Part shown: piece by piece, positions 1-64,000 of the stretch
Layout of the letters: every line of letters starts with the position of its first letter
Numbering within the stretch: the stretch's first letter is position 1
Origin: Candidatus Omnitrophota bacterium
GTDB lineage: Bacteria; Omnitrophota; Gorgyraeia; VGKH01
Length of the DNA stretch: 64,000 nucleotides
Assembly: GCA_022703055.1 (NCBI GenBank)
Contig: JAKLEP010000001.1
Location: 218,850-282,849 of the forward strand
Direction: 5' to 3'
The notes under the pieces: model-generated
Databases searched by the model: none
What the model saw: only the letters and a program-made list of their open reading frames with translations
What the model was told of the DNA's origin: nothing
Made by a program: the position numbers and the translations under genes

Positions 1-13
1 CGGAAGGAGTACA

Positions 14-559
14 ATGAAAGAGATAAAGATCTTTGCTCGTGCCGGCCAGGGGGCAATCACAACTGCCACCATATTGGGAGATGCATTATTTTTAAAAGGG
101 AAATACCCTTACGCCTTTCCGTCTTTTGGGGCTGCCAGGATGGGCGCTCCAATGAATGCATTTGTAAGAGTTGATGATAAGCCGATAAGGCTACGCAGTC
201 AAATCTATGAGCCGGATTATATAATTATAGTGGATTCTACTCTTATGCGTGGATTCGATTGTTTCGCCGGATTTAAACCCGAAGGCGTTGCCTTGGTAAA
301 TGAAAGAGAGGGGATAGAGGCCCCCAAGCCAAAAGGCAAGCAGAAGATATTTGTGGTCCCTGCCAATAAAATTGCCCAGGAAGTTATCGGAAGGCCTTTA
401 GGCAATACCGCACTTATTGGTGCATTTGCGGCAGCTACAGGTGAATTGGATTTAGATTCACTTAACAAAGCTATAAAACAGCGTTTCGAAGGAAAGATTG
501 CCGATTTAAACATTGAGGCGGCTAAAAGAGGATTTGATTTCGTAAAGAATTTAAAATAA
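14..559 (+). CDS. porC: 2-oxoacid (pyruvate-type):ferredoxin oxidoreductase, gamma subunit
   Basis: 181-aa ORF with N-terminal FARAGQGAITTA glycine motif typical of POR/VOR gamma subunits. SD GGAAGGAG at 2-9. First gene of a tightly packed gamma-delta-alpha-beta set. Substrate specificity cannot be told from sequence alone. Confidence 0.85.
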   Translation: MKEIKIFARAGQGAITTATILGDALFLKGKYPYAFPSFGAARMGAPMNAFVRVDDKPIRLRSQIYEPDYIIIVDSTLMRGFDCFAGFKPEGVALVNEREGIEAPKPKGKQKIFVVPANKIAQEVIGRPLGNTALIGAFAAATGELDLDSLNKAIKQRFEGKIADLNIEAAKRGFDFVKNLK

Positions 560-568
560 GGAGATAAA

Positions 569-829
569 ATGTTCGGACCTTTAGTAGCAAAGCCAAAATC
601 AAGTAGGAAAAATAAGACGGGTTCTTGGCGCATAGACGTTAAGCCGAAATTTTTGCAGAAAAATTGTATCGCCTGTAATATGTGTGTCATGATTTGTCCG
701 GAAAATTGCATTTCGGGCAAAGAAAAGAACACCTACAAAAATGATCCTGATTATTGCAAAGGTTGTGGGCTTTGCGCGTTCATCTGTCCGAAAAAAGATA
801 TTGAAATGATTCCTGAAGGGGAGAAATAA
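569..829 (+). CDS. porD: 2-oxoacid:ferredoxin oxidoreductase, delta subunit (2x[4Fe-4S] ferredoxin-like)
   Basis: 86-aa ORF with two CxxCxxCxxxCP motifs (CIACNMCVMICP, CKGCGLCAFICP). AAGGAG SD just upstream. Sits between the gamma and alpha subunits. Confidence 0.85.
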   Translation: MFGPLVAKPKSSRKNKTGSWRIDVKPKFLQKNCIACNMCVMICPENCISGKEKNTYKNDPDYCKGCGLCAFICPKKDIEMIPEGEK

Positions 830-830
830 A

Positions 831-2015
831 ATGAAGAAATTTATCGAGGGTTCTTACGCGGTTGCGGAAGCGGTTAAATTATGCAGGCCAGGCGTTGTCT
901 CGGCCTACCCGATCACCCCGCAGACGCATATCGTCGAGGGATTGGCGCAGTTTGTCGCCGACGGAGAATTAAAGGCTGAATTTGTCAATGTGGAGAGCGA
1001 GCATTCTGCCGCATCCGCAGTTTTAGGCGCCGTAGCCACAGGCGTGCGCGCTTTCACATCATCTAGCTCTCAAGGATTGCTTCTTATGACAGAAGTCATT
1101 TTTAATATTGCCGGTATGAGGCTGCCTTTGGTTTTGGCTTGCGCCAACCGCGCGGTTTCAGCTCCCATAAATATCTGGAATGACCAGCAGGATGTAATGA
1201 CGATTAGAGACAGCGGCTGGATTTTATTATTTGCAGAGAATATCCAGGAGGTCATAGATTTGCATATCCAGGCCTATCGCATAAGCGAAGACCACAGTAT
1301 AATGCTTCCAGTCATGGTTAACCTCGACGGTTATATCTTAACTCACGGTCTGGAAGTGGCGGATATGCCGTCTCAAGAACAGGTGGATAAATTCTTGCCG
1401 CCTTATAAACCTTTGTATAAACTAGACACAAGCGATCCTATGACGTTGGGATGTTTGGCTATGCCCGAACATTATATGGAGGCGCGCGTGGCTATCCAGA
1501 AAACGCAAGAAGCTGCGCTTGATTTTATCCCTAAAGTCGCTGGCGAATTCAAAAAGGTATTCGGCAGAGAAAGCGGTGGATTAGTCGAAGCTTACAAAAT
1601 AGAAGATGCCAAACAGGTCATCGTAGCCATGGGCTCTATCGTCGGCACAATAAAAGAAACCGTAGATGAGCTGCGAGCTCAGGGCAAAAAAGTCGGAGTT
1701 TTGAAACTTATCACTTACCGGCCATTTCCCAAACAGGCAATTTTAAATGCTTTGAAGAATGTCCCTGAGATTGCCGTAGTGGATAAGTCAATATCACTGG
1801 GATCCAATAGCCCGCTGTATACAGATTTGACCTCTGCCTTTATAGGTCAGGACAAGGTTTCCAAAATCAGCGGTTTTGTCTTAGGTTTAGGCGGACGCGA
1901 TATCACCAAAGATTCTATAAAACAGGTTTTTGATAAACTTTCTGGAAAGCAGGTCGATTGCGAATTTATCGATGTTAAGAAAGAACTCCTGGAGGAAGAA
2001 TATGCCGGAAACTAA
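831..2015 (+). CDS. porA: 2-oxoacid:ferredoxin oxidoreductase, alpha subunit
   Basis: 394-aa ORF. N-terminus MKKFIEGSYAVAEAVKLCRPGVVSAYPITPQT is the classic POR-alpha start. It begins 1 nt after the porD stop. Confidence 0.9.
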   Translation: MKKFIEGSYAVAEAVKLCRPGVVSAYPITPQTHIVEGLAQFVADGELKAEFVNVESEHSAASAVLGAVATGVRAFTSSSSQGLLLMTEVIFNIAGMRLPLVLACANRAVSAPINIWNDQQDVMTIRDSGWILLFAENIQEVIDLHIQAYRISEDHSIMLPVMVNLDGYILTHGLEVADMPSQEQVDKFLPPYKPLYKLDTSDPMTLGCLAMPEHYMEARVAIQKTQEAALDFIPKVAGEFKKVFGRESGGLVEAYKIEDAKQVIVAMGSIVGTIKETVDELRAQGKKVGVLKLITYRPFPKQAILNALKNVPEIAVVDKSISLGSNSPLYTDLTSAFIGQDKVSKISGFVLGLGGRDITKDSIKQVFDKLSGKQVDCEFIDVKKELLEEEYAGN

Positions 2016-2883
2016 AATTTTATATAATCCTGGACATACTGCCTGCGGAGGTTGCGGCCAGGCGATCGCAGCAAGGCTAGTAATTGAGGCAGCAGGCGAA
2101 AATACAATTATTGTAAATAACACAGGTTGCTTGGAAGTTTTTACGACCAAATATCCCGAAAGCGCGTGGGGTGTTCCTTTTATTCATTCTTTGTTTGAAA
2201 ATGCCGGCGCGGTAGCTTCGGGTGTCGAGTCGGCGCTAAAATTCCTGGGTAAAAAAGAAGGGACCAATGTTATTGCTCAGGCCGGAGATGGCGGAACTGC
2301 CGATATAGGATTACAGGCGCTTTCTGGGATGTGGGAGAGGGGCCATGATATCTTATCGGTTTGTTACGATAATGAGGCCTACATGAATACGGGAATTCAA
2401 AGAAGCGGCCTTACTCCTTTTGATTCCAATACTACGACTTCTCCGACAGGAAAAGAATCGTTTGGCAACCCGAAAATGAAAAAGCCGGTGCCGGAGATTG
2501 CCCGCGCGCACGGTATTCCCTATGTAGCCACCGCTTCAGTTGCTTTTGTAAGGGATTTGCAGAATAAAGTCAAAAAGGCGATCTCGATTAAAGGCCCAAA
2601 ATATATCCAGATTCATGTTCCCTGTCCGTTGGGATGGAGGCATGAAGGCGCCCAAACAGTTACTGTTGCCAGGGCTGCAATTGAAACGGGATTGTATCCG
2701 ATATTTGAATATGTAAACGGCGAATTGGCGGGAGTACAGAAGATTAAACCAAAACCGGTAGAGGAATATCTTAAGCTCCAGGGGAGATTTAAGCATTTGC
2801 TAAAAGCTCCGGAGCAGATCAAAAAGATTCAAGAGATAGCCGATAATAATATCAAGAAATACGGCTTAAAACTAGAAGCTTAA
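2002..2883 (+). CDS. porB: 2-oxoacid:ferredoxin oxidoreductase, beta subunit (TPP-binding)
   Basis: GHTACGGCG cysteine cluster and GDGGTADIG TPP-binding motif. I moved the start from the track ORF (1930) to ATG 2002 (MPETKILYNPGH...), which overlaps the porA stop by 14 nt. Confidence 0.85.
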   Translation: MPETKILYNPGHTACGGCGQAIAARLVIEAAGENTIIVNNTGCLEVFTTKYPESAWGVPFIHSLFENAGAVASGVESALKFLGKKEGTNVIAQAGDGGTADIGLQALSGMWERGHDILSVCYDNEAYMNTGIQRSGLTPFDSNTTTSPTGKESFGNPKMKKPVPEIARAHGIPYVATASVAFVRDLQNKVKKAISIKGPKYIQIHVPCPLGWRHEGAQTVTVARAAIETGLYPIFEYVNGELAGVQKIKPKPVEEYLKLQGRFKHLLKAPEQIKKIQEIADNNIKKYGLKLEA

Positions 2884-2904
2884 AAAATATCAGGAGGACA
2901 AACA

Positions 2905-3087
2905 ATGGCAAAAGTAATTATCGATGAGGCGGCTTGCGTAGGTTGCGGATTATGCGAGCAGAATTGCCCCGAAGTCTTTGAGATTCGCGGCGATGGCATT
3001 GCGCATGTCAAGGCGCATGTCTGCGAACAGCATAATTTGTCAGAAGTTGCCGATCAGTGTCCGGTCCAGGCGATCAAAGTAGTATAG
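2905..3087 (+). CDS. small [4Fe-4S] ferredoxin
   Basis: 60-aa ORF with CVGCGLCEQNCP plus distal C...CP. GGAGGA SD at about 2892. Immediately downstream of the oxidoreductase, so a likely electron acceptor. Confidence 0.8.
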   Translation: MAKVIIDEAACVGCGLCEQNCPEVFEIRGDGIAHVKAHVCEQHNLSEVADQCPVQAIKVV

Positions 3088-3124
3088 AATTCAAGCCGTT
3101 TTTAAAAGAAGGGCCTTAAAAATT

Positions 3125-3985
3125 ATGGAATATAAAGAGGCCTTATATTATGAAATTTTACCTTCCGGCAAGATTCATTGCCTTCTCTGCCCTCAATCAT
3201 GCGTTATAGACCAAGAAAAGATAGGGTTTTGTCGCGTCAGAAAAAATATCCAAGGTAAACTCTATACATTGATTTATGGCCAGGCTACATCTGTTGCCTT
3301 GGATCCTATCGAGAAAAAACCTTTGTACCATTATCATCCTGGAGAATTTATTCTTTCCGTCGGTACAAAAGGATGTAATTTCGCTTGTCCGTTTTGCCAG
3401 AATTGGAGTATTTCTCAAGACGACTCCGCAGAAACTGCAATAATAACCCCTCAAGAATTAATAGAAAAGGCCAAAGAGTTAGATTCTTTTGGTATTGCCT
3501 ATACTTACAATGAGCCGTTTATTTGGTATGAATTTGTTCTCGAGGCTGCAGAGTTGGCCAAAAGTGTAGGCTTGGAGAATGTTTTGGTTACGAATGGCTA
3601 TGTAAATTTAAAACCATTGGGAGAAATGCTGCCTTTTATCGGCGCTATGAATATTGATTTAAAATCTATTGATGAGGAATTTTACCGCAAAATCTGCAAA
3701 GGCCACTTAAATCCGGTTCTGGAAGCAATAAAGCGCAGCCACAAAACATGCCATATCGAGCTGACAAATTTGGTTATTCCGACTTTAAACGATTCTGAGG
3801 ACGGCTTGAAGAGGTTAGTGGATTGGGTTTATGATAATCTTGGGGCAGATGTGCCCCTGCATTTTTCCCGCTATTTTCCTTCCTATCAGATGGATTTTCC
3901 GCCGACGCCCATTGATACTTTAAAGAGGGCATACGATATTGCCAGGAAGAAACTAAAATTCGTCTATCTGGGGAATGTAAGGTGA
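3125..3985 (+). CDS. amrS: radical SAM enzyme, AmmeMemoRadiSam-system / PflA-like activase type
   Basis: CX3CX2C motif CNFACPFCQNW plus an N-terminal auxiliary Cys cluster (CLLCPQSC...C). Length 286 aa and overall pattern fit the AmrS family. No AMMECR1 or Memo partner gene is in the window. Confidence 0.65.
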   Translation: MEYKEALYYEILPSGKIHCLLCPQSCVIDQEKIGFCRVRKNIQGKLYTLIYGQATSVALDPIEKKPLYHYHPGEFILSVGTKGCNFACPFCQNWSISQDDSAETAIITPQELIEKAKELDSFGIAYTYNEPFIWYEFVLEAAELAKSVGLENVLVTNGYVNLKPLGEMLPFIGAMNIDLKSIDEEFYRKICKGHLNPVLEAIKRSHKTCHIELTNLVIPTLNDSEDGLKRLVDWVYDNLGADVPLHFSRYFPSYQMDFPPTPIDTLKRAYDIARKKLKFVYLGNVR

Positions 3986-5473
3986 GCCCTTGGCGCTTTC
4001 GGCCTTCGCCTTAGGAACGTTATCCACTAGATGCGCCTTATTTTTTAATTCCAGAAAGAAATTATTAAATGCTACTTCCTTCTTATGCTGCAATAGTTTT
4101 TCCTTAAAAGCCTCTTTTTCTTGGGTGAACTTTTTCTCATCTATCGGCACAGACTCGACCAGATCCATGATATAAGATCCTGTTGCAGTTGTGACAAAGC
4201 CGAAAGGCTTATTCTTATCTTTTAGGCCGAAAGCCTCATCGAGAAAATCTTTTGAAACGCCAATATCCGGGATATATTGCCCGTAATTAAATAGTGGTGA
4301 TACTTTATAATTTAAAGAGTCGCTTTCCAGGGCTTTTCTGAAATTAAATCGGGAAGGGTCGCTTTTATAGATCTCTTCTAGCTTAGCAAGGTATTCTTTT
4401 GCCTTGGCAGAAGCTAACTGAAGAGCTTTATTGGTTTTTAAAACTTTTTCGACCGCAGACTTGGCCTCTTCGAAATTCGGCACGTAGGCATCTTTTTTCT
4501 CTTTTAATTTCAGCAGAAAGATGCCTTTGGATGTTAAGACCGGTTCGCTTATTCGGTTATCCCTTAAGCTAAAGGCGATTTGGATAAAATCTGGCTCTAC
4601 GCCCAAGCCCGGGACTGGTTCATCCAAACTGAAAAATCCAGTCTGCTTTAAATCAAAAGAGTTTTGTTTGGCTATTTTTTGGAGATCTTTTTCTTGGGTA
4701 ATATTAGAATAAATCTCCCTTACTTTTTTCTCGCTTTCTTTTTTACTCTCGTCGGTAGACTGTTCGGAAAAGCTCAGGCCAGCGTATTCTATGTTTATAG
4801 AAGGGGGTTTTGTAAAGTCGGGAGAGTGCGCATCGAAATAATCTTTTAATTCTTTTTCTCCGAGGGAAACCTTGTCTTCGAAATCCTTCTCAGGGAAGCT
4901 CGCATAGCCTATTTTTATTTTTTCGTTTTCCTTTTTGTAGTTTTCTAGGAGCTCTTCGCCAGATATCGTGATTTTGTTGGTGAGTTGATTATACAATTTT
5001 TCAAACATCAGAGATTCCCTGATTTGCTCTTCAAAAACTCTAGCCGGCGTCCTTAGTACAGAATCGAGAAAATATTGGTAGATTCTGGGTTCAAAATTTC
5101 CGTTAGATTGGAAGAGGGGGAATTTCTTTATTGTTTCTACAACTTCGTTATCGGATACGTTGATATGCCTTTTTCTGGCTTCATAGAGAAGGATAAGTCT
5201 GTCCCAGGCTTCCTTTTCCAGATTAATAAACTTTTGCAACTTAAAGAAATTATCGCCGAATCTCATAATCGCCTGGCTTCTGCTTGCCGCCAGGCTTTCT
5301 CGGTACTGTTCCCAGGATATTGTTTTGTTGAAGATTTTTCCCGCGAAATTGGAAGTGAGCTTGTTCCTTATGAGATTTCCCGAACCCCAAAGCACAAATG
5401 CCGGGATAATCAATGCCGCCAAGACATAAAAAACCTTTTTTGCGAAATCTTTTTTTCTTAAAGCTTTTAACAT
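3953..5473 (-). CDS. PpiD/SurA-like periplasmic chaperone (peptidyl-prolyl isomerase family), membrane anchored
   Basis: 506-aa ORF and the only minus-strand gene. N-terminal anchor VFYVLAALIIPAFVLWG followed by SurA_N-like and parvulin-like regions. The 3' end overlaps amrS convergently by 33 nt. Confidence 0.55.
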   Translation of the reverse strand: MLKALRKKDFAKKVFYVLAALIIPAFVLWGSGNLIRNKLTSNFAGKIFNKTISWEQYRESLAASRSQAIMRFGDNFFKLQKFINLEKEAWDRLILLYEARKRHINVSDNEVVETIKKFPLFQSNGNFEPRIYQYFLDSVLRTPARVFEEQIRESLMFEKLYNQLTNKITISGEELLENYKKENEKIKIGYASFPEKDFEDKVSLGEKELKDYFDAHSPDFTKPPSINIEYAGLSFSEQSTDESKKESEKKVREIYSNITQEKDLQKIAKQNSFDLKQTGFFSLDEPVPGLGVEPDFIQIAFSLRDNRISEPVLTSKGIFLLKLKEKKDAYVPNFEEAKSAVEKVLKTNKALQLASAKAKEYLAKLEEIYKSDPSRFNFRKALESDSLNYKVSPLFNYGQYIPDIGVSKDFLDEAFGLKDKNKPFGFVTTATGSYIMDLVESVPIDEKKFTQEKEAFKEKLLQHKKEVAFNNFFLELKNKAHLVDNVPKAKAESAKGSPYIPQIDEF

Positions 5474-5520
5474 ATTTCACCTCTCGATTATTTGTTTGAT
5501 TATACTGGCAAAATTATACT

Positions 5521-5575
5521 TTGACACATTCGGCGACCCACAATAAGTTTATGAGGGGGTCGCCCTCAGTGTCAA
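5521..5575. repeat. imperfect inverted repeat in the divergent ppiD-like / HD-GYP intergenic region
   Basis: TTGACAC-attc-GGCGACCC (5521-5539) pairs with GGGTCGCC-ctca-GTGTCAA (5557-5575) across a 17-nt loop. A further 9-nt inverted copy ACACATTCG (5524-5532) / CGAATGTGT (5619-5627) touches the -35 of the downstream promoter. Confidence 0.6.
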
Positions 5576-5626
5576 CACAGAGTATATCAGAAATAAATCT
5601 AAAAAACAAGCCTCTGTGCGAATGTG

Positions 5627-5655
5627 TTGACAAGGATTTTTAGCTATGTTAAACT
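5627..5655 (+). promoter_or_regulatory. sigma70-type promoter for the HD-GYP gene
   Basis: TTGACA (5627-5632), 17-nt spacer ending in TGt (extended -10), TAAACT (5650-5655). About 30 nt upstream of ATG 5685. Confidence 0.55.
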
Positions 5656-5684
5656 AAAAACAAATTAATAAATTATATTAAAAA

Positions 5685-6812
5685 ATGGTAAAACTTTCAG
5701 ATTTCTTTAGAAAAGAAGACGAGCCGCAAAAAGAGCCTAAGGGAGATACCCCGGAGGAGAAAGAGCAAAAACCGGCAGCTCCTCCTATTAGGTCTCTTCC
5801 TGAGAAATCTTCCATATCCATTCCCAAGCAAGAGCTAAAAAAAGAATTGCCTTCGCAAGTTGAGTCATCCGAAAAACCAGCCGTTAAAACGGTGGATTTG
5901 GTAAAGGACAATGTTTGCGCCTTAGGCGTAGATAAGACAGGCGTTCTTTATGTTGAGTGCCTTAAGTTGAGTGAAGAAATCTTGAATAGAGTCCAGGCGG
6001 GGCAGACGATTTCAATCATTGAAATCAAAAATAAGACAGATAAGCTGGTTGAGCAGGTTATTTTGGGCAATTGCGATTTGGCGGGCCTGCTTAATACTCA
6101 CACCGACGAGAATTATCTCTATGCCCATTCTTTGAACGTTTGTATATTGGCTGTTTTGGTGGGACAGGGCTTGGGTTATGACAGGGCAAAATTGCAGGAA
6201 TTGGGAGTAGCTGCGTTTCTGCATGATATCGGTATGACTAAATTCATGGACTTAAGCCAGAAGCCTGTAAAATTTACCAAGGATGAGCATGAGGAAATAG
6301 AAGAGCATGTTGCATTCGGCGCCGAAATTTTAGCTTCCTCTAAAGGCGTTACCGATGCGATAGTTACCGTGGCAAGCCAGCATCATGAATGCGTAAACGG
6401 CAAAGGTTATCCTAAAGGACTTAAGGCAGATGAGATGAGCCAATATGCCAAGATAGTGGCGGCAGTTGATTATTACGAAGCCTTAATGCATCCTCGTTCG
6501 CATCGCGAGAGGTTGAATCCTTACGAAGCGTTGAGGGTGTTAATCGAGAACAAAGAACGTTTTGATTACCGCGTTTTAAAGGTTTTAATCAGGCAAATGG
6601 GCGTATATCCCATAGGAAGCCTTGTGCAGCTCAGCTCAGGAGAAATAGGGATAGTGATAAAGACCAACAGCCAATCCGCACTCAGGCCTATAGTTAAGAT
6701 TTTTTTTGATGCTCAAGGCAAAAAAATTGAGCAGGAAAAGAATATTGACTTAGTAAAATCTCCCACCATATTTATTAAGAAGTCAATCCACGAAAAAGAC
6801 CTAAATTTGTAA
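5685..6812 (+). CDS. HD-GYP domain c-di-GMP phosphodiesterase-like protein
   Basis: HDIGM and HHECVNGKGYPKGL motifs (HD...HHE..G.GYP). The first ~75 aa are a K/E/P-rich, low-complexity region. No obvious SD before the ATG. Confidence 0.8.
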   Translation: MVKLSDFFRKEDEPQKEPKGDTPEEKEQKPAAPPIRSLPEKSSISIPKQELKKELPSQVESSEKPAVKTVDLVKDNVCALGVDKTGVLYVECLKLSEEILNRVQAGQTISIIEIKNKTDKLVEQVILGNCDLAGLLNTHTDENYLYAHSLNVCILAVLVGQGLGYDRAKLQELGVAAFLHDIGMTKFMDLSQKPVKFTKDEHEEIEEHVAFGAEILASSKGVTDAIVTVASQHHECVNGKGYPKGLKADEMSQYAKIVAAVDYYEALMHPRSHRERLNPYEALRVLIENKERFDYRVLKVLIRQMGVYPIGSLVQLSSGEIGIVIKTNSQSALRPIVKIFFDAQGKKIEQEKNIDLVKSPTIFIKKSIHEKDLNL

Positions 6813-6830
6813 AAATCGAGATTTATTAAC

Positions 6831-6859
6831 TTGACAGTCAGAATAAAATAACCTATTAT
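6831..6859 (+). promoter_or_regulatory. sigma70-type promoter of the RiPP-like operon
   Basis: TTGACA (6831-6836), 17-nt spacer, TATTAT (6854-6859). 37 nt upstream of ATG 6896. No other promoter-like or terminator-like element seen until 15605. Confidence 0.6.
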
Positions 6860-6895
6860 AAGAAAAGAAGATAGAGTAATTTAGAAATTTACCCG

Positions 6896-7405
6896 ATGAA
6901 TAGCATTGAGTTGGTAAGAGAAGCAGTCATTGCCAATGGCAAAGTCATTCTCCCCTTTAGCGGAAAAAGCATGTATCCAACCTTAAAAGATGCGATGGTC
7001 GTGACCATTTCCCGCATTTTGCCGGAATCAATCAGGATCGCCGATATCATAGCCTACCAAGAAAATGACCAAGTAGCAGCTCATAGGGTCATAAAAATCA
7101 AGAGAGACAACGGCGCAATTTCTTTTATAACCAAAGGCGATAACCAGCCTTTCGGCGGTATAGCCGAGGTACGGCAGAAAGATTTAATCGGCAGGATAAA
7201 TTGCGCGTTTTACGCCGATTCCGACGGAAAGAATATCTTAAATGAGAATATAATTTTCCGGTTATTTTACGTTGGCCTTGGCAGGATATATTTATTTTAC
7301 AGAAAAGCTTTAAGAGACCATATGCCCGATTCGCTAAGGTTATTTTTAAAGACATTGGTTGGCAATATTTACTGTTGTTTTCAAGGCTGTTCAAGCAAAG
7401 GTTAA
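6896..7405 (+). CDS. S24/S26 (clan SF) serine peptidase, SipW/archaeal-signal-peptidase-like, without N-terminal anchor
   Basis: 169 aa. SGKSMYPTL (Ser25) matches the signal-peptidase box B nucleophile. AAHRVIKIK (His63, Lys67/69) and ITKGDNQ (aa 78-84) match the HRV / TKGDN boxes of Ser-His type S26B enzymes. The first 20 aa are not a TM helix. Confidence 0.55.
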   Translation: MNSIELVREAVIANGKVILPFSGKSMYPTLKDAMVVTISRILPESIRIADIIAYQENDQVAAHRVIKIKRDNGAISFITKGDNQPFGGIAEVRQKDLIGRINCAFYADSDGKNILNENIIFRLFYVGLGRIYLFYRKALRDHMPDSLRLFLKTLVGNIYCCFQGCSSKG

Positions 7406-7408
7406 TTT

Positions 7409-8554
7409 ATGGTCACCCAATCACAAGAAGAATCCAAGAATAAGTTTAAGCTTAATACCGTTTATCTGTATTTTTCCCAATACTGCAATTTGCGATGCCG
7501 CCATTGCTGGATAGATCCCAAATTTTCTGCAGATAAAACCGTTAAAGACGACGAAGCGGATATCAAGACCATTATTTCCGGCCTCGAAGAGTGCAGGGAA
7601 TTAGGCATGGCTTCAGTCAAGGTTACCGGCGGGGAACCTTTTATCAGGGAAGACATATTTGAGCTGTTATCATATTGTAAAGATAATAAAATCGCTTTGA
7701 ATTTTGAGACCAATGCGACCCTGATTACAAAAAAAGAGGCCAGGGCATTGAAGGAAGCCAATGTCGATATGGTCGCTGTTTCCCTTGATGGCCCCAATGC
7801 GCGTATCCACCAATTATTAAGAGGCGTAGACGGTTCATTTGATAAAGCCATAGAAGGCATAAAATTTCTCCGAGAGGAAGGTTTAAACGTCCAAATAATA
7901 ATCTCCCTTTGGAGAGAAAACAAGGATTACGTTAAATCTACTATTGATTTAGCTCGTTCGTTGGGCGCAAGCTCGGTTAAAGTGAATATCCTGAATTGCG
8001 TAGCCAGGGCCGGCAAACTAGACCAGAAAAAAGAAATCCTGAGCGTAAAAGAGATCTTAGATTTCTACCGCGAGCTTAAAGAAAAGCTTAGCAAGGAGCC
8101 GCCCTTTGCCGTTACTTTCGATATTCCGCCGGCATTCAAGCCCCTGAAAAACGGCAGATTAGGCGATTTGAATTTCTGCGGCATAATGGGAATATTAGGA
8201 ATCCTAGGAAACGGCAGAATTTCAATTTGCGGTATAGGCAGCGTTGTTGATTCGTTAGTATTAGGAGTTATTGGGCAGGATAGAATAAAAGATATTTGGG
8301 ATAATCATCCGATATTGAAGGATATCAGAGAAAATGTCCCTAAGAATCTACAGGGCGTATGCGGAAAATGCATATTAAGATTCTACTGTTTAGGAAAATG
8401 CCGCGCCGAAGCTTTTTACAATCACGGCTCGCTTTTATCGCCTTTGTCTTTCTGTCAGCAGGCATATGACCAGGGCCTTTTCCCGGTTTCTCGGTTACAG
8501 GATGAATTTGGCTTGCAAGACTGCAATGAAGAACTAGCAACAAGCCCGGCGTAG
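7409..8554 (+). CDS. radical SAM / SPASM-domain peptide maturase (1 of 2)
   Basis: 381 aa. CX3CX2C at C26/C30/C33 (YCNLRCRHCW). C-terminal SPASM signature CGKCILRFYCLGKC (Cx2Cx5Cx3C) plus upstream CG...ICG. Starts 3 nt after the peptidase stop. Confidence 0.85.
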   Translation: MVTQSQEESKNKFKLNTVYLYFSQYCNLRCRHCWIDPKFSADKTVKDDEADIKTIISGLEECRELGMASVKVTGGEPFIREDIFELLSYCKDNKIALNFETNATLITKKEARALKEANVDMVAVSLDGPNARIHQLLRGVDGSFDKAIEGIKFLREEGLNVQIIISLWRENKDYVKSTIDLARSLGASSVKVNILNCVARAGKLDQKKEILSVKEILDFYRELKEKLSKEPPFAVTFDIPPAFKPLKNGRLGDLNFCGIMGILGILGNGRISICGIGSVVDSLVLGVIGQDRIKDIWDNHPILKDIRENVPKNLQGVCGKCILRFYCLGKCRAEAFYNHGSLLSPLSFCQQAYDQGLFPVSRLQDEFGLQDCNEELATSPA

Positions 8555-8600
8555 TTAAAAATAGATTATTAATTATTTATCAGAAAGAAAGGAGAAACGC

Positions 8601-8927
8601 ATGAAGAAAGATAGCCAAAGAGGGATAAAACAAAGATATGAAGCCCCCTTAGTTTTTGATATGGGCAGCCCCAACATAAACGTCCTAGGCGTAACGGGTA
8701 AAATGTGTTATACCGGTTCCGGTGGAACAGCTAAATGCCAGGCCGGTTCCGGCGGCTTGGCGGGGATTTGTTCATCGGGCGCAAGCGTTGCTTCTAGCTG
8801 CGCGACAGGAAATGGTTTCGGCAGTTCAAGCTGCGCACCCGGCAGTGCACAAACGACCTGCGGCACGGGAAAGAATGCCAGTGGCACTTGCAGCAAAGGC
8901 AGCCCAGTAATGATCATACAAGAATAG
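8601..8927 (+). CDS. candidate RiPP precursor peptide, Cys/Gly/Ser-rich with 7 C-x-x-G repeats
   Basis: 108 aa. Strong SD AAAGGAGA (8588-8595). Leader-like aa 1-35 containing YEAPLVFDMG. Core aa 36-100 has Cys at 36, 46, 57, 67, 78, 87 and 97, each as C-x-x-G. Located between the two SPASM genes. Confidence 0.7.
   Translation: MKKDSQRGIKQRYEAPLVFDMGSPNINVLGVTGKMCYTGSGGTAKCQAGSGGLAGICSSGASVASSCATGNGFGSSSCAPGSAQTTCGTGKNASGTCSKGSPVMIIQE
8706..8900 (+). repeat. coding repeat: seven ~30-nt (9-11 codon) C-x-x-G units
   Basis: TGT/TGC codons at 8706, 8736, 8769, 8799, 8832, 8859 and 8889. CCGGTTCCGG recurs exactly at 8713-8722 and 8743-8752 (30-nt offset). My hand count gives about 58% GC over 8701-8900, against AT-rich flanks. 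Confidence 0.75.
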
Positions 8928-8937
8928 ACGGTAAATT

Positions 8938-10011
8938 ATGTATTCTGCGCCTTTGAATATATGTTTTGGGATTACCAGCCGTTGCAATTTAAGTTGCAAG
9001 CACTGCATAAACAGGAATATCCCCCATACAGATCCTGATTTGACTACCGAAGAACTATTTCGGGTTATTGATCAGTTGGGCGATGCTAAGGTGTTTCAGG
9101 TGAATATTTTTGGTGGGGAACCATTGACCCATCCTGATTTCTTCCTGATTGTTGAGCGACTGAATAAATATCCCATCAGGCTTACTTTAAACACTAACGG
9201 CACTTTGATTGACAGCAAGATAGCCAAGCGGTTAAAAGAACATAAGATAAGGGGAGTCACGGTGAGTTTCGACGGTTCCTGTCCCGAAGTTATGGACGCG
9301 GCTCGGGGTGTAGGTACTTTTAAGAAAAACATTAAAGGCATAGAGGCTCTTTTGTCAGAAGGTATCTACGTGTTATTGTCCGCGACATTAACCAAGATAA
9401 ACTATAAAGACACGCGGGGCATGACGATGCTGGGTAAAAAATTGGGCGCAAACCTCATCCGTTTTAACCACGTATTTTTCGCTGGCAATGCCGCCTGTTT
9501 TGCCAAAGAGATCTATCTTTCGCATGATGAAGAGTTAGGTACGATTGAAGAAATCCACCGGCTTAACAAAGAATTCCCCGGGTTTATCGATAATTCCAGC
9601 ACTTATTTGTGCCAGAGAGGGAAGTTGGAAGAAATGAAGGATTACGAGCCAGCTTACGATAAAATATCTGTTCCTCCTTGCGGTGCGGCACAGGATAAAT
9701 GCAATATCAGGCCCGACGGCTGGATAACGCCTTGCGAAATAATCTGGGAAGCCAAATGCGGCAACCTAAGAAAGCAAAGTTTTCTTGATATCTGGAGGAA
9801 TTCCAAGCTGATGAATGAATTCAGAAAGACATTAGAGATAGATTTGAACACAATACCCGAATGCAAAGGTTGCAAGTACCAGCTTATCTGTTTTATCGGC
9901 CATCGCTGCGATCCTTATTATTATCCCGGAGGGATCAAGGATCGTTCTGTTTATTGCTGGTTAAATAATGATAAAAAGAAAGGGAAGGTTCTAGATGTCG
10001 TCAAGCGATAA
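8938..10011 (+). CDS. radical SAM / SPASM-domain peptide maturase (2 of 2)
   Basis: 357 aa. CX3CX2C at C16/C20/C23 (RCNLSCKHC). C-terminal Cys clusters CGAAQDKCNIRPDGWITPC and CKGCKYQLICFIGHRC. Starts 10 nt after the precursor stop. Confidence 0.85.
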   Translation: MYSAPLNICFGITSRCNLSCKHCINRNIPHTDPDLTTEELFRVIDQLGDAKVFQVNIFGGEPLTHPDFFLIVERLNKYPIRLTLNTNGTLIDSKIAKRLKEHKIRGVTVSFDGSCPEVMDAARGVGTFKKNIKGIEALLSEGIYVLLSATLTKINYKDTRGMTMLGKKLGANLIRFNHVFFAGNAACFAKEIYLSHDEELGTIEEIHRLNKEFPGFIDNSSTYLCQRGKLEEMKDYEPAYDKISVPPCGAAQDKCNIRPDGWITPCEIIWEAKCGNLRKQSFLDIWRNSKLMNEFRKTLEIDLNTIPECKGCKYQLICFIGHRCDPYYYPGGIKDRSVYCWLNNDKKKGKVLDVVKR

Positions 10012-10261
10012 TCCAAAGGTGAGTTCGAAGATTGTTTACAGGGAAGAATCAGAAGGCGCCCTTTTATTTGACCCGGATACAGGCGCAGTAAAAATTTTAA
10101 ACGATACGGGTAAGTTTATTTGGGCTAACCTCGATGGAAAAACAAACAGGGATTCTTTGGTGGCTAAAATCAAGGAAGCTTTTGATATTTCTGATACAAA
10201 AAAGGTCAAAGAAGACCTGGATAAATTCTTAAGCGATTTGAAGAAGTTAAAGTTTATATAG
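9995..10261 (+). CDS. PqqD-family protein (RiPP recognition element), copy 1
   Basis: 88 aa. ALLFDPDTGAVKILNDTGKFIWANLDGKTNRDSLVAKI... follows the PqqD pattern (x-L-f-d...g..h.LN..a..iW..ldG). Overlaps the upstream SPASM gene by 17 nt. SD AGGGAAGG at 9981-9988. Confidence 0.8.
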   Translation: MSSSDNPKVSSKIVYREESEGALLFDPDTGAVKILNDTGKFIWANLDGKTNRDSLVAKIKEAFDISDTKKVKEDLDKFLSDLKKLKFI

Positions 10262-10307
10262 TTTTCTTTTTAACCCCCGCCTTTTAAGGATCAAAAGGTA
10301 TTTTTGT

Positions 10308-11444
10308 ATGCACGACCTAAAATTAAGCAAGTATATGTATGAGACGTTTGCGATAGGCTCAAATAATCAGCTGCCTATTTCGTCTGTGTGTAATGGGCAA
10401 TGTATTTTCTGCTCTAACAACATGAATCCTTTTACAATTTACCGTGAAGGTTTTCGCCCCCTGGCAGATATTAAAAAGGGCCTGGCGCTTTTAAATGTCG
10501 GGCCGAATGAAGAAATCCGTATCGGCGATAGCCTGCCTGGCAGGATTTCCGAGGGGGAGGCGCTTTTACATCCCGATATCTTAAAGGTTTTAAGGCTGAT
10601 AAGAGAAAGATTCCCCGGCAATGTCATCCAGATGAATACCAACGGGACAATCCTTGAGAAAAGTTTTATAGAGAAATTGATTCCTTTCAAACCGCTCAAA
10701 TTTACCATATCCTATCACTCCGATAATCCGAAATTCTGGTGCAAGATTTTTAAACTTAAGGAGAACAAATATAAAATAGTGCGGGAAGCGTTTTTTAATC
10801 TTTCAAAGAACGGTTTTATTATACAGGCGGCTTTGGTGCCCCTGCCGCATCTGGTTGGCTACGACGATATTGAGAATACTATCAAAGCGATAAATTTTTA
10901 TACTAAGGATGTAATTGTTTACGCTCCAGGCTACAGTTTCAAAGCCACGAAGGAATTAAAAGCATTCCTTAAGTCAGACTACGCGGAGTTGAGCCGTTTT
11001 ATTATAAAGATGAGAAAGAAATACGGCATGAATTTGGAGCTTTTCCCGGACCTCCTCAAGCCGATAGAATTTTTTCCCTACCGTGTAATGCAGAATACTT
11101 TTTTTGCTAAATTCAAAAACGTGCTTTGGCTTTTTTCTGAGGCGGCTTTCGAAAAAGGAAAAAAGGCTTTGCAGGAATGGAATGATTTTGTGCCAAACGA
11201 ACACCATGCCTTCCTTGCAAAGAATGATACCTACCGCGGCAATATTATCTGCAGCGGTTTATTAATGGTGAAGGACTACCGCAAGGCTATCAAAAAGGCT
11301 TTATCAGAGTTTAAGAAACAAGGTATTAAGATCGATTTAATAGTGTTGCCTTCAAATTCATTCGACAGGTATGGTGATGATTTACAAGGAGAGAATCATT
11401 CGAAGTTAAATGAAGAGTTTAAGCTTCCAGTTTGGCTTCGTTAA
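10308..11444 (+). CDS. radical SAM protein without SPASM tail (third rSAM of the operon)
   Basis: 378 aa. CX3CX2C at C28/C32/C35 (VCNGQCIFCSNN). No C-terminal Cys cluster. The C-terminal GNIICSGLLMVKDY segment reminds me of DUF512-type radical SAM proteins, but that is unverified. Confidence 0.65.
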   Translation: MHDLKLSKYMYETFAIGSNNQLPISSVCNGQCIFCSNNMNPFTIYREGFRPLADIKKGLALLNVGPNEEIRIGDSLPGRISEGEALLHPDILKVLRLIRERFPGNVIQMNTNGTILEKSFIEKLIPFKPLKFTISYHSDNPKFWCKIFKLKENKYKIVREAFFNLSKNGFIIQAALVPLPHLVGYDDIENTIKAINFYTKDVIVYAPGYSFKATKELKAFLKSDYAELSRFIIKMRKKYGMNLELFPDLLKPIEFFPYRVMQNTFFAKFKNVLWLFSEAAFEKGKKALQEWNDFVPNEHHAFLAKNDTYRGNIICSGLLMVKDYRKAIKKALSEFKKQGIKIDLIVLPSNSFDRYGDDLQGENHSKLNEEFKLPVWLR

Positions 11445-11478
11445 CAACCATAATGCCCTACCAAACCGTTAAATAAAC

Positions 11479-11751
11479 ATGAAAGTTAGACAAGCAAAAG
11501 ATATTTGCACTGGAATTTTCCCGGATGGCCTGGTGATATTCAGTCTAAAAACCTATTGTGCGCATGCATTGAATGACAGTGCCTCTTTGATTTGGAATTT
11601 TTGCAAGAAATCCAGGGCACCAGAGGAAATCGCAAGATTTATCGGCAGAAAATACACGATTGATTACTCTCTTGCCTTAAAAGACGCAGAGAAGTTTATC
11701 GGGCTCCTAGGAAAAAGGGGGCTTCTTGAGAAAACAATGTCTCATGAATAA
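11479..11751 (+). CDS. PqqD-family protein (RiPP recognition element), copy 2
   Basis: 90 aa. ...YCAHALNDSASLIWNFCKKSRAPEEIARFIGRKY..DAEKFIGLLGKRGLLE fits the PqqD winged-helix pattern. Confidence 0.7.
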   Translation: MKVRQAKDICTGIFPDGLVIFSLKTYCAHALNDSASLIWNFCKKSRAPEEIARFIGRKYTIDYSLALKDAEKFIGLLGKRGLLEKTMSHE

Positions 11752-12673
11752 TTTAACTTTAAACATAGCAAATATAAAATTAGACACAGCTTATAGGAAT
11801 ATCGTATCGATCCCTGATCCCTTTAGCGCTTTTAGAGCCAAGACAAATAATCCCGACAAAAATATCTGGCATCTTGAATCTTGCGGCATGTATAAGAAAG
11901 ATAAGCTTAAGGGCAAAGATTTAGCCGCCTGTAAAAAGAAGATTGGTTCAATACGAGAGAGATTCGAATCGGTGAATAGTAAATTATCAGATTGGAAAGA
12001 GAAAGGATATAATCTGGCTCGTCTTCCGTCGTATTATGCTCCTGGCCTTCATCGAATATCGTTTTATTTAAACGACCCGGTAAAAATAGATTTTAAAAAA
12101 AGGCAAATCAAACATTTCTATTTGAGGAATGGCGCCGTTAAACGGTTGGGAGACCTTGACTTTCGTTTAATTTCTTTTGCGTACTCGCAAATCTTGGCTT
12201 CTCAAGAGGGGATGCTTGTCCATTGCGCTTGCGTTGTAAGAAATAAAAAGGCTTATCTTTTCTTTGCCAAAGCGGGCGGCGGCAAGACAACGGTTGCCAA
12301 GTTGTCAAAGAAATATTGTGTTTTAGGAGATGATATAATCGCGGTCAGAAGAAAGAAAAATGGCTTTATTGCATTTCCTACTCCCTGGAGACAAAAAAAA
12401 TTTATCAATCCTAGCCCTAAAACATACGCACCAGTAAAAGCGGTGTTCTTTCTGCATAAATCAAAAAATATATATTTTAAGCCTCTTGCTGCGCAGGAGG
12501 CTTTGATGAGGCTTATTTCGCGGTGCATCCACTTTTTTTTATACACTGAAAATGAGCAGGCTAAAAAGGTATTTTTAACTGCTACGGATTTCTTTAAGAA
12601 AGTCCCGTCCTATGATATGTATTTTAGGAAGAGGGAAAATTTCTGGCCAGCATTAGAAAGAATCATAAAATGA
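11744..12673 (+). CDS. HPr kinase C-terminal-like P-loop protein (putative peptide kinase)
   Basis: GMLVHCACVVRNKKAYLFFAKAGGGKTTVAKLSKKYCVLGDDIIAV parallels the HprK_C core (h.vlv...g.gvLi.G.sG.GKS...L...lvaDD). I chose ATG 11744 (ATGAATAA overlap with the PqqD-2 stop) over the track TTG at 11726. Confidence 0.6.
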   Translation: MNNLTLNIANIKLDTAYRNIVSIPDPFSAFRAKTNNPDKNIWHLESCGMYKKDKLKGKDLAACKKKIGSIRERFESVNSKLSDWKEKGYNLARLPSYYAPGLHRISFYLNDPVKIDFKKRQIKHFYLRNGAVKRLGDLDFRLISFAYSQILASQEGMLVHCACVVRNKKAYLFFAKAGGGKTTVAKLSKKYCVLGDDIIAVRRKKNGFIAFPTPWRQKKFINPSPKTYAPVKAVFFLHKSKNIYFKPLAAQEALMRLISRCIHFFLYTENEQAKKVFLTATDFFKKVPSYDMYFRKRENFWPALERIIK

Positions 12674-14433
12674 ATAAATACGGTTTTAAAAATCTTTTTA
12701 ATTTTCTGAAATTTCTTAAGCCATATTGGAAAAAAGAAGTCTTCGTCTGGCTTTTGACTTTTATTGTGTCGCTGCTTTCGCTTGTCAACCCTATTATTGC
12801 AAAATTAATTATAGATAGGGCGTATCTGGGGAGGGATCTTGGGATTTTTATCAAGCTTGTCATATTAGCAGGTTTGATTTTTGTAATCTCGAATATTGCC
12901 GATATTGTATCTCAGCTTATCTCCGAATATATCGCTTCAAGGACAAAGTTCGATTTACAAAAAAAGATTTTTAGAAAAATAGATAATTTATCTTATAGTT
13001 TCTTTCAGAAGAAGACATCGGGAGAATATATTTACAGGATAAATAATGAAGCAGCGCAAGTAGCTACTTTTATGACGACTTTTTTCCCTAGGCTGCTAGA
13101 TATCATCCCGAGGCTCTTGCTTACCATCGCCATACTATTGTATTTAAATTGGAAGATATGCGTTTTAATCCTTGTTCTGACCTTGTTTTTATATATTCCA
13201 AATTTATTGTTAATCAAAAAGATAATGAAGAAATCGCAGCAGTTGTTGGAAAGCGCTCAGGATATCCTTGAGACCGCCAGAGAAATATTCTCCAATATGC
13301 AGGTAGTTAAGATTTTCGCTAAAGAAAAATATGAGAACCGGACTTTTATAAGCCGTCTCATAAATGACCTAAGAATTGAGATAGCCGACGCCAGATTGCA
13401 GCTTTGGAGTTCCGTCATAAATAATTGGATTAATAGATTAATTTTAGCGGCTATAACTATTTACGGAGGATATAGCATTATCAAGGGCAGTATGACGCTA
13501 GGAAGTTTCACCGCCATTATGATGTATATTGGCCAATTGGTTGGTTTACAGGGAACCTTGAGCAGTTTTTTTGTCAGTTTTTCAATAGGCAATATTTCTA
13601 TCAATAGAATTGCTGAGATTCTAGATTCTTGGCCGCAGGAGGCCGAAGATAAAGATGCGAGGGACTATTTATTGCCTTCCGGGAGAATCGAATTTCAAGG
13701 CGTAAGCTTCGGTTATTATCCCGATAAAAATGTCGTAGATAATTTGAGTTTCAAAATAGACGGTGGCTTGTCAGTAGGCCTAGTTGGGGCTTCCGGCACA
13801 GGAAAGACAACGATAGTCAATCTTGCGGTAAAACTGTACCCGATATCTAGAGGTAAAATATTCATCGGAGATAAAGATATAAAATTTATTAAGAATAATT
13901 CTTTGCGCAGTCAAATCGGCATGGCGATGCAAAAGCCTATTCTTTGGAATGATACCGTGCATAATAATTTAATTTACGGAAACCCCAAGGCGACAAAAGA
14001 CGAGATAGAACGCGCCTGCCGTATCGCCTGCGCCGATGAATTTATCCGGGATCTACCGCAGCAACTTCAAACCACTGTAGATGAGGCAGCTATCAGGCTT
14101 TCCGAAGGGCAGAAGCAGAGGATTTCGCTGGCCCGCGCCATTATCAAGAATCCGAAGATATTAATAATAGATGAGGGAATGTCTAGTCTGGATTCTCAGA
14201 CCGAAGACAGGATTATAGACAATTTAAGACGGGAATGCAGGGATAAAACTATCGTCGTGGTTTCCCACCGTCTATCTACGGTTAAGAAGCTAGACCTGAT
14301 TTATTTTCTGGAAGCTAAGGATAGAATAAGCATAGGTTCTCATGCGCAATTAGTAAAAGATAACGCAAGATACAAGGCTTTATTTGCCAGTCAGCTTGTA
14401 GAAGAAGGGCTAAGTTTAAAATTTGATGTTTAG
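12670..14433 (+). CDS. ABC exporter, fused permease/ATPase (MsbA/ABCB type), no C39 peptidase domain
   Basis: 587 aa. Six-TM N-terminal half. Walker A GASGTGKTT, signature LSEGQKQR, Walker B ILIIDEG. ATGA overlap with the upstream gene. Confidence 0.85.
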   Translation: MNKYGFKNLFNFLKFLKPYWKKEVFVWLLTFIVSLLSLVNPIIAKLIIDRAYLGRDLGIFIKLVILAGLIFVISNIADIVSQLISEYIASRTKFDLQKKIFRKIDNLSYSFFQKKTSGEYIYRINNEAAQVATFMTTFFPRLLDIIPRLLLTIAILLYLNWKICVLILVLTLFLYIPNLLLIKKIMKKSQQLLESAQDILETAREIFSNMQVVKIFAKEKYENRTFISRLINDLRIEIADARLQLWSSVINNWINRLILAAITIYGGYSIIKGSMTLGSFTAIMMYIGQLVGLQGTLSSFFVSFSIGNISINRIAEILDSWPQEAEDKDARDYLLPSGRIEFQGVSFGYYPDKNVVDNLSFKIDGGLSVGLVGASGTGKTTIVNLAVKLYPISRGKIFIGDKDIKFIKNNSLRSQIGMAMQKPILWNDTVHNNLIYGNPKATKDEIERACRIACADEFIRDLPQQLQTTVDEAAIRLSEGQKQRISLARAIIKNPKILIIDEGMSSLDSQTEDRIIDNLRRECRDKTIVVVSHRLSTVKKLDLIYFLEAKDRISIGSHAQLVKDNARYKALFASQLVEEGLSLKFDV

Positions 14434-15604
14434 CAGAAAGACTTCCTCCATAAAATCCTCTCAAATTGAAAATGATTTTTTGATTTCTTGCAGCAGAATA
14501 AATCTCGATGAAAAACAGCGTAGCGAGATAAACAGATTGGCAGGCCTTATATCGAACTGGCGCTCTATAACTTATCGGGCATTAAGGCAGGGCGTCGGTT
14601 CGTTTCTCTATAGCCATTTGTCGGCAATCGGCGAAATTTGGTCAAACTTGTCGGATGACAGTCGTGTTAGCCTGAAGCAGGTTTATTATAATACCTTGAT
14701 GAGGAACACCTCGATTAAGATTGAGCTGCAGAAAGTCATTGCATTATTAAATCAAGCCGATAAGCAAGTTATTGTCTTAAAAGGAGCCGCCCTTTTAGAT
14801 ACCGTATACCAAAATATTGCTCTTCGTCCGATGGTTGATATTGACTTATTGGTAAGAAGGCGTGATTTATCGGAAGTAAAGAATATCTTACAGGATTACG
14901 GATACTGCAAACCCGATTTTCTATCCGATGATAGCCTCGAGAAATTCGGAGGAGAAATCCATCTCTGTAAAAAAGATATATTCCTCGACATACATTCAAG
15001 CCTGTCCCAGTATGAGCGTTTTCAAAATGTTTTCAGGATTGATCTCGACGAGGATATCTGGGAAAAATCGGTCTTAGTCAAAACCGAAGCGGAAGAAAAG
15101 AAAATACTTTGCCCCAATCATCTGCTTATTCATCTATGTCTTCATCAAGCAATGGCTCATTATTTTAGGGGTTTATTTAGGTTTTCTGATCTGCGCGAGA
15201 CGATTTTAACTTATCAGAAAGAGTTGGATTGGAAATATATTTTCGAAAAGGCGGGAGAATATAAAATCAAAAAGATTATTTACTGCAGCTTGAATTTGAT
15301 GGAAGGGATTTTCGGTCCTGTTGTCCCAAGAGATGCTTTAGAGAGGTTGAAACCCCGGCGCATGTTCTTTTCTTTTTCCATAAGGAAGATCCTAAGCCTG
15401 CCGGATCAAGAAATCGGCTTCAGAAAATCTGTAGCTCAGCTTTTTTTAATGGATAGCGTAATGGCTTTACCCATAATTATATTTAGAGGCCTTTTTCCTT
15501 CCAATGAGTGGCTTAAATACAGATACGGTATTAATAAAAATAAAGATTTGGTTTTTTATCGTATCTTTCATCCCTTTATTACCATATTTAATATTCTTTC
15601 CTAA
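14426..15604 (+). CDS. uncharacterised nucleotidyltransferase family protein (PF14907/NTP_transf_5-like)
   Basis: VLKGAALLDTVYQNIALRPMVDIDLLV matches the hallmark LKG.al....Y....R.m.DiDlLV. Overlaps the ABC stop. ATG 14426 preferred over TTG 14423. Confidence 0.65.
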   Translation: MFSRKTSSIKSSQIENDFLISCSRINLDEKQRSEINRLAGLISNWRSITYRALRQGVGSFLYSHLSAIGEIWSNLSDDSRVSLKQVYYNTLMRNTSIKIELQKVIALLNQADKQVIVLKGAALLDTVYQNIALRPMVDIDLLVRRRDLSEVKNILQDYGYCKPDFLSDDSLEKFGGEIHLCKKDIFLDIHSSLSQYERFQNVFRIDLDEDIWEKSVLVKTEAEEKKILCPNHLLIHLCLHQAMAHYFRGLFRFSDLRETILTYQKELDWKYIFEKAGEYKIKKIIYCSLNLMEGIFGPVVPRDALERLKPRRMFFSFSIRKILSLPDQEIGFRKSVAQLFLMDSVMALPIIIFRGLFPSNEWLKYRYGINKNKDLVFYRIFHPFITIFNILS

Positions 15605-15635
15605 CTCTTTCTTTTGCAAAAGTTTAAGTCTTTTC

Positions 15636-15664
15636 TTGACTTTAAAGTAATTATTAGATATATT
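15636..15664 (+). promoter_or_regulatory. sigma70-type promoter of the polysaccharide locus
   Basis: TTGACT (15636-15641), 17-nt spacer, TATATT (15659-15664). 31 nt upstream of ATG 15695. Confidence 0.55.
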
Positions 15665-15694
15665 AAAAGATAAGTATTGGAAAAATAATAAATT

Positions 15695-16756
15695 ATGCAT
15701 AAATTTATGAAAATTTATGACAAAAGGTTTTTTATTGCCATTTTAATTTCTATTTTAGTGAGTTCTTGTGCAACCGCAAAAAGAGAAAAGCAGATTTCCA
15801 GCGATTTAAGAAAAGCCGCATTAAAACTCTCCCAAAAAAATAGTCTTTCCGGGACCAATTATTATACCGTTGACCAAGATGACGTCTTGGATATAACAGT
15901 TTGGAAATCATTAAGTACAAAAAAAGGCGAGGCAGAGGAATATTTTCTTAATGATGGCGATAAGCTGGAGATTTCCGTCTGGCAATGGCCTGATTTATTA
16001 AAAGACGTGGTTGTACGTCCTGACGGGAAGATCTCTTTTCCTTTGATCGGTGATGTCGTTGCTCAGGGTAGGACCTTAACCGACTTGGATAACGAAATTA
16101 CTGAAAAATTATCCGCTTTTATCAAGTCTCCAGAAGTTTCAATAATGATAACGGCTTTCGGAACAGCACAAGAGGGTTTTTTGAGGCCGGAGATAAATTT
16201 CGTCAAAGTTAATGAGTTGAGTACGGAGCAGACGGTGGCTCCCGACGGGAATATTTATTTACCTTTATTCGGAGCAGTCCAGGCCGGAGGCTTAACTTTA
16301 AACCAGCTAAGTTTGAAAATTAAGGAAAAGGCCCTCCAGTTTGTACAGAATCCGGAAGTATCGATTAGCATCAGACAGTTCGGAGGAAGAAAGCTTATTG
16401 TCCTGGGCGAGGTTCTCGACCCGGGAACATATGTCTTTACCGGAGAGGCAACAGTATTGGAGGCTATCGGCTGGGCCGGAGGTTATACCAGAAACGCCGT
16501 TTTAAAGAATGTTTTTGTCATAAGAGGCGATTTGGCTAATCCCCAAGTTTATACTTTGAATTTGCGCGATGTACTGGACAAAAAAAATCTGAGCCAGGAT
16601 TTGAAGATACAGGCTAGAGACGTAGTGTATGTGCCTAGAACTGTTATCTCCGAGGTGAGCCATGTTCTGATGCAGCTGCTTAGTCCTCTAACGAGCTCTT
16701 CTTCGGCGGTATCTGGAATTCAAACAATCAGGGCTGGCACAGGTCCTAAGAAATAA
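15695..16756 (+). CDS. polysaccharide export outer-membrane lipoprotein (Wza/Poly_export + SLBB)
   Basis: Lipobox-like ILVSSC near the N-terminus. VRPDGKISFPLIGDVVAQGRTLTDL and the second copy VAPDGNIYLPLFGAVQAGGLTLNQL are typical Poly_export/SLBB motifs. Confidence 0.8.
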   Translation: MHKFMKIYDKRFFIAILISILVSSCATAKREKQISSDLRKAALKLSQKNSLSGTNYYTVDQDDVLDITVWKSLSTKKGEAEEYFLNDGDKLEISVWQWPDLLKDVVVRPDGKISFPLIGDVVAQGRTLTDLDNEITEKLSAFIKSPEVSIMITAFGTAQEGFLRPEINFVKVNELSTEQTVAPDGNIYLPLFGAVQAGGLTLNQLSLKIKEKALQFVQNPEVSISIRQFGGRKLIVLGEVLDPGTYVFTGEATVLEAIGWAGGYTRNAVLKNVFVIRGDLANPQVYTLNLRDVLDKKNLSQDLKIQARDVVYVPRTVISEVSHVLMQLLSPLTSSSSAVSGIQTIRAGTGPKK

Positions 16757-16757
16757 T

Positions 16758-18677
16758 ATGCCACAATACGAATTAAACATACAAGATTATTTAAGAATTT
16801 TAAGAAAGCGTAAATGGATAATTCTTCTTACCATGGTTTCTACTTTTATCGGTATCATAACTTATAACAATCTGCAGACACCGGTTTATAGCTCAAGCGT
16901 TTCCATAAAGATAGAGGTACGTCAGACGGCTATAACCGCTCTTACCGAGACGATATTAGGCGGAGGCTACGATGTCTTAGCTACCGAACAGAAAGTCCTC
17001 AGCGGCCGTCCGGTGGTGGAGGAAGCTGCAAGGCGCTTACAGCTTTTCGCAAAAAATGCTTCCCAGGACGAAATTGATGTTGTAGTAAGCAATATACAGA
17101 GCGGCTTGGAATCGACAACCGACCAAGTTTCTTCGATTATAGTACTGACTGTGCAATCAGACCAGCCTAAGAAGGCGCGCGATATCGCCAATATGATAGC
17201 GGAGGTCTATATCGAAGAAAATTTAAAACAGAGGAGCAAAGAAGCAACCCAGGTGCGGGAGTTTATCGAGAAACAATTATCCGATGTCGAAACAAGGTTG
17301 CATGCTTCCGAAGATGCCTTGGCAAAATTCAGGGAGAAAGAGGCGGTTACGGGAGAAGCGGTGGGTCTTGAGAATCGTCTTGGTACTCTAAAGTCGCAGT
17401 TATCTGAATTATTGACTAAGGCGACAGAAAAACATCCTGATGTCCAGCGTCTGGAAGAGCAGGTTAGGGAAGTCGAGGACGCGCTGAAGAAATTGCCAAA
17501 GTCCGAATTGGAGTTTGCCAGGCTGCAGCGCGATGTCAATGTTAACGAGAAGCTCTACACGATGCTTAGAGAAAAATTCGAGGAATCCAGGATTTCCGAG
17601 AAAGGGATGGTTTCCCAGGCGACAGTAATTAATCCGGCGGTAGAGCCTCAGGTGCCTATCAAGCCAAATAAAAGATTTGCTGCGGTCGTCGGCATAGTGG
17701 TCGGGTTGATGCTAGGATTGATTTTGGCATTTGTTACTGAGAGTTTGGATACTTCCATCGGAACGATAGAAGATGTCGAGAATTTATTAAAAGTCCCGGT
17801 TTTAGCCATTATCCCGTCGATTAGAACAGAAGTGGCAGATGAGAAGCCTTGGTGGAAGCGCGGCCTCTTTCCTCAAATGCAGCCGACCAAAGAGGAAGAG
17901 AGAGAGGCGGCGCTGTCTGTTTTATTTAAACCTTTATCCCAAATTGCGGAGTCATACAGAATATTAAGGACTAATCTGAAGATATCTGATACTAAAAAGG
18001 CGTTTCTTATTACAAGTTGCGGTCCTCAGGAGGGCAAGACAACCGTCCTGGTTGGGCTAGGTATAACTTTGGCGCAGAAGGGGATAAAGACGCTTATAAT
18101 CGATTCCGATCTCAGGCGCCCGTCAGTGCATAAAAAACTCGGCATTACCAAGGAATCGGGAATAAATGAAATAATTAATAAATCTATGACTTGGCAGGAT
18201 GCGATTAAAGGCCTGCCCGATATTCTGATGGGGGAACTAGGTTTTGACGAAGTTCTAAAGAACCCAGGATTGGATAATTTAAGCATAATTACCTCCGGCG
18301 CATCTTCTAATAACCCTTCAGAGTTGTTGGGCTCTAAAGCCATGGAGTCATTGATAGCCGAGTTTAGAAATAATTTTGATGTAATTCTATTTGATTCTCC
18401 GCCGAGCTTGGCCATAACCGACGCTTCGGTATTAGCGCCCCTGCTTGATGGAGTGGTGATTGTTTATGAGATGGGTAGGACAGCAAGAGCCGCGTTATTA
18501 AGAGCAAAGATTCAATTACAGGCTGTTGGCGCTAACGTCCTTGGGGTTGCGCTTAACCATATTAAGCCGGAAAGCTACGTTGCAACAGGTTATTACCCCT
18601 ATTACTATCATTATAAGTATAAATATGCTGATAAACAAAAAGAGGAAAAGGAATCTCAACATCAGGAGTCAACATAA
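16758..18677 (+). CDS. polysaccharide co-polymerase / BY-type tyrosine autokinase (Wzc/GumC-like)
   Basis: 639 aa. Wzz-like N-terminus with TM and coiled-coil, then a second TM (AAVVGIVVGLMLGLILAFV). P-loop domain with GPQEGKTT, IIDSDLRRP and ILFDSPP. C-terminal Tyr cluster GYYPYYYHYKYKY. Confidence 0.8.
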   Translation: MPQYELNIQDYLRILRKRKWIILLTMVSTFIGIITYNNLQTPVYSSSVSIKIEVRQTAITALTETILGGGYDVLATEQKVLSGRPVVEEAARRLQLFAKNASQDEIDVVVSNIQSGLESTTDQVSSIIVLTVQSDQPKKARDIANMIAEVYIEENLKQRSKEATQVREFIEKQLSDVETRLHASEDALAKFREKEAVTGEAVGLENRLGTLKSQLSELLTKATEKHPDVQRLEEQVREVEDALKKLPKSELEFARLQRDVNVNEKLYTMLREKFEESRISEKGMVSQATVINPAVEPQVPIKPNKRFAAVVGIVVGLMLGLILAFVTESLDTSIGTIEDVENLLKVPVLAIIPSIRTEVADEKPWWKRGLFPQMQPTKEEEREAALSVLFKPLSQIAESYRILRTNLKISDTKKAFLITSCGPQEGKTTVLVGLGITLAQKGIKTLIIDSDLRRPSVHKKLGITKESGINEIINKSMTWQDAIKGLPDILMGELGFDEVLKNPGLDNLSIITSGASSNNPSELLGSKAMESLIAEFRNNFDVILFDSPPSLAITDASVLAPLLDGVVIVYEMGRTARAALLRAKIQLQAVGANVLGVALNHIKPESYVATGYYPYYYHYKYKYADKQKEEKESQHQEST

Positions 18678-18705
18678 TAATTTATATTTTAGGATTGTTT
18701 ATTAG

Positions 18706-18735
18706 AAGGGGATAATTGTCCCCTTTTTATTTTTA
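18706..18735 (+). terminator. intrinsic terminator-like hairpin after wzc-like gene
   Basis: AAGGGGA (18706-18712) / TCCCCTT (18719-18725), 6-nt loop, then TTTATTTTT. It ends 3 nt before the next ORF's ATG. Confidence 0.55.
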
Positions 18736-18737
18736 CT

Positions 18738-20171
18738 ATGTTTCAAAATAACTTCCTTAAAAACAAAAATAATTTTTTATCGCTTAATTTTGGCCAGATA
18801 GATAGCAGGGCTTTGCTTTTGCTTTTGGTTTTAGTGGCGGTATCAGCGCTTATTGGCTTTAAAATCGCGGCTTTTCATCCGCTTGTTCCGATAGCTCTTT
18901 TGGCGGCAATCGCGATAGGTATCGCAACTTTAGTAAATACAAACCTGGGCTTAACGATTTTGATTTTTTCTATGCTTTTATCGCCTGAAATACCCATAGC
19001 TCAGACTGCAGAAAGAGCGGTAACCGTCAGGATCGAAGATTTCTTAATCATGGCCGTATTTTTTGCCTGGTTTGCCAAGACAGCAGTAAGAAAAGAATTA
19101 GGGCTTTTACGCAAAACCCCGCTTAATAAGCCCATATTTGCTTATTTGGCTATCAGCATTTTTTCTACTGGCCTAGGAATAATGAGCGGAGATGTCAGCG
19201 CGAAGATAGGTTTCTTCTATATTCTTAAATATGTAGAATTTTTCATGATATTTTTTGTTTTTGTCAACAATCTCGATGATCCAAAACAAATCAAGATATT
19301 TATTTTCTGTTTTTTGCTTGTGTCTTTCATTATAGGGGTTTTGACTTATGCCCAGATAGGCAAGATTGACCGTCCTTCGGCACCTTTTGAAGGAGAGCAT
19401 CCTGAACCCAATACTCTCGGGGGTTATCTTGTGTTGACAATGGCTGCGGCCCTGGGGCTATTATTGTATTCAAAGGATGCGAACGTAAAAATTATTCTGA
19501 CAGGATTAGTATGTTTTAATATCTATCCGCTTCTGATGACTTTATCCAGGAGTTCATATTTAGCTTTTATACTGATCTACTTGGTTCTTGTTTTTTTTAC
19601 AAGAAGACACAGATTGGTTATGATTGGTCTTTTAGTTTTTGCTATTTTATTTTTGCCATTTTTTATCCCCGAAAGAGTTAAGGATAGAATTCTCTATACC
19701 TTTAGCTATGGTTCTCATTATACTTTCGGTGGCGGAAAGATTAGGCTTGAGAAATCTGCGGCAGCGAGAGTTGAAACTTGGCAGCGGGCCATGGATTTCT
19801 TGTCCAAAAAACCTTTCTTTGGATTTGGCGTCACGGGCGTGCCTTTTATGGATTCCCAATATGCTAGGCTTCTTTCTGAAATCGGGATTGTCGGTTTCCT
19901 GATATTTCTTTGGCTGATTTTTGCGATAATAAAAAGCACTTGGTATATATTTAACAATTCAATTGATTATTTTACCCAGGGCCTAAGCCTTGGATTCTTG
20001 GCTGGATTTATGGGGATGCTGTTGATGGGGCTGGCGGCCAATGTTTTTGTTATAGTCAGAATTTCCGAGCCTTTATGGTTTCTGTGCGCCTGCGTTATGG
20101 CCTTGCCAGATATTTATCCTATAAAGGCACAGCAAGAAATTAATGGCGATGTCCAGACTGATTCAACCTAA
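18738..20171 (+). CDS. O-antigen polymerase/ligase-like polytopic membrane protein (Wzy-type)
   Basis: 477 aa with 10 or more hydrophobic segments and a large loop region, the typical Wzy_C/O-antigen ligase family architecture. Start uncertain, since no SD is present and a hairpin abuts the ATG. Confidence 0.55.
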   Translation: MFQNNFLKNKNNFLSLNFGQIDSRALLLLLVLVAVSALIGFKIAAFHPLVPIALLAAIAIGIATLVNTNLGLTILIFSMLLSPEIPIAQTAERAVTVRIEDFLIMAVFFAWFAKTAVRKELGLLRKTPLNKPIFAYLAISIFSTGLGIMSGDVSAKIGFFYILKYVEFFMIFFVFVNNLDDPKQIKIFIFCFLLVSFIIGVLTYAQIGKIDRPSAPFEGEHPEPNTLGGYLVLTMAAALGLLLYSKDANVKIILTGLVCFNIYPLLMTLSRSSYLAFILIYLVLVFFTRRHRLVMIGLLVFAILFLPFFIPERVKDRILYTFSYGSHYTFGGGKIRLEKSAAARVETWQRAMDFLSKKPFFGFGVTGVPFMDSQYARLLSEIGIVGFLIFLWLIFAIIKSTWYIFNNSIDYFTQGLSLGFLAGFMGMLLMGLAANVFVIVRISEPLWFLCACVMALPDIYPIKAQQEINGDVQTDST

Positions 20172-20192
20172 AATTAATTAATAAAAGATTAT

Positions 20193-21644
20193 ATGGAACT
20201 AACCAACAGGGCAATCAAAGGGACATTTATTGTTGCAAGCAGCACATATCTTATCGACTTAATTTCGTTTTTGCGCTCTATAGTCTTAGCGAGGCTTTTG
20301 GTTCCGGAATATTTTGGGATTGTAGCCTTGGCTTATTTTTTCTACAACATAATCAGGCAGCTCAAGGAGTTTAATCTAGACAGCGCCCTTATCTATAAAC
20401 CCGATGTCAGCAAAGAAGATTTTTCTACGCATTTTGTTCTGAAGTTGCTTTTGGCTTTGTTTACTCTTTTGGTTATCGCTATCGCTTCTCCGGTTTTAAC
20501 AAGATTTTACGGGCCTGACGTCACAAAGATAATTTTAATATTTGCATTTTTTTCTATATTCCAGGAGGCTGCCGCTACTCCCCGTGTAGTCCTGGAAAAA
20601 GAGTTACTATTCTCCCGGGTCGCGATAATTAATATCGTAAAAGAAATAATCAAAACCATTGTTCCAATCTGGATGGTATTTTTGGGCTTTGGTTTGTGGA
20701 GTCTCGTAGCCATGGCAGTTCTGGATATGGCGGTTCCTTTCTTTGGTTTTTTGGTAACAAAAACGTGGAAGCTGTCTTTGCGGTTCAATAAGAAGATCGC
20801 CATTTGGTTTTTGAAATACAGTTCTTATATGTGGATATCCGGTTTGTGCATAACGCTAATGTATGAATTTGACGATTTCCTCGTCGGAGTTATAGTTGGG
20901 ATGGCGGCGTTGGGTTTGTATTCAAAGGCTTACGATTTCTCTAAATTGCCGACGCAGCTTGTAACCCATATAGTAAACAGGGTTAGTCTCCCTTTGTATT
21001 CTAAATTGAAAGATAATAAACAGGAACTTTCCGTAGCCTTTAATAGTTTCTTGTATTTTATATTTAGGCTGACGCTTCCTTTGGCGCTGGTGCTATTTAT
21101 CGTCGCGCCAGAGTTTATATACTTTTTTCTGGGGGTAAAATGGTCAGGCGCTATATTGTTATTGAGGTTGTTAATTATTTATTCGGTTTTGCGCTCGATT
21201 CAGGATGATTGCTCCGCCTTGTTTTATGGAGTGGGTAGACCTAAAATCATGACAGCTATCACGTCGCTTCAAGCTATCATGATTGTTGTTTTGGGGCCGT
21301 TTTTTATTTATTTTTATAGAGTAAACGGGGCCGCTATATTCGTAGATTTGATGACCATAATCGGCATTATATTAATTTACAAAAATGTATCGGATTTAGT
21401 TTATGTTGAATATAGAAAGAATTTTCTTGTTCCTTCAATAAGCGCCTTGTTAGGATTGCTGGCTGTTTTTGTCTTAATGAAAAATTGCTACATTTCAGCT
21501 TTGCTCGTCAGATTAATTATAAAATTGTTTTTGTTTATAGTAGTTTATACGGGCGCGCTTATTTTATTTTCCAGAGATGAATTATCTCAGAACTTTAAGC
21601 ACGTTTTTGAAATATTAAAGCCAGAACTCTTGCGCAGAAGATAG
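20193..21644 (+). CDS. MOP-superfamily oligosaccharide flippase (Wzx-like), copy 1
   Basis: 483 aa polytopic membrane protein. The N-terminal region (AIKGTFIVASSTYL...ARLLVPEYFGIVAL) is typical of polysaccharide biosynthesis (PST) flippases. Confidence 0.6.
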   Translation: MELTNRAIKGTFIVASSTYLIDLISFLRSIVLARLLVPEYFGIVALAYFFYNIIRQLKEFNLDSALIYKPDVSKEDFSTHFVLKLLLALFTLLVIAIASPVLTRFYGPDVTKIILIFAFFSIFQEAAATPRVVLEKELLFSRVAIINIVKEIIKTIVPIWMVFLGFGLWSLVAMAVLDMAVPFFGFLVTKTWKLSLRFNKKIAIWFLKYSSYMWISGLCITLMYEFDDFLVGVIVGMAALGLYSKAYDFSKLPTQLVTHIVNRVSLPLYSKLKDNKQELSVAFNSFLYFIFRLTLPLALVLFIVAPEFIYFFLGVKWSGAILLLRLLIIYSVLRSIQDDCSALFYGVGRPKIMTAITSLQAIMIVVLGPFFIYFYRVNGAAIFVDLMTIIGIILIYKNVSDLVYVEYRKNFLVPSISALLGLLAVFVLMKNCYISALLVRLIIKLFLFIVVYTGALILFSRDELSQNFKHVFEILKPELLRRR

Positions 21645-21685
21645 ATGTTTAAATTCAGATTTTATTTTGCAGAAAGGATCTCTTT

Positions 21686-23170
21686 ATGGGCATTATCAAA
21701 AAGAATTTAAGAAAGAAGAAGATAGCTGTGTTGGTTGTGGGCGCGGGAGCGGCAGGCAATCTAGTCTTAGATGAAATCAAAAGGCATGGCAGTCTAAACT
21801 ACAAAATCATTGGTTTTGTAGATGACGATCCCAAAAAACAAAATAAATGTATTAATGGAATTTGCGTATTGGGAAAAATTCAGCAAATCCCAAAAATAGT
21901 CAAGGCAAATAAAATTAAAGAGATTATCATAGCTATCCCTTCGGCAAGCGGCATGCAGAACAAAAGGATTGTCAACAAATGCGAAGAGGCAAAAGTTACT
22001 TTCAGAATAATTCCGGGGATTTATGAGATGTTAAAACACGACACTGCTGCCGGGTTGTTGAGAGAGGTTGAATTAGAGGATCTTATTAGAAGGAAGCCTA
22101 TTGATTTCGATTCCGAGAGCATTAAATCGTATATCACCAATAAAACCATTTTTGTTTCCGGCGCTGGCGGTTCGATAGGCAGGGAACTTTGTCTTCAGAT
22201 CTTGAAATTTTATCCCCGTAAATTAATTCTGTTCGATCACGAAGAGAATTCTTTAAACGATGTCTTTTCGGAACTCAGAAACAGTTTCTCAAATATAGAT
22301 GTCGTTCCTATAGTGGGGAATATCTGCGAGCGAAATAAAATCAAGAGATTGTTTGTTCAATTTAAGCCGGATGTAGTATTTCACAGCGCTGCCTATAAAC
22401 ATGTCCCGATGATGGAGTTCAATGTTGCAGAGTGCATAAAAAATAATGTTTTTGGGACATTAAATATGGTCGAGGAAGCCAGGGCAGGTAATGTAAAGAG
22501 GTTTGTTTTTATATCTTCGGATAAGGCATTGAAGCCTGCAAGTATTATGGGTGCTTCAAAGAATATCGGCGAGATGATCGTAAAAGATGCGTCTAGGAAC
22601 AGTAGGACTAATTTTAGCATAGTCAGGTTCGGCAACGTTTTAATCAGCCGCGGCAGCGTGGTGCCATTATTTGTTAAGCAAATTAAAGAAAGGCAGGCTA
22701 TAACCATCACTCACAGAAAAATGACAAGATATTTTATGACTTTACCCGAGGCTGCGCAGTTAGTTATCCAGGCAGGTGCTCTGAGTAAAGGCGGAGAGAT
22801 TTTCGTTTTGGATATGGGCAAACCAATCAAGATAATAGACTTGGCAAAAGACATGATTAGGCTTTCCGGGTTAAGACCTTATAAAGACATCCCAATAGTT
22901 TATGTGGGCATGAGGCCGGGAGAGAGGTTGAATGAGCCGCATTTTGAGTTTTCAAAGAAATTACAGCCATCCGATCACGAAAGGATACTTCTTGCTGCGC
23001 CAATTCTAGTAAATCACAAGAGACTTTTTTCTTCTTTGGGCAAATTGCGGACTTTGGTATTTTTTGAAGACAAAAATAAGATTGTAAAAGAAATTAAGAA
23101 AATTGTGCCAAGTTTTAAGGAGGCTAGCTATGGTAGAAAAACCAGCGATAGCAGGTGGCAGGCCAGTTAG
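21686..23170 (+). CDS. nucleotide-sugar 4,6-dehydratase/epimerase (CapD/PglF/WbpM family)
   Basis: Two Rossmann motifs (VVGAGAAG, VSGAGGSIG) and HSAAYKHVPMME, the signature of CapD-type dehydratases. No N-terminal TM region. Confidence 0.85.
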   Translation: MGIIKKNLRKKKIAVLVVGAGAAGNLVLDEIKRHGSLNYKIIGFVDDDPKKQNKCINGICVLGKIQQIPKIVKANKIKEIIIAIPSASGMQNKRIVNKCEEAKVTFRIIPGIYEMLKHDTAAGLLREVELEDLIRRKPIDFDSESIKSYITNKTIFVSGAGGSIGRELCLQILKFYPRKLILFDHEENSLNDVFSELRNSFSNIDVVPIVGNICERNKIKRLFVQFKPDVVFHSAAYKHVPMMEFNVAECIKNNVFGTLNMVEEARAGNVKRFVFISSDKALKPASIMGASKNIGEMIVKDASRNSRTNFSIVRFGNVLISRGSVVPLFVKQIKERQAITITHRKMTRYFMTLPEAAQLVIQAGALSKGGEIFVLDMGKPIKIIDLAKDMIRLSGLRPYKDIPIVYVGMRPGERLNEPHFEFSKKLQPSDHERILLAAPILVNHKRLFSSLGKLRTLVFFEDKNKIVKEIKKIVPSFKEASYGRKTSDSRWQAS

Positions 23171-24326
23171 AAGAAATCTCCTGCCTTTTTATCGTCCTTT
23201 TATCGGAGAACAGGAGAAAAAAGCCGTAGAAAAAGTCCTAACTTCTGGCTGGCTTATTTCAGGGGGAGTAACGGGCAAATTCGAGGATGAGTTTAGAAAA
23301 TACATTGGTTGTAAATTTGCTCTAGCTGTTAATTCTTGCACGTCCGGCTTACATCTTTCTTTGGCAGCAGGCGGGATAAAAGCCAAAGATGAAGTCCTCA
23401 CTGCCCCGTTTACTTTTGCCGCTACGGCTAATGTTATAGTGCACAGAGGAGCAAAACCGATTTTTGCCGATATTGATAAAGAAACATTAAATATATCTCC
23501 AGAAAGCATTGCTAAAAAAATTAGTTCCAAAACAAAAGCGATTTTACCGGTACATATTGGAGGCTTGCCTTGCCGTATAGATGAAATACTAGCGATTGCT
23601 AGAAAGAAAAATATTAAGGTGTTCGAAGACGCTGCGCATGCAGTCGGTTCAATATATAAAAACAAGAAAATAGGCAGATGGGGAGATGCCACTGTGTTTA
23701 GTTTTCATGCAGTGAAGAATATTACTACCGCCGAAGGAGGAATGATTACGACAGATAACCAGCGGCTGGCGCAACAGCTAAGTATTTTGCGGCTGCACGG
23801 CCTGGATAAAGATTCCTGGTCCAGAGAAAAAACCCTGCATCCCTGGAAATACAAAGTCTTAGAAGCCGGATATAAATGTAACTTAAACGATGTTCTCTCG
23901 GCTATTGGCGTAGAGCAGCTTAAGCGGCTAGATAGTTTTTTAGATATAAGGACTAAATACGCAAAAATTTACGATCGAGGTTTGCAAGATATCGAAGAAA
24001 TAGAGCTGCCCACAAGGCCAGCTTTTGGGAAGCATCCCTGGCACCTGTACATTATTAAATTGAAAATTGAAAGATTAAGAATAGATAGGGATAGGTTTAT
24101 CGAGGCGCTAAGAAAGGAAAATATCGCTACAAGCGTGCATTTTATACCTTTGCATCTGCATCCGTTTTATCAGAAGAATTTTGGATACAAAAAAGGCGAT
24201 TTCCCTAATTCCGAATGGGCGTATCAAAGAGTCATCTCGTTGCCATTGTATCCTAAAATGACAGGTAAAGATTTACAGGATGTTATAATCGCGGTAAGAA
24301 AAATAATCAAATACTATAGAAGATGA
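23130..24326 (+). CDS. DegT/DnrJ/EryC1-family PLP-dependent sugar aminotransferase
   Basis: SFHAVKNITTAEGGMI (PLP lysine) and overall family pattern. Start set at ATG 23130, preceded by AAGGAGG (23117-23123), rather than the track start at 23103. Confidence 0.85.
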   Translation: MVEKPAIAGGRPVRRNLLPFYRPFIGEQEKKAVEKVLTSGWLISGGVTGKFEDEFRKYIGCKFALAVNSCTSGLHLSLAAGGIKAKDEVLTAPFTFAATANVIVHRGAKPIFADIDKETLNISPESIAKKISSKTKAILPVHIGGLPCRIDEILAIARKKNIKVFEDAAHAVGSIYKNKKIGRWGDATVFSFHAVKNITTAEGGMITTDNQRLAQQLSILRLHGLDKDSWSREKTLHPWKYKVLEAGYKCNLNDVLSAIGVEQLKRLDSFLDIRTKYAKIYDRGLQDIEEIELPTRPAFGKHPWHLYIIKLKIERLRIDRDRFIEALRKENIATSVHFIPLHLHPFYQKNFGYKKGDFPNSEWAYQRVISLPLYPKMTGKDLQDVIIAVRKIIKYYRR

Positions 24327-25120
24327 TTACTGAAACAGAGCGGATTAAGAGAATATACCGTTTGCGCGAAGAAAAAGGTGTTTTTTGGTCGCTTTTCAGA
24401 CCGGAAGTCCATTTTATGGATTTCGAACTACAGAGAAAATATATGCAGGCATTTAAAATTTGCGGCCTGTCCGAGGAAAACGTCGGAGCAAAAAAACTTT
24501 TAGACGCCGGCTGTGGTGGCGGAAGGTGGCTGAGGTGGTTTCAAGATTTGGGATTCAGGCAATTGTTCGGAGTTGATATCCGAGACGAGGAAATAAATAA
24601 TGCCAGACAGCTGAATCCCGGTATCAATTTTCGTAATTCCGGCATCTCGAGCTTGCCATTTGAGGATAGCTACTTTGATTTTATTATTTTATCCGAGGTA
24701 TTTTCATCGATTTTAGATGACAGCCTTATAGAAGTTTCGGCAAAAGAACTCTTTCGCGTCCTGGCTCCTGGAGGCGCGATTTTATTTAATGATAATTCCA
24801 GCAAGGCAGTCGATAAAACCAAAATCGACGGCGAAAATTATTTGAGGCATATTAAAAAAGAATATTTAATTAAATTATTTCCAGATTCAGAGATAAGGTT
24901 CTCTTATTTCTTAGTCAATCCGTTTTTTACCGGAGCCCTTACTTCTATTATCAACAGAGGCATAATAAATTCAGTTTTAAGAAAAATACCCTATCTAAAT
25001 ACAACATTCAATAAACGCCAAGTTTCAATGATTAAATTTCCTTATTGTTTGGCTGAATTGTTGAAACACTTCAGTTTCTTAAAAATCCATATTTTCGCCA
25101 TTATAAGAAAATCAAGATGA
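24323..25120 (+). CDS. class I SAM-dependent methyltransferase
   Basis: LLDAGCGGGRW SAM-binding motif I. ATGA overlap with the aminotransferase. Confidence 0.7.
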   Translation: MITETERIKRIYRLREEKGVFWSLFRPEVHFMDFELQRKYMQAFKICGLSEENVGAKKLLDAGCGGGRWLRWFQDLGFRQLFGVDIRDEEINNARQLNPGINFRNSGISSLPFEDSYFDFIILSEVFSSILDDSLIEVSAKELFRVLAPGGAILFNDNSSKAVDKTKIDGENYLRHIKKEYLIKLFPDSEIRFSYFLVNPFFTGALTSIINRGIINSVLRKIPYLNTTFNKRQVSMIKFPYCLAELLKHFSFLKIHIFAIIRKSR

Positions 25121-27351
25121 GAAAAATCAATGTGTTGCATATTGTGGAAGATTTAAGTATCGGTGGAGTAGAGGAGCTTTTGCGGATTATTGCTATGGGC
25201 CTCAACAGAGAAAAGTATAATGTTTATGTTTGTTGTATCGAGGAAGGCGGTCAAACGGCAAAAGAATTAATGGAAGCAGGGATCAAAGTCGATATTCTCG
25301 GTATGAAATCATACCATAATCTCTTTAATATTTTAAGGCTTAAAAAATACATAAAAGAAAGAAAAATAGACATTATCCATTCGCATATGTATTTTGCAAA
25401 TACCTTCGGAAGGATTGCTGCCCTTTTAGCGGGAACCCCGGTTTTAATTTCCACCTCTTACAGCACTTATTACGAATTTAAAAGAAGAAATATCTTGATG
25501 ATTAATTTTCTTTCAAAGTTTACCGATAGGATAATTGCCGCTTCAAATTCAATTAAAGAGTTTGCAGTTAAACAGCAGAGGATTCCGGCTGATAAATTTC
25601 AAGTTATTTATGATTGCGCAAGCACTGATAAATTTTCTAAGCATGTTGATAGTTTTGCAGTAAAGAGGGCGCTGGGGATCGATTCTGATTATCAAGTGGT
25701 GGGCTGCGTTGCCAGGCTTAATGAGGTAAAGGGGCATGCATATCTTATCCGCGCCGCAAAAGAAGTTTTAAAAAATAATCCTAGGATAAAGTTCTTGTTG
25801 GTTGGAGATGGCCCGCTTAGGCAGGAATTGGAACAGCTATCAGTTCAATTGGGCATAAAAGATAATGTTATCTTTGTAGGTTCTCGTCGGGATATCCCGG
25901 AAATGCTCGCTGCCATGGATATATTTGTTTTGCCGTCGGCGCTGAGAGAAGGTTGTCCGCTTTCTATCTTAGAGGCTATGGCGATGTCAAAGCCGGTTGT
26001 GGCTTCAAGGTTAGGCGGGATACCAGAGGAAATCGAAGACGGCAAAAGCGGGATTCTTGTTCCACCTAAAGATTCCGCGGCATTAGCCGATGCGATTATT
26101 AAATTATTATCCGATAAAAATTTATCTGTAACTATGGGCAAGGCAGGCCGCAAGATTTTTGAAGAGAAATTCTCAAAAGAAGTTATGTTGAATAAATTGG
26201 AGTCTCTTTATGACGAACTTGCAGCAAAGAAATTGACTAAAAGAATTCTCTATGTGGATATTCATGGCGACATCTGGGGAGGAGGGCAACTTAGTTTCTT
26301 AAGCATTTTAGAACTCATCGATAAAACATCCCTAAAGCCCATCGTTGTTCTGCCTTATGAAGGCGATCTATCAAAGAGAATCAGGGAAATGGGCATAGAG
26401 GTTTGTGTTATTCCATTCGGCTCAATCAAAACCACAAATATTTTTGTTAATTTATTTTCAATTTTTAGATTTTATGCACTTATAAAAAAAAGGAAAATTA
26501 ATTTAATCCATATAAATGCCCTGAGGCCTATGTTTTATACAGGCCTAGCTGCAAAAATCGCTGGGGTTCCGGTAATATGGCATGCCCGCGATTTAAAAGC
26601 CAACAGGTGGATAGATAGAATCTTGAGCAATTTAGCAAGGCATATTATCGCTATATCTAAAATAGTGGCTGGCAGATTTCCTTGGTATGAAAATAATCCG
26701 GATCGACTGTCAATAATTTATAATGGAATTGATACAGGCAAATTAAGCCCCAGGCCAAGAGATTCGAGAGTCCTTCACGAATTTCATATAGAAGAAGATG
26801 AAGCTGTTGTCGGTACTATTGGCCATCTGGAACCGCGCAAAGGACAAGATATCTTTTTGCAGGCCGCATCAAATGTCCTATTAAAATTTCCTAATTCAAA
26901 ATTTGTGCTCGTAGGAAAAGATATGAAAAACGGAGAAAAATATAAATCAGATCTGGAATATTTAATCACTTGGCTCAAGATAGAAGATAAAGTTGTTTTT
27001 GCAGGCGTCAGAAAAGACATCGCTGAAGTCATTTCGATAATGGATTTATTTATCTGTCCGTTTAAGGATGAAGCATTCGGCAGAGTTGTTATTGAAGCTA
27101 TGGCGATGGCAAAACCGGTTATCGGATATAGAAGCGGTGCCTTGCCGGAATTGATAGAAGATGGAAAATCGGGCATACTTGTTGATCCGGATAGGGCAGA
27201 TTGTTTAGCCGATGCGATTATCGAATTATTAGGTGACAGGGATAAAGCAATGAAATTCGGAGAAGCCGGACGAAAAATAGTTCAAGATAAATTTGACGTC
27301 AAAACAACGGTTAACAGAATAGAAGAGGTTTATTTTAGAATATTGCATTAA
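25117..27351 (+). CDS. tandem (duplicated) GT4-family glycosyltransferase, two GT-B modules in one 744-aa protein
   Basis: Module 1 (aa ~1-370) and module 2 (aa ~375-744) each end in a near-identical EX7E-type block: LEAMAMSKPVVASRLGGIPEEIEDGKSGILVPPKDSAALADAIIKLL versus IEAMAMAKPVIGYRSGALPELIEDGKSGILVDPDRADCLADAIIELL. Confidence 0.75.
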   Translation: MRKINVLHIVEDLSIGGVEELLRIIAMGLNREKYNVYVCCIEEGGQTAKELMEAGIKVDILGMKSYHNLFNILRLKKYIKERKIDIIHSHMYFANTFGRIAALLAGTPVLISTSYSTYYEFKRRNILMINFLSKFTDRIIAASNSIKEFAVKQQRIPADKFQVIYDCASTDKFSKHVDSFAVKRALGIDSDYQVVGCVARLNEVKGHAYLIRAAKEVLKNNPRIKFLLVGDGPLRQELEQLSVQLGIKDNVIFVGSRRDIPEMLAAMDIFVLPSALREGCPLSILEAMAMSKPVVASRLGGIPEEIEDGKSGILVPPKDSAALADAIIKLLSDKNLSVTMGKAGRKIFEEKFSKEVMLNKLESLYDELAAKKLTKRILYVDIHGDIWGGGQLSFLSILELIDKTSLKPIVVLPYEGDLSKRIREMGIEVCVIPFGSIKTTNIFVNLFSIFRFYALIKKRKINLIHINALRPMFYTGLAAKIAGVPVIWHARDLKANRWIDRILSNLARHIIAISKIVAGRFPWYENNPDRLSIIYNGIDTGKLSPRPRDSRVLHEFHIEEDEAVVGTIGHLEPRKGQDIFLQAASNVLLKFPNSKFVLVGKDMKNGEKYKSDLEYLITWLKIEDKVVFAGVRKDIAEVISIMDLFICPFKDEAFGRVVIEAMAMAKPVIGYRSGALPELIEDGKSGILVDPDRADCLADAIIELLGDRDKAMKFGEAGRKIVQDKFDVKTTVNRIEEVYFRILH

Positions 27352-27368
27352 AGTTAGGTGGATCGAGA

Positions 27369-28796
27369 TTGGATAGAACCCAAAAAATAGCAAAAAATAC
27401 TTTTTTCTTAATTGGCGCGCAGGTATTCAGCATTGTGGGCAGGTTGTTGTTTTCCATTTTTCTGGTAAGGTATCTGGGTGCAATTAACCTTGGGTATATT
27501 TCAGTTTCTTTGGCCTTGGTAGAACTGTTTAATATCATTACTGATTTTGGCCTAGGTATTATAGCGACCCGCCAGGTCTCACAAGATAAAAGCCAGGCCG
27601 CAAGGTATATTTCTAATACGCTGACTTTAAAATTATTGCTTTCCATCGCCGCAAGTATCTTAGTTTTAATAGGCCTGAAGTTTATGTCCTATAACGGCGA
27701 AGTCCGTACGATAGTTTATATTTTGATTCCGTCCATTTTTCTTAATTCTCTATTCTCATCATTTGTATATATCTTCAGGGCATTTGAAAATATGCAGCAT
27801 GAGAGCTTTGTTTCTTTAGCCTCGACTTTCTTTTATGTTCTGTTGGGTTCTTTGGCGATGTATCTTAAATTAAACGTATACTATATAGCCGCCTTAACCA
27901 GCATTTGCGCATTTATTAATTTGTTGTCGGCGGTAATCCTATATCTTAAAAACTATGGAGGCATCGGTTTAAGTTTTGAGATAGATTTCTTGAAGAGTTT
28001 GTTTAAAACGTCATTGCCTATTGGCATAGGAATAATTTTAGCCATGGCTTTAAGCAGGTTAGATGTAATTTTGCTTTCATATTTCAAAGGCGCCGAAGCT
28101 GTAGGTTTATACTCGGCACCTTATAGGCTGGTAGCAACGTTTCTATTCGTGCCGTATTATCTTGCCACATCGATGTTTCCTGCAATTTCTGATTGGAAGA
28201 ATCAGAATAGAATCGGGGACTTAAAGAATGTTGTCGAAGAAATCTTAAGGATTTCTATGGTATTAATTATACCTGTTGCAGTATTTGTTTGCTGGTTCTC
28301 GGATAAGATCATCTTTATTTTATACGGAAGTCAATTTATAGCTAGCGCTTTTGTGTTTAGCTTGCTTGTTTGGTATTTGGTTGCTGCATTCCCGGCTCAT
28401 ATCTTTACCCATCTTTTGTTTTCTTCTCACACCAAGGAATATGCCATTTTTTATTTTATAGCGCTAATAATCAACATAACCCTGAATGTGTTATTGATTC
28501 CGGTTTGGGGCATAACCGCTGTGGCTGTGAACGCAATTATAAGCATTTTGGTAATAGATGTTCTTTCATACTGGAGAATCTATAGCGGGTTTTTTAAATT
28601 GAATATTGTAAAACCAATAATTTTGCCTTCAATTGCCGCAGCTGTTATGGCCATATTCGTGTTTTATTTTAAGAATTTGAATTCTTTGTTTTTATCGTTT
28701 TCTTCGGTGGCAGTTTATTTTTTGATACTTTACTTGATCAAAGGTGTAACAAAGCAAGATTTAACTTTTATTAAAAATTATATAAATTTTAGATAG
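27369..28796 (+). CDS. MOP-superfamily oligosaccharide flippase (Wzx-like), copy 2
   Basis: 475-aa polytopic protein with a TTG start. IAKNTFFLIGAQVFSIVGRLL...VRYLG is a typical PST-family N-terminus. Confidence 0.6.
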   Translation: MDRTQKIAKNTFFLIGAQVFSIVGRLLFSIFLVRYLGAINLGYISVSLALVELFNIITDFGLGIIATRQVSQDKSQAARYISNTLTLKLLLSIAASILVLIGLKFMSYNGEVRTIVYILIPSIFLNSLFSSFVYIFRAFENMQHESFVSLASTFFYVLLGSLAMYLKLNVYYIAALTSICAFINLLSAVILYLKNYGGIGLSFEIDFLKSLFKTSLPIGIGIILAMALSRLDVILLSYFKGAEAVGLYSAPYRLVATFLFVPYYLATSMFPAISDWKNQNRIGDLKNVVEEILRISMVLIIPVAVFVCWFSDKIIFILYGSQFIASAFVFSLLVWYLVAAFPAHIFTHLLFSSHTKEYAIFYFIALIINITLNVLLIPVWGITAVAVNAIISILVIDVLSYWRIYSGFFKLNIVKPIILPSIAAAVMAIFVFYFKNLNSLFLSFSSVAVYFLILYLIKGVTKQDLTFIKNYINFR

Positions 28797-28799
28797 TAA

Positions 28800-29639
28800 A
28801 TGCATATGCAAAAAGACGATTATAAGAAAGGTTCGATTTCTCATTGGGAAAAAGATTGGGCCGGCAAAAAAGCCAATTTCAGCCTTACTAAGCCCGTCGA
28901 TGACTGGAACTATTTTGACCTTTTTAGAGATGAATATTTAGAAAGAATGCTTTTGAAAAATAAGAATATTCTTTGTCTGGAGTGCGGTTGCGGTAGCGCT
29001 AGCACTTCATTATATTTTGCTAATAAGGGAGCTAAGGCTGCAATGCTGGATGCGTCGATTTCGGCGCTTAATATTGCGAGGGAGAATTTTAGTAAGTATA
29101 ACCTCAGAGGGATGTTCATAAACGGCAATATGGAGCGTCTTCCTTTTGCGGACGATAAATTTGATTTGGTGATGAGTTTTGGCGTGCTTGAACATTTCGA
29201 AGATATGGCGCCGTCTATTAAAGAGATGGTCAGGATTTTAAAGCCAGGAGGGACTTTCTTTGCCTCCGTATCTCCTAAAAAATATTCCATACAATTAGTG
29301 GGCAATTTAATAAATACAGTCACGAGGTTTATTTACAACCTTAAACACCGCCGTTTTAGAGAAGCGTTTTTCCGCAGTTACCCTGCTACCCCAGAATTTT
29401 ACGAAAATTCTCTTTCATCGCGGCAATACGTGGAAATTATTGAGAAATGTGGTTTAAAGAATGTAAAATTATCGGGCTCAAGGCCATTCCCGAGCTTAAA
29501 CATACTTCCATCTATGTTTAAGATATATATTATGTTTATGAAGATGTTGAAGCCTTTGCATTTATTGTTTGAAATGCATACTTCTAAGTTTACGGAGCTA
29601 TGGGGAGTAGAATGGAATATTGTCGGTACTAAAGAATAG
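28800..29639 (+). CDS. class I SAM-dependent methyltransferase (Methyltransf_11-like)
   Basis: ILCLECGCGSAS motif I, DLVMSFGVLEHF, LKPGG. Confidence 0.7.
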   Translation: MHMQKDDYKKGSISHWEKDWAGKKANFSLTKPVDDWNYFDLFRDEYLERMLLKNKNILCLECGCGSASTSLYFANKGAKAAMLDASISALNIARENFSKYNLRGMFINGNMERLPFADDKFDLVMSFGVLEHFEDMAPSIKEMVRILKPGGTFFASVSPKKYSIQLVGNLINTVTRFIYNLKHRRFREAFFRSYPATPEFYENSLSSRQYVEIIEKCGLKNVKLSGSRPFPSLNILPSMFKIYIMFMKMLKPLHLLFEMHTSKFTELWGVEWNIVGTKE

Positions 29640-29643
29640 GATT

Positions 29644-30807
29644 ATGAGGATAGGGATAGACGCAAGATTGGTTCCATACGAGAAAAAAGAAGGCATGGCT
29701 TATTACGCCTTGAGTCTTATCGAGAATTTGCCTAAAATCGACAAAACGAACGATTATACTTTTTTTTATAATATTTTTCTGCGAGGCAATAAGAGATTCG
29801 CCCCAGACATAAATAATTTTAATAACTGCAAGAATAAATTTTTCCCTATTCCCGGGAGAGTTTTAGATTTTCTTTGGACAAAAGCCAAATTTCCTCCGAT
29901 TGAATTTTTCTTAGGTAACTTAGACATATTTCATACTACCGCAGTTACTTCAACTCCACCCTATAATTATCTTCCTCCGCAAAGAAAGGGAAAGAAAATC
30001 ATAACTATACACGATATCACTCCTCTTTTATTACCTGAACCTATTAAAAGCGTATTCGATTTATCTCAATACAAAAAAGGTCTTGATAGTGTAGTTAAAA
30101 ACGCAGATGCGATTATCTGCATCTCTGAGTCTACAAAAGACGCTTTGATTGAATATACGGGGATCTCTCGGGATAAGGTCTATGTGGTGCATTTTGGCAT
30201 AAGCGATGATTTCTTCAAGGAAACGCGAGAGGATAGAATAAAATCAGTTTTAAATAAATACCGCATAAATAGTAAGTATATTTTTAATATCGGGCGTTTA
30301 GATTACGGGAAAAATACTGTTAATTTGATTAAGGCTTTTAATATTCTTAGGAAAAATCATAATCTGAAGTTAGTGCTCACCGGAAATAAGGGCGATGCCG
30401 CTGAAGATGTTTTCAAAGCCATAGATATACTAGGGTTATCCGGCGATATTATTTATTTGGGGTATGTTGTAAAAGAAGACCTGATTAGCTTATTGAGTGC
30501 CGCAGAGCTATTTGTATTTCCTTCTTTTTATGAAGGATTTGGCCTTCCTAATTTGGAAGCCATGAAATGCGAAACTCCTGTAGTAACTTCCGATATCGCT
30601 GTGATGAGAGAGTTGATAGGGGATGCGGCCTTGCTTGCCGATCCCAACAGCCCGGGAAGTATTGCTGAGGCGATGATAAAGGTCATCAACGATGATAATC
30701 TAAGAAATGTTTTAGTCTCTCGGGGCAAAGAAAAAGTAAAAGCATTCAGCTGGGAGAGGACTGCAAGGGATACCGTCGAGGTTTATAGAAAGGTGGCAGG
30801 TAGCTAA
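29644..30807 (+). CDS. GT4-family glycosyltransferase
   Basis: MRIGIDAR start and C-terminal FPSFYEGFGLPNLEAMKCETPVVTSD block. ATG 29644 chosen over the track TTG at 29620. Confidence 0.8.
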   Translation: MRIGIDARLVPYEKKEGMAYYALSLIENLPKIDKTNDYTFFYNIFLRGNKRFAPDINNFNNCKNKFFPIPGRVLDFLWTKAKFPPIEFFLGNLDIFHTTAVTSTPPYNYLPPQRKGKKIITIHDITPLLLPEPIKSVFDLSQYKKGLDSVVKNADAIICISESTKDALIEYTGISRDKVYVVHFGISDDFFKETREDRIKSVLNKYRINSKYIFNIGRLDYGKNTVNLIKAFNILRKNHNLKLVLTGNKGDAAEDVFKAIDILGLSGDIIYLGYVVKEDLISLLSAAELFVFPSFYEGFGLPNLEAMKCETPVVTSDIAVMRELIGDAALLADPNSPGSIAEAMIKVINDDNLRNVLVSRGKEKVKAFSWERTARDTVEVYRKVAGS

Positions 30808-32009
30808 TGGATCTGCGTCAATATACCGGAAAAATAAAATCCAGGCCGATAAGAAGGACGGCACGTTTTATTAGAAGTGCCAGTTTTTATGTCGTGAATT
30901 TTATCGGAGTGATCATCGTTTTTTTACTGAGGTTGTTGCGCATAGTACCTTTTCCGCAGACCTTTGATAAAACCAGAATAAATAAGATATTGATTGTAAG
31001 GCCGGATATGATCGGCGATGTAGTGCTGGCTACGCCGCTTATTAAAGCCACAAGAGATAATTTTCCGCATGCCCACATCGCTATGGTTGTATCTGAGTTG
31101 ACCAAAGATCTAGTTATGAAAAATCCTTACCTCAATGAAGTTATCGTTACAAAAGGCATCGGCATCAACAATTTAATCAAGGATCGAGGTATCATTAAAT
31201 CTATTAGAAAAGAAAAGTTTGATTTGGCTTTTGTTCTTTTTTCTGCGTTTTCTTGCAATCTTTTTGTATTTTTATCCGGAGTAACTCACAGGGTAGGTTA
31301 TGGAGATAGAGGGAGCAAATTTTTATTAACAAAATCGCTTTCGAGAGCCGACCTTCAGTTAGATATCGTACATAATATAGATTTAAATTTGAATCTTTTA
31401 AAGGCCATGGGCGGGAAAGTTGAATCGAGGCAACTGTTTGTTAGCGTTTACGAGGAATCCGAAGCCAAAGCTTTGCGTTTTTTCCAGGAGCATGGTCTGG
31501 GTGAATCCGACACGGTAGTGTTGATCCACCCCGGTTCAAGAAAAGCTTATCAGCGTTGGCCAGCAGATAATTTTTCTTCTCTCGCAGACAAATTGATAGA
31601 TGAATTAAAAGTCAAGATGGTGTTTTTAAGCGGGCCCTTAGATGGTGAGATTGTAAAGAATGTTACCGCCAAAATGCATAATAAAACTATAATTGCTTCA
31701 GGTTTTAGCTTGAAAGATACAATATCTTTAATCAAAAAATGCGATTTATATATTGGCCATTCTACCGGGACGACCCATATTGCGGACGCTCTGGGCAAGA
31801 CGGCAATTATGATTATGGGCTTCTTGAAATCTTGGGACGGCCCCGGAGCCTGGGGCTTGACTCATGCGGGCAGTATTAATGTTTTTAAAGATACTGGCTG
31901 CAAATATTGCATTCCTTCGGAATGCAGAGATTATAGATGCCTCTCTGATATTACGGTAGAGGAAGTTTTTAAAGCAGCTAAAATACAGATTGAAAAGATT
32001 AAGAAGTAA
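30807..32009 (+). CDS. GT9-family glycosyltransferase (heptosyltransferase-like)
   Basis: ILIVRPDMIGDVVLATPL and LYIGHSTGTTHIADALG are typical GT9 motifs. An N-terminal hydrophobic segment is present. Confidence 0.7.
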   Translation: MDLRQYTGKIKSRPIRRTARFIRSASFYVVNFIGVIIVFLLRLLRIVPFPQTFDKTRINKILIVRPDMIGDVVLATPLIKATRDNFPHAHIAMVVSELTKDLVMKNPYLNEVIVTKGIGINNLIKDRGIIKSIRKEKFDLAFVLFSAFSCNLFVFLSGVTHRVGYGDRGSKFLLTKSLSRADLQLDIVHNIDLNLNLLKAMGGKVESRQLFVSVYEESEAKALRFFQEHGLGESDTVVLIHPGSRKAYQRWPADNFSSLADKLIDELKVKMVFLSGPLDGEIVKNVTAKMHNKTIIASGFSLKDTISLIKKCDLYIGHSTGTTHIADALGKTAIMIMGFLKSWDGPGAWGLTHAGSINVFKDTGCKYCIPSECRDYRCLSDITVEEVFKAAKIQIEKIKK

Positions 32010-32041
32010 AATAACAAGGATGTATTTTAAGGTAAATTGAT

Positions 32042-33898
32042 ATGTGCGGGATTTGCGGGATAATTGGAAAATACGACAAGGCACTTCTTGAGAAGATGTG
32101 CGAGGCAATGCTGCATCGCGGCCCCGATTCCGACGGGGTATATTCGGAAGACGATATGGGTATGGGCATAAGAAGGCTTAAAATTATCGATTTGGAAACC
32201 GGAGACCAGCCTATCCATAATGAGAATCATAATCTCTGGATTGTTTTTAACGGCGAGATTTATAATTACAAAGAACTAAGAAGTGATCTTGTTAAGAAAG
32301 GTCACAGTCTTTATACAAAAACCGATACCGAAGTAATTTTGCATCTTTATGAGGAGTATGGCAATGATTGTGTAAATTACCTGCGCGGTATGTTTTCCTT
32401 TGCGATTTGGGATTCAGACAAAAAAAGGCTATTCCTGGCTCGAGATAGGGTCGGGATAAAGCCCTTATATTATAGTTTCAATAATGGAAGATTTCTTTTT
32501 GCCTCGGAATTGAAAGCCATATTGAAAGATAATTCAGTTTCAAGAATGCTTAATCCGGAATCCCTCGAGTATTATTTAGCTTTTCTTTATATTCCCGCGC
32601 CATTTACTATTTTTAAATCGATAAACAAGCTGCCGCCTGGGCATACCTTGGTTATGGAGGGTGGAGTCATAAAAGTCCGACGCTACTGGAAACTTGATTT
32701 CGGCCAGGATAGTATTGAAACAGAAGATTATTATATCGAGCGAATCAAAGAATTGTTGAAAGAAGTAACCAGGCTTCATATGATTAGTGATGTGCCAATA
32801 GGAGCTTTGCTTAGTGGGGGCCTTGATTCAAGTACAATAGTGGCTTTGATGAGTAAGCTTACAACTTATCCGATAAAGACTTTTTCCATTGGCTTTGAAG
32901 AGAAGTTCTCATCTTATAATGAATTGGAATTTTCCCGCCTCGTTGCTAAACAATTCGGCACAGAACATCGCGAATTTATAATCAAGCCAAACATAGTTGA
33001 AACTTTGCCCAAGGTGATCAATCATCTAGAGGAGCCTTTCGCCGATTCATCAGCGATCTTAAATTATTTGATTTGCCAGGAGGCAAGAAAGTTTGTGACG
33101 GTGGGTTTGACCGGTATCGGTGGAGATGAGATTTTTGGGGGATATCCACGTTATCTCGGGCTTATGATCGATGAGAAATATCAGCGTGTACCTAGATTTT
33201 TACGGGCGGGCTTAAGTAGGTTGTCTGGTTTTATCCCTCAGACTACAGATAGCCAGAATATTGGAGGCAGGCTTTCCAGATTTTTCAAAGCGTCTTGCGA
33301 AACCGAAAATCAAAGATACCTTAGCTGGCTAACATATTTCGATCCGCTTATGAAGTCGCAGCTTCTGAATCAGCCAATTAAAGTAAGAAAATATATCCAT
33401 AATGATTATCTTGACGAAGAAGAAAGCGGTGATTTTCTTAACAGGGCAAGTTACCTGGATATTAATACCTATCTTGTCGACGATCTTTTGAACATGGCGG
33501 ACAAAATGTCCATGGCGAATTCTTTTGAATTAAGGGTGCCTTTATGCGATCATAAGCTTATGGAATTTTGTTCAAGTATCCCTTTTTCGGTTAAGCTAAA
33601 AAACTTAAAATTGAAAAGTCTTTTCAAGAAAACAATCGAAGGGGTTCTGCCGCAGGAAATAATAGATAAAAGAAAACAGGGGTTTATGGTTCCCTTGGCC
33701 GATTGGCTCAAAGACGACTTAAAGGATTTTGTAAAAGACGCACTCAGCCAAGAAGCCGTAAATAAAAGAGGGTATTTTAATTCGGATTATGTTGCTAAAA
33801 TTCTAGATTTACATTTTAAAGGCAAGAAAGTCATGACTCACCAAATTTGGGCTCTGTTGGTTTTTGAATTGTGGGCAAAAAAATATTTGGATAGCTAA
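32042..33898 (+). CDS. asparagine synthase (glutamine-hydrolysing)-family amidotransferase
   Basis: N-terminal nucleophile MCGICGI, SGGLDSS PP-loop, 618 aa. Embedded among glycosyltransferases, as in EPS-locus amidotransferases. Confidence 0.85.
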   Translation: MCGICGIIGKYDKALLEKMCEAMLHRGPDSDGVYSEDDMGMGIRRLKIIDLETGDQPIHNENHNLWIVFNGEIYNYKELRSDLVKKGHSLYTKTDTEVILHLYEEYGNDCVNYLRGMFSFAIWDSDKKRLFLARDRVGIKPLYYSFNNGRFLFASELKAILKDNSVSRMLNPESLEYYLAFLYIPAPFTIFKSINKLPPGHTLVMEGGVIKVRRYWKLDFGQDSIETEDYYIERIKELLKEVTRLHMISDVPIGALLSGGLDSSTIVALMSKLTTYPIKTFSIGFEEKFSSYNELEFSRLVAKQFGTEHREFIIKPNIVETLPKVINHLEEPFADSSAILNYLICQEARKFVTVGLTGIGGDEIFGGYPRYLGLMIDEKYQRVPRFLRAGLSRLSGFIPQTTDSQNIGGRLSRFFKASCETENQRYLSWLTYFDPLMKSQLLNQPIKVRKYIHNDYLDEEESGDFLNRASYLDINTYLVDDLLNMADKMSMANSFELRVPLCDHKLMEFCSSIPFSVKLKNLKLKSLFKKTIEGVLPQEIIDKRKQGFMVPLADWLKDDLKDFVKDALSQEAVNKRGYFNSDYVAKILDLHFKGKKVMTHQIWALLVFELWAKKYLDS

Positions 33899-33902
33899 AA
33901 AG

Positions 33903-35111
33903 ATGAATATTCTAGAAATAAGCGAGGTGTTTTATCCGGTTGTGGGAGGGGCGGGGAAAATAGTTTATCTTTCTACCTCTGGTTTGGCTAAGAAGGGGCA
34001 TAAGGTTTCTGTCCTTACAAGAAATGACAGACATTTGAAAGAAAAAGAGACGATATCAGGCGTAGATGTTTACAGGGTGAATTGGTTTAATAGCTTTCTT
34101 TTATTGCCTATTTCATATTTGAATATCGTAGGTTTTGTAAAAAGGTTCCTAAAAGAAAACAATCCCGATTTGGTTGTATTCAACCAGCCTTTTTCGGCTT
34201 TTTGCGCTTTGCAGGTCTCCGATTTGGCCAAGTTATCTAAAGTATATCGATATCATTCGTCGTGGTTTGAGGAATTCAAGGTCAAGAATAGCATCCAAGC
34301 ACTAAAAATAACCGCGCCCTGGGGAATTTTAAAGTGGCTTATTCTCTGGCCGATATTTTCTTTGATGAAGGCTATGGAGAAAAATGCGCTTAGAGAATCA
34401 AATACCATAATTGTTGCCAGTAAATATTCCAAGGACAAAATAATCAAATTTTACAAGATTGATGAAGGGAAAATCCATATAATTCCCGGTTGCGTGGATA
34501 CGGAAGTTTTTAGGCCAACGGAAAACAGGCAGGTTTTAAGAAATAAACTAAACATACCTCAAGACAAATTCGTTTTAATCACAGCAAGAAACCTGGTGGC
34601 CAGGATGGGGATTGATAATTTAATTTTTGCTTTTGATACATTGTCTGAGATATATAAAGATCTGTATCTCATAATTATCGGTGAGGGTAAGCTCCGGGTT
34701 AAACTTGAGACGCTGGTTAAGAAGTTATCGCTAAATAACCCAGTAAAATTCGCTGGTAACTTAAAAGAAGCTGATTTAGTTAAGCATTATCAAGCGAGTG
34801 ATTTATTTATCCTGCCTACCAAATACATTGAACATTTCGGTTTGGTGACTATTGAGGCGCTGGCTTGCGGAATTCCGGTATTGGGGACTCCCGTCGGGGG
34901 AACGGTAGAGATATTGGAGCAATTTAACCGGGAATTTATTTTTGAAGGCACGGATAAAGAGGCGATAGCAAAGGGCATAAAGAAATTCCTAGGTAACTTT
35001 AGAGGGATTGATCTGAAAGAGAAATGCAGGGAATTTGTTGCGAGCAGGTACTCTTTCGATAAAATTATTTCTCAGACAGAAAAGTTGTTTCTGGAAAATA
35101 TTAGAAAATGA
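33903..35111 (+). CDS. GT4-family glycosyltransferase
   Basis: EHFGLVTIEALACGIPVLGTPVGG block. ATG 33903 (MNILEISEVF...) chosen over the track start at 33864, which overlaps asnB. Confidence 0.8.
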   Translation: MNILEISEVFYPVVGGAGKIVYLSTSGLAKKGHKVSVLTRNDRHLKEKETISGVDVYRVNWFNSFLLLPISYLNIVGFVKRFLKENNPDLVVFNQPFSAFCALQVSDLAKLSKVYRYHSSWFEEFKVKNSIQALKITAPWGILKWLILWPIFSLMKAMEKNALRESNTIIVASKYSKDKIIKFYKIDEGKIHIIPGCVDTEVFRPTENRQVLRNKLNIPQDKFVLITARNLVARMGIDNLIFAFDTLSEIYKDLYLIIIGEGKLRVKLETLVKKLSLNNPVKFAGNLKEADLVKHYQASDLFILPTKYIEHFGLVTIEALACGIPVLGTPVGGTVEILEQFNREFIFEGTDKEAIAKGIKKFLGNFRGIDLKEKCREFVASRYSFDKIISQTEKLFLENIRK

Positions 35112-36280
35112 GCGAAACCAAAACGATGAAAATAAAAGTTTTGCATATTCATACCCGCGGTATAATCGGCGGCTCCGGCACGAATACACTATTATCCATG
35201 ATGGGGCTGCCCAAGGACAGATTTGAGGCTGAACTTGCCTGCGGTTCCGAAGGCCCATTAGTAGAGGAAGCCAAGAAAAACAATTTGACGCTAAATATGA
35301 TCAAGCATTTAACTAACAAGATTAACATCTTCTATGATTTATTGGCTTTGATTGAGCTTGTTATTTTGATAAACAGAAAAGATTATGCAATAGTGCATAC
35401 CCATAATTCAAAAGCAGGAATCCTGGGTAGAGCCGCCGCCAATATCTGTCGCGTCCCAATAATTATCCACACCCAGCATAGTTGTGTCTTTAAATATGGG
35501 ACATTGAATTATTTTCAGAAAAAGTTCTATTATTTTCTGGAGCTTGTTTCGGCAAGGTTCACAGATAAGATTATCTATATTACAGAATCGCTGCGGCAGG
35601 AATTTATCAACGCCAACATCAGTAAAGAGGAGAATTCGGTTGCTATTTACAGTGGCATAGAAGTTGACAAATTTAGGATAAATATAGATATTTTAGACAA
35701 AAAACAAAAGCTTGGCCTGGCAAAGGATGATTTTGTCGTCGGGGTAGTGAGCCGCCTAGAGGAAGGCAAGGGCAACGACTATGTGATACGCGCCATCCCT
35801 AAGATTACCACGCAGGCAAGCGGGGTAAAGTTTGTTTTCGTCGGAGAGGGAGAGCTGAAGGGTAATTTGGAAAGACTCGCCGAGTCGCTCGGAGTAAAAG
35901 ATAAAATATTATTTTTGGGGCCAAGGCAGGATGTGCCAGAATTGTTGCAGGTTTTTGATATTGTCTGTTTGGCTTCTTTGTACGAAGGGATGGGAAGGGT
36001 TTTACTTGAGGCCCAGGCTGCAGGCAAGCCTATCGTGGCAACAAAAATAGGTGGCATTATTGATGTGGTTAACGAAAATAAAACCGGATTTTTAGTTGCG
36101 CCTCGGGATATTGATGCTTTATCAGGGGCAATAGTAAAGCTAGCCCAAGACCGTAACCTAAGAAGACAGATGTCGGATGAAGCCATAAGATTTGTTGATT
36201 ATAGGTTTTCCAGTGCTAAAATGATAGTTGATATTTTAAATGTTTACGAGGAGCTTATTTTTAAGAATATAACATTATGA
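35108..36280 (+). CDS. GT4-family glycosyltransferase
   Basis: YEGMGRVLLEAQAAGKPIVATKIGG block. ATGA overlap with the upstream gene. Confidence 0.8.
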   Translation: MSETKTMKIKVLHIHTRGIIGGSGTNTLLSMMGLPKDRFEAELACGSEGPLVEEAKKNNLTLNMIKHLTNKINIFYDLLALIELVILINRKDYAIVHTHNSKAGILGRAAANICRVPIIIHTQHSCVFKYGTLNYFQKKFYYFLELVSARFTDKIIYITESLRQEFINANISKEENSVAIYSGIEVDKFRINIDILDKKQKLGLAKDDFVVGVVSRLEEGKGNDYVIRAIPKITTQASGVKFVFVGEGELKGNLERLAESLGVKDKILFLGPRQDVPELLQVFDIVCLASLYEGMGRVLLEAQAAGKPIVATKIGGIIDVVNENKTGFLVAPRDIDALSGAIVKLAQDRNLRRQMSDEAIRFVDYRFSSAKMIVDILNVYEELIFKNITL

Positions 36281-37095
36281 TAAACGCCTTAACTGTCGAT
36301 CTTGAAGAATGGTATCACATTACAGGAATTGATGACTATTTAAAAAATGCCGACCTCAATAAATATGCAAACAGGGCTTTCAATAACACAATGAGGCTGC
36401 TAGACATGTTTAGAGAGGCGAAGGTAAAGGCTACATTTTTTGTTTTGGGCTGCATCGCCGAAAGGTTTCCCGAACTTGTTAAAAGGATAGATCAGGAGGG
36501 CCACGAGGTTGCAACCCATGGTTTTTATCATGATGTAATATATAAACGGACTCCCGAAGAGTTTGCAAAAAATCTTAGGGATGCAATTTCGCTGTTAAGT
36601 GGTATAATAAACAAGAAGATTATTGGTTTTCGCGCCCCGGATTTTTCTATTACCGAAAAATCCTTGTGGGCACTTGATATTTTGATTGCTCTCGGCATAA
36701 AATACGATTGCAGCGTTTTTCCGGTTAAACATCCGCGCTACGGAATGCCTAAGGCAGGGCGTTTTCCGTACAAGATAAAAGACGATTTGATAGAATTTCC
36801 TCCTTCGACATACAGGATATTTAATTACAATTTACCCGTCGGGGGAGGGGCGTATTTAAGAATTTTTCCTTATTGGGTGGTAAAGGCGGCGCTTAAGTCG
36901 CTTAATAAAGAAAACAAACCGGCGAATATATATGTTCATCCTTGGGAAGTAGATCCTGAGCAGCCGCGGATTAAAATGCCGGCGGCCAGGCATTTTACTC
37001 ATTACGCAAATTTGGATAAGGCAGAGAAGAAAATAAGAGCGCTAATAAGCGATTTTAGATTTACTACGGTCAGGGAGGTATTAGGCATTGTTTGA
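36277..37095 (+). CDS. polysaccharide deacetylase family protein (PEP-CTERM-locus/DUF3473-like subtype)
   Basis: N-terminus MINALTVDLEEWYH and TFFVLG...HEVATHGFYH fit NodB-fold deacetylases of the EPS-locus subtype. The subtype assignment is from memory. Confidence 0.7.
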   Translation: MINALTVDLEEWYHITGIDDYLKNADLNKYANRAFNNTMRLLDMFREAKVKATFFVLGCIAERFPELVKRIDQEGHEVATHGFYHDVIYKRTPEEFAKNLRDAISLLSGIINKKIIGFRAPDFSITEKSLWALDILIALGIKYDCSVFPVKHPRYGMPKAGRFPYKIKDDLIEFPPSTYRIFNYNLPVGGGAYLRIFPYWVVKAALKSLNKENKPANIYVHPWEVDPEQPRIKMPAARHFTHYANLDKAEKKIRALISDFRFTTVREVLGIV

Positions 37096-37732
37096 GACAA
37101 GCAAGGTAAGGACATTTTTTCAGGGCAGAGTAGAAAAATACGACAGCATCTACGACCAAGATAAGAAGTTTATCTGGAAAATTCTCGATTTTATTTTCCG
37201 CCGTTCTATCCAGAAAAGATTTGAATTAACGCTCGCCGAATGCGCCGATGTAAATGGCAAGAAAATTCTTGATATCGGATGCGGCCCAGGAGTTTATCTG
37301 GTTACTTTGGCAAAAAGACAACCGAAGAAAATTGTGGGCGTGGATTTTTCCGAGGAGATGTTGAGTAAAGCTAAAAAATTAGCAAGAGATAACGGAGTTA
37401 TTGACGTTTGTCAGTTTATAATTTCTGATTTCCGTAGGTATGTTCCGGACGATAAATTCGATATCTGCCTAGCGATAGGTTTTTTTGATTACGTGGAAAA
37501 TCCCCTGGCGGTGCTTGAGAAAATAAGAGGGATATGCTTAGAGAAAGCAATAATAAGTTTTCCAGTCAAGTGGAAGCTAAGAAATATCGTCAGAATAATC
37601 AGGCTTAAATTTCTGGGGTGTCCTGTGTATTTTTATACGCTAAAGCAGGTAAAAGACCTTTTAGCTAAGAGCGGTTTCGGTAATTCTCAGATTATTATCG
37701 TCGATAGGGACTATTTGGTAATCGCAAAATAA
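37088..37732 (+). CDS. class I SAM-dependent methyltransferase
   Basis: ILDIGCGPG motif I. TTG start overlapping the deacetylase stop. No in-frame ATG before motif I. Confidence 0.7.
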   Translation: MFETSKVRTFFQGRVEKYDSIYDQDKKFIWKILDFIFRRSIQKRFELTLAECADVNGKKILDIGCGPGVYLVTLAKRQPKKIVGVDFSEEMLSKAKKLARDNGVIDVCQFIISDFRRYVPDDKFDICLAIGFFDYVENPLAVLEKIRGICLEKAIISFPVKWKLRNIVRIIRLKFLGCPVYFYTLKQVKDLLAKSGFGNSQIIIVDRDYLVIAK

Positions 37733-37739
37733 AACCAAT

Positions 37740-38813
37740 ATGTGCTATAAACATTCTTTTTTAGTTTTGATAATTTCTTTTGGCCTGTCTTTTCTTTTGA
37801 CTCCGATTTTTATCAAGATCGCCAACAGATTTAAATTAGTTGATACTCCAAATGCCAGGAAGCTCCACGAAAAACCTACGCCGACTCTCGGCGGAATAGT
37901 TATATTTATTGCTTTTAGTGTGGCTATTTTGTTTGCCTTGGCTTTTAATCAAGATTTTTGCAACTCATTGGGGATGAATCTGCCCGGCCTTTTAATCGGC
38001 AGTTTAGCTTTGGTTATCTTCGGAGTCTTACATGACACAAGAGATATGCCCGCTTCAGTTAAACTCTTTGGCCAGATCATGGTCGCTTTGATTGTTTTCC
38101 TATCAGGCATTAGAGTAGAGTCGATAACCAACCCTTTTGGCGGAGAGATAATTTTGTATTATCCATTGAGCCTCCTTGTGACAATCATTTGGGTAGTCGC
38201 GTTGATTAATGCCATAAATTTGATTGATGGTTTGGATGGCCTGGCTGCAGGAATCACAATAATAGGCTCGACGGTATTATTGGTAATCGCATTATTTAAG
38301 AATGACATCGTCTCCAGTCTTTTATGCCTTGCATTGATTGGAAGTTGCTTGGGATTTTTAAGATATAATTTTTATCCTGCTAGGATTTTTATGGGTGATG
38401 CCGGGAGCATGTTTTTAGGCTTGGTTTTGGGCGTGATTTCTATCCAGGGTATAAATAAAATGGCCATCACCGTTGCGTTGTTGATTCCGATAACCGTCTT
38501 AGCCATCCCGATTTACGATACAATACTTTCGATTTTTAGGAGATTCCTTTCCAATAGGGATATTTTTAAGCCCGACAGAGAACATATCCACTATAGATTA
38601 TTGAACATGGGCGTTACGCATAAACACGTGGTCTTATTGCTTTATTTTATTGGCGTTTATTTCGGAATCATGGCCTTCCTGTTTATTCTCATTCCGATAG
38701 AATTTGCTTTTATCCTTTTGGTGCTTTTAGCCATGGGAGTTTTTATGGGCATCAAGGCTATCGGATTTGTTGAGCGAAGACTGAAATCTATCCGTCAACA
38801 TAATGAATCTTAA
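37740..38813 (+). CDS. polyprenyl-phosphate HexNAc-1-phosphate transferase (MraY/WecA family), initiating enzyme
   Basis: NAINLIDGLDGLA and IFMGDAGSMFLG motifs. 10-11 TM segments. Confidence 0.85.
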   Translation: MCYKHSFLVLIISFGLSFLLTPIFIKIANRFKLVDTPNARKLHEKPTPTLGGIVIFIAFSVAILFALAFNQDFCNSLGMNLPGLLIGSLALVIFGVLHDTRDMPASVKLFGQIMVALIVFLSGIRVESITNPFGGEIILYYPLSLLVTIIWVVALINAINLIDGLDGLAAGITIIGSTVLLVIALFKNDIVSSLLCLALIGSCLGFLRYNFYPARIFMGDAGSMFLGLVLGVISIQGINKMAITVALLIPITVLAIPIYDTILSIFRRFLSNRDIFKPDREHIHYRLLNMGVTHKHVVLLLYFIGVYFGIMAFLFILIPIEFAFILLVLLAMGVFMGIKAIGFVERRLKSIRQHNES

Positions 38814-40242
38814 GACAATAACTTGTTTTGTTTTCCTCGCCGCAATTTTCTTATCAAATAATTTCTTGGTTTTTGCTTACGAAAATGTCCCTGCCGCCAT
38901 TCATATCCAGACTAATATCAGCGACGGAAAATATTCTTTCGATGAAATCGCAAAACAAGCCCAAAAAGAAAATATAAAAGTTCTAATATTTACCGATACG
39001 GCATTGAGGAGATGGGAGTATGGCATAAGGCCGTTGGAAAACATCATAAAAAGAAGGATAGAGCATTCTTCCGTTTTTAAATTCGGCATAGCCAAATATC
39101 TGACAGTGATTAAGAATCTCAAAGAGAAATATCCCGGGATGGTCTTTGTCCCTGCGGTTGAGGTCGTGCCCTTTTATTATTGGCAGGGAAATTTTTGGGA
39201 GAAAGATTTTACCTTGTATAATTGGCATAAGAAAATGTTGGTTATCGGGCTTGAGAATGAAAGCGATTATAGATTCTTGCCAATTATCGCAAATCATAGC
39301 TTGTGGCCATTACATGAAAATAATTTTATTAAGCTTTGGCCGCTATTGATTATTTTGCTGGGGATTTTCTTGGCAATAAAATATCAAAATAAAACTGCAT
39401 ATAGGAATTATGGTTATGTGTTTTTAGTTATTGGTGTGTTATTTCTCGCAAATAACTTGCAATTCAATGTTTCGCGATTTAATGCGTATAATAAAGATCA
39501 AAGGACAAAACCCTACCAAGATTTAATAGATTACGTTGTCAAAAGAGGCGGGCTTGTTTTCTGGGCCTATCCAGAAGTTAAGAATATTGACAGGGTGAAA
39601 GGTGTCAATGTCTGCACTTTTCCCTATAAAGAAGAACTTATTTACACGCATGACTACACTGGCTCGGCCGTATTATTCGATGAGAATAGATCGTTAGCAA
39701 ACATCGGCGACGTCTGGGACAAAATTCTTCTAGCATCCTGCGTTGGAAGTAGGGCGCCTGCCTGGGCAATAGGCGAGGTTGATTATCACGGCGACCATGA
39801 AAATCTATCCAGAATACAGACCGTGTTTCTATTGAATAGTATGATAGAGGAAGAGGTGTTTAAGGCATTAAAGAAGGGCATGATGTACGCAAAATTAAAT
39901 AATGTCGCCAATGATTTTAATTTGGATAAATTCATCGTCTCCGACGAAGAAATGAAGTCATTTGGCCTGATGGGGCAGGAAATAGAGGTAGACTCCAAAC
40001 CCGAAGTTATTATCGAGACTTCTTGCAAAAGTTCGCCCGACGAGCCGATAGAGATAAAGTTGATTAGAAACGGGAAATTAATTCAGACCTTTAACAGCGA
40101 GAGTTCAAATTTCAGAGTTAAATATCAAGACGAATATTTTTCGCCTGGCGAGAAAATTTATTATCGGATAATGATAAAAAGCGGCAGTAATATTTATCAG
40201 GTTATTTCTAATCCAATTTTTGTCAGATTTATTTCTAAATAA
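38803..40242 (+). CDS. membrane protein with degenerate PHP (CehA/McbA-like metallohydrolase) features
   Basis: Signal/anchor at the N-terminus. AAIHIQTNISDG...VLIFTDTA resembles the PHP start (H.H...SDG...TDH) with substitutions. Two central TM helices. GEVDYHGD and the C-terminal SNPIFV are PHP-like. Weak call. Confidence 0.3.
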   Translation: MNLKTITCFVFLAAIFLSNNFLVFAYENVPAAIHIQTNISDGKYSFDEIAKQAQKENIKVLIFTDTALRRWEYGIRPLENIIKRRIEHSSVFKFGIAKYLTVIKNLKEKYPGMVFVPAVEVVPFYYWQGNFWEKDFTLYNWHKKMLVIGLENESDYRFLPIIANHSLWPLHENNFIKLWPLLIILLGIFLAIKYQNKTAYRNYGYVFLVIGVLFLANNLQFNVSRFNAYNKDQRTKPYQDLIDYVVKRGGLVFWAYPEVKNIDRVKGVNVCTFPYKEELIYTHDYTGSAVLFDENRSLANIGDVWDKILLASCVGSRAPAWAIGEVDYHGDHENLSRIQTVFLLNSMIEEEVFKALKKGMMYAKLNNVANDFNLDKFIVSDEEMKSFGLMGQEIEVDSKPEVIIETSCKSSPDEPIEIKLIRNGKLIQTFNSESSNFRVKYQDEYFSPGEKIYYRIMIKSGSNIYQVISNPIFVRFISK

Positions 40243-40262
40243 CAAAGACTTTGAACTTTCTA

Positions 40263-40290
40263 TTGATAATTTCAGGCGTTATATTATAAT
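40263..40290 (+). promoter_or_regulatory. sigma70-type promoter of the ExeA-like gene
   Basis: TTGATA (40263-40268), 16-nt spacer, TATAAT (40285-40290). 18 nt upstream of ATG 40308. Confidence 0.55.
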
Positions 40291-40307
40291 CTTTTTAAAG
40301 GATAAAA

Positions 40308-41126
40308 ATGTACGAAGCTTATTGGGGATTAAAAGAGAAACCGTTTGAGAACACGCCGGACCCGCGCTTTCTTTATCATTCATCGCAGCACGAAGAAGGC
40401 CTTTATAGACTTCTTTACGCGGTTAAGGAACAAAAAGGCGCTGCAATTATGACCGGAGTTTTCGGCTGCGGCAAGACTTTGTTGGGCAGGACTATGCTTA
40501 GGGAATTAAGTAAAGACATCTACAGAGTCGGCTATATAATGAATCCCCAGTTGTCTTATCTAGAGCTTTTGATGGCGGTAGCCACCTCATTAGGGGTAAG
40601 CGGCCTACCGTCAAAAAAGACAGAGGTCTTAACCAATGTTGTGCTCGATGAAATCAGCAAAGTCTTGCAAAACAACATGAAGGATGGCAAGAAGACCGTG
40701 GTGATTATCGACGAGGCGCATGTCATAGCGGATAAAGAGGTATGGGAAGGCTTAAGGCTTTTGTTGAATTTCCAATTAGAGGATAGATTTCTTCTGACAC
40801 TGCTTTTGCTGGGTCAGCCGGAGTTGAAGGAAAGTATTGATAGCAACAAACAATTTTCCCAAAGAGTGGCTATTAGATGCCATCTTGGCCATATGAATCT
40901 GGAAGATACCCACAATTATGTGCTGCACAGGCTCAAGATAGCAGGTAGAGAAGAGCAGCTTTTTACCGAAGGCGCCCTTAAGGCGATTTATGAGAAGTCA
41001 GGCGGTATCCCGCGCAGGATAAACCATATCTGTGATTTATCTCTTTTGACAGGTTTTGGCAGAAAACTCACCCACATAGACGAAAAAGTCGTTTCTGAAG
41101 TCACCAAAGATCTCGAAGGTGAATAA
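40308..41126 (+). CDS. ExeA/GspA/MshM-like AAA ATPase
   Basis: YWGLKEKPFENTPDPRFLYHSSQHEEGL is the family-typical N-terminus. Walker A GVFGCGKT, Walker B VVIIDEAH, GIPRRINHICD near the C-terminus. Confidence 0.75.
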   Translation: MYEAYWGLKEKPFENTPDPRFLYHSSQHEEGLYRLLYAVKEQKGAAIMTGVFGCGKTLLGRTMLRELSKDIYRVGYIMNPQLSYLELLMAVATSLGVSGLPSKKTEVLTNVVLDEISKVLQNNMKDGKKTVVIIDEAHVIADKEVWEGLRLLLNFQLEDRFLLTLLLLGQPELKESIDSNKQFSQRVAIRCHLGHMNLEDTHNYVLHRLKIAGREEQLFTEGALKAIYEKSGGIPRRINHICDLSLLTGFGRKLTHIDEKVVSEVTKDLEGE

Positions 41127-41170
41127 TTAACGTCGCGTTTCCCGCATTTTAGCAAAATTAGCCCTTAATA

Positions 41171-41199
41171 TTGATTTTCAGCCTTTTTTATGGTATACT
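41171..41199 (+). promoter_or_regulatory. promoter-like element inside the exeA-pilin gap
   Basis: TTGATT (41171-41176), 17-nt spacer, TATACT (41194-41199). Confidence 0.4.
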
Positions 41200-41205
41200 T
41201 TATTT

Positions 41206-41360
41206 TGTATTGATAAAGTACTCCATTATAGGGGATAGGGGAGTTTTGAAACGGTATCATAATTATTAATAAGTAACGCAAGTATCGGCTAGCTTTGGTG
41301 TTATACTACTATAAAGCGGTTAAATACGAACCTATTCTTCATATGGAGAATAGGTTTTTT
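41206..41360 (+). ncRNA. candidate ~155-nt small RNA (promoter to terminator, no ATG)
   Basis: Bounded by the 41171-41199 promoter-like element and the hairpin at 41331-41360. I find no ATG between 41200 and 41340. Alternatively it is just the 3' UTR and terminator of the ExeA-like gene. Confidence 0.3.
41331..41360 (+). terminator. intrinsic terminator
   Basis: CCTATTCT (41331-41338) / AGAATAGG (41347-41354), 8-nt loop, TTTTTT (41355-41360). Confidence 0.7.
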
Positions 41361-41366
41361 ATTTGC

Positions 41367-41395
41367 TTGACAACAAGATAGTTAGATGTTAAAAT
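41367..41395 (+). promoter_or_regulatory. consensus sigma70-type promoter of the major pilin gene
   Basis: TTGACA (41367-41372), 17-nt spacer, TAAAAT (41390-41395). Leaves a leader of about 170 nt before ATG 41572. Confidence 0.6.
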
Positions 41396-41571
41396 ACAAA
41401 ACTATCTTGGGCTTGTGGCTTCTTTGAGAGGTTTGATCTTTGAGTGAAACGAGATTGATTGAAAGATGCAGCGAAAGCTTATAGGCATTATAGTTAAAAT
41501 CGTAATTTCGTTTGACCAAAGAGAGGACCAAAGAGGAGTCAAAATCTAAAGCCTGGAAGGAGGCTAGTAAG

Positions 41572-41955
41572 ATGAAAAAAGGTTTTACTTTGGTTGAAAT
41601 CATGATCGTCGTTGCAATCATAGCTTTGTTAGCGGCTATAGCAATCCCTAACTTGCTTCGTGCAAGACTGACGGCAAATGAATCTGCGGCACAAGGTACA
41701 CTGCGTACTTTGTCAACTGCTTCAGAGACATGGGCGGCGTCACATGGTGGAACATATCCTGCCAACGGCACGGATCTGTATACTGCCAGCCCGAAGTATA
41801 TCAACTGGAACTACTGCGGTACGCCTTACCAAGGATATAGCTTTAACTGTGGTATGGCGACTACAGGTTATACCGTTACCGCTGCGCCTGTAAACGTAGG
41901 AGTTACGGGGAATACGACATTTCTTATCACCACAGGTGGTGTCTTGACACCGTAA
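41572..41955 (+). CDS. type IV pilin / pseudopilin (probable major subunit)
   Basis: MKKG|FTLVEIMIVVAIIALLAAIAIPNLLRA is a class III signal with Gly-1, Phe+1 and Glu+5. Two C-terminal Cys (NYCG...FNCG) form a D-region-type pair. SD GGAAGGAGG at 41555-41563. The upstream in-frame extension to the track TTG start at 41512 is rejected. Own promoter and own terminator. Confidence 0.85.
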   Translation: MKKGFTLVEIMIVVAIIALLAAIAIPNLLRARLTANESAAQGTLRTLSTASETWAASHGGTYPANGTDLYTASPKYINWNYCGTPYQGYSFNCGMATTGYTVTAAPVNVGVTGNTTFLITTGGVLTP

Positions 41956-41998
41956 GATGGCGTATGAAAGTTAGGATGAGTTGCTAGAAGTTTGAAAA

Positions 41999-42025
41999 GG
42001 GGAGGACAAAAATCCTCCCCTTTTT
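41999..42025 (+). terminator. intrinsic terminator after the major pilin gene
   Basis: GGGGAGGA (41999-42006) / TCCTCCCC (42013-42020), 6-nt loop, TTTTT (42021-42025). Confidence 0.75.
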
Positions 42026-42038
42026 GATATTGTTAAAG

Positions 42039-42506
42039 ATGAAGAATAAAAAGAATTATACGATAGGTTTCACATTAGTAGAAATCATGGTTGTGGTCTC
42101 GATTATCATGATTATGGCAGCTCTGGCCATACCTAACATGATAAGAGGCAGGATAACCGCCAATGAAGCAATGGCAGTGGCGTCTTCCCGTTCCCTCTAT
42201 AATGCTTGTATGCTTTATTCCAGTAAAAACGAAGTTTTCCCTGATAGTATGGCGTATCTGACTATTCCAGAGTCAAATCCGCCGTACATTGAAGAAAAAC
42301 TTGCTAACGCAATAGATTCGGCTCACACCAAAAACGGATATTGGTTTGAATATGTAGTTTCCGGCGATAAAGATGCCTTCACCGTCAACGCGCGGCCGAG
42401 AAACGACTTAGCGGGTAAAAGGCGTTTCTTTTTTAATGAAGATGGTCTTATACATTATTCAGAAAATGGAAGCGACGCTACGGTAGACAGCCCGGTTATT
42501 AATTAA
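42039..42506 (+). CDS. type IV pilin / pseudopilin, second copy
   Basis: MKNKKNYTIG|FTLVEIMVVVSIIMIMAALAIPNMIRG prepilin signal. ATG 42039 chosen over the track TTG at 42024, which lies inside the terminator T-run. Confidence 0.8.
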   Translation: MKNKKNYTIGFTLVEIMVVVSIIMIMAALAIPNMIRGRITANEAMAVASSRSLYNACMLYSSKNEVFPDSMAYLTIPESNPPYIEEKLANAIDSAHTKNGYWFEYVVSGDKDAFTVNARPRNDLAGKRRFFFNEDGLIHYSENGSDATVDSPVIN

Positions 42507-42537
42507 TCCTTACTTTTTACTCTATCCTTAAATTTTT

Positions 42538-44502
42538 ATGCCCGAATATTTAAATAAAACAAATTTATTGGTCATTATCTTTCTTGTATTGATATGTATT
42601 ATAATCTACGGAAATTCCCTGCTTAACCCATTTGTCTGGGATGATTCGTGGATGATCCAGAATAATCCGTTGATAAGAAACTTCAATAACATCCCCAGGC
42701 TTTTCCAGGTTAATCTTACCTATTCCCGAGGAGCATCCGCCTCCAATTTTTACCGTCCTTTACAGAGCCTGTCTCATATGTTTGATTATCATTTTTTTGG
42801 ATTGCAGCCATTTGGATACCATGCAATAAATATTGTCCTGCATGCCATAAATGCCGTGCTGGTTTATTTTCTGATTCTGTTAATAACTAAACAAAAAGTT
42901 ACTTCTTTCGTATCGAGCCTGTTATTCGCCGTTCATCCTATTCATGTAGAGGCGGTTACTTATATATCCGGCAGGGCCGATTTGTTAGTGGCCTTTTTTA
43001 TCCTGTTAAGCCTAATCTTTTTTATCATTTATTCTGAATACGCAAAACTGAAACGGATTATTTTCTATTCTATTTCGATTTTGTGTTTTATTTTGGCATT
43101 GTTATCGAAGGAATTAGCAATCGTTTTTCCTTTTGTGTTAATTGTGTATGATCTGAGTTTTCGCAGAAAGAACTTGCGCGATCTATCATCTTTTCTGCGG
43201 GCCTATGCATTATTTATCATTATAGATTTAATCTATATTTTACTTAGATTAACGATTCTTAACTTCGGCCTAGGCGTTTATTTAACCGGGAATTATCCTT
43301 TATATAGCCGCCTGATTATTTTATCCCACAGCTTTAATATCTATTTTAGGCTTTTGGCGCTGCCTTTGGATTTGCACATGTGCCGGATATTTGGCCTTTA
43401 TTTGTCGCTATCTAACCCAATAACATTTTTCTCTGCTTTATCATTTATATTAGCGGTAATTTTATTGATATTGTCTTATAAGAGGGCAAAACTTATATTC
43501 TTTGCTGGTGCTTGGTATATAATCTTATTTCTGCCGCAATCCGGGATTTACCCTATAAATGCATTTGCAGCAGATCATTTCTTATACCTGCCGTCAATAG
43601 GGTTCTTTTTAATAATCGGATTTTTAATGACAAGATATCTTCCGAGAAGGATTTTTACGGTATCAGTGATGGCTTTGACGTGCTTCTATGCGACTACTAC
43701 AGCAATTAATAATTACGGATGGAGAAACGAATATCAGCTTTATAGGCGAATTATCAAACTTTCACCTTTATGCGCCAATGCCTATGTCAATCTGGGAGTT
43801 TATTATAGAGACAGAGGATTGTTGGACGAGGCAGAGAAGCAATTCAAAAAGGCGATTACTATCGATAAGTTTGATTATGCCAAGCGGGTCTATCTTGCAG
43901 AAATCTATTTCTTGCAAAACAAATTGGATAAAGCCATTGACGAACTCAAGGCTGTATTGCAAAATTCCCCTAAGAATAAGAATGCTTCTATCTTTAATGA
44001 TATTGGCTATATGTATAAATTGAAAAAGTCTTACGCCTTGGCTATTGATTATTATAAGCAGGCGTTAGAAATTGACCCTAATTTTACATTGGCGCGTTGT
44101 AATTTGGCTAGTGCATATTTTGATCTGGGTAAGACTAGGGAGTGTTTCGGCGAGCTGGAGAAGGCAATAGGCATTGAAGGGCTATTGAGTTCCAACGACA
44201 ATAAAGGCCCGACAGAGAAAGAATTAAAGGAAGTGTTAAAACAGAATAAGGAATACGGCGGTATTTTTAATGAATTGGCTGTGCTTTTTATCAAATATAA
44301 CCGTTTTGAAACCGCGGAAAAGATATTTTTAAGGACTATAGAACTATATCCCAATAGTGTTGAAACCCGCTTTAACCTCGGCGTTTTATATTATAACCTT
44401 GGGTTTTATGCCAAGGCCAAGGCCCAATGGGAAAGCGTATTAAAGATTAATCCTCGCCATTTACCTTCCTTGGAGTGGCTTCGTATCGTTCAAAACAAAT
44501 AA
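42538..44502 (+). CDS. TMTC-like GT-C fold membrane protein with C-terminal TPR repeats (putative protein O-glycosyltransferase)
   Basis: 654 aa. N-terminal YGNSLLNPFVWDDSWMIQNNPLIRN (FxxDD...N motif of the PMT_2/TMTC-like family) followed by about 11 TM segments. C-terminal ~270 aa are TPR units (AYVNLGVYY, IFNDIGYMY, ARCNLASAY, TRFNLGVLYY). Confidence 0.6.
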   Translation: MPEYLNKTNLLVIIFLVLICIIIYGNSLLNPFVWDDSWMIQNNPLIRNFNNIPRLFQVNLTYSRGASASNFYRPLQSLSHMFDYHFFGLQPFGYHAINIVLHAINAVLVYFLILLITKQKVTSFVSSLLFAVHPIHVEAVTYISGRADLLVAFFILLSLIFFIIYSEYAKLKRIIFYSISILCFILALLSKELAIVFPFVLIVYDLSFRRKNLRDLSSFLRAYALFIIIDLIYILLRLTILNFGLGVYLTGNYPLYSRLIILSHSFNIYFRLLALPLDLHMCRIFGLYLSLSNPITFFSALSFILAVILLILSYKRAKLIFFAGAWYIILFLPQSGIYPINAFAADHFLYLPSIGFFLIIGFLMTRYLPRRIFTVSVMALTCFYATTTAINNYGWRNEYQLYRRIIKLSPLCANAYVNLGVYYRDRGLLDEAEKQFKKAITIDKFDYAKRVYLAEIYFLQNKLDKAIDELKAVLQNSPKNKNASIFNDIGYMYKLKKSYALAIDYYKQALEIDPNFTLARCNLASAYFDLGKTRECFGELEKAIGIEGLLSSNDNKGPTEKELKEVLKQNKEYGGIFNELAVLFIKYNRFETAEKIFLRTIELYPNSVETRFNLGVLYYNLGFYAKAKAQWESVLKINPRHLPSLEWLRIVQNK

Positions 44503-44507
44503 AATAA

Positions 44508-44535
44508 TTGACTTTTTAATTTATTGCAGTAAAAT
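44508..44535 (+). promoter_or_regulatory. sigma70-type promoter of the minor-pilin/pilMNOPQ operon
   Basis: TTGACT (44508-44513), 16-nt spacer, TAAAAT (44530-44535). Confidence 0.55.
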
Positions 44536-44590
44536 AGATTACATAAATTTCAATCTCCCTAAAATTCAAAAAGAAAGTTTATATACCCGT

Positions 44591-45088
44591 ATGGTAACAG
44601 TTCGTAATAGAGGCAACTTTTTATCCCCCAAGGCATTTACGCTCATGGAGTTGATGATTGCGGCCTTGATTTTGGCCTTGGCTCTCGTGGGGCTCCTGGG
44701 AAGCTATATAAGCTGCATGCAGCTCACCGAGATAATGAGAAATACATCTATCGCCATGAATGCAGTCCAGGCGAAGACGGAAGAGATAGTTGAGCAATCG
44801 CAGCGGCCTCTGACCGAACCGCATAATTTCGATACCTTAAAGGCAGATTTTGATCAGGCTTCTTTTACTCCGGCAAGGCTAAATGGTATAGGCGTAAGCT
44901 ACGTCAACGATACAAATCCTAATTTGTTGGTTATTACCGTTTCTTTGAGCTGGCGCCAGTCCAGGGGCATGGTTATTGGAGAGGACAAAAATCTCAATGG
45001 CCAGTGGGATTCCGGCGAAGACACTCTTATTGTCAATAATATATTAGATTCACCGGCTGAGGTCGTTACTTATATCGCAAAGAGATGA
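44591..45088 (+). CDS. prepilin-type N-terminal cleavage/methylation domain protein (minor pseudopilin)
   Basis: ...SPKA|FTLMELMIAALILALALVGLL has Ala at -1, Phe+1 and Glu+5. 165 aa. Confidence 0.7.
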   Translation: MVTVRNRGNFLSPKAFTLMELMIAALILALALVGLLGSYISCMQLTEIMRNTSIAMNAVQAKTEEIVEQSQRPLTEPHNFDTLKADFDQASFTPARLNGIGVSYVNDTNPNLLVITVSLSWRQSRGMVIGEDKNLNGQWDSGEDTLIVNNILDSPAEVVTYIAKR

Positions 45089-45729
45089 ATTTCTTAAATA
45101 AAAATAGATCTTTTACATTAGTTGAAGTAATGATTGTTTCCTTCTTGTTCATTGTTATTTTTGGAGGGATTTTGACCATTCTTTCCATAAGCAGGTATTC
45201 ATGGTATCAGACAGACGTGGAAATTGAACTTCAACAGGATCTGCGTAAAGCCATGACTAGAGTTACGAAAGAATTGCGGGAATCGGGTTTTAATTCCGCA
45301 GGTACGTCTATGGTAACTATCCAAGACGGTGCTGGTACGGGCGGCTCCGACATTTTAAGTTTTTACGTGCCAGTAGACTATGATAATGACGGCGATATTG
45401 TTGATGCTTCCGGAAATATCCAGTGGGGGGCATCTACGCTTTGGGCGAATAAAGATCCTAACTGCGAAGCCGCAGGAGATAACTGCCAATATTTAGATTA
45501 TAAAGTGGAATATCTTATAAATGCTAATAATCAGTTTGTCCGCAGGGCCATTGATAACAGCGGCAATACTGTCAGAGAAGATTTGTATGCTAATAATGTA
45601 GTGGATTTTCAGGCCAGCCGCATCGATGATGTCGTCAGCCTGGAAATGACTGCCCGTAAAGATACCGTATTCGGCAGGACGATTACCAAGATTATTAGCT
45701 CAGAATTATATTTGAGAAATAAAGGATAA
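45085..45729 (+). CDS. prepilin-type N-terminal domain protein (minor pseudopilin)
   Basis: MNFLNKNRS|FTLVEVMIVSFLFIVIFGG has Ser at -1, Phe+1 and Glu+5. ATGA overlap with the upstream gene. Confidence 0.7.
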   Translation: MNFLNKNRSFTLVEVMIVSFLFIVIFGGILTILSISRYSWYQTDVEIELQQDLRKAMTRVTKELRESGFNSAGTSMVTIQDGAGTGGSDILSFYVPVDYDNDGDIVDASGNIQWGASTLWANKDPNCEAAGDNCQYLDYKVEYLINANNQFVRRAIDNSGNTVREDLYANNVVDFQASRIDDVVSLEMTARKDTVFGRTITKIISSELYLRNKG

Positions 45730-45743
45730 AAAGGAAGGCGATT

Positions 45744-47453
45744 ATGTTGTTTTTTAAGAGACGCAAAGGCATTGCTTTAGTGATAGCGTTTCTGGTAATT
45801 ATGGTTTTATTGGTTTTGGGAAGTATTTTTATTCTGAGATCTGTTGGAGAAAAGTATGCCGGTAGCAAAGAGAGGGCTTCTATCCAGTCGTTCTTTCTTG
45901 CTGAGGCGGGAGCCAACGCAGCCCTGAATAAAACAGACTATCTCATCAATACAGATATGCTTACTACCGTCAATAACACTAACCCGAATACTTTGGTAAG
46001 CCGCTTGACCCATAATCCGAATTATGTCGGCAATGGAGACGGTATAGGTTTTTTAGTCGATTTTACCAAAGAAGGAGGGGTAGCTCAATTTACCCGCTCA
46101 GGGGACTCCGCTATTTATACGGCAACCGCCACATCGCTAGGAAACGGTAATTACGCATATATTATTACTGTAACCGAAAATGGGAATCCTCAGTTAGTCG
46201 CTGTCGATACCTGGGATTTTCCTTATAAATATGTTATTTTGGCGACAGGAACAGTTGAGTCAACTCCCAGAGAGGTTATTTTTAACGGCGATTTTACCGT
46301 CCGCGTGCAAAGAGATAATTTTGCTAGATACGCGCTTTTTACCGACCATCATACCCTGCCCAGCGGAGGCACGGTTTGGTTTACTAACAAAACTCATTTT
46401 TACGGACCGATTCATACGAATGATCAATTGTCTTTTGCCTGGAATCCTAGCGGTACTTTCGATGGTCTTGTAACCCAGCATAATAACAAGGCGCAATTTT
46501 ATAATAATAATAATCCTATTCCGCTTGATGCTGATAGTAATCCGCCTAACGATGTCCCCACTTTTAATGCTGGTTTCAACCGAGGGGTAGATGAAATCAA
46601 CCTTGAATCTTCGGTCCAAAAACAAGACCTACAAGAACAGGCTTGGGGGAGCGTTCCGAGTACGCCACCGAATGGCATTTATGTTAATAACAATGGTTCT
46701 AGCTTAACCGGTGGGATTTATGTCCAGGGTAATTGTACTATTGATATGACTTCGGCGGGGAATAGCGCGGTTTACAATATAACGCAGGGTTCAACAACTA
46801 AGATTATAACCGTTAATTATGCTACTACCCAGACGACTGTACAGACAGTTAGTGGCCCTACAAATACGTATGCCGGGCTTCCTGACGGTATAGAAGATAT
46901 GGGAACTATTATTTATGTTAATGGAGAAGTTAGTAGTATAGGCGGCACAGTACAAAAGAATTCAAAAGTCACAGTTTCAAGCGAAAATGATATTATTATA
47001 CAAGATAATATTCTGTACGAAGAATATAATGCTGGGTCGGGAACTTCGGGCCAGACTGGCTATGTTCCTCCTAATGCGGATGGCAAAACCAATCTTTTGG
47101 GGATGCTATCGTGGGGAGGGGATGTGAGGATTGGAACTTCTGCTCCTGATGATCTATCTATCCATGGGACAGTAATGGCAAGAAACGGCGTATTTATGGT
47201 CGATAACTATAACGTAGGAGATCCCCGGGGCGCTGCTACGCTTTTGGGCGGGGTCATAACCCAGTTTTATGGGGCGTTCGGCCAGTTTAATAGCTCTACG
47301 GGTGAGCAAGTCCACGGTTACGGAAGAAATTTCATTTATGATGCCCGTATGGCCGCAGGTCAGTCGCCGCCATATTTTCCGACCATGCGAACTTTTATTG
47401 CCTTTACTAATGATATAACTGATAAGATTACTTGGCAAGAAGGGGGCGCATAA
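45744..47453 (+). CDS. large PilX-N-domain protein (putative pilus tip/minor subunit, adhesin-like)
   Basis: KGIALVIAFLVIMVLLVLGSIF matches the PilX_N pattern (rG.aL...l.....l). The remaining ~530 aa are N/T/G/S-rich with beta-strand-like periodicity. The C-terminus ...FIYDARMAAGQSPPYFP is seen in PilX-like proteins (from memory). Confidence 0.55.
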   Translation: MLFFKRRKGIALVIAFLVIMVLLVLGSIFILRSVGEKYAGSKERASIQSFFLAEAGANAALNKTDYLINTDMLTTVNNTNPNTLVSRLTHNPNYVGNGDGIGFLVDFTKEGGVAQFTRSGDSAIYTATATSLGNGNYAYIITVTENGNPQLVAVDTWDFPYKYVILATGTVESTPREVIFNGDFTVRVQRDNFARYALFTDHHTLPSGGTVWFTNKTHFYGPIHTNDQLSFAWNPSGTFDGLVTQHNNKAQFYNNNNPIPLDADSNPPNDVPTFNAGFNRGVDEINLESSVQKQDLQEQAWGSVPSTPPNGIYVNNNGSSLTGGIYVQGNCTIDMTSAGNSAVYNITQGSTTKIITVNYATTQTTVQTVSGPTNTYAGLPDGIEDMGTIIYVNGEVSSIGGTVQKNSKVTVSSENDIIIQDNILYEEYNAGSGTSGQTGYVPPNADGKTNLLGMLSWGGDVRIGTSAPDDLSIHGTVMARNGVFMVDNYNVGDPRGAATLLGGVITQFYGAFGQFNSSTGEQVHGYGRNFIYDARMAAGQSPPYFPTMRTFIAFTNDITDKITWQEGGA

Positions 47454-47719
47454 TGTCTGGTTCTGAGGAGAAGAATACTAATATTCTTAAAATGATCATT
47501 GTTTTTATTGTTGTGTTCTTTTTGTTTATTATTATTTTTAATATCTGGATGAAGGGTTCTATGGAAAAATCCGGAGTCGCTTCATCGTCTCAAAAACCAC
47601 AGACTAACAAGATGCTGGCGCCTATGCAAGAACAGGTTATGCCTAGTCTGAAAACGGGAATAATAGAGAAAAAACAAGAAGGCACGTCTAGAGCAGAAGG
47701 GCAGCTGATATTGCAATAG
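47453..47719 (+). CDS. small single-pass membrane protein, unknown function
   Basis: 88 aa from ATG 47453 (TAATG overlap with the upstream stop; track TTG at 47432 rejected). One TM helix (ILKMIIVFIVVFFLFIIIFNIW). Confidence 0.4.
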   Translation: MSGSEEKNTNILKMIIVFIVVFFLFIIIFNIWMKGSMEKSGVASSSQKPQTNKMLAPMQEQVMPSLKTGIIEKKQEGTSRAEGQLILQ

Positions 47720-47727
47720 CGATAGAT

Positions 47728-48843
47728 ATGAAAGATTTCCTTAAGGACAAATTGAGTAGTTTCAATATGCAGAAGATTATACAAGTTAATTTAGAACACT
47801 TGAAATCTATGCTTCCCAAGGATAAGCCAAGTATCAATATTGGCTTGGATATTGGGACGTCATCTATTAAGGCCGTAGCCTGCAAAATAGAAAAAGATAA
47901 AGTTGAGCTGGTCAATTTTGCGATTAAGCCGCTTGATAAGGATTATATATCTGATTCGATAAGCAGGACCATAAAAGAATTAAATATTGAAACTAAGAGC
48001 GTTAATATTTCAATCGGCGGGCAGGGGGTAGTAACCAGGTCGGTCAAATTCCCCAGGATGTCGCTTTCCGATGTCAAAAATGCCGTAGGTTTCGAGGCAG
48101 AGAAACATATTCCGTTTCCTTTGAATGAGGTCTATCTAGATTGCTATATCTTAAAACAACTTCCGGATGAAAACAAAATGTTGGTTTTGGTAGCTGCGGC
48201 AAAGAAAGAATTAGTGTTGCAGCGTCTATCGCTTTTGAAGCCTATATCTTTGGCAGTTAATTTAATCGATATAGATTCTGTAGCCTTGATTAATTTAGTC
48301 AACGGGATAGAGTTTAAAACTAAAGCCGTATCCTCAGGGACTGCTCAAAACACAGAGCAGAAGAAGGCAGTTGCCTTGCTTAATTTGGGAGCTAATTTTA
48401 CCAGTCTTTGCATTATTGAAAATGGCATACCTCGGTTTGTGCGCGATATATTTATTGGCGGCAACGACCTAACTAAAAGGATAAGCAATATTCTAGGTAT
48501 CGGCCTGGCAGAGGCCGAGAAGGCAAAATGTATCCCTTCGGAAGGATGGGATAAAGTGGTGGGCGCCTGTGAATCTATTTTGAACAATTTAGTCAATGAG
48601 ACCAGGCTTTCCTTCGATTATTTTGAATCGGAATCCGGAGTGCCCATAAGCTATTTGTATCTTAGCGGAGGGGCTTCGTATCTTCAAGGGGTAGACGAGA
48701 TTATAAAGACCAATTTAAACGTGGAGACCAAATATCTTAATCCGATCGTTGATTTCAGCATCAATAAGGATTTGGTGGGACGCCTAGAGCCGGAAGCGCG
48801 GAAATTATCCGTGGCAATGGGCTTGGCGCTTAGATCAAAATGA
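47728..48843 (+). CDS. pilM: type IV pilus assembly protein PilM (actin-like ATPase fold)
   Basis: 371 aa. IGLDIGTSSIKAV and LSGGAS motifs of the PilM/FtsA-like fold. Followed by pilNOPQ. Confidence 0.8.
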   Translation: MKDFLKDKLSSFNMQKIIQVNLEHLKSMLPKDKPSINIGLDIGTSSIKAVACKIEKDKVELVNFAIKPLDKDYISDSISRTIKELNIETKSVNISIGGQGVVTRSVKFPRMSLSDVKNAVGFEAEKHIPFPLNEVYLDCYILKQLPDENKMLVLVAAAKKELVLQRLSLLKPISLAVNLIDIDSVALINLVNGIEFKTKAVSSGTAQNTEQKKAVALLNLGANFTSLCIIENGIPRFVRDIFIGGNDLTKRISNILGIGLAEAEKAKCIPSEGWDKVVGACESILNNLVNETRLSFDYFESESGVPISYLYLSGGASYLQGVDEIIKTNLNVETKYLNPIVDFSINKDLVGRLEPEARKLSVAMGLALRSK

Positions 48844-49418
48844 TAGAGATAAATTTATTACCTCCAGAATTAAGAAGGAAAGAGCCGACATTTAAAGTGC
48901 CGATTCCTAAAGAGACTCTTTTTCTCTTTGGCGGCGCAGTTATATCGGTACTCATTATAATCCATTTGCTTTTAGTTGGCGCTTTGGCGGCTAAGAAGGC
49001 CAAATTTTGGGGATTGAATATGGAATGGCAGAAGATTGTCCCTGAGAAAAATAAAATCGACGGTTTAAAAAATGAGCAGAAAGAGATTACCGAGAAAATC
49101 AAGTCTATAGAAAAATTGACCAAGAAGGGAAGAATCAGCTGGGCTAAGAAATTGAATATAATGAGCGATGTCTTGCCTCAGGGGGTCTGGATTAGGCTAA
49201 TTAATTTTACCGGCAAGGAGTTAACAATCGAAGGCAGCTCGGTATCGCTAAGGGGCGAAGAAGTTATTCTGGTCAACAAATTCGCCTCCGCTCTTAAGAA
49301 TAATACTGATTTTTATTCCGATTTCAAAGACCTGGAAGTCGGCACTATAAAGAGACGCCAGATAAAAACTGTAGAAGTTGCCGATTTTACTTTAGTGGCT
49401 AATTTTAAGGAGAAATGA
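48840..49418 (+). CDS. pilN: type IV pilus assembly protein PilN
   Basis: MIEINLLPPELRRKE start (INLLP motif) followed by a single TM. ATGA overlap with pilM. Confidence 0.8.
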   Translation: MIEINLLPPELRRKEPTFKVPIPKETLFLFGGAVISVLIIIHLLLVGALAAKKAKFWGLNMEWQKIVPEKNKIDGLKNEQKEITEKIKSIEKLTKKGRISWAKKLNIMSDVLPQGVWIRLINFTGKELTIEGSSVSLRGEEVILVNKFASALKNNTDFYSDFKDLEVGTIKRRQIKTVEVADFTLVANFKEK

Positions 49419-50005
49419 AGAATATAAATACGGACTTTCTTAAAAAAATCGATTTGCAGAAACACTCAAAATTAATTCTGGGGGTTGCTGCGGCGTTGCT
49501 ATTTCTTTTAGATTTTTCTTTGATTATGAAGCCACAACTTAAATGGTTGAAAGACTTAAATCCTAAGATTAATGAGTTGAGGACCAATATCGAAGAGACC
49601 CGCAGAGATATAGCATTGCTCAAACAGATCGAAGAAGCTTCGCAGGGTTCGAAGAGGAAGATGTCCGATATAGAAAAACGCGTTCCGCAGGAAGAGGATA
49701 TTCCTTTAGTCTTGCAGGATATATCTAAAGCGGCTAATGATTCTATGATAAAGATATTGCAGATTCGTCCCATGAAGGAAGAAAAAGAGGTGGCGCTCAA
49801 GACCCAGTCGGGGCAATACTACCGCATACCGATTTCGATAGAAGCAAAAGGTAGCTATCATCTTTTTGGTAAATTCCTTAGTACTTTGGAGAATAGTGAG
49901 ATATTTATGAGCGTTAACACGCTTGAAATAACTTCCAGCGATAAAGATTTCAAAAATCACAATATAAATTTAGTCATCAACACTTTCATTTTTAAGAATA
50001 AATAA
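49415..50005 (+). CDS. pilO: type IV pilus assembly protein PilO-like
   Basis: N-terminal TM, a coiled coil, then YYRIPISIEAKGSYHLFGKFLSTLENSEIFMSVNTLEI, the typical PilO C-terminal pattern. Confidence 0.7.
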   Translation: MKNINTDFLKKIDLQKHSKLILGVAAALLFLLDFSLIMKPQLKWLKDLNPKINELRTNIEETRRDIALLKQIEEASQGSKRKMSDIEKRVPQEEDIPLVLQDISKAANDSMIKILQIRPMKEEKEVALKTQSGQYYRIPISIEAKGSYHLFGKFLSTLENSEIFMSVNTLEITSSDKDFKNHNINLVINTFIFKNK

Positions 50006-50361
50006 TGAAGAAGGCATTAATCATAATTGGGTTTTTGTTAGTCGCCGTAAGCCTAATGGCAGCTGAAGAAAAAGAGATTACTTTTGTTTATGACAGCAAG
50101 GGCAGGCGCGATCCATTCCTACCTTTGGTTAGTTCTGAAGGTTATTTAATAAATGCCGAGCCTTACAGCGATGCGTCCGAAGTTAAGGTAGAGGGGATAA
50201 TTTACGATCCGCGCGGCAATTCATTCGCTATTATAAATACTCAAGTTGTAAGAATAGGAGAGAAAGTGGGAGCCTTTGAGGTCTTAAAGATAGAGAAAGA
50301 TAAAGTTACATTATTAAAAGATACGGAGAAATTTGAAATATATTTAAAGGAGGGGCGTTAA
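50005..50361 (+). CDS. pilP: PilP-like small periplasmic pilus assembly protein
   Basis: 118 aa. Signal peptide, RRDPFLP motif, beta-rich C-terminus. Positioned between pilO and the secretin. Confidence 0.55.
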   Translation: MKKALIIIGFLLVAVSLMAAEEKEITFVYDSKGRRDPFLPLVSSEGYLINAEPYSDASEVKVEGIIYDPRGNSFAIINTQVVRIGEKVGAFEVLKIEKDKVTLLKDTEKFEIYLKEGR

Positions 50362-51827
50362 TGAAGAAACTGTTGATATTATTGTTTCTTGTTTTTAGCT
50401 GCAATTTTTTAATTGCCCAAGAAGAACCGAAGAAAGAAGCTCAGCAGCAACCTAGTGCACAAGCCGTTAGTCAGGAGGCAGCAGCCGTTCAGACCGAGCA
50501 GGTCGCAACTGCGCAAGAAGCACAGCCTGTGGAGGGATCCAAAGAAGTAGCGATAGAGGTGCAATCGGAAGTTAAGCCAGGAAATGTTACTTTGGATTTT
50601 CGCGATGCCGATATTCGCAATGTCTTAAGAATTCTATCTTACAAAAGCGGCGTCAATATAATCGTTGGACCGGAGGTAACTGGTTTAGTCACAATCCAGC
50701 TTACTGATGTTCCTTGGGAGACGGCGCTTGACGTAATTTTAAGGACCTATGGCTACGGTTATGAACGCAAAGGCAATATCATAACCGTTACGACTTTTGA
50801 AAAATTATCAGAACAAAGAAGATTAGAGCAAGAGCTAAAAGCCCAGGAGCCTTTAACTACGGAAGTCTTTACTTTAAATTTTGCTAAGGCAGAAAGTGTT
50901 GTGGGCTCCATTAAAGAGATGCTTACCCCCAGAGGCAGAGTAAATTTTGATAACCGCACCAACACATTAATGGTTACCGATAGCCTCAGCAATATGGATA
51001 GGGTAAAGCAGATAGTGCCAACTTTAGATGCTGTAACTCCACAGGTTCTGATCGAGACAAAGATTATCAAGACAACTTTGACCGATACGGAAAATCTCGG
51101 TGTCGATTGGACAGCGCAGATAACCGTTACCGGCGCCCAGCATCCTACGACTTGGCCGTTCGACAGCCAAAAAAGTAATTTCAGCGAAGCATATATGCCT
51201 GATAGCTTCCCTGCAACCACTACGGTTGACGGAACCGGCACCGGAAGATTCAGGTATGGTACGCTTGATTTTGGTTCGCTGCAGGCGGTATTGCAGGTTT
51301 TATCTTCAAGGACCGATACCAATATTTTATCTAATCCACGTATCGTAACGTTGGATAATCAGCCGGCGAATATTATCGTCGGCAAAAAATATCCTCAGCC
51401 GCAGTATACTTATAATGCCGACCAGGCTAAGATGCAAGTTTCTGGCTGGGAATATTTGGATATTGGTATAATTCTAAAAGTTACTCCCCATGTAAACAAA
51501 GCGGGTTTTGTAACTTTGGATATCGCACCGCAGGTTTCGGATATCGATAGCTATGCAACAGTGGAAGGTACTTCTATGCCGATATTAACGACTGAGCAGG
51601 CGGCAACACAGGTCATGATTAAAGATGGGGAAACTTTGGTTATCGCAGGATTGATAAAGGACCAGGTTTCCAATAATAAGAATAAAATTCCACTGTTGGG
51701 AGATATCCCAATAGTAGGCATGTTATTCAAGAAAAAGGCGGACACAAAGCAGAAAACGGATCTTTTAATCTTCATAACTCCCCATATTATTACTCCGACT
51801 ATAGCTGCGGAGTCACCAAAGGCCTAG
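50361..51827 (+). CDS. pilQ: secretin (PilQ/GspD family)
   Basis: Signal peptide. N-domains (VTLDFRDADIRNVLRILSYKSGVNII...). C-terminal secretin domain with IPLLGDIPIVGMLFKK...DLLIFITPHII. Confidence 0.85.
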   Translation: MKKLLILLFLVFSCNFLIAQEEPKKEAQQQPSAQAVSQEAAAVQTEQVATAQEAQPVEGSKEVAIEVQSEVKPGNVTLDFRDADIRNVLRILSYKSGVNIIVGPEVTGLVTIQLTDVPWETALDVILRTYGYGYERKGNIITVTTFEKLSEQRRLEQELKAQEPLTTEVFTLNFAKAESVVGSIKEMLTPRGRVNFDNRTNTLMVTDSLSNMDRVKQIVPTLDAVTPQVLIETKIIKTTLTDTENLGVDWTAQITVTGAQHPTTWPFDSQKSNFSEAYMPDSFPATTTVDGTGTGRFRYGTLDFGSLQAVLQVLSSRTDTNILSNPRIVTLDNQPANIIVGKKYPQPQYTYNADQAKMQVSGWEYLDIGIILKVTPHVNKAGFVTLDIAPQVSDIDSYATVEGTSMPILTTEQAATQVMIKDGETLVIAGLIKDQVSNNKNKIPLLGDIPIVGMLFKKKADTKQKTDLLIFITPHIITPTIAAESPKA

Positions 51828-51895
51828 TTTAGTTAGCTTGCTAGAGGTTTTGGAGATTAAAGCAATGGTGATTGCAGGAGTCCTGCTATTTTAGA

Positions 51896-53167
51896 ATGTC
51901 TAAAGAAATACTTATAAACATAAAAGAAAAAACCAAAAGGATTGCCGTCGTAAAAAACAATCTTCTGGAGGAGTTTTATCTGGAGGTTTCTAGCGAGGAA
52001 TCCATTTTAGGCAATATCTATAAGGGAATTGTGCGTTCGGTAGTGCCTTCGATAGATGCTGCTTTTATCGATATCGGACAGGGCAAAAACGGATTTCTTT
52101 ACCTGGGAGAGTTGACCAACCCTTTAGTGGAAGAAGAACTCAAAGAGCAGGTTCCTAAATTTGATATCTACGAGAAAAAAGATAATGCCAATAAATATAA
52201 GGTCGGCGATGAAGTATTGGTTCAGGTGGTAAAAGAGGCATTCGGTACCAAGGGGCCGAGGCTTACTACTCACATAAGTTTGCCCGGTCGATACCTGGTC
52301 TTGATGCCCCTGGACAGGAATATTGGCATTTCCCGCCGGATATCTGACCACAAAGAACGAGACAGATTAAGGTCGACATTAGAAAAGATAAATTTCCTTA
52401 AGAATATGGGCATAATTGTCCGTACCGTGGCTCAGGGTAAAGGCAACCGAGAACTTATCAGGGATGGCAGTTTTCTCGTCAAGACTTGGCGCGATATAAG
52501 AAAAAGGAATCTAAAACAAAAACCCCCATCGCCTGTGCATAAAGAGTACGGAATCTTGCTTAAAGTGTTAAGGGATGTTTTTTCCGAGGATGTTGAGAAG
52601 GTAATCATTGATTCAAAACGTGAGTATATCAACGTTTTTAGATTCGTCAGGACTTATCTAGGGGGACATTTTGCCAGAAAGATAAAGTTTTATCGGGAAG
52701 GCGTGCCTTTATTTGAATTTAAAAACGTCGAAGATCAAATTAAGAAACTTTACGAGAAAAAAGTTTTCCTGAAGAGCGGGGCTTATATTGTTATCGAGCC
52801 GACCGAAGGCCTGACCGTTATAGATGTAAATAGTGGCAGGTTCACCTCTAAGGCGAATCCGGAAAAGGCGGCGTTTATGGTCAACCTAGAGGCGGCAAGA
52901 GAAGCCGCAAGGCAACTTCGCCTGCGCGATATTGGCGGCATAGTCGTTATAGATTTTATCGATATGGTAGAAGAATCGAATCAGCGCCAGGTGCTTTATG
53001 CTTTTAAAGAAGCACTTAGCCAAGATAGGGCCAAGACCGATGTCCTGGGTATTTCTAAGCTTGGTTTGGTTGAGATGACCAGGGAACGCACCAGCAGGTC
53101 CATTGAGTCAAAGTATTATAAAATTTGCCCTGCTTGCGAAGGCAGGGGCAAGCTTAAAATAGATTGA
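51896..53167 (+). CDS. rng: ribonuclease E/G family protein (RNase G-like)
   Basis: S1-like N-terminus (GNIYKGIVRSVVPSIDAAFIDIGQGKNGFLY), DNase-I-like core (VIDVNSG, GGIVVIDFIDM) and C-terminal CPACEGRG. ATG 51896 chosen over the track TTG at 51872. Confidence 0.85.
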   Translation: MSKEILINIKEKTKRIAVVKNNLLEEFYLEVSSEESILGNIYKGIVRSVVPSIDAAFIDIGQGKNGFLYLGELTNPLVEEELKEQVPKFDIYEKKDNANKYKVGDEVLVQVVKEAFGTKGPRLTTHISLPGRYLVLMPLDRNIGISRRISDHKERDRLRSTLEKINFLKNMGIIVRTVAQGKGNRELIRDGSFLVKTWRDIRKRNLKQKPPSPVHKEYGILLKVLRDVFSEDVEKVIIDSKREYINVFRFVRTYLGGHFARKIKFYREGVPLFEFKNVEDQIKKLYEKKVFLKSGAYIVIEPTEGLTVIDVNSGRFTSKANPEKAAFMVNLEAAREAARQLRLRDIGGIVVIDFIDMVEESNQRQVLYAFKEALSQDRAKTDVLGISKLGLVEMTRERTSRSIESKYYKICPACEGRGKLKID

Positions 53168-53191
53168 CAGACAGATAAACTCGAGTATAAT
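53164..53191 (+). promoter_or_regulatory. sigma70-type promoter upstream of rplU
   Basis: TTGACA (53164-53169, overlapping the rng stop), 16-nt spacer, TATAAT (53186-53191). Confidence 0.55.
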
Positions 53192-53250
53192 CTCTTGATA
53201 TTTGTTTTAAGGTTAGAAACTAATATTCATCAACGTTTTAGGAGGAGATA

Positions 53251-53568
53251 ATGTACGCAATAGTTCAGATTGGGGCAAGGCAATATAAGGTAGCCGAAGG
53301 CGACATAATTGAAGTCGAGAAGCTGGCGGCCAAAAAGGACAAGTCTACTACCTTAGAAAATGTACTTTTAGTCAAAGACAAAAAGGAAGTTAAGGTAGGC
53401 CAGCCGTATTTGAAGGATGTTAAAGTAACTGCCGATATTCTCGGCGATTTTAAGGCCAAGAAAGTCGTTTCTTACAAATACCGAAGAAGACGCGCTTCTT
53501 CCGATTGGAAGAAGGGCCATAGGCAAACCTTGACGCGGCTCAAGATAGATAAGATAGTATCCAAGTAA
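53251..53568 (+). CDS. rplU: 50S ribosomal protein L21
   Basis: MYAIVQIGARQYKV... is the canonical L21 start. AGGAGGAG SD. Confidence 0.9.
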   Translation: MYAIVQIGARQYKVAEGDIIEVEKLAAKKDKSTTLENVLLVKDKKEVKVGQPYLKDVKVTADILGDFKAKKVVSYKYRRRRASSDWKKGHRQTLTRLKIDKIVSK

Positions 53569-53572
53569 TGCG

Positions 53573-54544
53573 ATGCCTTTTGTTGATGAAGCGAAAATTT
53601 ATGTTGCCGGCGGGCATGGCGGTAAAGGTTGCAGGAGCTTTGATAGATCACCCTATTTTAGACATCCCAAGCCTAACGGTGGTAATGGCGGCCGTGGCGG
53701 AAATATAGTAGTCGTCGCTGATAATAAGATTCATACCCTCCTGGATTATAAATATCAACAGCATTTCTCTGCTCCTTCAGGCGGACACGGAAGCAGCAAT
53801 AACAAGCAGGGCAGAGACGGAGAAGATTGCATTATCAAAGTGCCATTGGGCACGAGTGTCAAAGACTTTGAAACTGGCTATCTTCTGCGTGATTTAGAAG
53901 AGCATGAGCAGAAAGTAATTGCTGCTAATGGCGGAATCGGCGGTCTGGGCAATAACAATTCTAGGATAGTCAGCGAAGGAAAGCCCGGCGAACAAAAAAC
54001 TTTAACGCTTGAGTTAAAATTAATCGCCGACGTGGGTATCGTAGGTTTTCCTAACGCTGGAAAATCTACCTTGATATCGTGCCTGACCAATGCCAGGCCA
54101 AAGGTTGCAAGTTATCCTTTCACCACCAAAGCCCCGGTTTTGGGCAATTTAGAGATAGACGGCACCGTTATGACGATTGCCGACCTTCCAGGATTAATTG
54201 AAGGCGCACACGAAGGCAGAGGCCTTGGAGATAAATTTCTAAAACATGTAGAGAAGACAAGGCTTTTAATTCATTTGGTAGATGTTTCCGGAGTAGAAAG
54301 CGATCCTGTAAAGAATTACCAGTCTTTAAACAAAGAATTAAAGTTTTATAGCGCTGACCTTTCACAAAAAAAGCAGATAATCGTGGCAAATAAAATGGAT
54401 TTGCCCGATGCGGCCAAAAATTTAGATAAACTTAAGAAAGCGATAAAGAAAAGAATCTATCCTATTTCTGCTTTGGGAAAAGAGGGAATAGAAGAGCTCC
54501 TGAAGGTTATAAAAAAAGAATATGAGAAGACAATTTCAGCATAA
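53573..54544 (+). CDS. obg: GTPase Obg/CgtA (short form, no C-terminal extension)
   Basis: MPFVDEAKIYVAGGHGGKGCRSF Gly-rich Obg fold. G1 GFPNAGKST, G3 DLPG, G4 NKMD. Confidence 0.9.
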   Translation: MPFVDEAKIYVAGGHGGKGCRSFDRSPYFRHPKPNGGNGGRGGNIVVVADNKIHTLLDYKYQQHFSAPSGGHGSSNNKQGRDGEDCIIKVPLGTSVKDFETGYLLRDLEEHEQKVIAANGGIGGLGNNNSRIVSEGKPGEQKTLTLELKLIADVGIVGFPNAGKSTLISCLTNARPKVASYPFTTKAPVLGNLEIDGTVMTIADLPGLIEGAHEGRGLGDKFLKHVEKTRLLIHLVDVSGVESDPVKNYQSLNKELKFYSADLSQKKQIIVANKMDLPDAAKNLDKLKKAIKKRIYPISALGKEGIEELLKVIKKEYEKTISA

Positions 54545-55607
54545 AATAAAAAGAATAGTGGTAAAAATCGGCACAAGCATGTTAGCTTCAAGCCACGGCG
54601 GGTTGGATAATAGGATTATCGAGGAGCTGGTCAATCAGATTTGTTCACTTGCTGCATCCGGTAAGCAGATAATCTTGGTTTCGTCAGGAGCAATTGCATC
54701 AGGCCTTGCAGAAATGGGTTTGAAGACGAGGCCTCAGGATTTATCGAGCCTCCAGGCTGCGGCTTCTATCGGACAGAGCATATTGATGCAAAGATACAAT
54801 GATTATTTCAAAAAAAACAAAGTTTCTTGCGCGCAAGTGTTGCTTACCTGGGAAGATTTTTGCCAGCGCCAGCGTTATTTGAATGCAAGAAATACTGTGG
54901 ATAGACTCTTGGAATACAAAATTATTCCGATAATAAATGAGAATGACGCTGTTTCGACTGATGAGATTAAATTCGGCGATAATGACAAGCTTTCAGCTTT
55001 AGTCGCCAATCTGGTCGAGGCTGATTTGTTGATTTTACTTTCGGATGTCGAAGGATTATACCGTACCAAAAAAGATGATATCATTTCGGTGGTTGAAGAG
55101 CTAAACGATGAAATCAAGAAGCTCGCCAAGGGTACTGATAAGAAACTCATTTCCCGCGGAGGAATGATTTCTAAGTTAGAAGCGGCAGAAATCGTCATGC
55201 ATGCCGGAATTCCTTGCGTTATCGCAAATGGAAAAACCAAAGATATCATCGTAAAGATTTTAGAAGGCCAGGAGATCGGAACTCTGTTCTTGCCCAAGAA
55301 AGATAAGCTTGTCGCCCGTGATAGATGGATCGCCTTTGGAGCCAAAACTAAAGGCAAAATTGTAGTTGATGACGGAGCCAAGGAAGCATTGTTAAAAAAA
55401 GGTAAGAGCCTGCTTTGTCCTGGGGTGGTCGATTTAGATGGCAAGTTTGTTAGTGGCGATATGGTTTCCATCGTCGATAAAAATCATAAAGAATTTGCCA
55501 GAGGAATATCCAATTATTCTTCCGGCGAGCTTAAAACTATCAAAGGTTGTAAAGGTAAGGAAGAAGTTATCCATAGGGATAATCTAGTTATCACCGTCAA
55601 GGAATAA
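54522..55607 (+). CDS. proB: glutamate 5-kinase with PUA domain
   Basis: IVVKIGTSML, amino-acid kinase fold, C-terminal PUA (GDMVSIVD...ARGISNYSS). Overlaps obg by 23 nt. Confidence 0.9.
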   Translation: MRRQFQHKIKRIVVKIGTSMLASSHGGLDNRIIEELVNQICSLAASGKQIILVSSGAIASGLAEMGLKTRPQDLSSLQAAASIGQSILMQRYNDYFKKNKVSCAQVLLTWEDFCQRQRYLNARNTVDRLLEYKIIPIINENDAVSTDEIKFGDNDKLSALVANLVEADLLILLSDVEGLYRTKKDDIISVVEELNDEIKKLAKGTDKKLISRGGMISKLEAAEIVMHAGIPCVIANGKTKDIIVKILEGQEIGTLFLPKKDKLVARDRWIAFGAKTKGKIVVDDGAKEALLKKGKSLLCPGVVDLDGKFVSGDMVSIVDKNHKEFARGISNYSSGELKTIKGCKGKEEVIHRDNLVITVKE

Positions 55608-55608
55608 A

Positions 55609-56865
55609 ATGGAGCTTAAAAAGAAGATTATAACGATGGCAAGAGGTGCTCAAGAAGCGTCTAGAGAGCTTGCGTTGGTTCCAACTGAGCTAAAAAATAA
55701 AACTTTAGTTGCTATGGCCAAGGCCTTAGCAGAGAAGAAGGATTTTATTTTGGCCCAGAACAAAAAAGACGTTATTCTTGCCCAGAAAAAAGGCTTTAGC
55801 GGTTCTTTAATCGACCGTTTGATATTAAATGATAAACGCATATATGAAATGAGCCGGTCTTTAATGCAGGTTGCGTCATTAAAAGATTACGTCGGAGAGA
55901 CTATTAGAACCTGGAAGCGGCCAAACGGATTAATAATTTCAAAAGTCCGCGTTCCAATCGGGGTAATTGCTATTATTTATGAAGCCAGGCCAAATGTTAC
56001 GTCTGATTGTATAGGATTGTGCTTGAAATCTTCCAACAGCGTAATCCTCAAGGGTGGCTCCGAAGCGTTAAATTCAAACATAGCTATTTATAAGGTTCTA
56101 AAAGATGTGGCGGAAAAATTCAAGCTTCCCAGAAATGCAATTAATTTAATTGATACATCCGATAGGAAGGCAGTTGATATTTTGCTTGGCCTGAATAATT
56201 ACATTGATTTGGTAATTCCTCGAGGAGGAGAGAGCTTAATACGCAGTGTCGCCGCCAAATCCAAGATTCCCGTAGTAAAACATTACAAAGGGATTTGTCA
56301 TACCTATGTGGATAAATATGCCGATATTGATACGGCTTTAAATGTCAGCTTCAATGCTAAGGTGCAGCGTCCTGCCGTCTGCAATGCCATGGAGACGCTT
56401 TTGGTGCATAAGGATATCGCAAAGAAGTTTTTGCCGGAGATGGCTGCAAGATTCAAGGCTGCAGGCGTTGAATTACGCGGAGATGACAATACCAGAAGAA
56501 TCGTAAAAGGTATAAAAAAAGCTGCTGACAAAGATTGGGCTACCGAATATCTTGACCTTATCCTTTCTGTCAGGGTTGTTGACAGTTTGGATGAGGCGAT
56601 AGACCATATAAATACTTTTGGCTCCAAGCATTCGGATGCGATAATTACCGAGAATAAGAAGAATGCCTCGGAATTCTTGAAAAAAGTTGATTCTGCCGCA
56701 GTTTTTGTTAATGCATCAACCCGTTTTACCGATGGCTACGAGTTCGGCCTAGGTGCAGAGATAGGTATCAGCACGGAAAAACTGCATGCCAGAGGTCCGA
56801 TGGCATTAGAAGAATTGACTACCTATAAATATACGGTTTTTGGCGACGGTCAAATAAGGCAATGA
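55609..56865 (+). CDS. proA: glutamate-5-semialdehyde dehydrogenase
   Basis: 418 aa with aldehyde dehydrogenase fold. VCNAMETLLVH catalytic Cys region. Follows proB by 1 nt. Confidence 0.9.
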   Translation: MELKKKIITMARGAQEASRELALVPTELKNKTLVAMAKALAEKKDFILAQNKKDVILAQKKGFSGSLIDRLILNDKRIYEMSRSLMQVASLKDYVGETIRTWKRPNGLIISKVRVPIGVIAIIYEARPNVTSDCIGLCLKSSNSVILKGGSEALNSNIAIYKVLKDVAEKFKLPRNAINLIDTSDRKAVDILLGLNNYIDLVIPRGGESLIRSVAAKSKIPVVKHYKGICHTYVDKYADIDTALNVSFNAKVQRPAVCNAMETLLVHKDIAKKFLPEMAARFKAAGVELRGDDNTRRIVKGIKKAADKDWATEYLDLILSVRVVDSLDEAIDHINTFGSKHSDAIITENKKNASEFLKKVDSAAVFVNASTRFTDGYEFGLGAEIGISTEKLHARGPMALEELTTYKYTVFGDGQIRQ

Positions 56866-57443
56866 AACGTATCGGAGTTTTTGGCGGGACATTTGACCCC
56901 ATTCATAACGGCCATATAACGATTGCCGAAGAGGTGTTTAAGGAATTAAGTTTAGATAAGATTATCTTTGTCCCTGCGCATATACCTCCGCATAAATTGC
57001 ATGCAAAGATTGCCAGTGCCCAGGACAGGTATAATATGGTGAAGCTTGCGGTTGGCTACAACGATAATTTTGAAGTTTCCGACATCGAAATAAACCGAGA
57101 AGGCCCATCGTATTCAATCGACACGATAAAAGAGCTTAAAGAGAATATCGGTACAGATTCGGAATTTTATTTTCTTATAGGCTCAGATAGCATCGCCGAG
57201 TTAAAGTACTGGAAGGATTTTAACAGCCTTCTAAAGATTGTTAAATTCGTCGTAGTAAACAGGCCGCGTTACAGTTTTGAGGGCATGCCTAAAGGGGCGC
57301 TTAGAATACAGCTAAGAGGAATTGACATTTCTTCTTCAAAAATAAGAAATAGAATAAGAGAAAAAGAGCCGATTGATTCTTTGGTGCCTGAGAAAGTAAA
57401 AGAATACATAATCAAAAAAAGGTTATATAAAGATGAAAAATAA
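56862..57443 (+). CDS. nadD: nicotinate-nucleotide adenylyltransferase
   Basis: GVFGGTFDPIHNGH (HxGH) and ISSSKIR motifs. Confidence 0.9.
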   Translation: MKRIGVFGGTFDPIHNGHITIAEEVFKELSLDKIIFVPAHIPPHKLHAKIASAQDRYNMVKLAVGYNDNFEVSDIEINREGPSYSIDTIKELKENIGTDSEFYFLIGSDSIAELKYWKDFNSLLKIVKFVVVNRPRYSFEGMPKGALRIQLRGIDISSSKIRNRIREKEPIDSLVPEKVKEYIIKKRLYKDEK

Positions 57444-58083
57444 GATTTTGATCGCGCCTTCTATTTTAGCCGCAGATTTTGCAAGGTTAAAAGAGGAGAT
57501 TCAATCCGTCGAGGCTGCCGGGGCTGACCTTATTCACATTGATGTTATGGATGGTAACTTCGTTCCCAATATTACCATAGGTCCTTGCATTATTAAGGAT
57601 ATTAGAAAGATCACCAAGCTGCCTTTGATTTCGCATTTAATGATAGCTAATCCTTTTAAATATGCCGACGATTTTTTCAATGCCGGCTCAGACGCCATAA
57701 GTGTGCATATAGAAACTATAAAAGCGGATGATTTTAAATCTAACGCGCCGAAAATCAAGAATAAGAAACGCAAAATTGGTATTGCCTTAAATCCTCCGAC
57801 GGATTTATCGGCAATCAAGGATTTAGCCAGTTTAGCAGATTTTGTTTTGGTGATGTCAGTTAATCCGGGATTCGCCGGCCAGAGTTTTATTCCTGACGTG
57901 ATTCCCAAGATTAAAGAGCTGCGTAAATTTTATTCTGGCGATATCGAGGTCGACGGAGGTATAAATGATAAAAATGCCAAGCTGGTTTTAGAAGCTGGCG
58001 CCAACATCTTGGCTGCAGCAAGTTTTATTTTTAAGGCAAATGACAGAAAGGACGCAATAGAAAGGTTAAGAAATGCAAAATAA
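57433..58083 (+). CDS. rpe: ribulose-phosphate 3-epimerase
   Basis: IAPSILAADF, HIDVMDGNFVPN, VNPGFAGQSF, DGGI motifs. Confidence 0.9.
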   Translation: MKNKILIAPSILAADFARLKEEIQSVEAAGADLIHIDVMDGNFVPNITIGPCIIKDIRKITKLPLISHLMIANPFKYADDFFNAGSDAISVHIETIKADDFKSNAPKIKNKKRKIGIALNPPTDLSAIKDLASLADFVLVMSVNPGFAGQSFIPDVIPKIKELRKFYSGDIEVDGGINDKNAKLVLEAGANILAAASFIFKANDRKDAIERLRNAK

Positions 58084-59479
58084 AGACATCAAATTTGGTA
58101 CAGACGGATGGCGGGGAGTAATCTCCGATAACTTCACTTTTGAAAACGTAAGGGTAGTTGCCCAGGCGATCAGCGATTGGATAAATTCAGAGTTTTCGCA
58201 GAAAAATGTCGTAGTTGGCTACGATACAAGGTTTCTTTCGAATGAGTATGCGGAAATTGTCAGCCGGGTAATGGCCGCAAACGGAATAAATGTTTTGTTA
58301 TCTAATCGCGCGGTACCTACTCCGGCGGTAAGTCTTATAACCAGAGAAAAGCATCTATGTGCGGGAATCATGATAACTGCAAGCCATAATCCCGCCAGAT
58401 TTAACGGAATAAAAATTAAGGTTTCAACTGGAGGAGCAGCCCCAGAAAAAGTCACGGAAAAAGTCGAAAGTTTGCTTTTTAAGTCCCGGATTAACAATAT
58501 TAGTCTGGAAGAGGCAGTTTCTAAGAATAAAATAAAAATAATCGATATTACTCGAGCTTATTTAGATTTTATCCGTTCTTATGTTGACCTTAAAGTACTT
58601 AAAAACGCAAAATTTAGAGTTCTGGTTGATGCTATGTATGGAAGCGGCGACAGTTTTATCGGCGAGATACTCAAGAACACAAAGATAAAGGTAGAGTTCT
58701 TGAGAAATAATATCAATCCTTCTTTTGACGGCGGCCGTCCTGAGCCGGTAGCAGAGAATCTTGGAGTAATGTTATCTAGAATGAAAAAAGAGAAGTTTGA
58801 TATCGGCCTGGTTCTCGACGGAGATGCAGATAGGATAGCCGCAGCCGCACCCGGGGGAGAATTTGTAAGCCCTCAGAGGATTATCGGACTTTTAGCTTTG
58901 CATTTAATTGAAGACAGGCACTACAAAGGCGGAATGATAAAGACCATCGCCGGGAGCAATCTGCATGATAATATCGCCAAATATTTTTCGCGTAAGCTTT
59001 ATGAAACTCCTGTGGGATTTAAATACATTTCGGAATTAATGACTACTAAAGATATTTTAATCGGTGGAGAAGAGGCGGGCGGCATCGGTTTTAAGAACTA
59101 TATTCCCGAAAGAGACGGAACCTTAGCGGGATTATTGCTTTTAGAGATGTTGGCATACAGAAAAAAGGATTTTAAGACAGTAATTAAGGAAATGGAAACG
59201 AAATTTGGAAGATATTATTATCTGCGCGATGACCTGAAATTAAAAGAGAAAGCTCCGGATGTCTTGAGGCTCAAGTCTGTAAAACAGATTTTGGGCAGAA
59301 AAGTAGTGCAAATTAAGGATTATGACGGTATAAAGTTGATTTGCGATGATGGAAGCTGGCTTATGCTTAGGGCTTCGGGAACTGAACCTTTGGTCAGAGT
59401 TTACTCAGAGTCAAAATCTTTGGCCAAAGCCAAGAAGTTGCTAGAAGAAGGAAGAAAATTAATTAAGAGTTTAAAATAG
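58073..59479 (+). CDS. phosphoglucomutase/phosphomannomutase family protein
   Basis: FGTDGWRG start, active-site TASHNPARFNGIK, DGDADR metal loop, GEEAGG sugar loop. Confidence 0.85.
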   Translation: MQNKDIKFGTDGWRGVISDNFTFENVRVVAQAISDWINSEFSQKNVVVGYDTRFLSNEYAEIVSRVMAANGINVLLSNRAVPTPAVSLITREKHLCAGIMITASHNPARFNGIKIKVSTGGAAPEKVTEKVESLLFKSRINNISLEEAVSKNKIKIIDITRAYLDFIRSYVDLKVLKNAKFRVLVDAMYGSGDSFIGEILKNTKIKVEFLRNNINPSFDGGRPEPVAENLGVMLSRMKKEKFDIGLVLDGDADRIAAAAPGGEFVSPQRIIGLLALHLIEDRHYKGGMIKTIAGSNLHDNIAKYFSRKLYETPVGFKYISELMTTKDILIGGEEAGGIGFKNYIPERDGTLAGLLLLEMLAYRKKDFKTVIKEMETKFGRYYYLRDDLKLKEKAPDVLRLKSVKQILGRKVVQIKDYDGIKLICDDGSWLMLRASGTEPLVRVYSESKSLAKAKKLLEEGRKLIKSLK

Positions 59480-60069
59480 TGCTTTATACTGTATCGCGTT
59501 TTTTTATTATTTTGTTTGGTAAAATATTTTTCTTTCTGCAGGCAAAAGGGAAAGAAAATATCCCAAAATCCGGCGCTTTTATTTTAGCCAGCAACCACGT
59601 CAGCAACCTTGATCCTCTAATGCTGGGTGCCGCTTGCTCTAGAAAACTTGGCTACATGTCCAAGGAAGAATTGTTTAGAAGCCCGATTTTAGCTTTTTGG
59701 CTACGCCATGTGCACGCATTTCCCGTAAAAAGGCAGGTTCACGACGTGGGGGCGATAAGGGAAGCATTGAAAAGATTAAAAAGTGGACAACCGCTTCTTA
59801 TGTTTCCCGAAGGCGGGCGCAGCGCAGATGGTGAATTTTCGGATGTCGAACCCGGAGTAGGAATGCTGGCAATGCATACATCGGTTCCAATTTTGCCGGC
59901 TTTTATAAAAGGCTCAGAAAAGGCGATGGCAAAAGGTTCTCATAAAATTAGTTTTAATAAGATTGTAGTGGTTTTTGGTAAAGAATTTTATTTGGATAAT
60001 AATCAGTCATACGAAGAAGCGGCAAATCGCATAAAAAATGAAATAATTGCGCTTGGCGAGAGCGCATAA
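59479..60069 (+). CDS. plsC: 1-acyl-sn-glycerol-3-phosphate acyltransferase
   Basis: NHVSNLDP (HX4D) and FPEGGRS motifs. GTG start. Confidence 0.8.
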   Translation: MLYTVSRFFIILFGKIFFFLQAKGKENIPKSGAFILASNHVSNLDPLMLGAACSRKLGYMSKEELFRSPILAFWLRHVHAFPVKRQVHDVGAIREALKRLKSGQPLLMFPEGGRSADGEFSDVEPGVGMLAMHTSVPILPAFIKGSEKAMAKGSHKISFNKIVVVFGKEFYLDNNQSYEEAANRIKNEIIALGESA

Positions 60070-60077
60070 AATAAATC

Positions 60078-60106
60078 TTGCCAATTAATTTGTTTTTTAG
60101 TACAAT
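60078..60106 (+). promoter_or_regulatory. sigma70-type promoter upstream of rpsA
   Basis: TTGCCA (60078-60083), 17-nt spacer, TACAAT (60101-60106). Confidence 0.5.
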
Positions 60107-60146
60107 ACACACTCTAAAAAATAAATAAAGAAAGGTGGAATCGTTA

Positions 60147-61697
60147 ATGGTTGAGAAAAAAGATGCATCACTGGAAGAACTTTACAATCAATCCTTAAAG
60201 AATATTAAGGAAGGCCAGATTGTAAAGGGCAAAATCGTTAGCATAACAGGAGGTGATGTATTAGTAGATATCGGTTACAAGTCCGAAGGCGTAATCCCTT
60301 TAAGAGAGTTTCCTTCTTCCGATAAACTAGAAATTGGTCAAGAGACCGATGTTTTGGTTGAAATGAAAGAAGATGATGACGGCCGCATAGTACTTTCCAA
60401 GGAAAAGGCTGATAAGATAAGAGGTTGGAGAAAATTAGTAGATGACTTCAATGAAAATACTCTCGTAGATGGAAAAATAAGGAAGAAAGTCAAAGGCGGT
60501 TTTATTGTTGATGTTTTTGGCGCCGATGGATTCCTGCCCATGTCTCTTTCATCGTTTAAGAACATGACTGACGATGAGATTATCAATAAAAACTTTAGGT
60601 TCCATGTAACTAAACTGAATAAAATTCGTCATACCTTGATACTTTCCCGACGAGATGCGCTGCAGAAGGAGAAAGAAGCGACCAAGGGAAAACTTTGGGA
60701 TAGTTTAGAGGTTGGAAAAGTACGTAACGGCGTTGTTAAAGGCATTACCGATTTTGGGGCATTTATCGATCTTGGCGGAATAGATGGTCTTCTGCATATC
60801 ACCGACATGAGTTGGTCTAGGATCTCTCATCCTTCGGAGCTTGTGGCAATCGGCGATAAGATTGATGTTGTTATCTTGGGATTCGATAAAGATGCTTCAA
60901 AGATATCCTTGGGTTTAAAACAACGCACCCCGGATCCCTGGCAAGATGTGGAAGGCAAATTTCCAGTCGGTTCAAGGGTCAAGGGGAAAGTCGTCAATAT
61001 CATGCCCTACGGAGTTTTTATCGAGCTTGAAAAAGGTATTGAAGGTTTGGTGCATTACACCGAGATGTCCTGGCAGAAGAGGACAGTCAATCCCCAAGAA
61101 ATGTTTGCTATGGGGGATGTCGTTGAGGTGCAGGTTTTAAATATAGACAAAGATGCAAAACGCATATCTCTAAGCGTAAAGCAACTAGAATCAAACCCAT
61201 GGCTAGAGGCAGAAAAGAAATTCCCTGTCGGCAACGTGGTTAATGGAAAGGTGAGAGGTTTTACCGATTATGGAGCTTTCGTTGAGCTAGATGAAAACCT
61301 GGAAGGGATGATTCATATCTCTGATATGTCATGGACTAAGAAAATCAATCATCCGCAGGATATATTAAGGAAAGGCCAGAAGGTAGAGTTAAAGATTCTA
61401 GCCGTTGACGTAGAAAATAGGAAGATTTCTCTGGGCTTAAAGCAGCTTACCGAGAGTCCTTGGCCAGAGATTGCTAAAAAATATCCTATCGGCATGGTTT
61501 TGGACTCGGAAGTTGTTCAGGTTACTAACTTCGGGGTTTTTGTCAAAATCGAAGAAGACCTCGAAGGCTTGGTTTATTCCTCCGAGATGGATAAAGAAGC
61601 TATGGCAGCGCTAAAATCCCAAGACAAACTAAAGGTCAAAGTCATAAAAGTTGATGTCGAGCAGATGAAAATCGGTCTTAGCTCGAAAACCGAATAA
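60147..61697 (+). CDS. rpsA: 30S ribosomal protein S1 (six S1 domains)
   Basis: Repeated S1 motifs (G..V.G.V......G.FV.L..G..GL.H.S.). ATG 60147 preferred, with AAAGGTGGA SD at 60131-60139, over the track GTG at 60135. Confidence 0.9.
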
Positions 61698-61702
61698 TTT
61701 TT

Positions 61703-62881
61703 ATGCAAAAGCTGTCTGTCGAAGAGCAATTAAAAGTTATCAAGCGCGGCACGGTTGAAATCATCTCCGAAGAAGATTTAAAAGCCCGCCTCCAAGAAAG
61801 CCTTAAGAACAGAAGGCCGCTTGTTATCAAGGCTGGATTTGATCCTACCGCTCCCGATATCCATTTGGGCCATACCGTTCTATTGAAGAAACTAAGAACT
61901 TTCCAAGACCTCGGTCATAGAGTGTTCTTTTTGATCGGAGATTTTACAGCCCAAATAGGCGATCCTTCAGGAAGAGATCAAACTCGCACCAAGATGAACA
62001 GAGAAGACATCAAGAGAAACGCCGCCACCTACAAGAAGCAAGTATTCAAAATTCTCGACGAGAGAAAGACAAAAGTTGTCTTTAACAGTTCGTGGCTTTC
62101 AAAGATGAATTTGCAAAATATCTTGGAGCTTTCTTCCTTTGTAACTGTGGCTCAGATGTTAGCGCGAGCAGATTTTAAGCAGCGATTCGAGGAAAAGACA
62201 GAGATAAGCATTTTGGAGTTTCTTTATCCTTTGCTGCAGGCTTATGATTCGGTTTATTTGAAGGCCGATGTCGAATTGGGTGGTACAGACCAAAAATTTA
62301 ACCTTCTTATGGGCAGACAACTCCAGATTGCTTGCGGTCAGAAGCCGCAAGCTGTAATTATGACTCCGCTTCTTGAGGGAACCGATGGGATAAATAAAAT
62401 GAGTAAATCCTTGGGTAATTATATAGGAATAAATGAGTCTGCCAGCCAGATTTTTGGTAAAACTATGTCTGTGCCCGATGTGCTTATGTATAGATACTAC
62501 GAGGTGCTTACTGATGTCGATTTGGAGGGAATCAAGAAACTTCCCCCAATGCAGGCAAAGAAGAATCTGGCCAAGATTTTTATTGAAAGATTTTACGATA
62601 GGAATCAGGCTGCCAGGGCAGAAGAAGAGTTTAATAATATTTTCAGCAAACGTCAAACCCCTTCAGATTTAGAGAGTTATCAGATCGATAAGGACACCAG
62701 TTTATGCGAAATTTTAGTCAAAAGCGCTCTCGCTGCTTCCGGCAATGAAGCCAGGAGGCTCATCAAACAGGGCGCAGTTACCATAGATGAGAAGAAAATA
62801 TTAGATGTTAACTATGTAGTAAAAGAGGGAGGGATTTTAAAAGCTGGTAAACGCCGTTTCTTAAAGATTGTCAAAGCTTAA
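61703..62881 (+). CDS. tyrS: tyrosine--tRNA ligase (short, S4-domain C-terminus)
   Basis: HIGH-type HLGH and KMSKS motifs. C-terminal S4-like [11 protein letters not shown]. Confidence 0.9.
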
Positions 62882-62984
62882 CTTAATTTTCGCAACAGTT
62901 CTTCGAAAAGAATCTTCCCAAAATCTTATCATTTCGCAGTTTTTTATATAACTAAAGCACTTTCATAAAATTATGAATTTCTTC

Positions 62985-63013
62985 TTGACAAAAATGAGTT
63001 CATCGAATATACT
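62985..63013 (+). promoter_or_regulatory. consensus sigma70-type promoter upstream of tRNA-Thr/rpmG/secE/nusG
   Basis: TTGACA (62985-62990), 17-nt spacer, TATACT (63008-63013). About 19 nt before the tRNA 5' end. Confidence 0.6.
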
Positions 63014-63031
63014 TAAGCATTTACATAGCCT

Positions 63032-63107
63032 GCCCCTGTAGCTCAGTCGGCAGAGCACGTCCTTGGTAAGGACGGGGTCATCGGTTCAATTCCGATCGGG
63101 GGCTCCA
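63032..63107 (+). tRNA. tRNA-Thr (anticodon GGT), CCA encoded
   Basis: Hand-folded cloverleaf. Acceptor GCCCCTG/CGGGGGC, D-stem GCTC/GAGC, anticodon stem CGTCC/GGACG with loop TTGGTAA, T-arm ATCGG-TTCAATT-CCGAT, discriminator T, CCA. Confidence 0.9.
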
Positions 63108-63150
63108 GAGGAAAATTTTTGTCGCTTTTCGAAGCAACAGCGAGTTAATC

Positions 63151-63300
63151 ATGAGAGAACTAATAACTTTAGAATGTACTGTTTGTCGTCGGAGAAATTA
63201 TAATTCGACAAAAGATAAAAAGAAAAAACCGGCAAAATTGGAAATTAAAAAATTTTGCCGATTCTGCAGAAAACATACTCTGCATAAAGAATTAAAATAA
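63151..63300 (+). CDS. rpmG: 50S ribosomal protein L33
   Basis: Not in the ORF track (49 aa). MRELITLECTVCRRRNYNSTKDKKKKPAKLEIKKFCRFCRKHTLHKELK has the CxxC...CxxC zinc ribbon and L33 consensus. Confidence 0.9.
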   Translation: MRELITLECTVCRRRNYNSTKDKKKKPAKLEIKKFCRFCRKHTLHKELK

Positions 63301-63332
63301 TTTTTTTGCATCGTTGGTTTTTCTCTATTTTT

Positions 63333-63406
63333 AGGAGCGTCGGTTAACGGTAAACCACCGGTCTCCAAAACCGGGACTGCGGGTTCAATTCCTGCCGCTC
63401 CTGCCA
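63333..63406 (+). tRNA. tRNA-Trp (anticodon CCA), CCA encoded
   Basis: Hand-folded. Acceptor AGGAGCG/CGCTCCT, D-stem GGTT/AACC, anticodon stem CCGGT/ACCGG with loop CTCCAAA, T-arm GCGGG-TTCAATT-CCTGC, 4-nt variable loop. Confidence 0.85.
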
Positions 63407-63427
63407 ATTGATCAAAATAATAAAATT

Positions 63428-63613
63428 ATGTTCGATAAAGTAGGAAGATTTTTCTCTGAAGTTAAAGTTGAGTTGACCAAGGTGTCCTGGCCTAACCGTC
63501 AGGAGCTTGTTGCTTCAACTTGGTTAATTATAATTATGACTGCGCTTTTGGCTGTATTTATTGGTTTTACGGATTTAGCTCTTTCTAAAATGCTGGGACT
63601 ATTAGTAAAATGA
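63428..63613 (+). CDS. secE: preprotein translocase subunit SecE
   Basis: 61 aa. FFSEVKVELTKVSWPNRQEL followed by a single TM. Conserved position before nusG. Confidence 0.85.
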   Translation: MFDKVGRFFSEVKVELTKVSWPNRQELVASTWLIIIMTALLAVFIGFTDLALSKMLGLLVK

Positions 63614-64000
63614 AGAAATGGTACGTATTACATACTCAGACAGGTTCTGAGGAAAAAGTTAAATCAAGCATAGAAAATAAGATTACTTCGACTGGCTTGA
63701 ATGATTTGGTTGGAGAAGTAGTAATCCCCACCGAGCAGATTTCAGAGATTCGAGGCGGCAAGAAGAATATTTCCCGCAGGAAATTCTTTCCGGGTTACAT
63801 TTTGATCAACATGGATCTCACTGAAAAGAGTTGGTATTTAATAAAAACCACTCCTGGGATAACTGGTTTTATTGGTGCTGGCAGAAGGCCCACCCCCTTA
63901 ACCGAAGCCGAAGTCGATAATATATTAAAAAAGACCCGCGAGACAGAATCGAAGCCTAGCCCGAAAGTAATATTCGAGACAGGGGAGGCGGTAAGAATCA
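63610..64000 (+). CDS. nusG: transcription termination/antitermination factor NusG (3' end beyond window)
   Basis: MKKWYVLHTQTGSEEKVK... NGN domain start. ATGA overlap with secE. Runs off the window end. Confidence 0.85.
   Translation, partial: MKKWYVLHTQTGSEEKVKSSIENKITSTGLNDLVGEVVIPTEQISEIRGGKKNISRRKFFPGYILINMDLTEKSWYLIKTTPGITGFIGAGRRPTPLTEAEVDNILKKTRETESKPSPKVIFETGEAVRI

Follow-up and report, generated by a model that had tools for sequence, protein, structure and literature searches.

A predicted ScmA-like substrate peptide with tandem C-x-x-G units in a divergent SynChlorMet-type radical-SAM cassette of an Omnitrophota bacterium

The precursor gene and its neighbourhood

The window analysed here, a stretch of 64,000 nucleotides from a Candidatus Omnitrophota bacterium, contains a short open reading frame that is flanked on either side by a radical-SAM/SPASM gene (Table 1), the position claimed for it in an earlier note on this DNA. 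The Shine-Dalgarno sequence AAAGGAGA, which the note had called strong, was confirmed 5 bases before the ATG. Translation reproduced the other features described there: a peptide of 108 residues; Cys at positions 36, 46, 57, 67, 78, 87 and 97, corresponding to spacings of 10, 11, 10, 11, 9 and 10 residues; Gly at position +3 of all seven Cys (CYTG, CQAG, CSSG, CATG, CAPG, CGTG and CSKG); a segment from residue 36 to residue 100 that is devoid of Asp and Glu and carries Lys at positions 45, 91 and 99 only; and the C-terminal tail GSPVMIIQE.

Table 1. Features of the ScmA-like locus, in window coordinates.
Feature	Position	Strand	Basis and remarks
HD-GYP-type (HD_5) protein, possible regulator	5685..6812	+	Pfam HD_5 E=8.9e-24; conserved upstream neighbour
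Best sigma-70-like promoter match, TTGACA-17-TATTAT	6831..6859	+	Consensus match, 11/12; just upstream of first cassette gene
SipW/archaeal-type signal peptidase I homolog, candidate leader peptidase, LppS-like	6896..7405	+	TIGR02228 63.4 bits (above cut-off 51.85)
Radical SAM/SPASM enzyme, ScmF-like, no fused RRE	7409..8554	+	TIGR04251 350 bits (cut-off 400)
Shine-Dalgarno sequence of precursor gene	8588..8595	+	Direct sequence reading
ScmA-like precursor peptide, 108 aa	8601..8927	+	Translation; leader approximately aa 1-35, core from C36
Candidate leader recognition motif YEAPLVFDMG, aa 13-22	8637..8666	+	Fits family motif Y-E-x-P-x-[LVI]-x-D-[LIFM]
Core: seven units of ~10 residues, C-x-x-G-x-x-(A/P/V)-x-x-x, then hydrophobic tail PVMIIQE	8706..8924	+	Family statistics
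Radical SAM/SPASM enzyme, ScmE-like, no fused RRE	8938..10011	+	TIGR04250 163 bits (cut-off 400); Pfam SPASM E=2e-10
PqqD-family RRE no. 1, ScmD-like	9995..10261	+	Pfam PqqD E=2.2e-14; TIGR04248 46 bits (cut-off 100)
Third radical SAM enzyme, accessory	10308..11444	+	Pfam Radical_SAM E=6e-14; CNGQCIFC at aa 28-35, no auxiliary-cluster Cys
PqqD-family RRE no. 2, lasso-B1-like	11479..11751	+	Pfam PqqD E=2.4e-9
ScmC-like, HprK-like P-loop kinase homolog, LppK/PsmK-like	11726..12673	+	TIGR04249 55 bits (cut-off 125); PF27840 ScmC, precomputed
MsbA-like ABC exporter, no peptidase domain	12670..14433	+	Pfam ABC_membrane, ABC_tran; TIGR02203 314 bits
NTP_transf_5 'uncharacterised nucleotidyltransferase', putative PsmN/LppN-like	14423..15604	+	PF14907 E=2e-43
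Polysaccharide export/biosynthesis locus: Wza, Wzc, Wzy-like, flippases, glycosyltransferases, DegT, AsnB	15695..33898	+	Pfam; context

The regularity of the core was compared with chance in 200,000 shuffles of its 73 residues. None of the shuffles placed all seven Cys in C-x-x-G (the maximum was six), only two had all Cys spacings between 9 and 11, and none combined both properties. The low-complexity composition of the peptide could nevertheless suggest a spurious open reading frame in a GC-rich intergenic stretch, as could the empty results of a Pfam/NCBIfam scan and of a word-indexed protein search in which the peptide was the sole query. Against such an origin speak the strong Shine-Dalgarno sequence, the tight gene spacing, and four independent assemblies in which the same reading frame was annotated. 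The closest ortholog, at locus L086, is 63% identical to the window peptide and keeps all seven C-x-x-G units; a pN of 0.25 against a pS of 0.88, given in place of dN/dS because synonymous sites are saturated in this comparison, points to purifying selection. Furthermore, the window peptide resembles the small scmF-adjacent reading frames of other genomes: it scored 41.2 bits against a hidden Markov model of 40 peptides from other ScmF loci, built without the window peptide and without its closest relative, while 1000 shuffles scored 9.9 bits or less. Together with the synteny conserved among the loci, these comparisons indicate that the reading frame is a genuine gene under selection, and a spurious origin is effectively refuted already. 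A phmmer search of 1.84 billion representative sequences returned nine matches, eight of which are true Omnitrophota-type relatives; the top match, P0156 (3071 residues), has no Cys and was rejected as a compositional false positive. The word-indexed search returned 35 matches, all labelled 'hypothetical', when a 42-sequence family alignment was used as the query.

The cassette around the precursor gene probably extends from position 6896 to position 15604. The start of the first PqqD gene overlaps the 3' end of the ScmE-like gene, and the second PqqD gene overlaps the start of the kinase-like gene. Upstream, the same HD_5 gene directly precedes the SipW-like gene at three further loci (L006, L087 and L088). 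The promoter-like sequence listed in Table 1 is the best match in a region in which the number of sigma-70-like sites is not above shuffle expectation. The peptidase, kinase, nucleotidyltransferase and exporter genes of the locus had been overlooked in the earlier note. The SipW-like protein lacks an N-terminal membrane anchor, and its GKSMYPTL motif sets the Ser nucleophile S25, accompanied by H63 and D82; homologs occur in 53 of 80 ScmF loci, and the GxSMxP motif is present in 50 of these 53. For the ScmC-like protein, a single-sequence search of the PDB gave nothing useful and a profile was needed; with a profile of 24 homologs, the best match was the HPr kinase/phosphatase 1ko7 (E=2.2e-6), and the conserved positions comprise H166, G186-K187 (followed by T189) and D202-D203. 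For the NTP_transf_5 protein, PsmN provides a precedent (PMC6993621). The third radical-SAM gene is confined to the window and L086, apart from an occurrence in a different context at L013, where a search for a partner peptide of this enzyme family yielded no convincing candidate.

Membership in the SynChlorMet-type cassettes

The best NCBIfam matches of five cassette neighbours were ScmF, ScmE, ScmD, ScmC and signal peptidase I, the four SynChlorMet equivalog scores all lying below their curated cut-offs (Table 1). The ScmF-like enzyme carries the CxxxCxxC motif and seven conserved SPASM Cys (Pfam SPASM 21.2 versus a cut-off of 21.5), and among its 718 homologs at E<=1e-30 there are many named ScmF by JGI, including ones with approximately 60% identity. 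Counterparts of ScmA (TIGR04252), ScmC (TIGR04249/PF27840), ScmD (TIGR04248), ScmE (TIGR04250) and ScmF (TIGR04251) are thus all present in the window: the peptide is encoded among ScmE-, ScmF-, ScmD (PqqD)- and ScmC-like genes, it is a small Cys/Gly-repeat peptide directly 3' of scmF, and the profile ties it to peptides that match TIGR04252. Differences from the SynChlorMet cassettes concern the gene order, which is SipW-F-A-E-D in the window versus D-E-F-A-C in most loci, the longer leader (23 residues from the motif Tyr to the first Cys versus 18-19), the second RRE and the third radical-SAM gene, and the scores, since every window component falls below its equivalog cut-off and the peptide does not match TIGR04252 even at E<=10 (curated cut-off 35 bits).

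This last difference is shared widely. The L086 ortholog reaches 8.1 bits against TIGR04252 and the best of 20 other individually scored members 25 bits; because none of these 20 attains 35 bits, the model is much narrower than the ScmA-like family. On the other hand, 13 of the 42 aligned family members do match TIGR04252 (best E 2.5e-7), and as some ScmF-adjacent peptides thereby match it weakly, the family is already in the databases. Judged from its sequence relationships, the window peptide is the predicted substrate peptide (ScmA-like) of a divergent SynChlorMet-type radical-SAM cassette, a catalogued family. It does not represent an unrecognised type but groups with the ScmA precursors of the cassette described by TIGR04248-04252. 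The SynChlorMet cassette has stood in protein-family databases for more than 10 years as an orphan, and its precursor family extends well beyond the curated model, with the majority of peptides uncalled or labelled 'hypothetical'. In the searchable literature, that is, outside subscription-only papers, we found no characterization of a SynChlorMet product, and two overviews of radical-SAM RiPPs do not mention the system; to our knowledge, its product has never been characterized.

ScmA-like peptides were found in 59 of the 80 ScmF loci, which belong to four methanogen lineages and to over ten phyla of bacteria. The reading frame usually lies directly 3' of scmF and is present in two to three copies at several loci. 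The earlier note would have abandoned its proposal if homologous loci lacked a conserved small reading frame with the Cys periodicity; these 59 loci carry one. At the other 21 loci no ScmA-like reading frame was found; at least three of them (L018, L022 and L052) end approximately 400 bp or less 3' of scmF, and the remaining ones may use other substrates. A distinct ScmE-type gene accompanies ScmF in 69 of the 80 loci and in 55 of the 59 ScmA-positive ones. Among the latter, ScmC is encoded in 55, PqqD in 53, a SipW-like peptidase in 45, NTP_transf_5 in 33 and an ABC exporter in 31; all five occur together in 22.

Leader motif and core repeat

The leaders of the family share the motif K-x-K-Y-E-x-P-x-[LVI]-x-D-[LIFM]. 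Among 65 members, Tyr is conserved in 88%, Pro in 100%, Leu, Val or Ile at +5 in 79%, Asp at +7 in 45% and Leu at +8 in 60%. The YxxPxLxxxG motif read from the window peptide alone therefore holds in its first part, Y-x-x-P-x-[LVI] being near-invariant, but not in its last, the trailing Gly being conserved in the Omnitrophota-type subfamily only. The window and family motifs both fit the [Y/W]xxPx[L/V/I/F/A] motif that is read by the discrete RREs of lasso and LPP systems (PMC13381572). In line with the lasso-type likeness of leader and RRE that had been claimed, the best solved relative of the second PqqD protein is the lasso RRE TbiB1 (5v1u; E=2.5e-5 over residues 10-84), with which it aligns over its full length. 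The likeness to lasso peptides ends with this combination of a Y-x-x-P-x-L leader motif and a discrete PqqD-type RRE: the genes from 5685 to 20171 include neither a macrolactam synthetase (C) nor a B2 cysteine protease domain, and a lasso peptide identity was rejected. In one delta-proteobacterial subfamily, the leader ends in ...GGGVAYA, a classical A-x-A peptidase site. The description of the peptide as a precursor with leader and repeat core is supported by both the homologous loci and the near-invariance of the leader motif.

Statistics over 383 Cys units of the family revealed Gly at +3 in 86%, a +6 position occupied by Ala (40%), Pro (16%) or Val (10%), and a spacing mode of 10. Ser or Thr occupies +4 or +5 in 65% of units. 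Near-invariance in the core is limited to Cys and Gly+3, and conserved aromatic, Lys or acidic residues are lacking. The number of Cys per peptide varies from 3 to 15. Because 43 of 65 peptides have an odd number, disulfide pairing is disfavoured, and a disulfide-rich peptide was rejected on this ground. Six or more residues follow the last Cys in 60 of 65 peptides, and the length of this tail has a sharp minimum of 6. This minimum and the preference at +6 indicate that more than Cys and Gly matters, and neither is explained by a simple Cys-to-Gly+3 ring.

With its seven free-thiol candidates, small flexible linkers and anaerobic host background, the peptide could also be an unmodified thiol-rich metal-binding or redox peptide, the alternative raised in the earlier note, or else a small folded protein of Cys repeats, in either case linked to the enzymes by proximity alone. 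C-x-x-G at ten-residue spacing is, however, unlike known metal-cluster motifs, and a signal peptide is absent, while the conserved YxxP leader fits motifs bound by RREs. The linkage to radical-SAM, RRE and peptidase genes is kept across phyla, and the highly variable number of units is typical of RiPP cores. AlphaFold2 gave no fold for the window peptide (pLDDT of 84 at residues 11-20 and below 50 in the core), a result used as weak evidence against the folded-domain reading only. We consider a metal-binding, redox or folded role barely credible.

Proposed maturation and comparison with known systems

Among solved structures, both SPASM enzymes have only distant relatives (E of 1e-8 to 1e-11). 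These include PqqE and SuiB, which form C-C bonds, and CteB and SkfB, which form thioethers; since they mix C-C crosslinkers with thioether formers, the reaction is not fixed by homology. The similarity of the SPASM enzymes to AlbA and StsB, like that to SkfB, is distant. A SPASM reaction other than Cys thioether formation would be compatible with a precursor role; it could yield C-C or C-O crosslinks, epimerization or formylglycine-like Cys oxidation, or use the Cys as auxiliary-cluster ligand, with C-x-x-G serving as a recognition or turn element. Consistent with such chemistry, the closest solved relatives of the ScmF-like enzyme are PqqE and SuiB (the latter making a Lys-Trp C-C bond), its second-best NCBIfam matches are tetrapyrrole enzymes and WgkB, and the +6 position is partly conserved alongside the six-residue minimum tail. 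It is at odds with the restriction of near-invariance to Cys and Gly+3, and with the lack of a conserved aromatic, Lys or acidic partner for the known C-C and ether crosslinks, whereas PapB, CteB and the sactisynthases install thioethers on Cys-repeat cores; indeed, we know of no characterized SPASM system with a Cys-repeat core that makes anything else. The anSME formylglycine motif, C-x-P/A-x-R, is absent from the window core. As an account of the precursor, non-thioether chemistry thus appears unlikely.

The reading that we favour, and regard as likely, is an RRE-guided precursor in which the two SPASM enzymes crosslink the C-x-x-G units before phosphorylation, cleavage and export. One or both discrete RREs would dock onto the YxxP leader and offer the disordered core to the two SPASM enzymes, neither of which has an RRE of its own. 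These would act iteratively on each Cys/Gly unit, most likely introducing one intramolecular thioether per unit. A bond from the Cys sulfur to the C-alpha of Gly+3, by analogy with the Cys31-Gly34 ring of streptosactin, comes close to an even chance; another thioether topology, for instance to the +6 residue with Gly as a turn, is a minority expectation, and a non-thioether modification of the units a similarly modest one.

The peptidase, kinase, nucleotidyltransferase and exporter imply phosphorylation and dedicated leader cleavage besides radical-SAM chemistry. The HprK-like ScmC would phosphorylate Ser or Thr, and the nucleotidyltransferase may add to the phosphate so made. T32, located 19 residues past the motif Tyr, is a candidate site because Ser or Thr is invariant there in nine Omnitrophota-type sequences; family-wide, there is no conserved Ser or Thr at a constant spacing from the leader motif, which makes the kinase site speculative. 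The SipW-like peptidase would cut off the leader shortly ahead of the first Cys, at a site predicted between V28 and C36, and the ABC transporter would export the product, whose role is possibly tied to the neighbouring polysaccharide/biofilm locus. Maturation order and candidate sites are thereby made concrete: Y13/P16 for RRE binding, the seven Cys/Gly pairs, T32, and cleavage just before C36. Taken further, the product could be a hybrid RiPP of a kind not seen before, widespread in anaerobic bacteria and methanogenic archaea, which bears a tandem ladder of small rings derived from Cys (seven in this peptide, as many as approximately 13-15 in others) and is polyphosphorylated or phosphoglycosylated, released by the SipW-like peptidase, and handed or covalently joined to the neighbouring exopolysaccharide as a matrix or envelope component; in this full form the proposal is speculative and quite unlikely to hold.

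The phosphorylation and cleavage genes resemble those of the LPP pathway, in which a YxxP leader, an RRE-dependent SpI-like leader peptidase (LppS) and HprK-like polyphosphorylation of core Ser3 have been described (Popov et al., Nat Commun 2026; PMC13381572). LPP clusters are embedded in capsular polysaccharide loci, and were described as Bacillota-restricted, with cores that are not Cys-repeat and without reported radical-SAM enzymes (PMC13381572). The window holds the corresponding gene set, namely a SpI-like peptidase, a discrete RRE (PqqD, twice), an HprK-like kinase, an NTP transferase as putative LppN counterpart and an MsbA-like exporter, likewise beside a polysaccharide locus. The SynChlorMet cassette regularly contains five genes of this kind, a set whose experimental characterization as the LPP pathway dates from 2026 and which had been considered confined to Bacillota. 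Of the LPP leader consensus YxxPxVLxHQxIxFETxxS, the window leader contains only the YxxPx[LV] part (YEAPLVFDMGSPNINVLGVTG), HQxIxFET and the following xxS being absent. The completeness of the gene set and the Ser/Thr-rich core might indicate a linear phosphorylated (and glycosylated) peptide of the LPP type, the radical-SAM genes serving another substrate such as a polysaccharide or cofactor. Two or three radical-SAM genes argue against a plain LPP product, however. The peptide gene lies directly 3' of scmF in most loci and between two SPASM genes here, the Cys-repeat peptide is accompanied by a distinct ScmE gene in nearly all loci (55/59), and the adjacency of RRE-less SPASM enzymes to discrete PqqD genes is usual where the substrate is a peptide; the LPP cores and clusters that have been published, moreover, differ as stated above. 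We judge an LPP-type product very unlikely.

Several radical-SAM peptide systems were set aside by comparison with the window core and its maturases. For the ACGX-repeat and GeoRSP systems, maturase scores are far below the cut-off of 400 bits (64-70 for rSAM_ACGX, 109-138 for the GeoRSP rSAM), and none of 42 family peptides matches the respective peptide models. Freyrasin follows the same logic of an iterated small motif, with six in-line C-X3-D thioethers formed by the single SPASM enzyme PapB (PMC9413430); in freyrasin and SCIFF the acceptor is an Asp or Glu side-chain carbon, in contrast to the acid-free window core. The earlier statement that the core does not correspond to SCIFF- or freyrasin-type peptides agrees with this and with the score of 66.7 bits against the PapB model NF047865 (cut-off 340). 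No SCIFF peptide model was matched either, and a ranthipeptide identity was rejected.

The closest parallel to crosslinked C-x-x-G units that we favour is streptosactin (GggA/GggB; StsA/StsB), a type II 'unnested' sactipeptide with SPASM-made i-to-i+3 sactionine rings of the Cys-x-x-Ser and Cys-x-x-Gly type, including Cys31-x-x-Gly34 (PMC8172795). It is the only characterized precedent for C-x-x-G as a donor/acceptor unit, and the ScmF-like enzyme scores 101 bits against the StsB model (E=5.9e-29; cut-off 625). Streptosactin differs in having two rings in a 14-mer, another leader, a radical-SAM enzyme of 400+ residues, and neither a kinase nor a SpI module. If the Cys-x-x-Gly rings are real, no group of streptosactin-type 'unnested' sactionine peptides would be larger or more widely distributed than the ScmA-like peptides, which would also be the first RiPP class to unite radical-SAM crosslinking with HprK-type phosphorylation.

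The window peptide and its family

Translation of the 108-residue ORF yielded MKKDSQRGIKQRYEAPLVFDMGSPNINVLGVTGKMCYTGSGGTAKCQAGSGGLAGICSSGASVASSCATGNGFGSSSCAPGSAQTTCGTGKNASGTCSKGSPVMIIQE. Its seven Cys residues (36, 46, 57, 67, 78, 87 and 97; spacings of 10, 11, 10, 11, 9 and 10) are each followed by Gly at +3, and residues 36-100 contain no acidic residue, which bears out the periodic, acid-free core of C-x-x-G units described in the earlier note. The ATG lies 5 bases downstream of AAAGGAGA at 8588-8595. When the 73 core residues were shuffled 200,000 times, no shuffle had all seven Cys in C-x-x-G units (maximum six), and only two had spacings all within 9-11. Gene calls in four independent assemblies, among them a 500-kb JGI contig and an NCBI MAG, give the identical peptide, which ends in a hydrophobic tail (PVMIIQE; AVIMLEV in its closest relative, from locus L086). 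A GC-rich, terminator-like hairpin predicted within the CDS at 8736-8762 (10 pairs, then GGGATTTGTT) is probably a by-product of repeated GGT, GGC and TGC codons, not a true terminator.

Homologs of the neighbouring ScmF-like protein number 718 at E<=1e-30; the nearest are from Candidatus Omnitrophota MAGs (61-74% identity), and for many the JGI name is 'SynChlorMet cassette radical SAM/SPASM protein ScmF'. Using an alignment of 23 ScmF-like homologs, we fetched 80 genome loci (L numbers) from Omnitrophota, Desulfobacterota/Syntrophales, Chloroflexota, Chlorobiaceae, Lentisphaerota, Nitrospirota, Aminicenantes, Acidobacteriota, Planctomycetota and other bacteria, and from methanogens (4 of 80: Methanogenium, Methanospirillum, Methanotrichaceae and Methanoregulaceae). 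A mechanical ORF scan revealed in most loci a small ORF with at least four Cys and at least three C-x-x-G units, usually less than ~100 bp 3' of scmF. A family HMM built from 40 scan peptides, with the window peptide and its closest relative left out, scored the window peptide at 41.2 bits (1000 composition-preserving shuffles, <=9.9 bits) and matched nothing else in a six-frame search of the window. By the same HMM, 59 of the 80 loci encode such a peptide, several of them (for example, L023, L029 and L045) in two to three copies.

The closest relatives (L086, L088 and L006) share the gene order of the window and carry a 105-125-aa peptide at the equivalent position. The L086 peptide is 63% identical to that of the window and keeps 7/7 units; pN is 0.25 against a saturated pS of 0.88, which indicates purifying selection. 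Homologous loci thus clearly do carry a conserved, Cys-periodic small ORF, the lack of which would have counted against the earlier note, and the precursor-peptide reading is strongly supported by comparative evidence.

The HMM detects no ScmA-like ORF beside the ScmF-like genes of L008, L013, L039 and L047 (ScmF match at 8001-~9100 in these four), L065 and L070, whose flanks are complete; these loci may encode a different, unrecognised substrate peptide. The top phmmer match of an exhaustive search, P0156 (3071 aa), was rejected as a compositional false positive: it is a giant, Cys-free, Thr/Gly/Ser/Ala-rich repeat protein, and cautions against taking E-values at face value with a low-complexity peptide query.

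Leader, core units and their possible chemistry

In 65 family peptides, a Lys-rich N-terminus precedes Tyr (88%; Trp 8%, Phe 5%), which is followed by Glu at +1 (68%), Pro at +3 (100%), Leu/Val/Ile at +5 (79%), Asp at +7 (45%) and Leu at +8 (60%), with variable residues at +2, +4 and +6. The trailing Gly of the proposed YxxPxLxxxG leader is kept only in the Omnitrophota-type subfamily to which the window belongs. The leader of this subfamily contains an insertion, G-x-P-N-[LI]-N-V-x-G, and its Tyr-to-first-Cys distance is 23, against mostly 18-19 elsewhere. Small residues (Gly/Ala) lie 2-4 positions ahead of the first Cys. In the delta-proteobacterial subfamily (P0121-P0149, alignment A4; L023 9991-10314), the leader ends in ...PYEPPRLLDLGGGVAYA (...GGGVAYA), 2-3 residues before the first Cys. 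A-x-A is the textbook cleavage site of type I signal peptidase; these peptides have no hydrophobic signal sequence despite it.

Among 383 core units, Gly occupies +3 in 86% and position +6 is Ala in 40%, Pro in 16% and Val in 10%; Ser or Thr is present at +4 or +5 in 65%. Only Cys and Gly+3 are near-invariant. The most frequent Cys-Cys spacings are 10 (132), 11 (61), 9 (38) and 12 (21). Peptides contain 3-15 Cys, and since the number is odd in 43 of 65, the Cys residues are not there for disulfide pairing. At least six residues nearly always follow the last Cys (C-terminus at +6 in 18, +7 in 15, +8 in 15 and shorter in five), and the functional unit therefore reaches to about +6. AF2 modelling from a 28-sequence alignment left the core unfolded (pLDDT <50), with confidence of 84 only near the leader motif, which agrees weakly with what would be expected of a RiPP precursor. 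Cys-dense ScmA-like peptides (10-15 Cys, with CC, CxC and CGC runs) that depart from the 10-residue period are found in L026 (7345-7704 and 8878-9309), L084 (3758-4165) and L060 (9149-9406), and could be a subclass of their own that undergoes different chemistry.

To our knowledge, streptosactin is the one characterised precedent for a Cys/Gly+3 pair. Here a SPASM enzyme closes two unnested S-Cα rings, Cys25-Ser28 and Cys31-Gly34 (PMC8172795), and PapB, a single SPASM enzyme, installs six in-line small thioether rings on repeated C-X3-D motifs (PMC9413430). Based on these two precedents we favour one thioether per unit. By analogy, a link from Cys to the Cα of Gly+3 has a little under an even chance of being the product; a thioether of other topology has perhaps one chance in five. 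We give chemistry other than thioether formation a similar chance, because both SPASM enzymes have only distant solved relatives of mixed chemistry (PqqE, SuiB, CteB, SkfB; E 1e-8 to 1e-11) and because the need for residues out to +6 is not explained. The proposed ladder of thioether rings is plausible, with a precise precedent.

Gene neighbourhood and proposed pathway

The peptide gene lies, as noted earlier, between two radical SAM/SPASM genes, within a cassette encoded on one strand in which several neighbouring pairs overlap.

Features of the cassette and its flanks in the window
Feature	Position	Strand	Remarks
HD-GYP (HD_5) protein	5685-6812	+
Archaeal/SipW-type signal peptidase I homolog	6896-7405	+	TIGR02228, 63 bits, above cut-off; GKSMYPTL nucleophile motif; lacks N-terminal anchor
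Radical SAM/SPASM, ScmF-like	7409-8554	+	Best match ScmF, 350 bits
ScmA-like peptide	8601-8927	+
Radical SAM/SPASM, ScmE-like	8938-10011	+	Best match ScmE, 163 bits
PqqD no. 1	9995-10261	+	Best match ScmD
Third radical SAM protein	10308-11444	+	Lacks SPASM
PqqD no. 2	11479-11751	+	Overlaps start of kinase-like (ScmC) gene
ScmC-like protein	11726-12673	+	Best match ScmC
MsbA-like ABC exporter	12670-14433	+	Lacks peptidase domain
NTP_transf_5 nucleotidyltransferase	14423-15604	+
Polysaccharide export/synthesis locus	15695-41126 (sampled to 33898)	+	Uninterrupted, directly 3' of cassette

The polysaccharide locus encodes Wza, Wzc, a Wzy-like protein, two flippases, GT1/GT4/GT9 glycosyltransferases, a DegT aminotransferase, methyltransferases and AsnB. 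The top promoter-like match of the region (11/12, a consensus match only) lies directly before the peptidase gene at 6831-6859. The HD-GYP gene directly 5' of the peptidase gene recurs in all close relatives (L006 6331-7440, L087 7287-8417, L088 7365-8447), a conservation that hints at c-di-GMP-linked control of cassette and EPS locus. The third radical SAM protein carries CNGQCIFC at residues 28-35 and lacks auxiliary-cluster cysteines; the JGI gene call starts at M39, with which the cluster-binding motif would be lost. Apart from the window, only L086 has this gene; L013 (9294-10961) has a homolog of 555 aa beside an ScmF-like gene and PqqD, with no ScmA-like peptide.

A profile of 24 ScmC homologs found HPr kinase/phosphatase 1ko7 as its best solved match (E=2.2e-6). 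Because the alignment spans the catalytic segment H...GxGxL..G.sGxGKS(T)...L.DD, in which H166, G186-K187 and D202-D203 are (near-)invariant, we assign ScmC as an HprK-like P-loop protein. Such a kinase, LppK, polyphosphorylates core Ser3 of the linear polyphosphorylated peptides (LPPs) described in Bacillota (Popov et al., Nat Commun 2026; PMC13381572). LPP clusters, which sit inside capsular polysaccharide loci, also encode a SipW-like SpI leader peptidase (LppS), a discrete RRE (LppB), an MsbA-like exporter (LppD) and an uncharacterised NTP transferase (LppN); the leader starts with YxxPxVL, and LppS cleavage requires its presentation by the RRE (PMC13381572).

We propose that one or both discrete RREs bind the Y-x-x-P-x-L leader; a fused RRE cannot fit either SPASM enzyme because the Radical_SAM domain begins at residues 12-21. 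The ScmF-like and ScmE-like enzymes would then iteratively modify the C-x-x-G units; ruminococcin C reportedly sets a precedent for two sactisynthases per cluster. ScmC would phosphorylate Ser/Thr, a candidate being T32 at Tyr+19, where Ser/Thr is invariant in nine Omnitrophota-type sequences (the LPP phospho-Ser is Tyr+18), and NTP_transf_5 may extend this phosphate in the manner of PsmN acting on pseudomycoidin (PMC6993621). The SipW-like peptidase would take off the leader and the ABC transporter export the product. PqqD no. 2 aligns full-length with the lasso RRE TbiB1 (5v1u, E=2.5e-5). Lasso+LPP hybrid clusters likewise have two RREs (PMC13381572), and on that analogy the two PqqD proteins may each be assigned to one module, radical-SAM or kinase/peptidase.

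Comparison with SCM and LPP systems

TIGR04252, the NCBIfam model for 'SynChlorMet cassette protein ScmA' (49 positions, cut-off 35 bits), matched 13 of 42 aligned family members (best E 2.5e-7). The window peptide gave no match at E<=10, its closest ortholog scored 8 bits, and none of 20 further members scored singly reached the cut-off; the model is short and narrow. In public databases, family peptides are 'hypothetical' or the gene is not called. The searchable literature, with subscription-only papers outside it, yielded no paper on the SCM cassette or its product.

Of the 59 ScmA-positive loci, 55 encode ScmC, 53 PqqD, 45 an S26/SipW-like peptidase, 33 NTP_transf_5 and 31 the exporter; 22 have all five, and many are truncated. 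Across all 80 ScmF loci the peptidase was found in 53, with the GxSMxP nucleophile motif in 50. By gene content, the LPP gene set is thus a regular part of SCM loci. The peptidase, outside the five TIGRFAM SCM families, usually directly follows ScmC (for example, L056 10479-11111 and L043 12426-13022). In L088, three PMT_2 (GT-C type) genes (14823-17743 and from 18979), two between the exporter and NTP_transf_5 and one after the latter, could glycosylate the peptide or its phosphate.

A cluster of radical SAM, PqqD and Cys-repeat genes is unsurprising to a RiPP specialist. What is new is the extent of the precursor family, most members of which the curated model misses, the definition of its unit, and the previously unreported link from SCM cassettes to the LPP pathway; the SCM system, widespread and uncharacterised, is now directly testable. 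LPPs have been called Bacillota-restricted, and radical SAM enzymes go unmentioned (PMC13381572); the window holds the whole LPP gene set, adjoining a polysaccharide locus as in LPP clusters. LPP cleavage at Tyr+15 would be compatible with a first ScmA Cys at Tyr+18-19 (23 in the window). The feature itself is a divergent variant of the SCM/ScmA system, already known in databases and experimentally orphan: its genes run peptidase-F-A-E-D..., as opposed to D-E-F-A-C-peptidase in most loci, its leader is longer, its tail is hydrophobic, it has two RREs where canonical loci have one and an extra third radical SAM gene, and none of its cassette proteins reaches the curated SCM cut-off.

Follow-up and report, generated by a model that had tools for sequence, protein, structure and literature searches.

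The trio of genes that closes a radical SAM (rSAM) peptide operon of an uncultured member of the Omnitrophota specifies a kinase-like protein, an ABC exporter and a PF14907 enzyme, the same accessory set that is used by phosphorylated lasso peptides. The stretch of DNA analyzed (the window) spans 64,000 nucleotides, and the trio is the distal part of a single operon (about 6896-15604, all genes on the + strand). The operon encodes, in order, an S26/S24 signal peptidase I of the SipW/archaeal type (6896..7405), which is probably the leader peptidase, a ScmF-like rSAM/SPASM maturase (7409..8554), a precursor peptide of 108 residues (8601..8927), a ScmE-like rSAM/SPASM maturase (8938..10011), a ScmD-like PqqD-type recognition protein (PqqD#1, 9995..10261), a third rSAM enzyme without SPASM (10308..11444) and a second PqqD-type recognition protein (PqqD#2, 11479..11751). 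The trio comprises a ScmC-family P-loop protein of the PEPCK/HprK superfamily (11744..12673), a half-size ABC exporter (12670..14433) and a PF14907 (NTP_transf_5) nucleotidyltransferase-fold enzyme (14426..15604).

The start/stop overlaps that a sequence-only reading had noted are present at all three junctions of the trio. The PqqD#2 stop TAA (11749-11751) runs over the ATG at 11744 (shared letters ATGAATAA, 11744-11751), the ATGA at 12670-12673 combines the ScmC-like stop and the ABC start, and the ABC stop TAG (14431-14433) runs over the ATG at 14426 (shared letters ATGTTTAG, 14426-14433). TTG starts are possible upstream of the ScmC-like gene (11726) and the PF14907 gene (14423), and the public gene models begin there (315 and 393 residues, respectively); the alignment of ScmC-like homologs begins from the ATG at 11744, and the overlap with the upstream gene is kept with either start. 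The first overlap is between the kinase-like gene and PqqD#2 upstream of it, and the entire operon is closely packed, such that tight coupling is not peculiar to the trio. While the overlaps are real, the view of three genes as a coupled module is too narrow, as the functional module also includes the PqqD#2 recognition protein and the S26 peptidase. The best promoter-like site is a TTGACA-17-TATTAT at 6831-6859, which is weak evidence.

The first protein of the trio had been described as HprK_C-like, which is true only at the superfamily level, as its best sequence matches are to PEP carboxykinase (PEPCK). The motifs quoted for this protein (YLFFAKAGGGKTT...VLGDDIIAV) and for the PF14907 enzyme (ALRPMVDIDLLV) are both found in the translations. 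The Pfam family of the ScmC-like protein is PF27840 ("ScmC"), whereas the Pfam search gave no Hpr_kinase_C match and a sub-threshold match to PEPCK_ATP (17.5 bits). The AF2 model (pLDDT 84) is matched by Foldseek to PEPCK (1ayl, 5.6e-7) and HprK/P (1knx, 3.8e-6; 3tqf, TMt 0.51), which bears out the anticipated structural similarity to HprK-type kinases. The family profile also finds PEPCK in the PDB (4.4e-6), with the His, P-loop and Asp-Asp positions all aligned. HprK/P and ATP-dependent PEPCK share the P-loop fold and the His/Walker A/Asp-Asp arrangement with the window protein; by contrast, the N-terminal domain of the window protein differs (and is missing in homologs of the L003 type), and its gene lies in a setting of peptide maturation rather than of carbon catabolite control or gluconeogenesis.

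The catalytic set of the ScmC-like protein (H160, A175-x-x-G178-x-G180-K181-T182 and D196-D197) corresponds to the full H...GxxGxGK[ST]...DD motif of the lasso kinases. The His-to-Lys spacing of 21 (H160/K181) equals that of BsfK (H148...K169-S170...D186-D187), in which the importance of these residues is shown by mutagenesis, and PsmK D158A/D159A is dead. H160, G180, K181, T183 and D196 are invariant among 58 divergent relatives. The strict P-loop and Asp-Asp pattern occurs in 110 of 164 sampled relatives; in most of the others the His and P-loop are intact and the acidic pair is LSDE or comparable, and a small number are fragments or have no such motif. By contrast, the Lys-to-Asp-Asp spacing is 15 in the window protein and 17 in the lasso kinases, and the first Walker glycine is replaced by Ala in the ScmC-like clade, a position equivalent to BsfK G163, where the G163A substitution greatly suppresses solubility and lowers activity. 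A lasso-type kinase (L011) that also carries PF27840, and adjoins a lasso B2::PF14907 fusion, aligns with the window protein across the His, P-loop and Asp-Asp region and scores 17 bits against the ScmC-like clade profile (A1). The window protein is, thus, placed in a separate clade and is only distantly related to the proven lasso kinases. Matches of the 58 relatives are to the ScmC (52), HprK_rel_B (30), HprK_rel_A (28) and true HprK (3) models. The HPr-rel-A system (TIGR04352, TIGR04355, TIGR04353) similarly pairs an HprK-related P-loop protein with a PqqD chaperone; however, the window protein reaches neither HprK_rel model at E<=0.01, and the match of PqqD#1 to TIGR04353 (2.3e-5, 25 bits) is under the cutoff of 35. 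Based on the model and the motif, the first gene of the trio probably encodes a leader-dependent peptide Ser/Thr kinase.

The other two genes correspond to the exporter and PF14907-like nucleotidyltransferase that had been read from the sequence. The exporter consists of a transmembrane domain (ABC_membrane, 118.9 bits) and an ATPase (ABC_tran, 93.4 bits), with no C39 peptidase domain found by the Pfam search; the MsbA, HlyB and TAP-like models match it, each below cutoff. The last protein can be assigned with confidence, by its sequence, as a true PF14907 member (149.2 bits, 2e-43, cutoff 31.2) with an intact G...DxD center, and K119-G120, R134, D138-x-D140, H240 and D255 are family-invariant residues (41 homologs). 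Its AF2 model (pLDDT 88.6) has MenT1, TM1012, LnuA and ANT(2'')-Ia as Foldseek relatives (TMt 0.63-0.68). The DxD center and the ANT(2'')-like fold are shared with the lasso PF14907 proteins, for which the biochemistry consists of one in vivo lasso study. In PsmN, ANT(2'') is reported as a structural relative and mutation of the DxD abolishes the +162 Da addition onto the phosphate; its authors could not decide if PsmN is itself the transferase. PF14907 also occurs in fusions with lasso B2 (P0247/L011) and with an S24 peptidase (L004), and these tie the family to peptide processing.

The lasso systems that carry such sets include PadeK (paeninodin), PsmK/PsmN/PsmD (pseudomycoidin) and BsfK/BsfN/BsfD (Bradymonas), for which the earlier statements on lasso-peptide kinases and PsmN are borne out by the literature. 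There, as in the window, a PqqD-type recognition protein accompanies the same three protein types. The window differs in that it lacks a lasso cyclase and a B2 protease; its class-defining enzymes are instead the two rSAM/SPASM proteins, and its leader peptidase is of the S26 type (TIGR02228, 63.4 bits, over the 51.85 cutoff; GKSMYPT and HRV motifs), which is conserved in L001, L002, L003, L006, L015, L018 and L019. PqqD#1 matches Pfam PqqD (2.2e-14) and the lasso PqqD model (6.7e-8), and is fused to a ScmE-like rSAM in L003. PqqD#2 (Pfam PqqD, 2.4e-9) forms its own conserved orthogroup, is found immediately before ScmC in L001, L002 and L006, and has the lasso PqqD chaperone model as its sole NCBIfam match (9.9e-5).

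The precursor has the leader motif YEAPLV (Y13-V18), a second motif (G30-V31-T32) and a Gly/Ser/Thr/Ala-rich core with 7 Cys at 8-10-residue intervals. A (K)YxxPx[VIL] leader is common to 10 precursors of ScmC-bearing rSAM loci (the window and nine homologous ones), and lasso precursors have a YxxPx(L/V/I) leader, the type of motif read by lasso B1 proteins. BsfK requires the leader for activity and becomes much more active with its recognition protein. Together, the PqqD#2 overlap, the lasso PqqD matches, the common leaders and the BsfK precedent argue for a pathway that acts on a peptide. Unlike the substrates of PadeK and PsmK, which use a C-terminal Ser, the inspected translation of the precursor (8601-8927) ends in ...MIIQE and is without a C-terminal Ser. 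The Ser/Thr total is 24 (16 Ser and 8 Thr, with 22 after the leader) rather than the earlier count of about 27. That these provide many acceptor sites is unproven, and the characterized relatives of the kinase are regiospecific for a C-terminal Ser or Ser3.

A core rich in both Cys and Ser/Thr also fits a quite unlikely alternative, in which phosphorylation or nucleotidylation would prime Ser/Thr for beta-elimination and the dehydro-amino acids would react with Cys to form thioethers of the lanthionine type, the route of class II-IV lanthipeptides. It is established that lanthipeptide synthetases phosphorylate a residue and then eliminate the phosphate. Phospeptin is a case where the elimination fails. 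However, every ORF from 6896 to 15604 is assigned, with no lyase or LanC-like cyclase homolog in the operon, and the two SPASM enzymes already explain Cys cross-linking. Moreover, the precursor core of L004 has few Ser and no Thr, yet ScmC and PF14907 are retained there.

The rSAM side of the operon relates to the SynChlorMet (SCM) cassette, a likeness that rests on the models TIGR04249, TIGR04248, TIGR04250, TIGR04251 and PF27840. The ScmC, ScmD, ScmE and ScmF models are the best NCBIfam matches of four window proteins (54.9, 46, 163 and 350 bits), all under the equivalog cutoffs (125, 100, 400 and 400, respectively); Pfam Radical_SAM and SPASM also match the ScmF-like protein, and SPASM the ScmE-like protein (2e-10). 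The window, where a second PqqD protein and a third rSAM are also found, is thus divergent from the catalogued cassette and only a relative of it. The finding is real, yet part of an already catalogued cassette type. The claim that the trio had never been tied to rSAM/SPASM peptides fails, as ScmC is named after the SCM rSAM/SPASM cassette, rSAM::ScmC fusions exist, and in Actinobacteria and elsewhere among bacteria rSAM genes have ScmC, PF14907, PqqD and an S24 peptidase beside them. The sequence-only reading is, thus, supported for its folds, families, exporter and literature, and not for its novelty.

The ScmC-ABC-PF14907 order is found in 8 distinct Omnitrophota-type loci, among which ScmC identity falls to about 39%, and given this recurrence the arrangement is not chance. 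ScmC and PF14907 also accompany PqqD, S24/S26 peptidase and rSAM enzymes in other phyla. Among the distant loci found by ScmC, PF14907 occurs in L004 and L019 and is unseen only on two short contigs, and three of the four loci found by PF14907 have ScmC. The optional genes (third rSAM, methyltransferase fusion, PMT_2 genes) differ among loci, whereas ScmC and PF14907 do not. This constancy speaks for a less likely second explanation, in which SCM-type maturation depends on the ScmC-like protein as a core part, either as an ATP-driven scaffold/chaperone or as a kinase whose transient phosphate is required for rSAM cross-linking or for removal of the leader but is gone from the final product, with PF14907 working alongside the peptidase in processing. 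None of the SCM-like loci seen lacks ScmC, not even the minimal L018 (two PqqD, two rSAM/SPASM, ScmC, precursor and S26 peptidase); ScmC is among the four cassette proteins named in NCBIfam, and is fused to an HxsC-like rSAM in P0024 and P0029; PF14907, in turn, is fused to two unrelated types of leader peptidase. Against a core part, the full kinase catalytic set is strongly conserved, the nearest characterized relatives yield a stably phosphorylated product, and ScmC is reduced to its P-loop domain in L003, L015 and L016, which suggests that catalysis, not scaffolding, is essential.

Polysaccharide export/assembly genes (15695..21644, + strand; Wza, Wzc, a Wzy_C-domain protein and a Wzx flippase by Pfam Poly_export, GNVR/AAA_31, Wzy_C and Polysacc_synt_3) are syntenic neighbors of the peptide operon that are not proven to belong to the system. 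Wza-Wzc directly follows the PF14907 gene in 7 loci, PF14907 lies amid three PMT_2 glycosyltransferase genes in L006 and precedes two GT2 genes in L010, and the weaker Foldseek matches of the nucleotidyltransferase model include FKRP, a phospho-alcohol transferase that acts on glycans. It is nonetheless very unlikely that the kinase-like and PF14907 genes serve this pathway (on a sugar, lipid carrier or polymer) and are merely co-transcribed, as L004, L008, L019 and the lasso-type L011 keep ScmC, PF14907, PqqD, precursor and peptidase without polysaccharide genes, PF14907 is fused to peptidases, and translational coupling links the kinase gene with one for PqqD-type peptide recognition.

The explanation favored, to which we give about an even chance as a whole, is an SCM-like rSAM/SPASM peptide maturation system with leader-guided Ser/Thr phosphorylation, PF14907 addition onto the phosphate and export. 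In this scheme, a PqqD-type protein would bind the YEAPLV leader, with PqqD#2 coupled to the kinase gene, and the ScmC-family enzyme would use ATP to phosphorylate one specific Ser/Thr of the leader-bearing precursor. T32 is a candidate acceptor, lying in a conserved G-x-[S/T] 17-19 residues past the leader Tyr. The DxD metal center of PF14907 may then add a hexose, as for PsmN, or a nucleotidyl/phospho-alcohol unit; the two SPASM enzymes would cross-link the regularly spaced Cys, the S26 peptidase would remove the leader, and the ABC transporter would export the product, an order of steps that we infer. The kinase step is suggested by the PEPCK/HprK/P fold, the BsfK-like and conserved catalytic motif and the ScmC/HprK_rel family links, the PF14907 step by the invariant DxD/K-G/R/H residues, PsmN-like structural relatives and peptidase fusions, and the pathway by the linkage in 8 loci and co-occurrence elsewhere. 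Counted against it are the distance to the lasso kinases, the sub-cutoff ScmC score, the lack of Hpr_kinase_C, a core nearest PEPCK, the Walker Ala, the missing C-terminal Ser and the undecided role of PsmN; in addition, the conservation of ScmC is that of a core component rather than an optional tailoring enzyme, with occasional fusion to an rSAM, a pattern that an obligatory or non-tailoring role fits equally well.

The third rSAM (Radical_SAM, 6.2e-14) is found in the window and L012 only, is missing from L001, L002 and L006, and is a variable accessory gene.

A tightly packed operon on the + strand holds the genes for the ScmC-like P-loop protein, the ABC exporter and the PF14907 protein. 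The genes of the locus, all on this strand, encode: (i) a SipW/archaeal-type signal peptidase I (6896-7405; TIGR02228, 63 bits, above cutoff), (ii) an rSAM/SPASM enzyme (7409-8554; best match ScmF, 350 bits), (iii) a Cys/Gly/Ser-rich precursor of 108 aa (8601-8927), (iv) a second rSAM/SPASM enzyme (8938-10011; best match ScmE, 163 bits), (v) PqqD #1 (9995-10261; best match ScmD, 46 bits), (vi) a third rSAM enzyme without a SPASM domain (10308-11444; Radical_SAM, 6.2e-14), (vii) PqqD #2 of 90 aa (11479-11751; Pfam PqqD, 2.4e-9), (viii) the P-loop protein (11744-12673; best match ScmC, 54.9 bits), (ix) an ABC exporter with ABC_membrane and ABC_tran domains and without a peptidase domain (12670-14433), and (x) the PF14907 protein (14426-15604; 149 bits vs a cutoff of 31). 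The upstream flank carries a gene for an HD_5 protein and, in divergent orientation, a PpiD-like gene. Identical proteins are encoded in a Candidatus Omnitrophota metagenome-assembled genome, on a contig of 551 kb.

The overlapping start and stop codons described in the sequence-only reading are confirmed at each junction. The stop codon of PqqD #2 (TAA, 11749-11751) overlaps the start of the P-loop gene (ATG, 11744) in ATGAATAA, the P-loop and exporter genes meet in ATGA at 12670-12673, and the exporter and PF14907 genes overlap in ATGTTTAG at 14426-14433; both protein motifs quoted in that reading are present in the translations. Alternative TTG starts at 11726 and 14423 are used by the public gene models (315 and 393 aa); the alignment of P-loop homologues begins at ATG 11744, and the overlaps persist with either start choice. 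The trio is not a self-contained unit, because the first overlap couples the P-loop gene to the PqqD gene. Promoter-like sites (33 vs 27.2±5.8 in shuffled sequence) and terminator-like sites (14 vs 11.3±3.1) are not above expectation in the respective scans; thus, the scan candidates at 6831-6859 and 15636-15664 are only hints. A GC-rich hairpin inside the precursor coding sequence (8736-8762; 10 pairs, 7 of them G-C, then a T-rich stretch) may be of no significance, given the same terminator counts. The third rSAM enzyme, which has weak similarity to HxsC and HpnH, is confined to the window and to L012, the locus most closely related to it. As it is missing from the related loci L001, L002 and L006, where the PqqD genes are adjacent to each other, its gene counts as an optional tailoring gene.

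The C-terminal P-loop domain of the ScmC-like protein has a PEPCK/HprK fold (AF2 model, pLDDT 84; Foldseek probability 1.00), with structural matches to PEPCK (5.6e-7), HprK/P 1knx (3.8e-6) and 3tqf (TMt 0.51). Similarity to HprK-type kinases, proposed earlier as a structural check, is therefore found, and the HprK_C-like label holds at the level of the superfamily. It does not hold at the level of the family, as neither Pfam PF07475 (Hpr_kinase_C) nor TIGR00679 (hpr-ser) matches at E<=0.01, which rules out Hpr_kinase_C membership. The Pfam match to PEPCK_ATP is sub-threshold, and PDB sequence searches with the single protein or a 13-sequence profile give no significant HprK match. The link to PEPCK/HprK emerges only by structure search and by a broader profile, which aligns the His, P-loop and DD to PEPCK (4.4e-6). 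The family assigned to the product (as the identical protein P0001) and to all close homologues is Pfam PF27840 'ScmC', a precomputed assignment by name (PF27840.1). At E<=1e-3, a profile of 13 homologues matches about 10,875 representative proteins, and the conserved part of the window protein spans residues about 135-307. Among 58 diverse relatives, ScmC is matched by 52, PEPCK_ATP by 32, HprK_rel_B by 30, HprK_rel_A by 28 and genuine HprK, weakly, by 3. Homologues reduced to the P-loop domain (about 177 aa), which lack the N-terminal domain (135 residues) seen in the window protein, are noted in L003 (10031-10564), L015 and L016; in L003, the PqqD #1 type is also fused to a ScmE-like rSAM enzyme.

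The catalytic set of the ScmC-like protein is intact (H160, A175-x-x-G178-x-G180-K181-T182 and D196-D197). No variation is seen at H160, G180, K181, T183 and D196 across 58 divergent relatives, and the His, P-loop and D-D or D-E set is kept almost always among 164 sampled relatives. The equivalent residues of the lasso-peptide kinase BsfK (H148, G163, G166, G168, K169, S170, D186 and D187) are, for the most part, important by mutagenesis, and the D158A/D159A variant of the pseudomycoidin kinase PsmK is inactive. The H-G-G-G-K-S-D-D motif of BsfK, PsmK and the paeninodin kinase PadeK is present in the window protein, except that the first Gly is replaced by Ala (A175). The spacing from His to Lys is 21 in both the window protein and BsfK, whereas that from Lys to DD is 15 in the window protein and its rSAM-linked relatives vs 17 in lasso-type and HprK_rel_A-type proteins. 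A clade profile scores 104-119 bits for rSAM-linked ScmC proteins of other phyla and only 17 bits for a lasso-type kinase. By these differences in spacing and score, the rSAM-linked ScmC proteins and the lasso-type kinases are set apart as two sister clades.

The third gene of the trio encodes a confident member of PF14907 (NTP_transf_5; 149.2 bits vs a cutoff of 31.2, profile positions 4-248 of 249). All 41 homologues compared (26-71% identical) retain K119-G120, R134, D138, D140, H240 and D255 unchanged. The fold is that of a Pol-beta-type nucleotidyltransferase, its metal site follows the pattern G[S/A]...DxD, and Foldseek pairs the model (pLDDT 88.6) with small nucleotidyltransferases, namely MenT1, TM1012, LnuA and ANT(2'')-Ia (TMt 0.63-0.68). 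ANT(2'') is also a reported relative of PsmN, the pseudomycoidin nucleotidyltransferase; mutation of the DxD in PsmN abolishes the +162 Da addition to the phosphoserine of pseudomycoidin. Natural fusions of PF14907 include those to an S24 peptidase in the actinobacterial rSAM locus L004 (8956-10239) and to the lasso protease B2 in the Nitrospinota locus L011 (1299-2864), with P0247 being a B2::PF14907 fusion; the partners thus represent two unrelated types of leader peptidase.

The order ScmC-ABC-PF14907 recurs in eight distinct loci (the window, L001, L002, L003, L012, L014, L015 and L016); in L006, an insertion of PMT_2 genes separates ABC from PF14907. A metagenome scan with a narrower alignment returned 6 loci. 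Arrangements outside this clade include L004 (two PqqD genes, rSAM, ScmC, a 53-aa precursor, B12-rSAM, PF14907 and the S24::PF14907 fusion), L008 (S24, PqqD, ScmC, a 41-aa precursor, PqqD-rSAM-SPASM, rSAM-PDZ and PF14907), L010 (ScmC, S24, PqqD, SPASM and PF14907), L018 (two PqqD and two rSAM/SPASM genes, ScmC, precursor and S26 peptidase), L019 (ScmC, precursor, S26 peptidase, ABC and PF14907) and L011, where a lasso-type kinase carrying PF27840 adjoins B2::PF14907. The proteins P0024 (769 aa) and P0029 (790 aa) are natural fusions whose C-terminal part is a ScmC P-loop domain, joined to an HxsC-like radical SAM domain. By these gene sets and fusions, the recurrent unit consists of PqqD, ScmC, PF14907 and an S24/S26 peptidase, with or without the ABC exporter, joined to varying rSAM enzymes. 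The earlier view that rSAM/SPASM peptides had no known tie to such a module is contradicted by the loci that combine ScmC, PF14907, PqqD and peptidase genes with rSAM genes, and by the rSAM::ScmC fusions. In L002, a ScmF-like rSAM/SPASM protein (5424-7949) is extended at its C terminus by about 470 aa; this extension contains ILDVGSGLG, a typical motif among SAM-dependent methyltransferases.

The ORFs at 5685-23170 include neither a lasso cyclase (Asn-synthetase-like C) nor a B2 transglutaminase-type protease, all being of other families; a lasso cluster is ruled out for the operon and its flanks. Of the SynChlorMet (SCM) cassette, an rSAM/SPASM pair, a PqqD protein and ScmC are co-located on one strand in one operon (7409-8554, 8938-10011, 9995-10261 and 11744-12673), and an SCM model is the top NCBIfam match of each of the four proteins. 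All four scores are under the curated equivalog cutoffs (ScmF 350 vs 400, ScmE 163 vs 400, ScmD 46 vs 100 and ScmC 55 vs 125), which rules out canonical membership. Since the SCM models score top yet under cutoff, the locus is classed from its sequence as a divergent relative of the cassette and not as a member. The scores of L018, considered as a possible canonical cassette, are likewise under the SCM cutoffs. To judge by the model names, the proteins and their association are already catalogued as SCM by both NCBIfam and Pfam and are, thus, not categorically new. In the searchable literature, no experimental work was found on ScmC-clade proteins, nor on PF14907 beyond one lasso study, and queries on SynChlorMet, ScmC, HprK-related kinase, and HPr kinase with radical SAM and PqqD returned nothing relevant.

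The precursor (8601-8927) has 16 Ser and 8 Thr residues, or 24 in place of the roughly 27 first counted. A leader motif, (K)Y-x-x-P-x-[V/I/L], is common to ten precursors (the window, L001, L002, L003, L004, L006, L008, L015, L018 and L019) and reads Y13-E-A-P16-L-V18 in the window. This motif matches the YxxPxL that is recognized by the PqqD-type B1 proteins of lasso pathways, and equivalent binding is predicted in the window, where both PqqD proteins match lasso PqqD chaperone models (for PqqD #2, the sole NCBIfam match). The lasso-like leader and recognition logic that these rSAM systems share appears to be undescribed in the searchable literature. The first Cys lies 22-23 residues past the leader Tyr in 7 of the 10 precursors. 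Successive Cys residues of the eight long cores are mostly 8-12 residues apart, and some stand side by side as pairs; L004 and L008, whose cores are short, depart from this pattern. A G-x-[S/T] tripeptide occurs at Tyr+17 to Tyr+19 in 7 of the 10 precursors, actinobacterial included, and is a candidate site of cleavage recognition or phosphate acceptance (G30-V31-T32 in the window). The C-terminal Ser that accepts phosphate from PadeK and PsmK is found in 0 of the 10 precursors, which end in E, G, V, G or A; phosphorylation of a C-terminal Ser, as in paeninodin, is thus ruled out. As BsfK shows, members of the kinase family can use an internal Ser of the peptide (Ser3) as acceptor, depend on the leader and are strongly stimulated by the recognition protein.

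From the observed folds, motifs, gene linkage and leader motif, the best-supported pathway is one in which a PqqD protein would bind the leader, the ScmC kinase would phosphorylate a defined Ser/Thr (T32 being the candidate), PF14907 would extend the phosphate, the SPASM enzymes would form thioethers with the leader cleaved by the S26 peptidase, and the ABC transporter would export the product. This scheme, with its projected activities, site, donor and order, has about an even chance of being correct. The main rival, in which ScmC and PF14907 would not decorate the peptide but belong to the obligatory core of the system, is consistent with ScmC being conserved like a core gene and fused to rSAM enzymes and with the fusion of PF14907 to peptidases, and is itself rather doubtful. 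A lanthionine-type activation is less likely than this rival and quite improbable.

Phosphorylation is a rare modification among ribosomal peptide natural products. In the searchable literature, the HprK-family kinases shown to act on such products are those of lasso pathways only. The locus and its relatives combine a lasso-type accessory set (a PqqD-read YxxP leader, an HprK-superfamily kinase, PF14907 and an ABC exporter) with rSAM/SPASM enzymes and an S26 leader peptidase. As the combination with rSAM/SPASM cross-linking enzymes is found in several phyla, it points to a leader/recognition/kinase/nucleotidyltransferase module that may be portable between peptide classes. The locus is also a tractable route to a first biochemical function for two large families, ScmC (about 10,900 representative clusters) and PF14907.

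Downstream of the operon (15695-23170) are genes for Wza, Wzc, a Wzy_C protein, a Wzx flippase and a CapD/PglF-like dehydratase. The Wza, Wzc, Wzy_C-domain and Wzx genes lie directly 3' of the peptide operon in seven loci (the window, L001, L002, L003, L012, L015 and L016). In L003 and L015, the HD_5-domain gene (5685-6812 in the window) has moved to a place between the Wzc and Wzy_C genes, yet is still in the locus. That the gene set stays together despite rearrangement hints at a link of the peptide to polysaccharide export, and the constant adjacency to these export genes hints at a cell-surface role and not that of an antibiotic. A role of the kinase-like and PF14907 genes in the neighbouring polysaccharide pathway itself is highly improbable, and less likely than the core-component rival. 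An extended, unlikely version of the peptide pathway would have a multi-thioether rSAM/SPASM peptide of an undescribed kind, phosphorylated by PqqD-guided ScmC at a conserved Ser/Thr close to the leader (T32 in the window), given a phosphodiester by PF14907 and, after ABC export, linked in function, as a Ser/Thr-rich peptide, to the adjacent Wzx/Wzy-type machinery (Wza, Wzc and Wzy_C protein), for example, as a glycan acceptor, anchor or matrix component. If true, this would account for the lasting linkage of the peptide genes to the polysaccharide genes in Omnitrophota, rearrangements notwithstanding. Glycosylation genes repeatedly adjoin PF14907: three PMT_2 genes (GT-C, protein O-mannosyltransferase-like) surround it in place of Wza/Wzc in the Omnitrophota locus L006 (12727-18562), and two GT2 genes lie directly 3' of it in L010.
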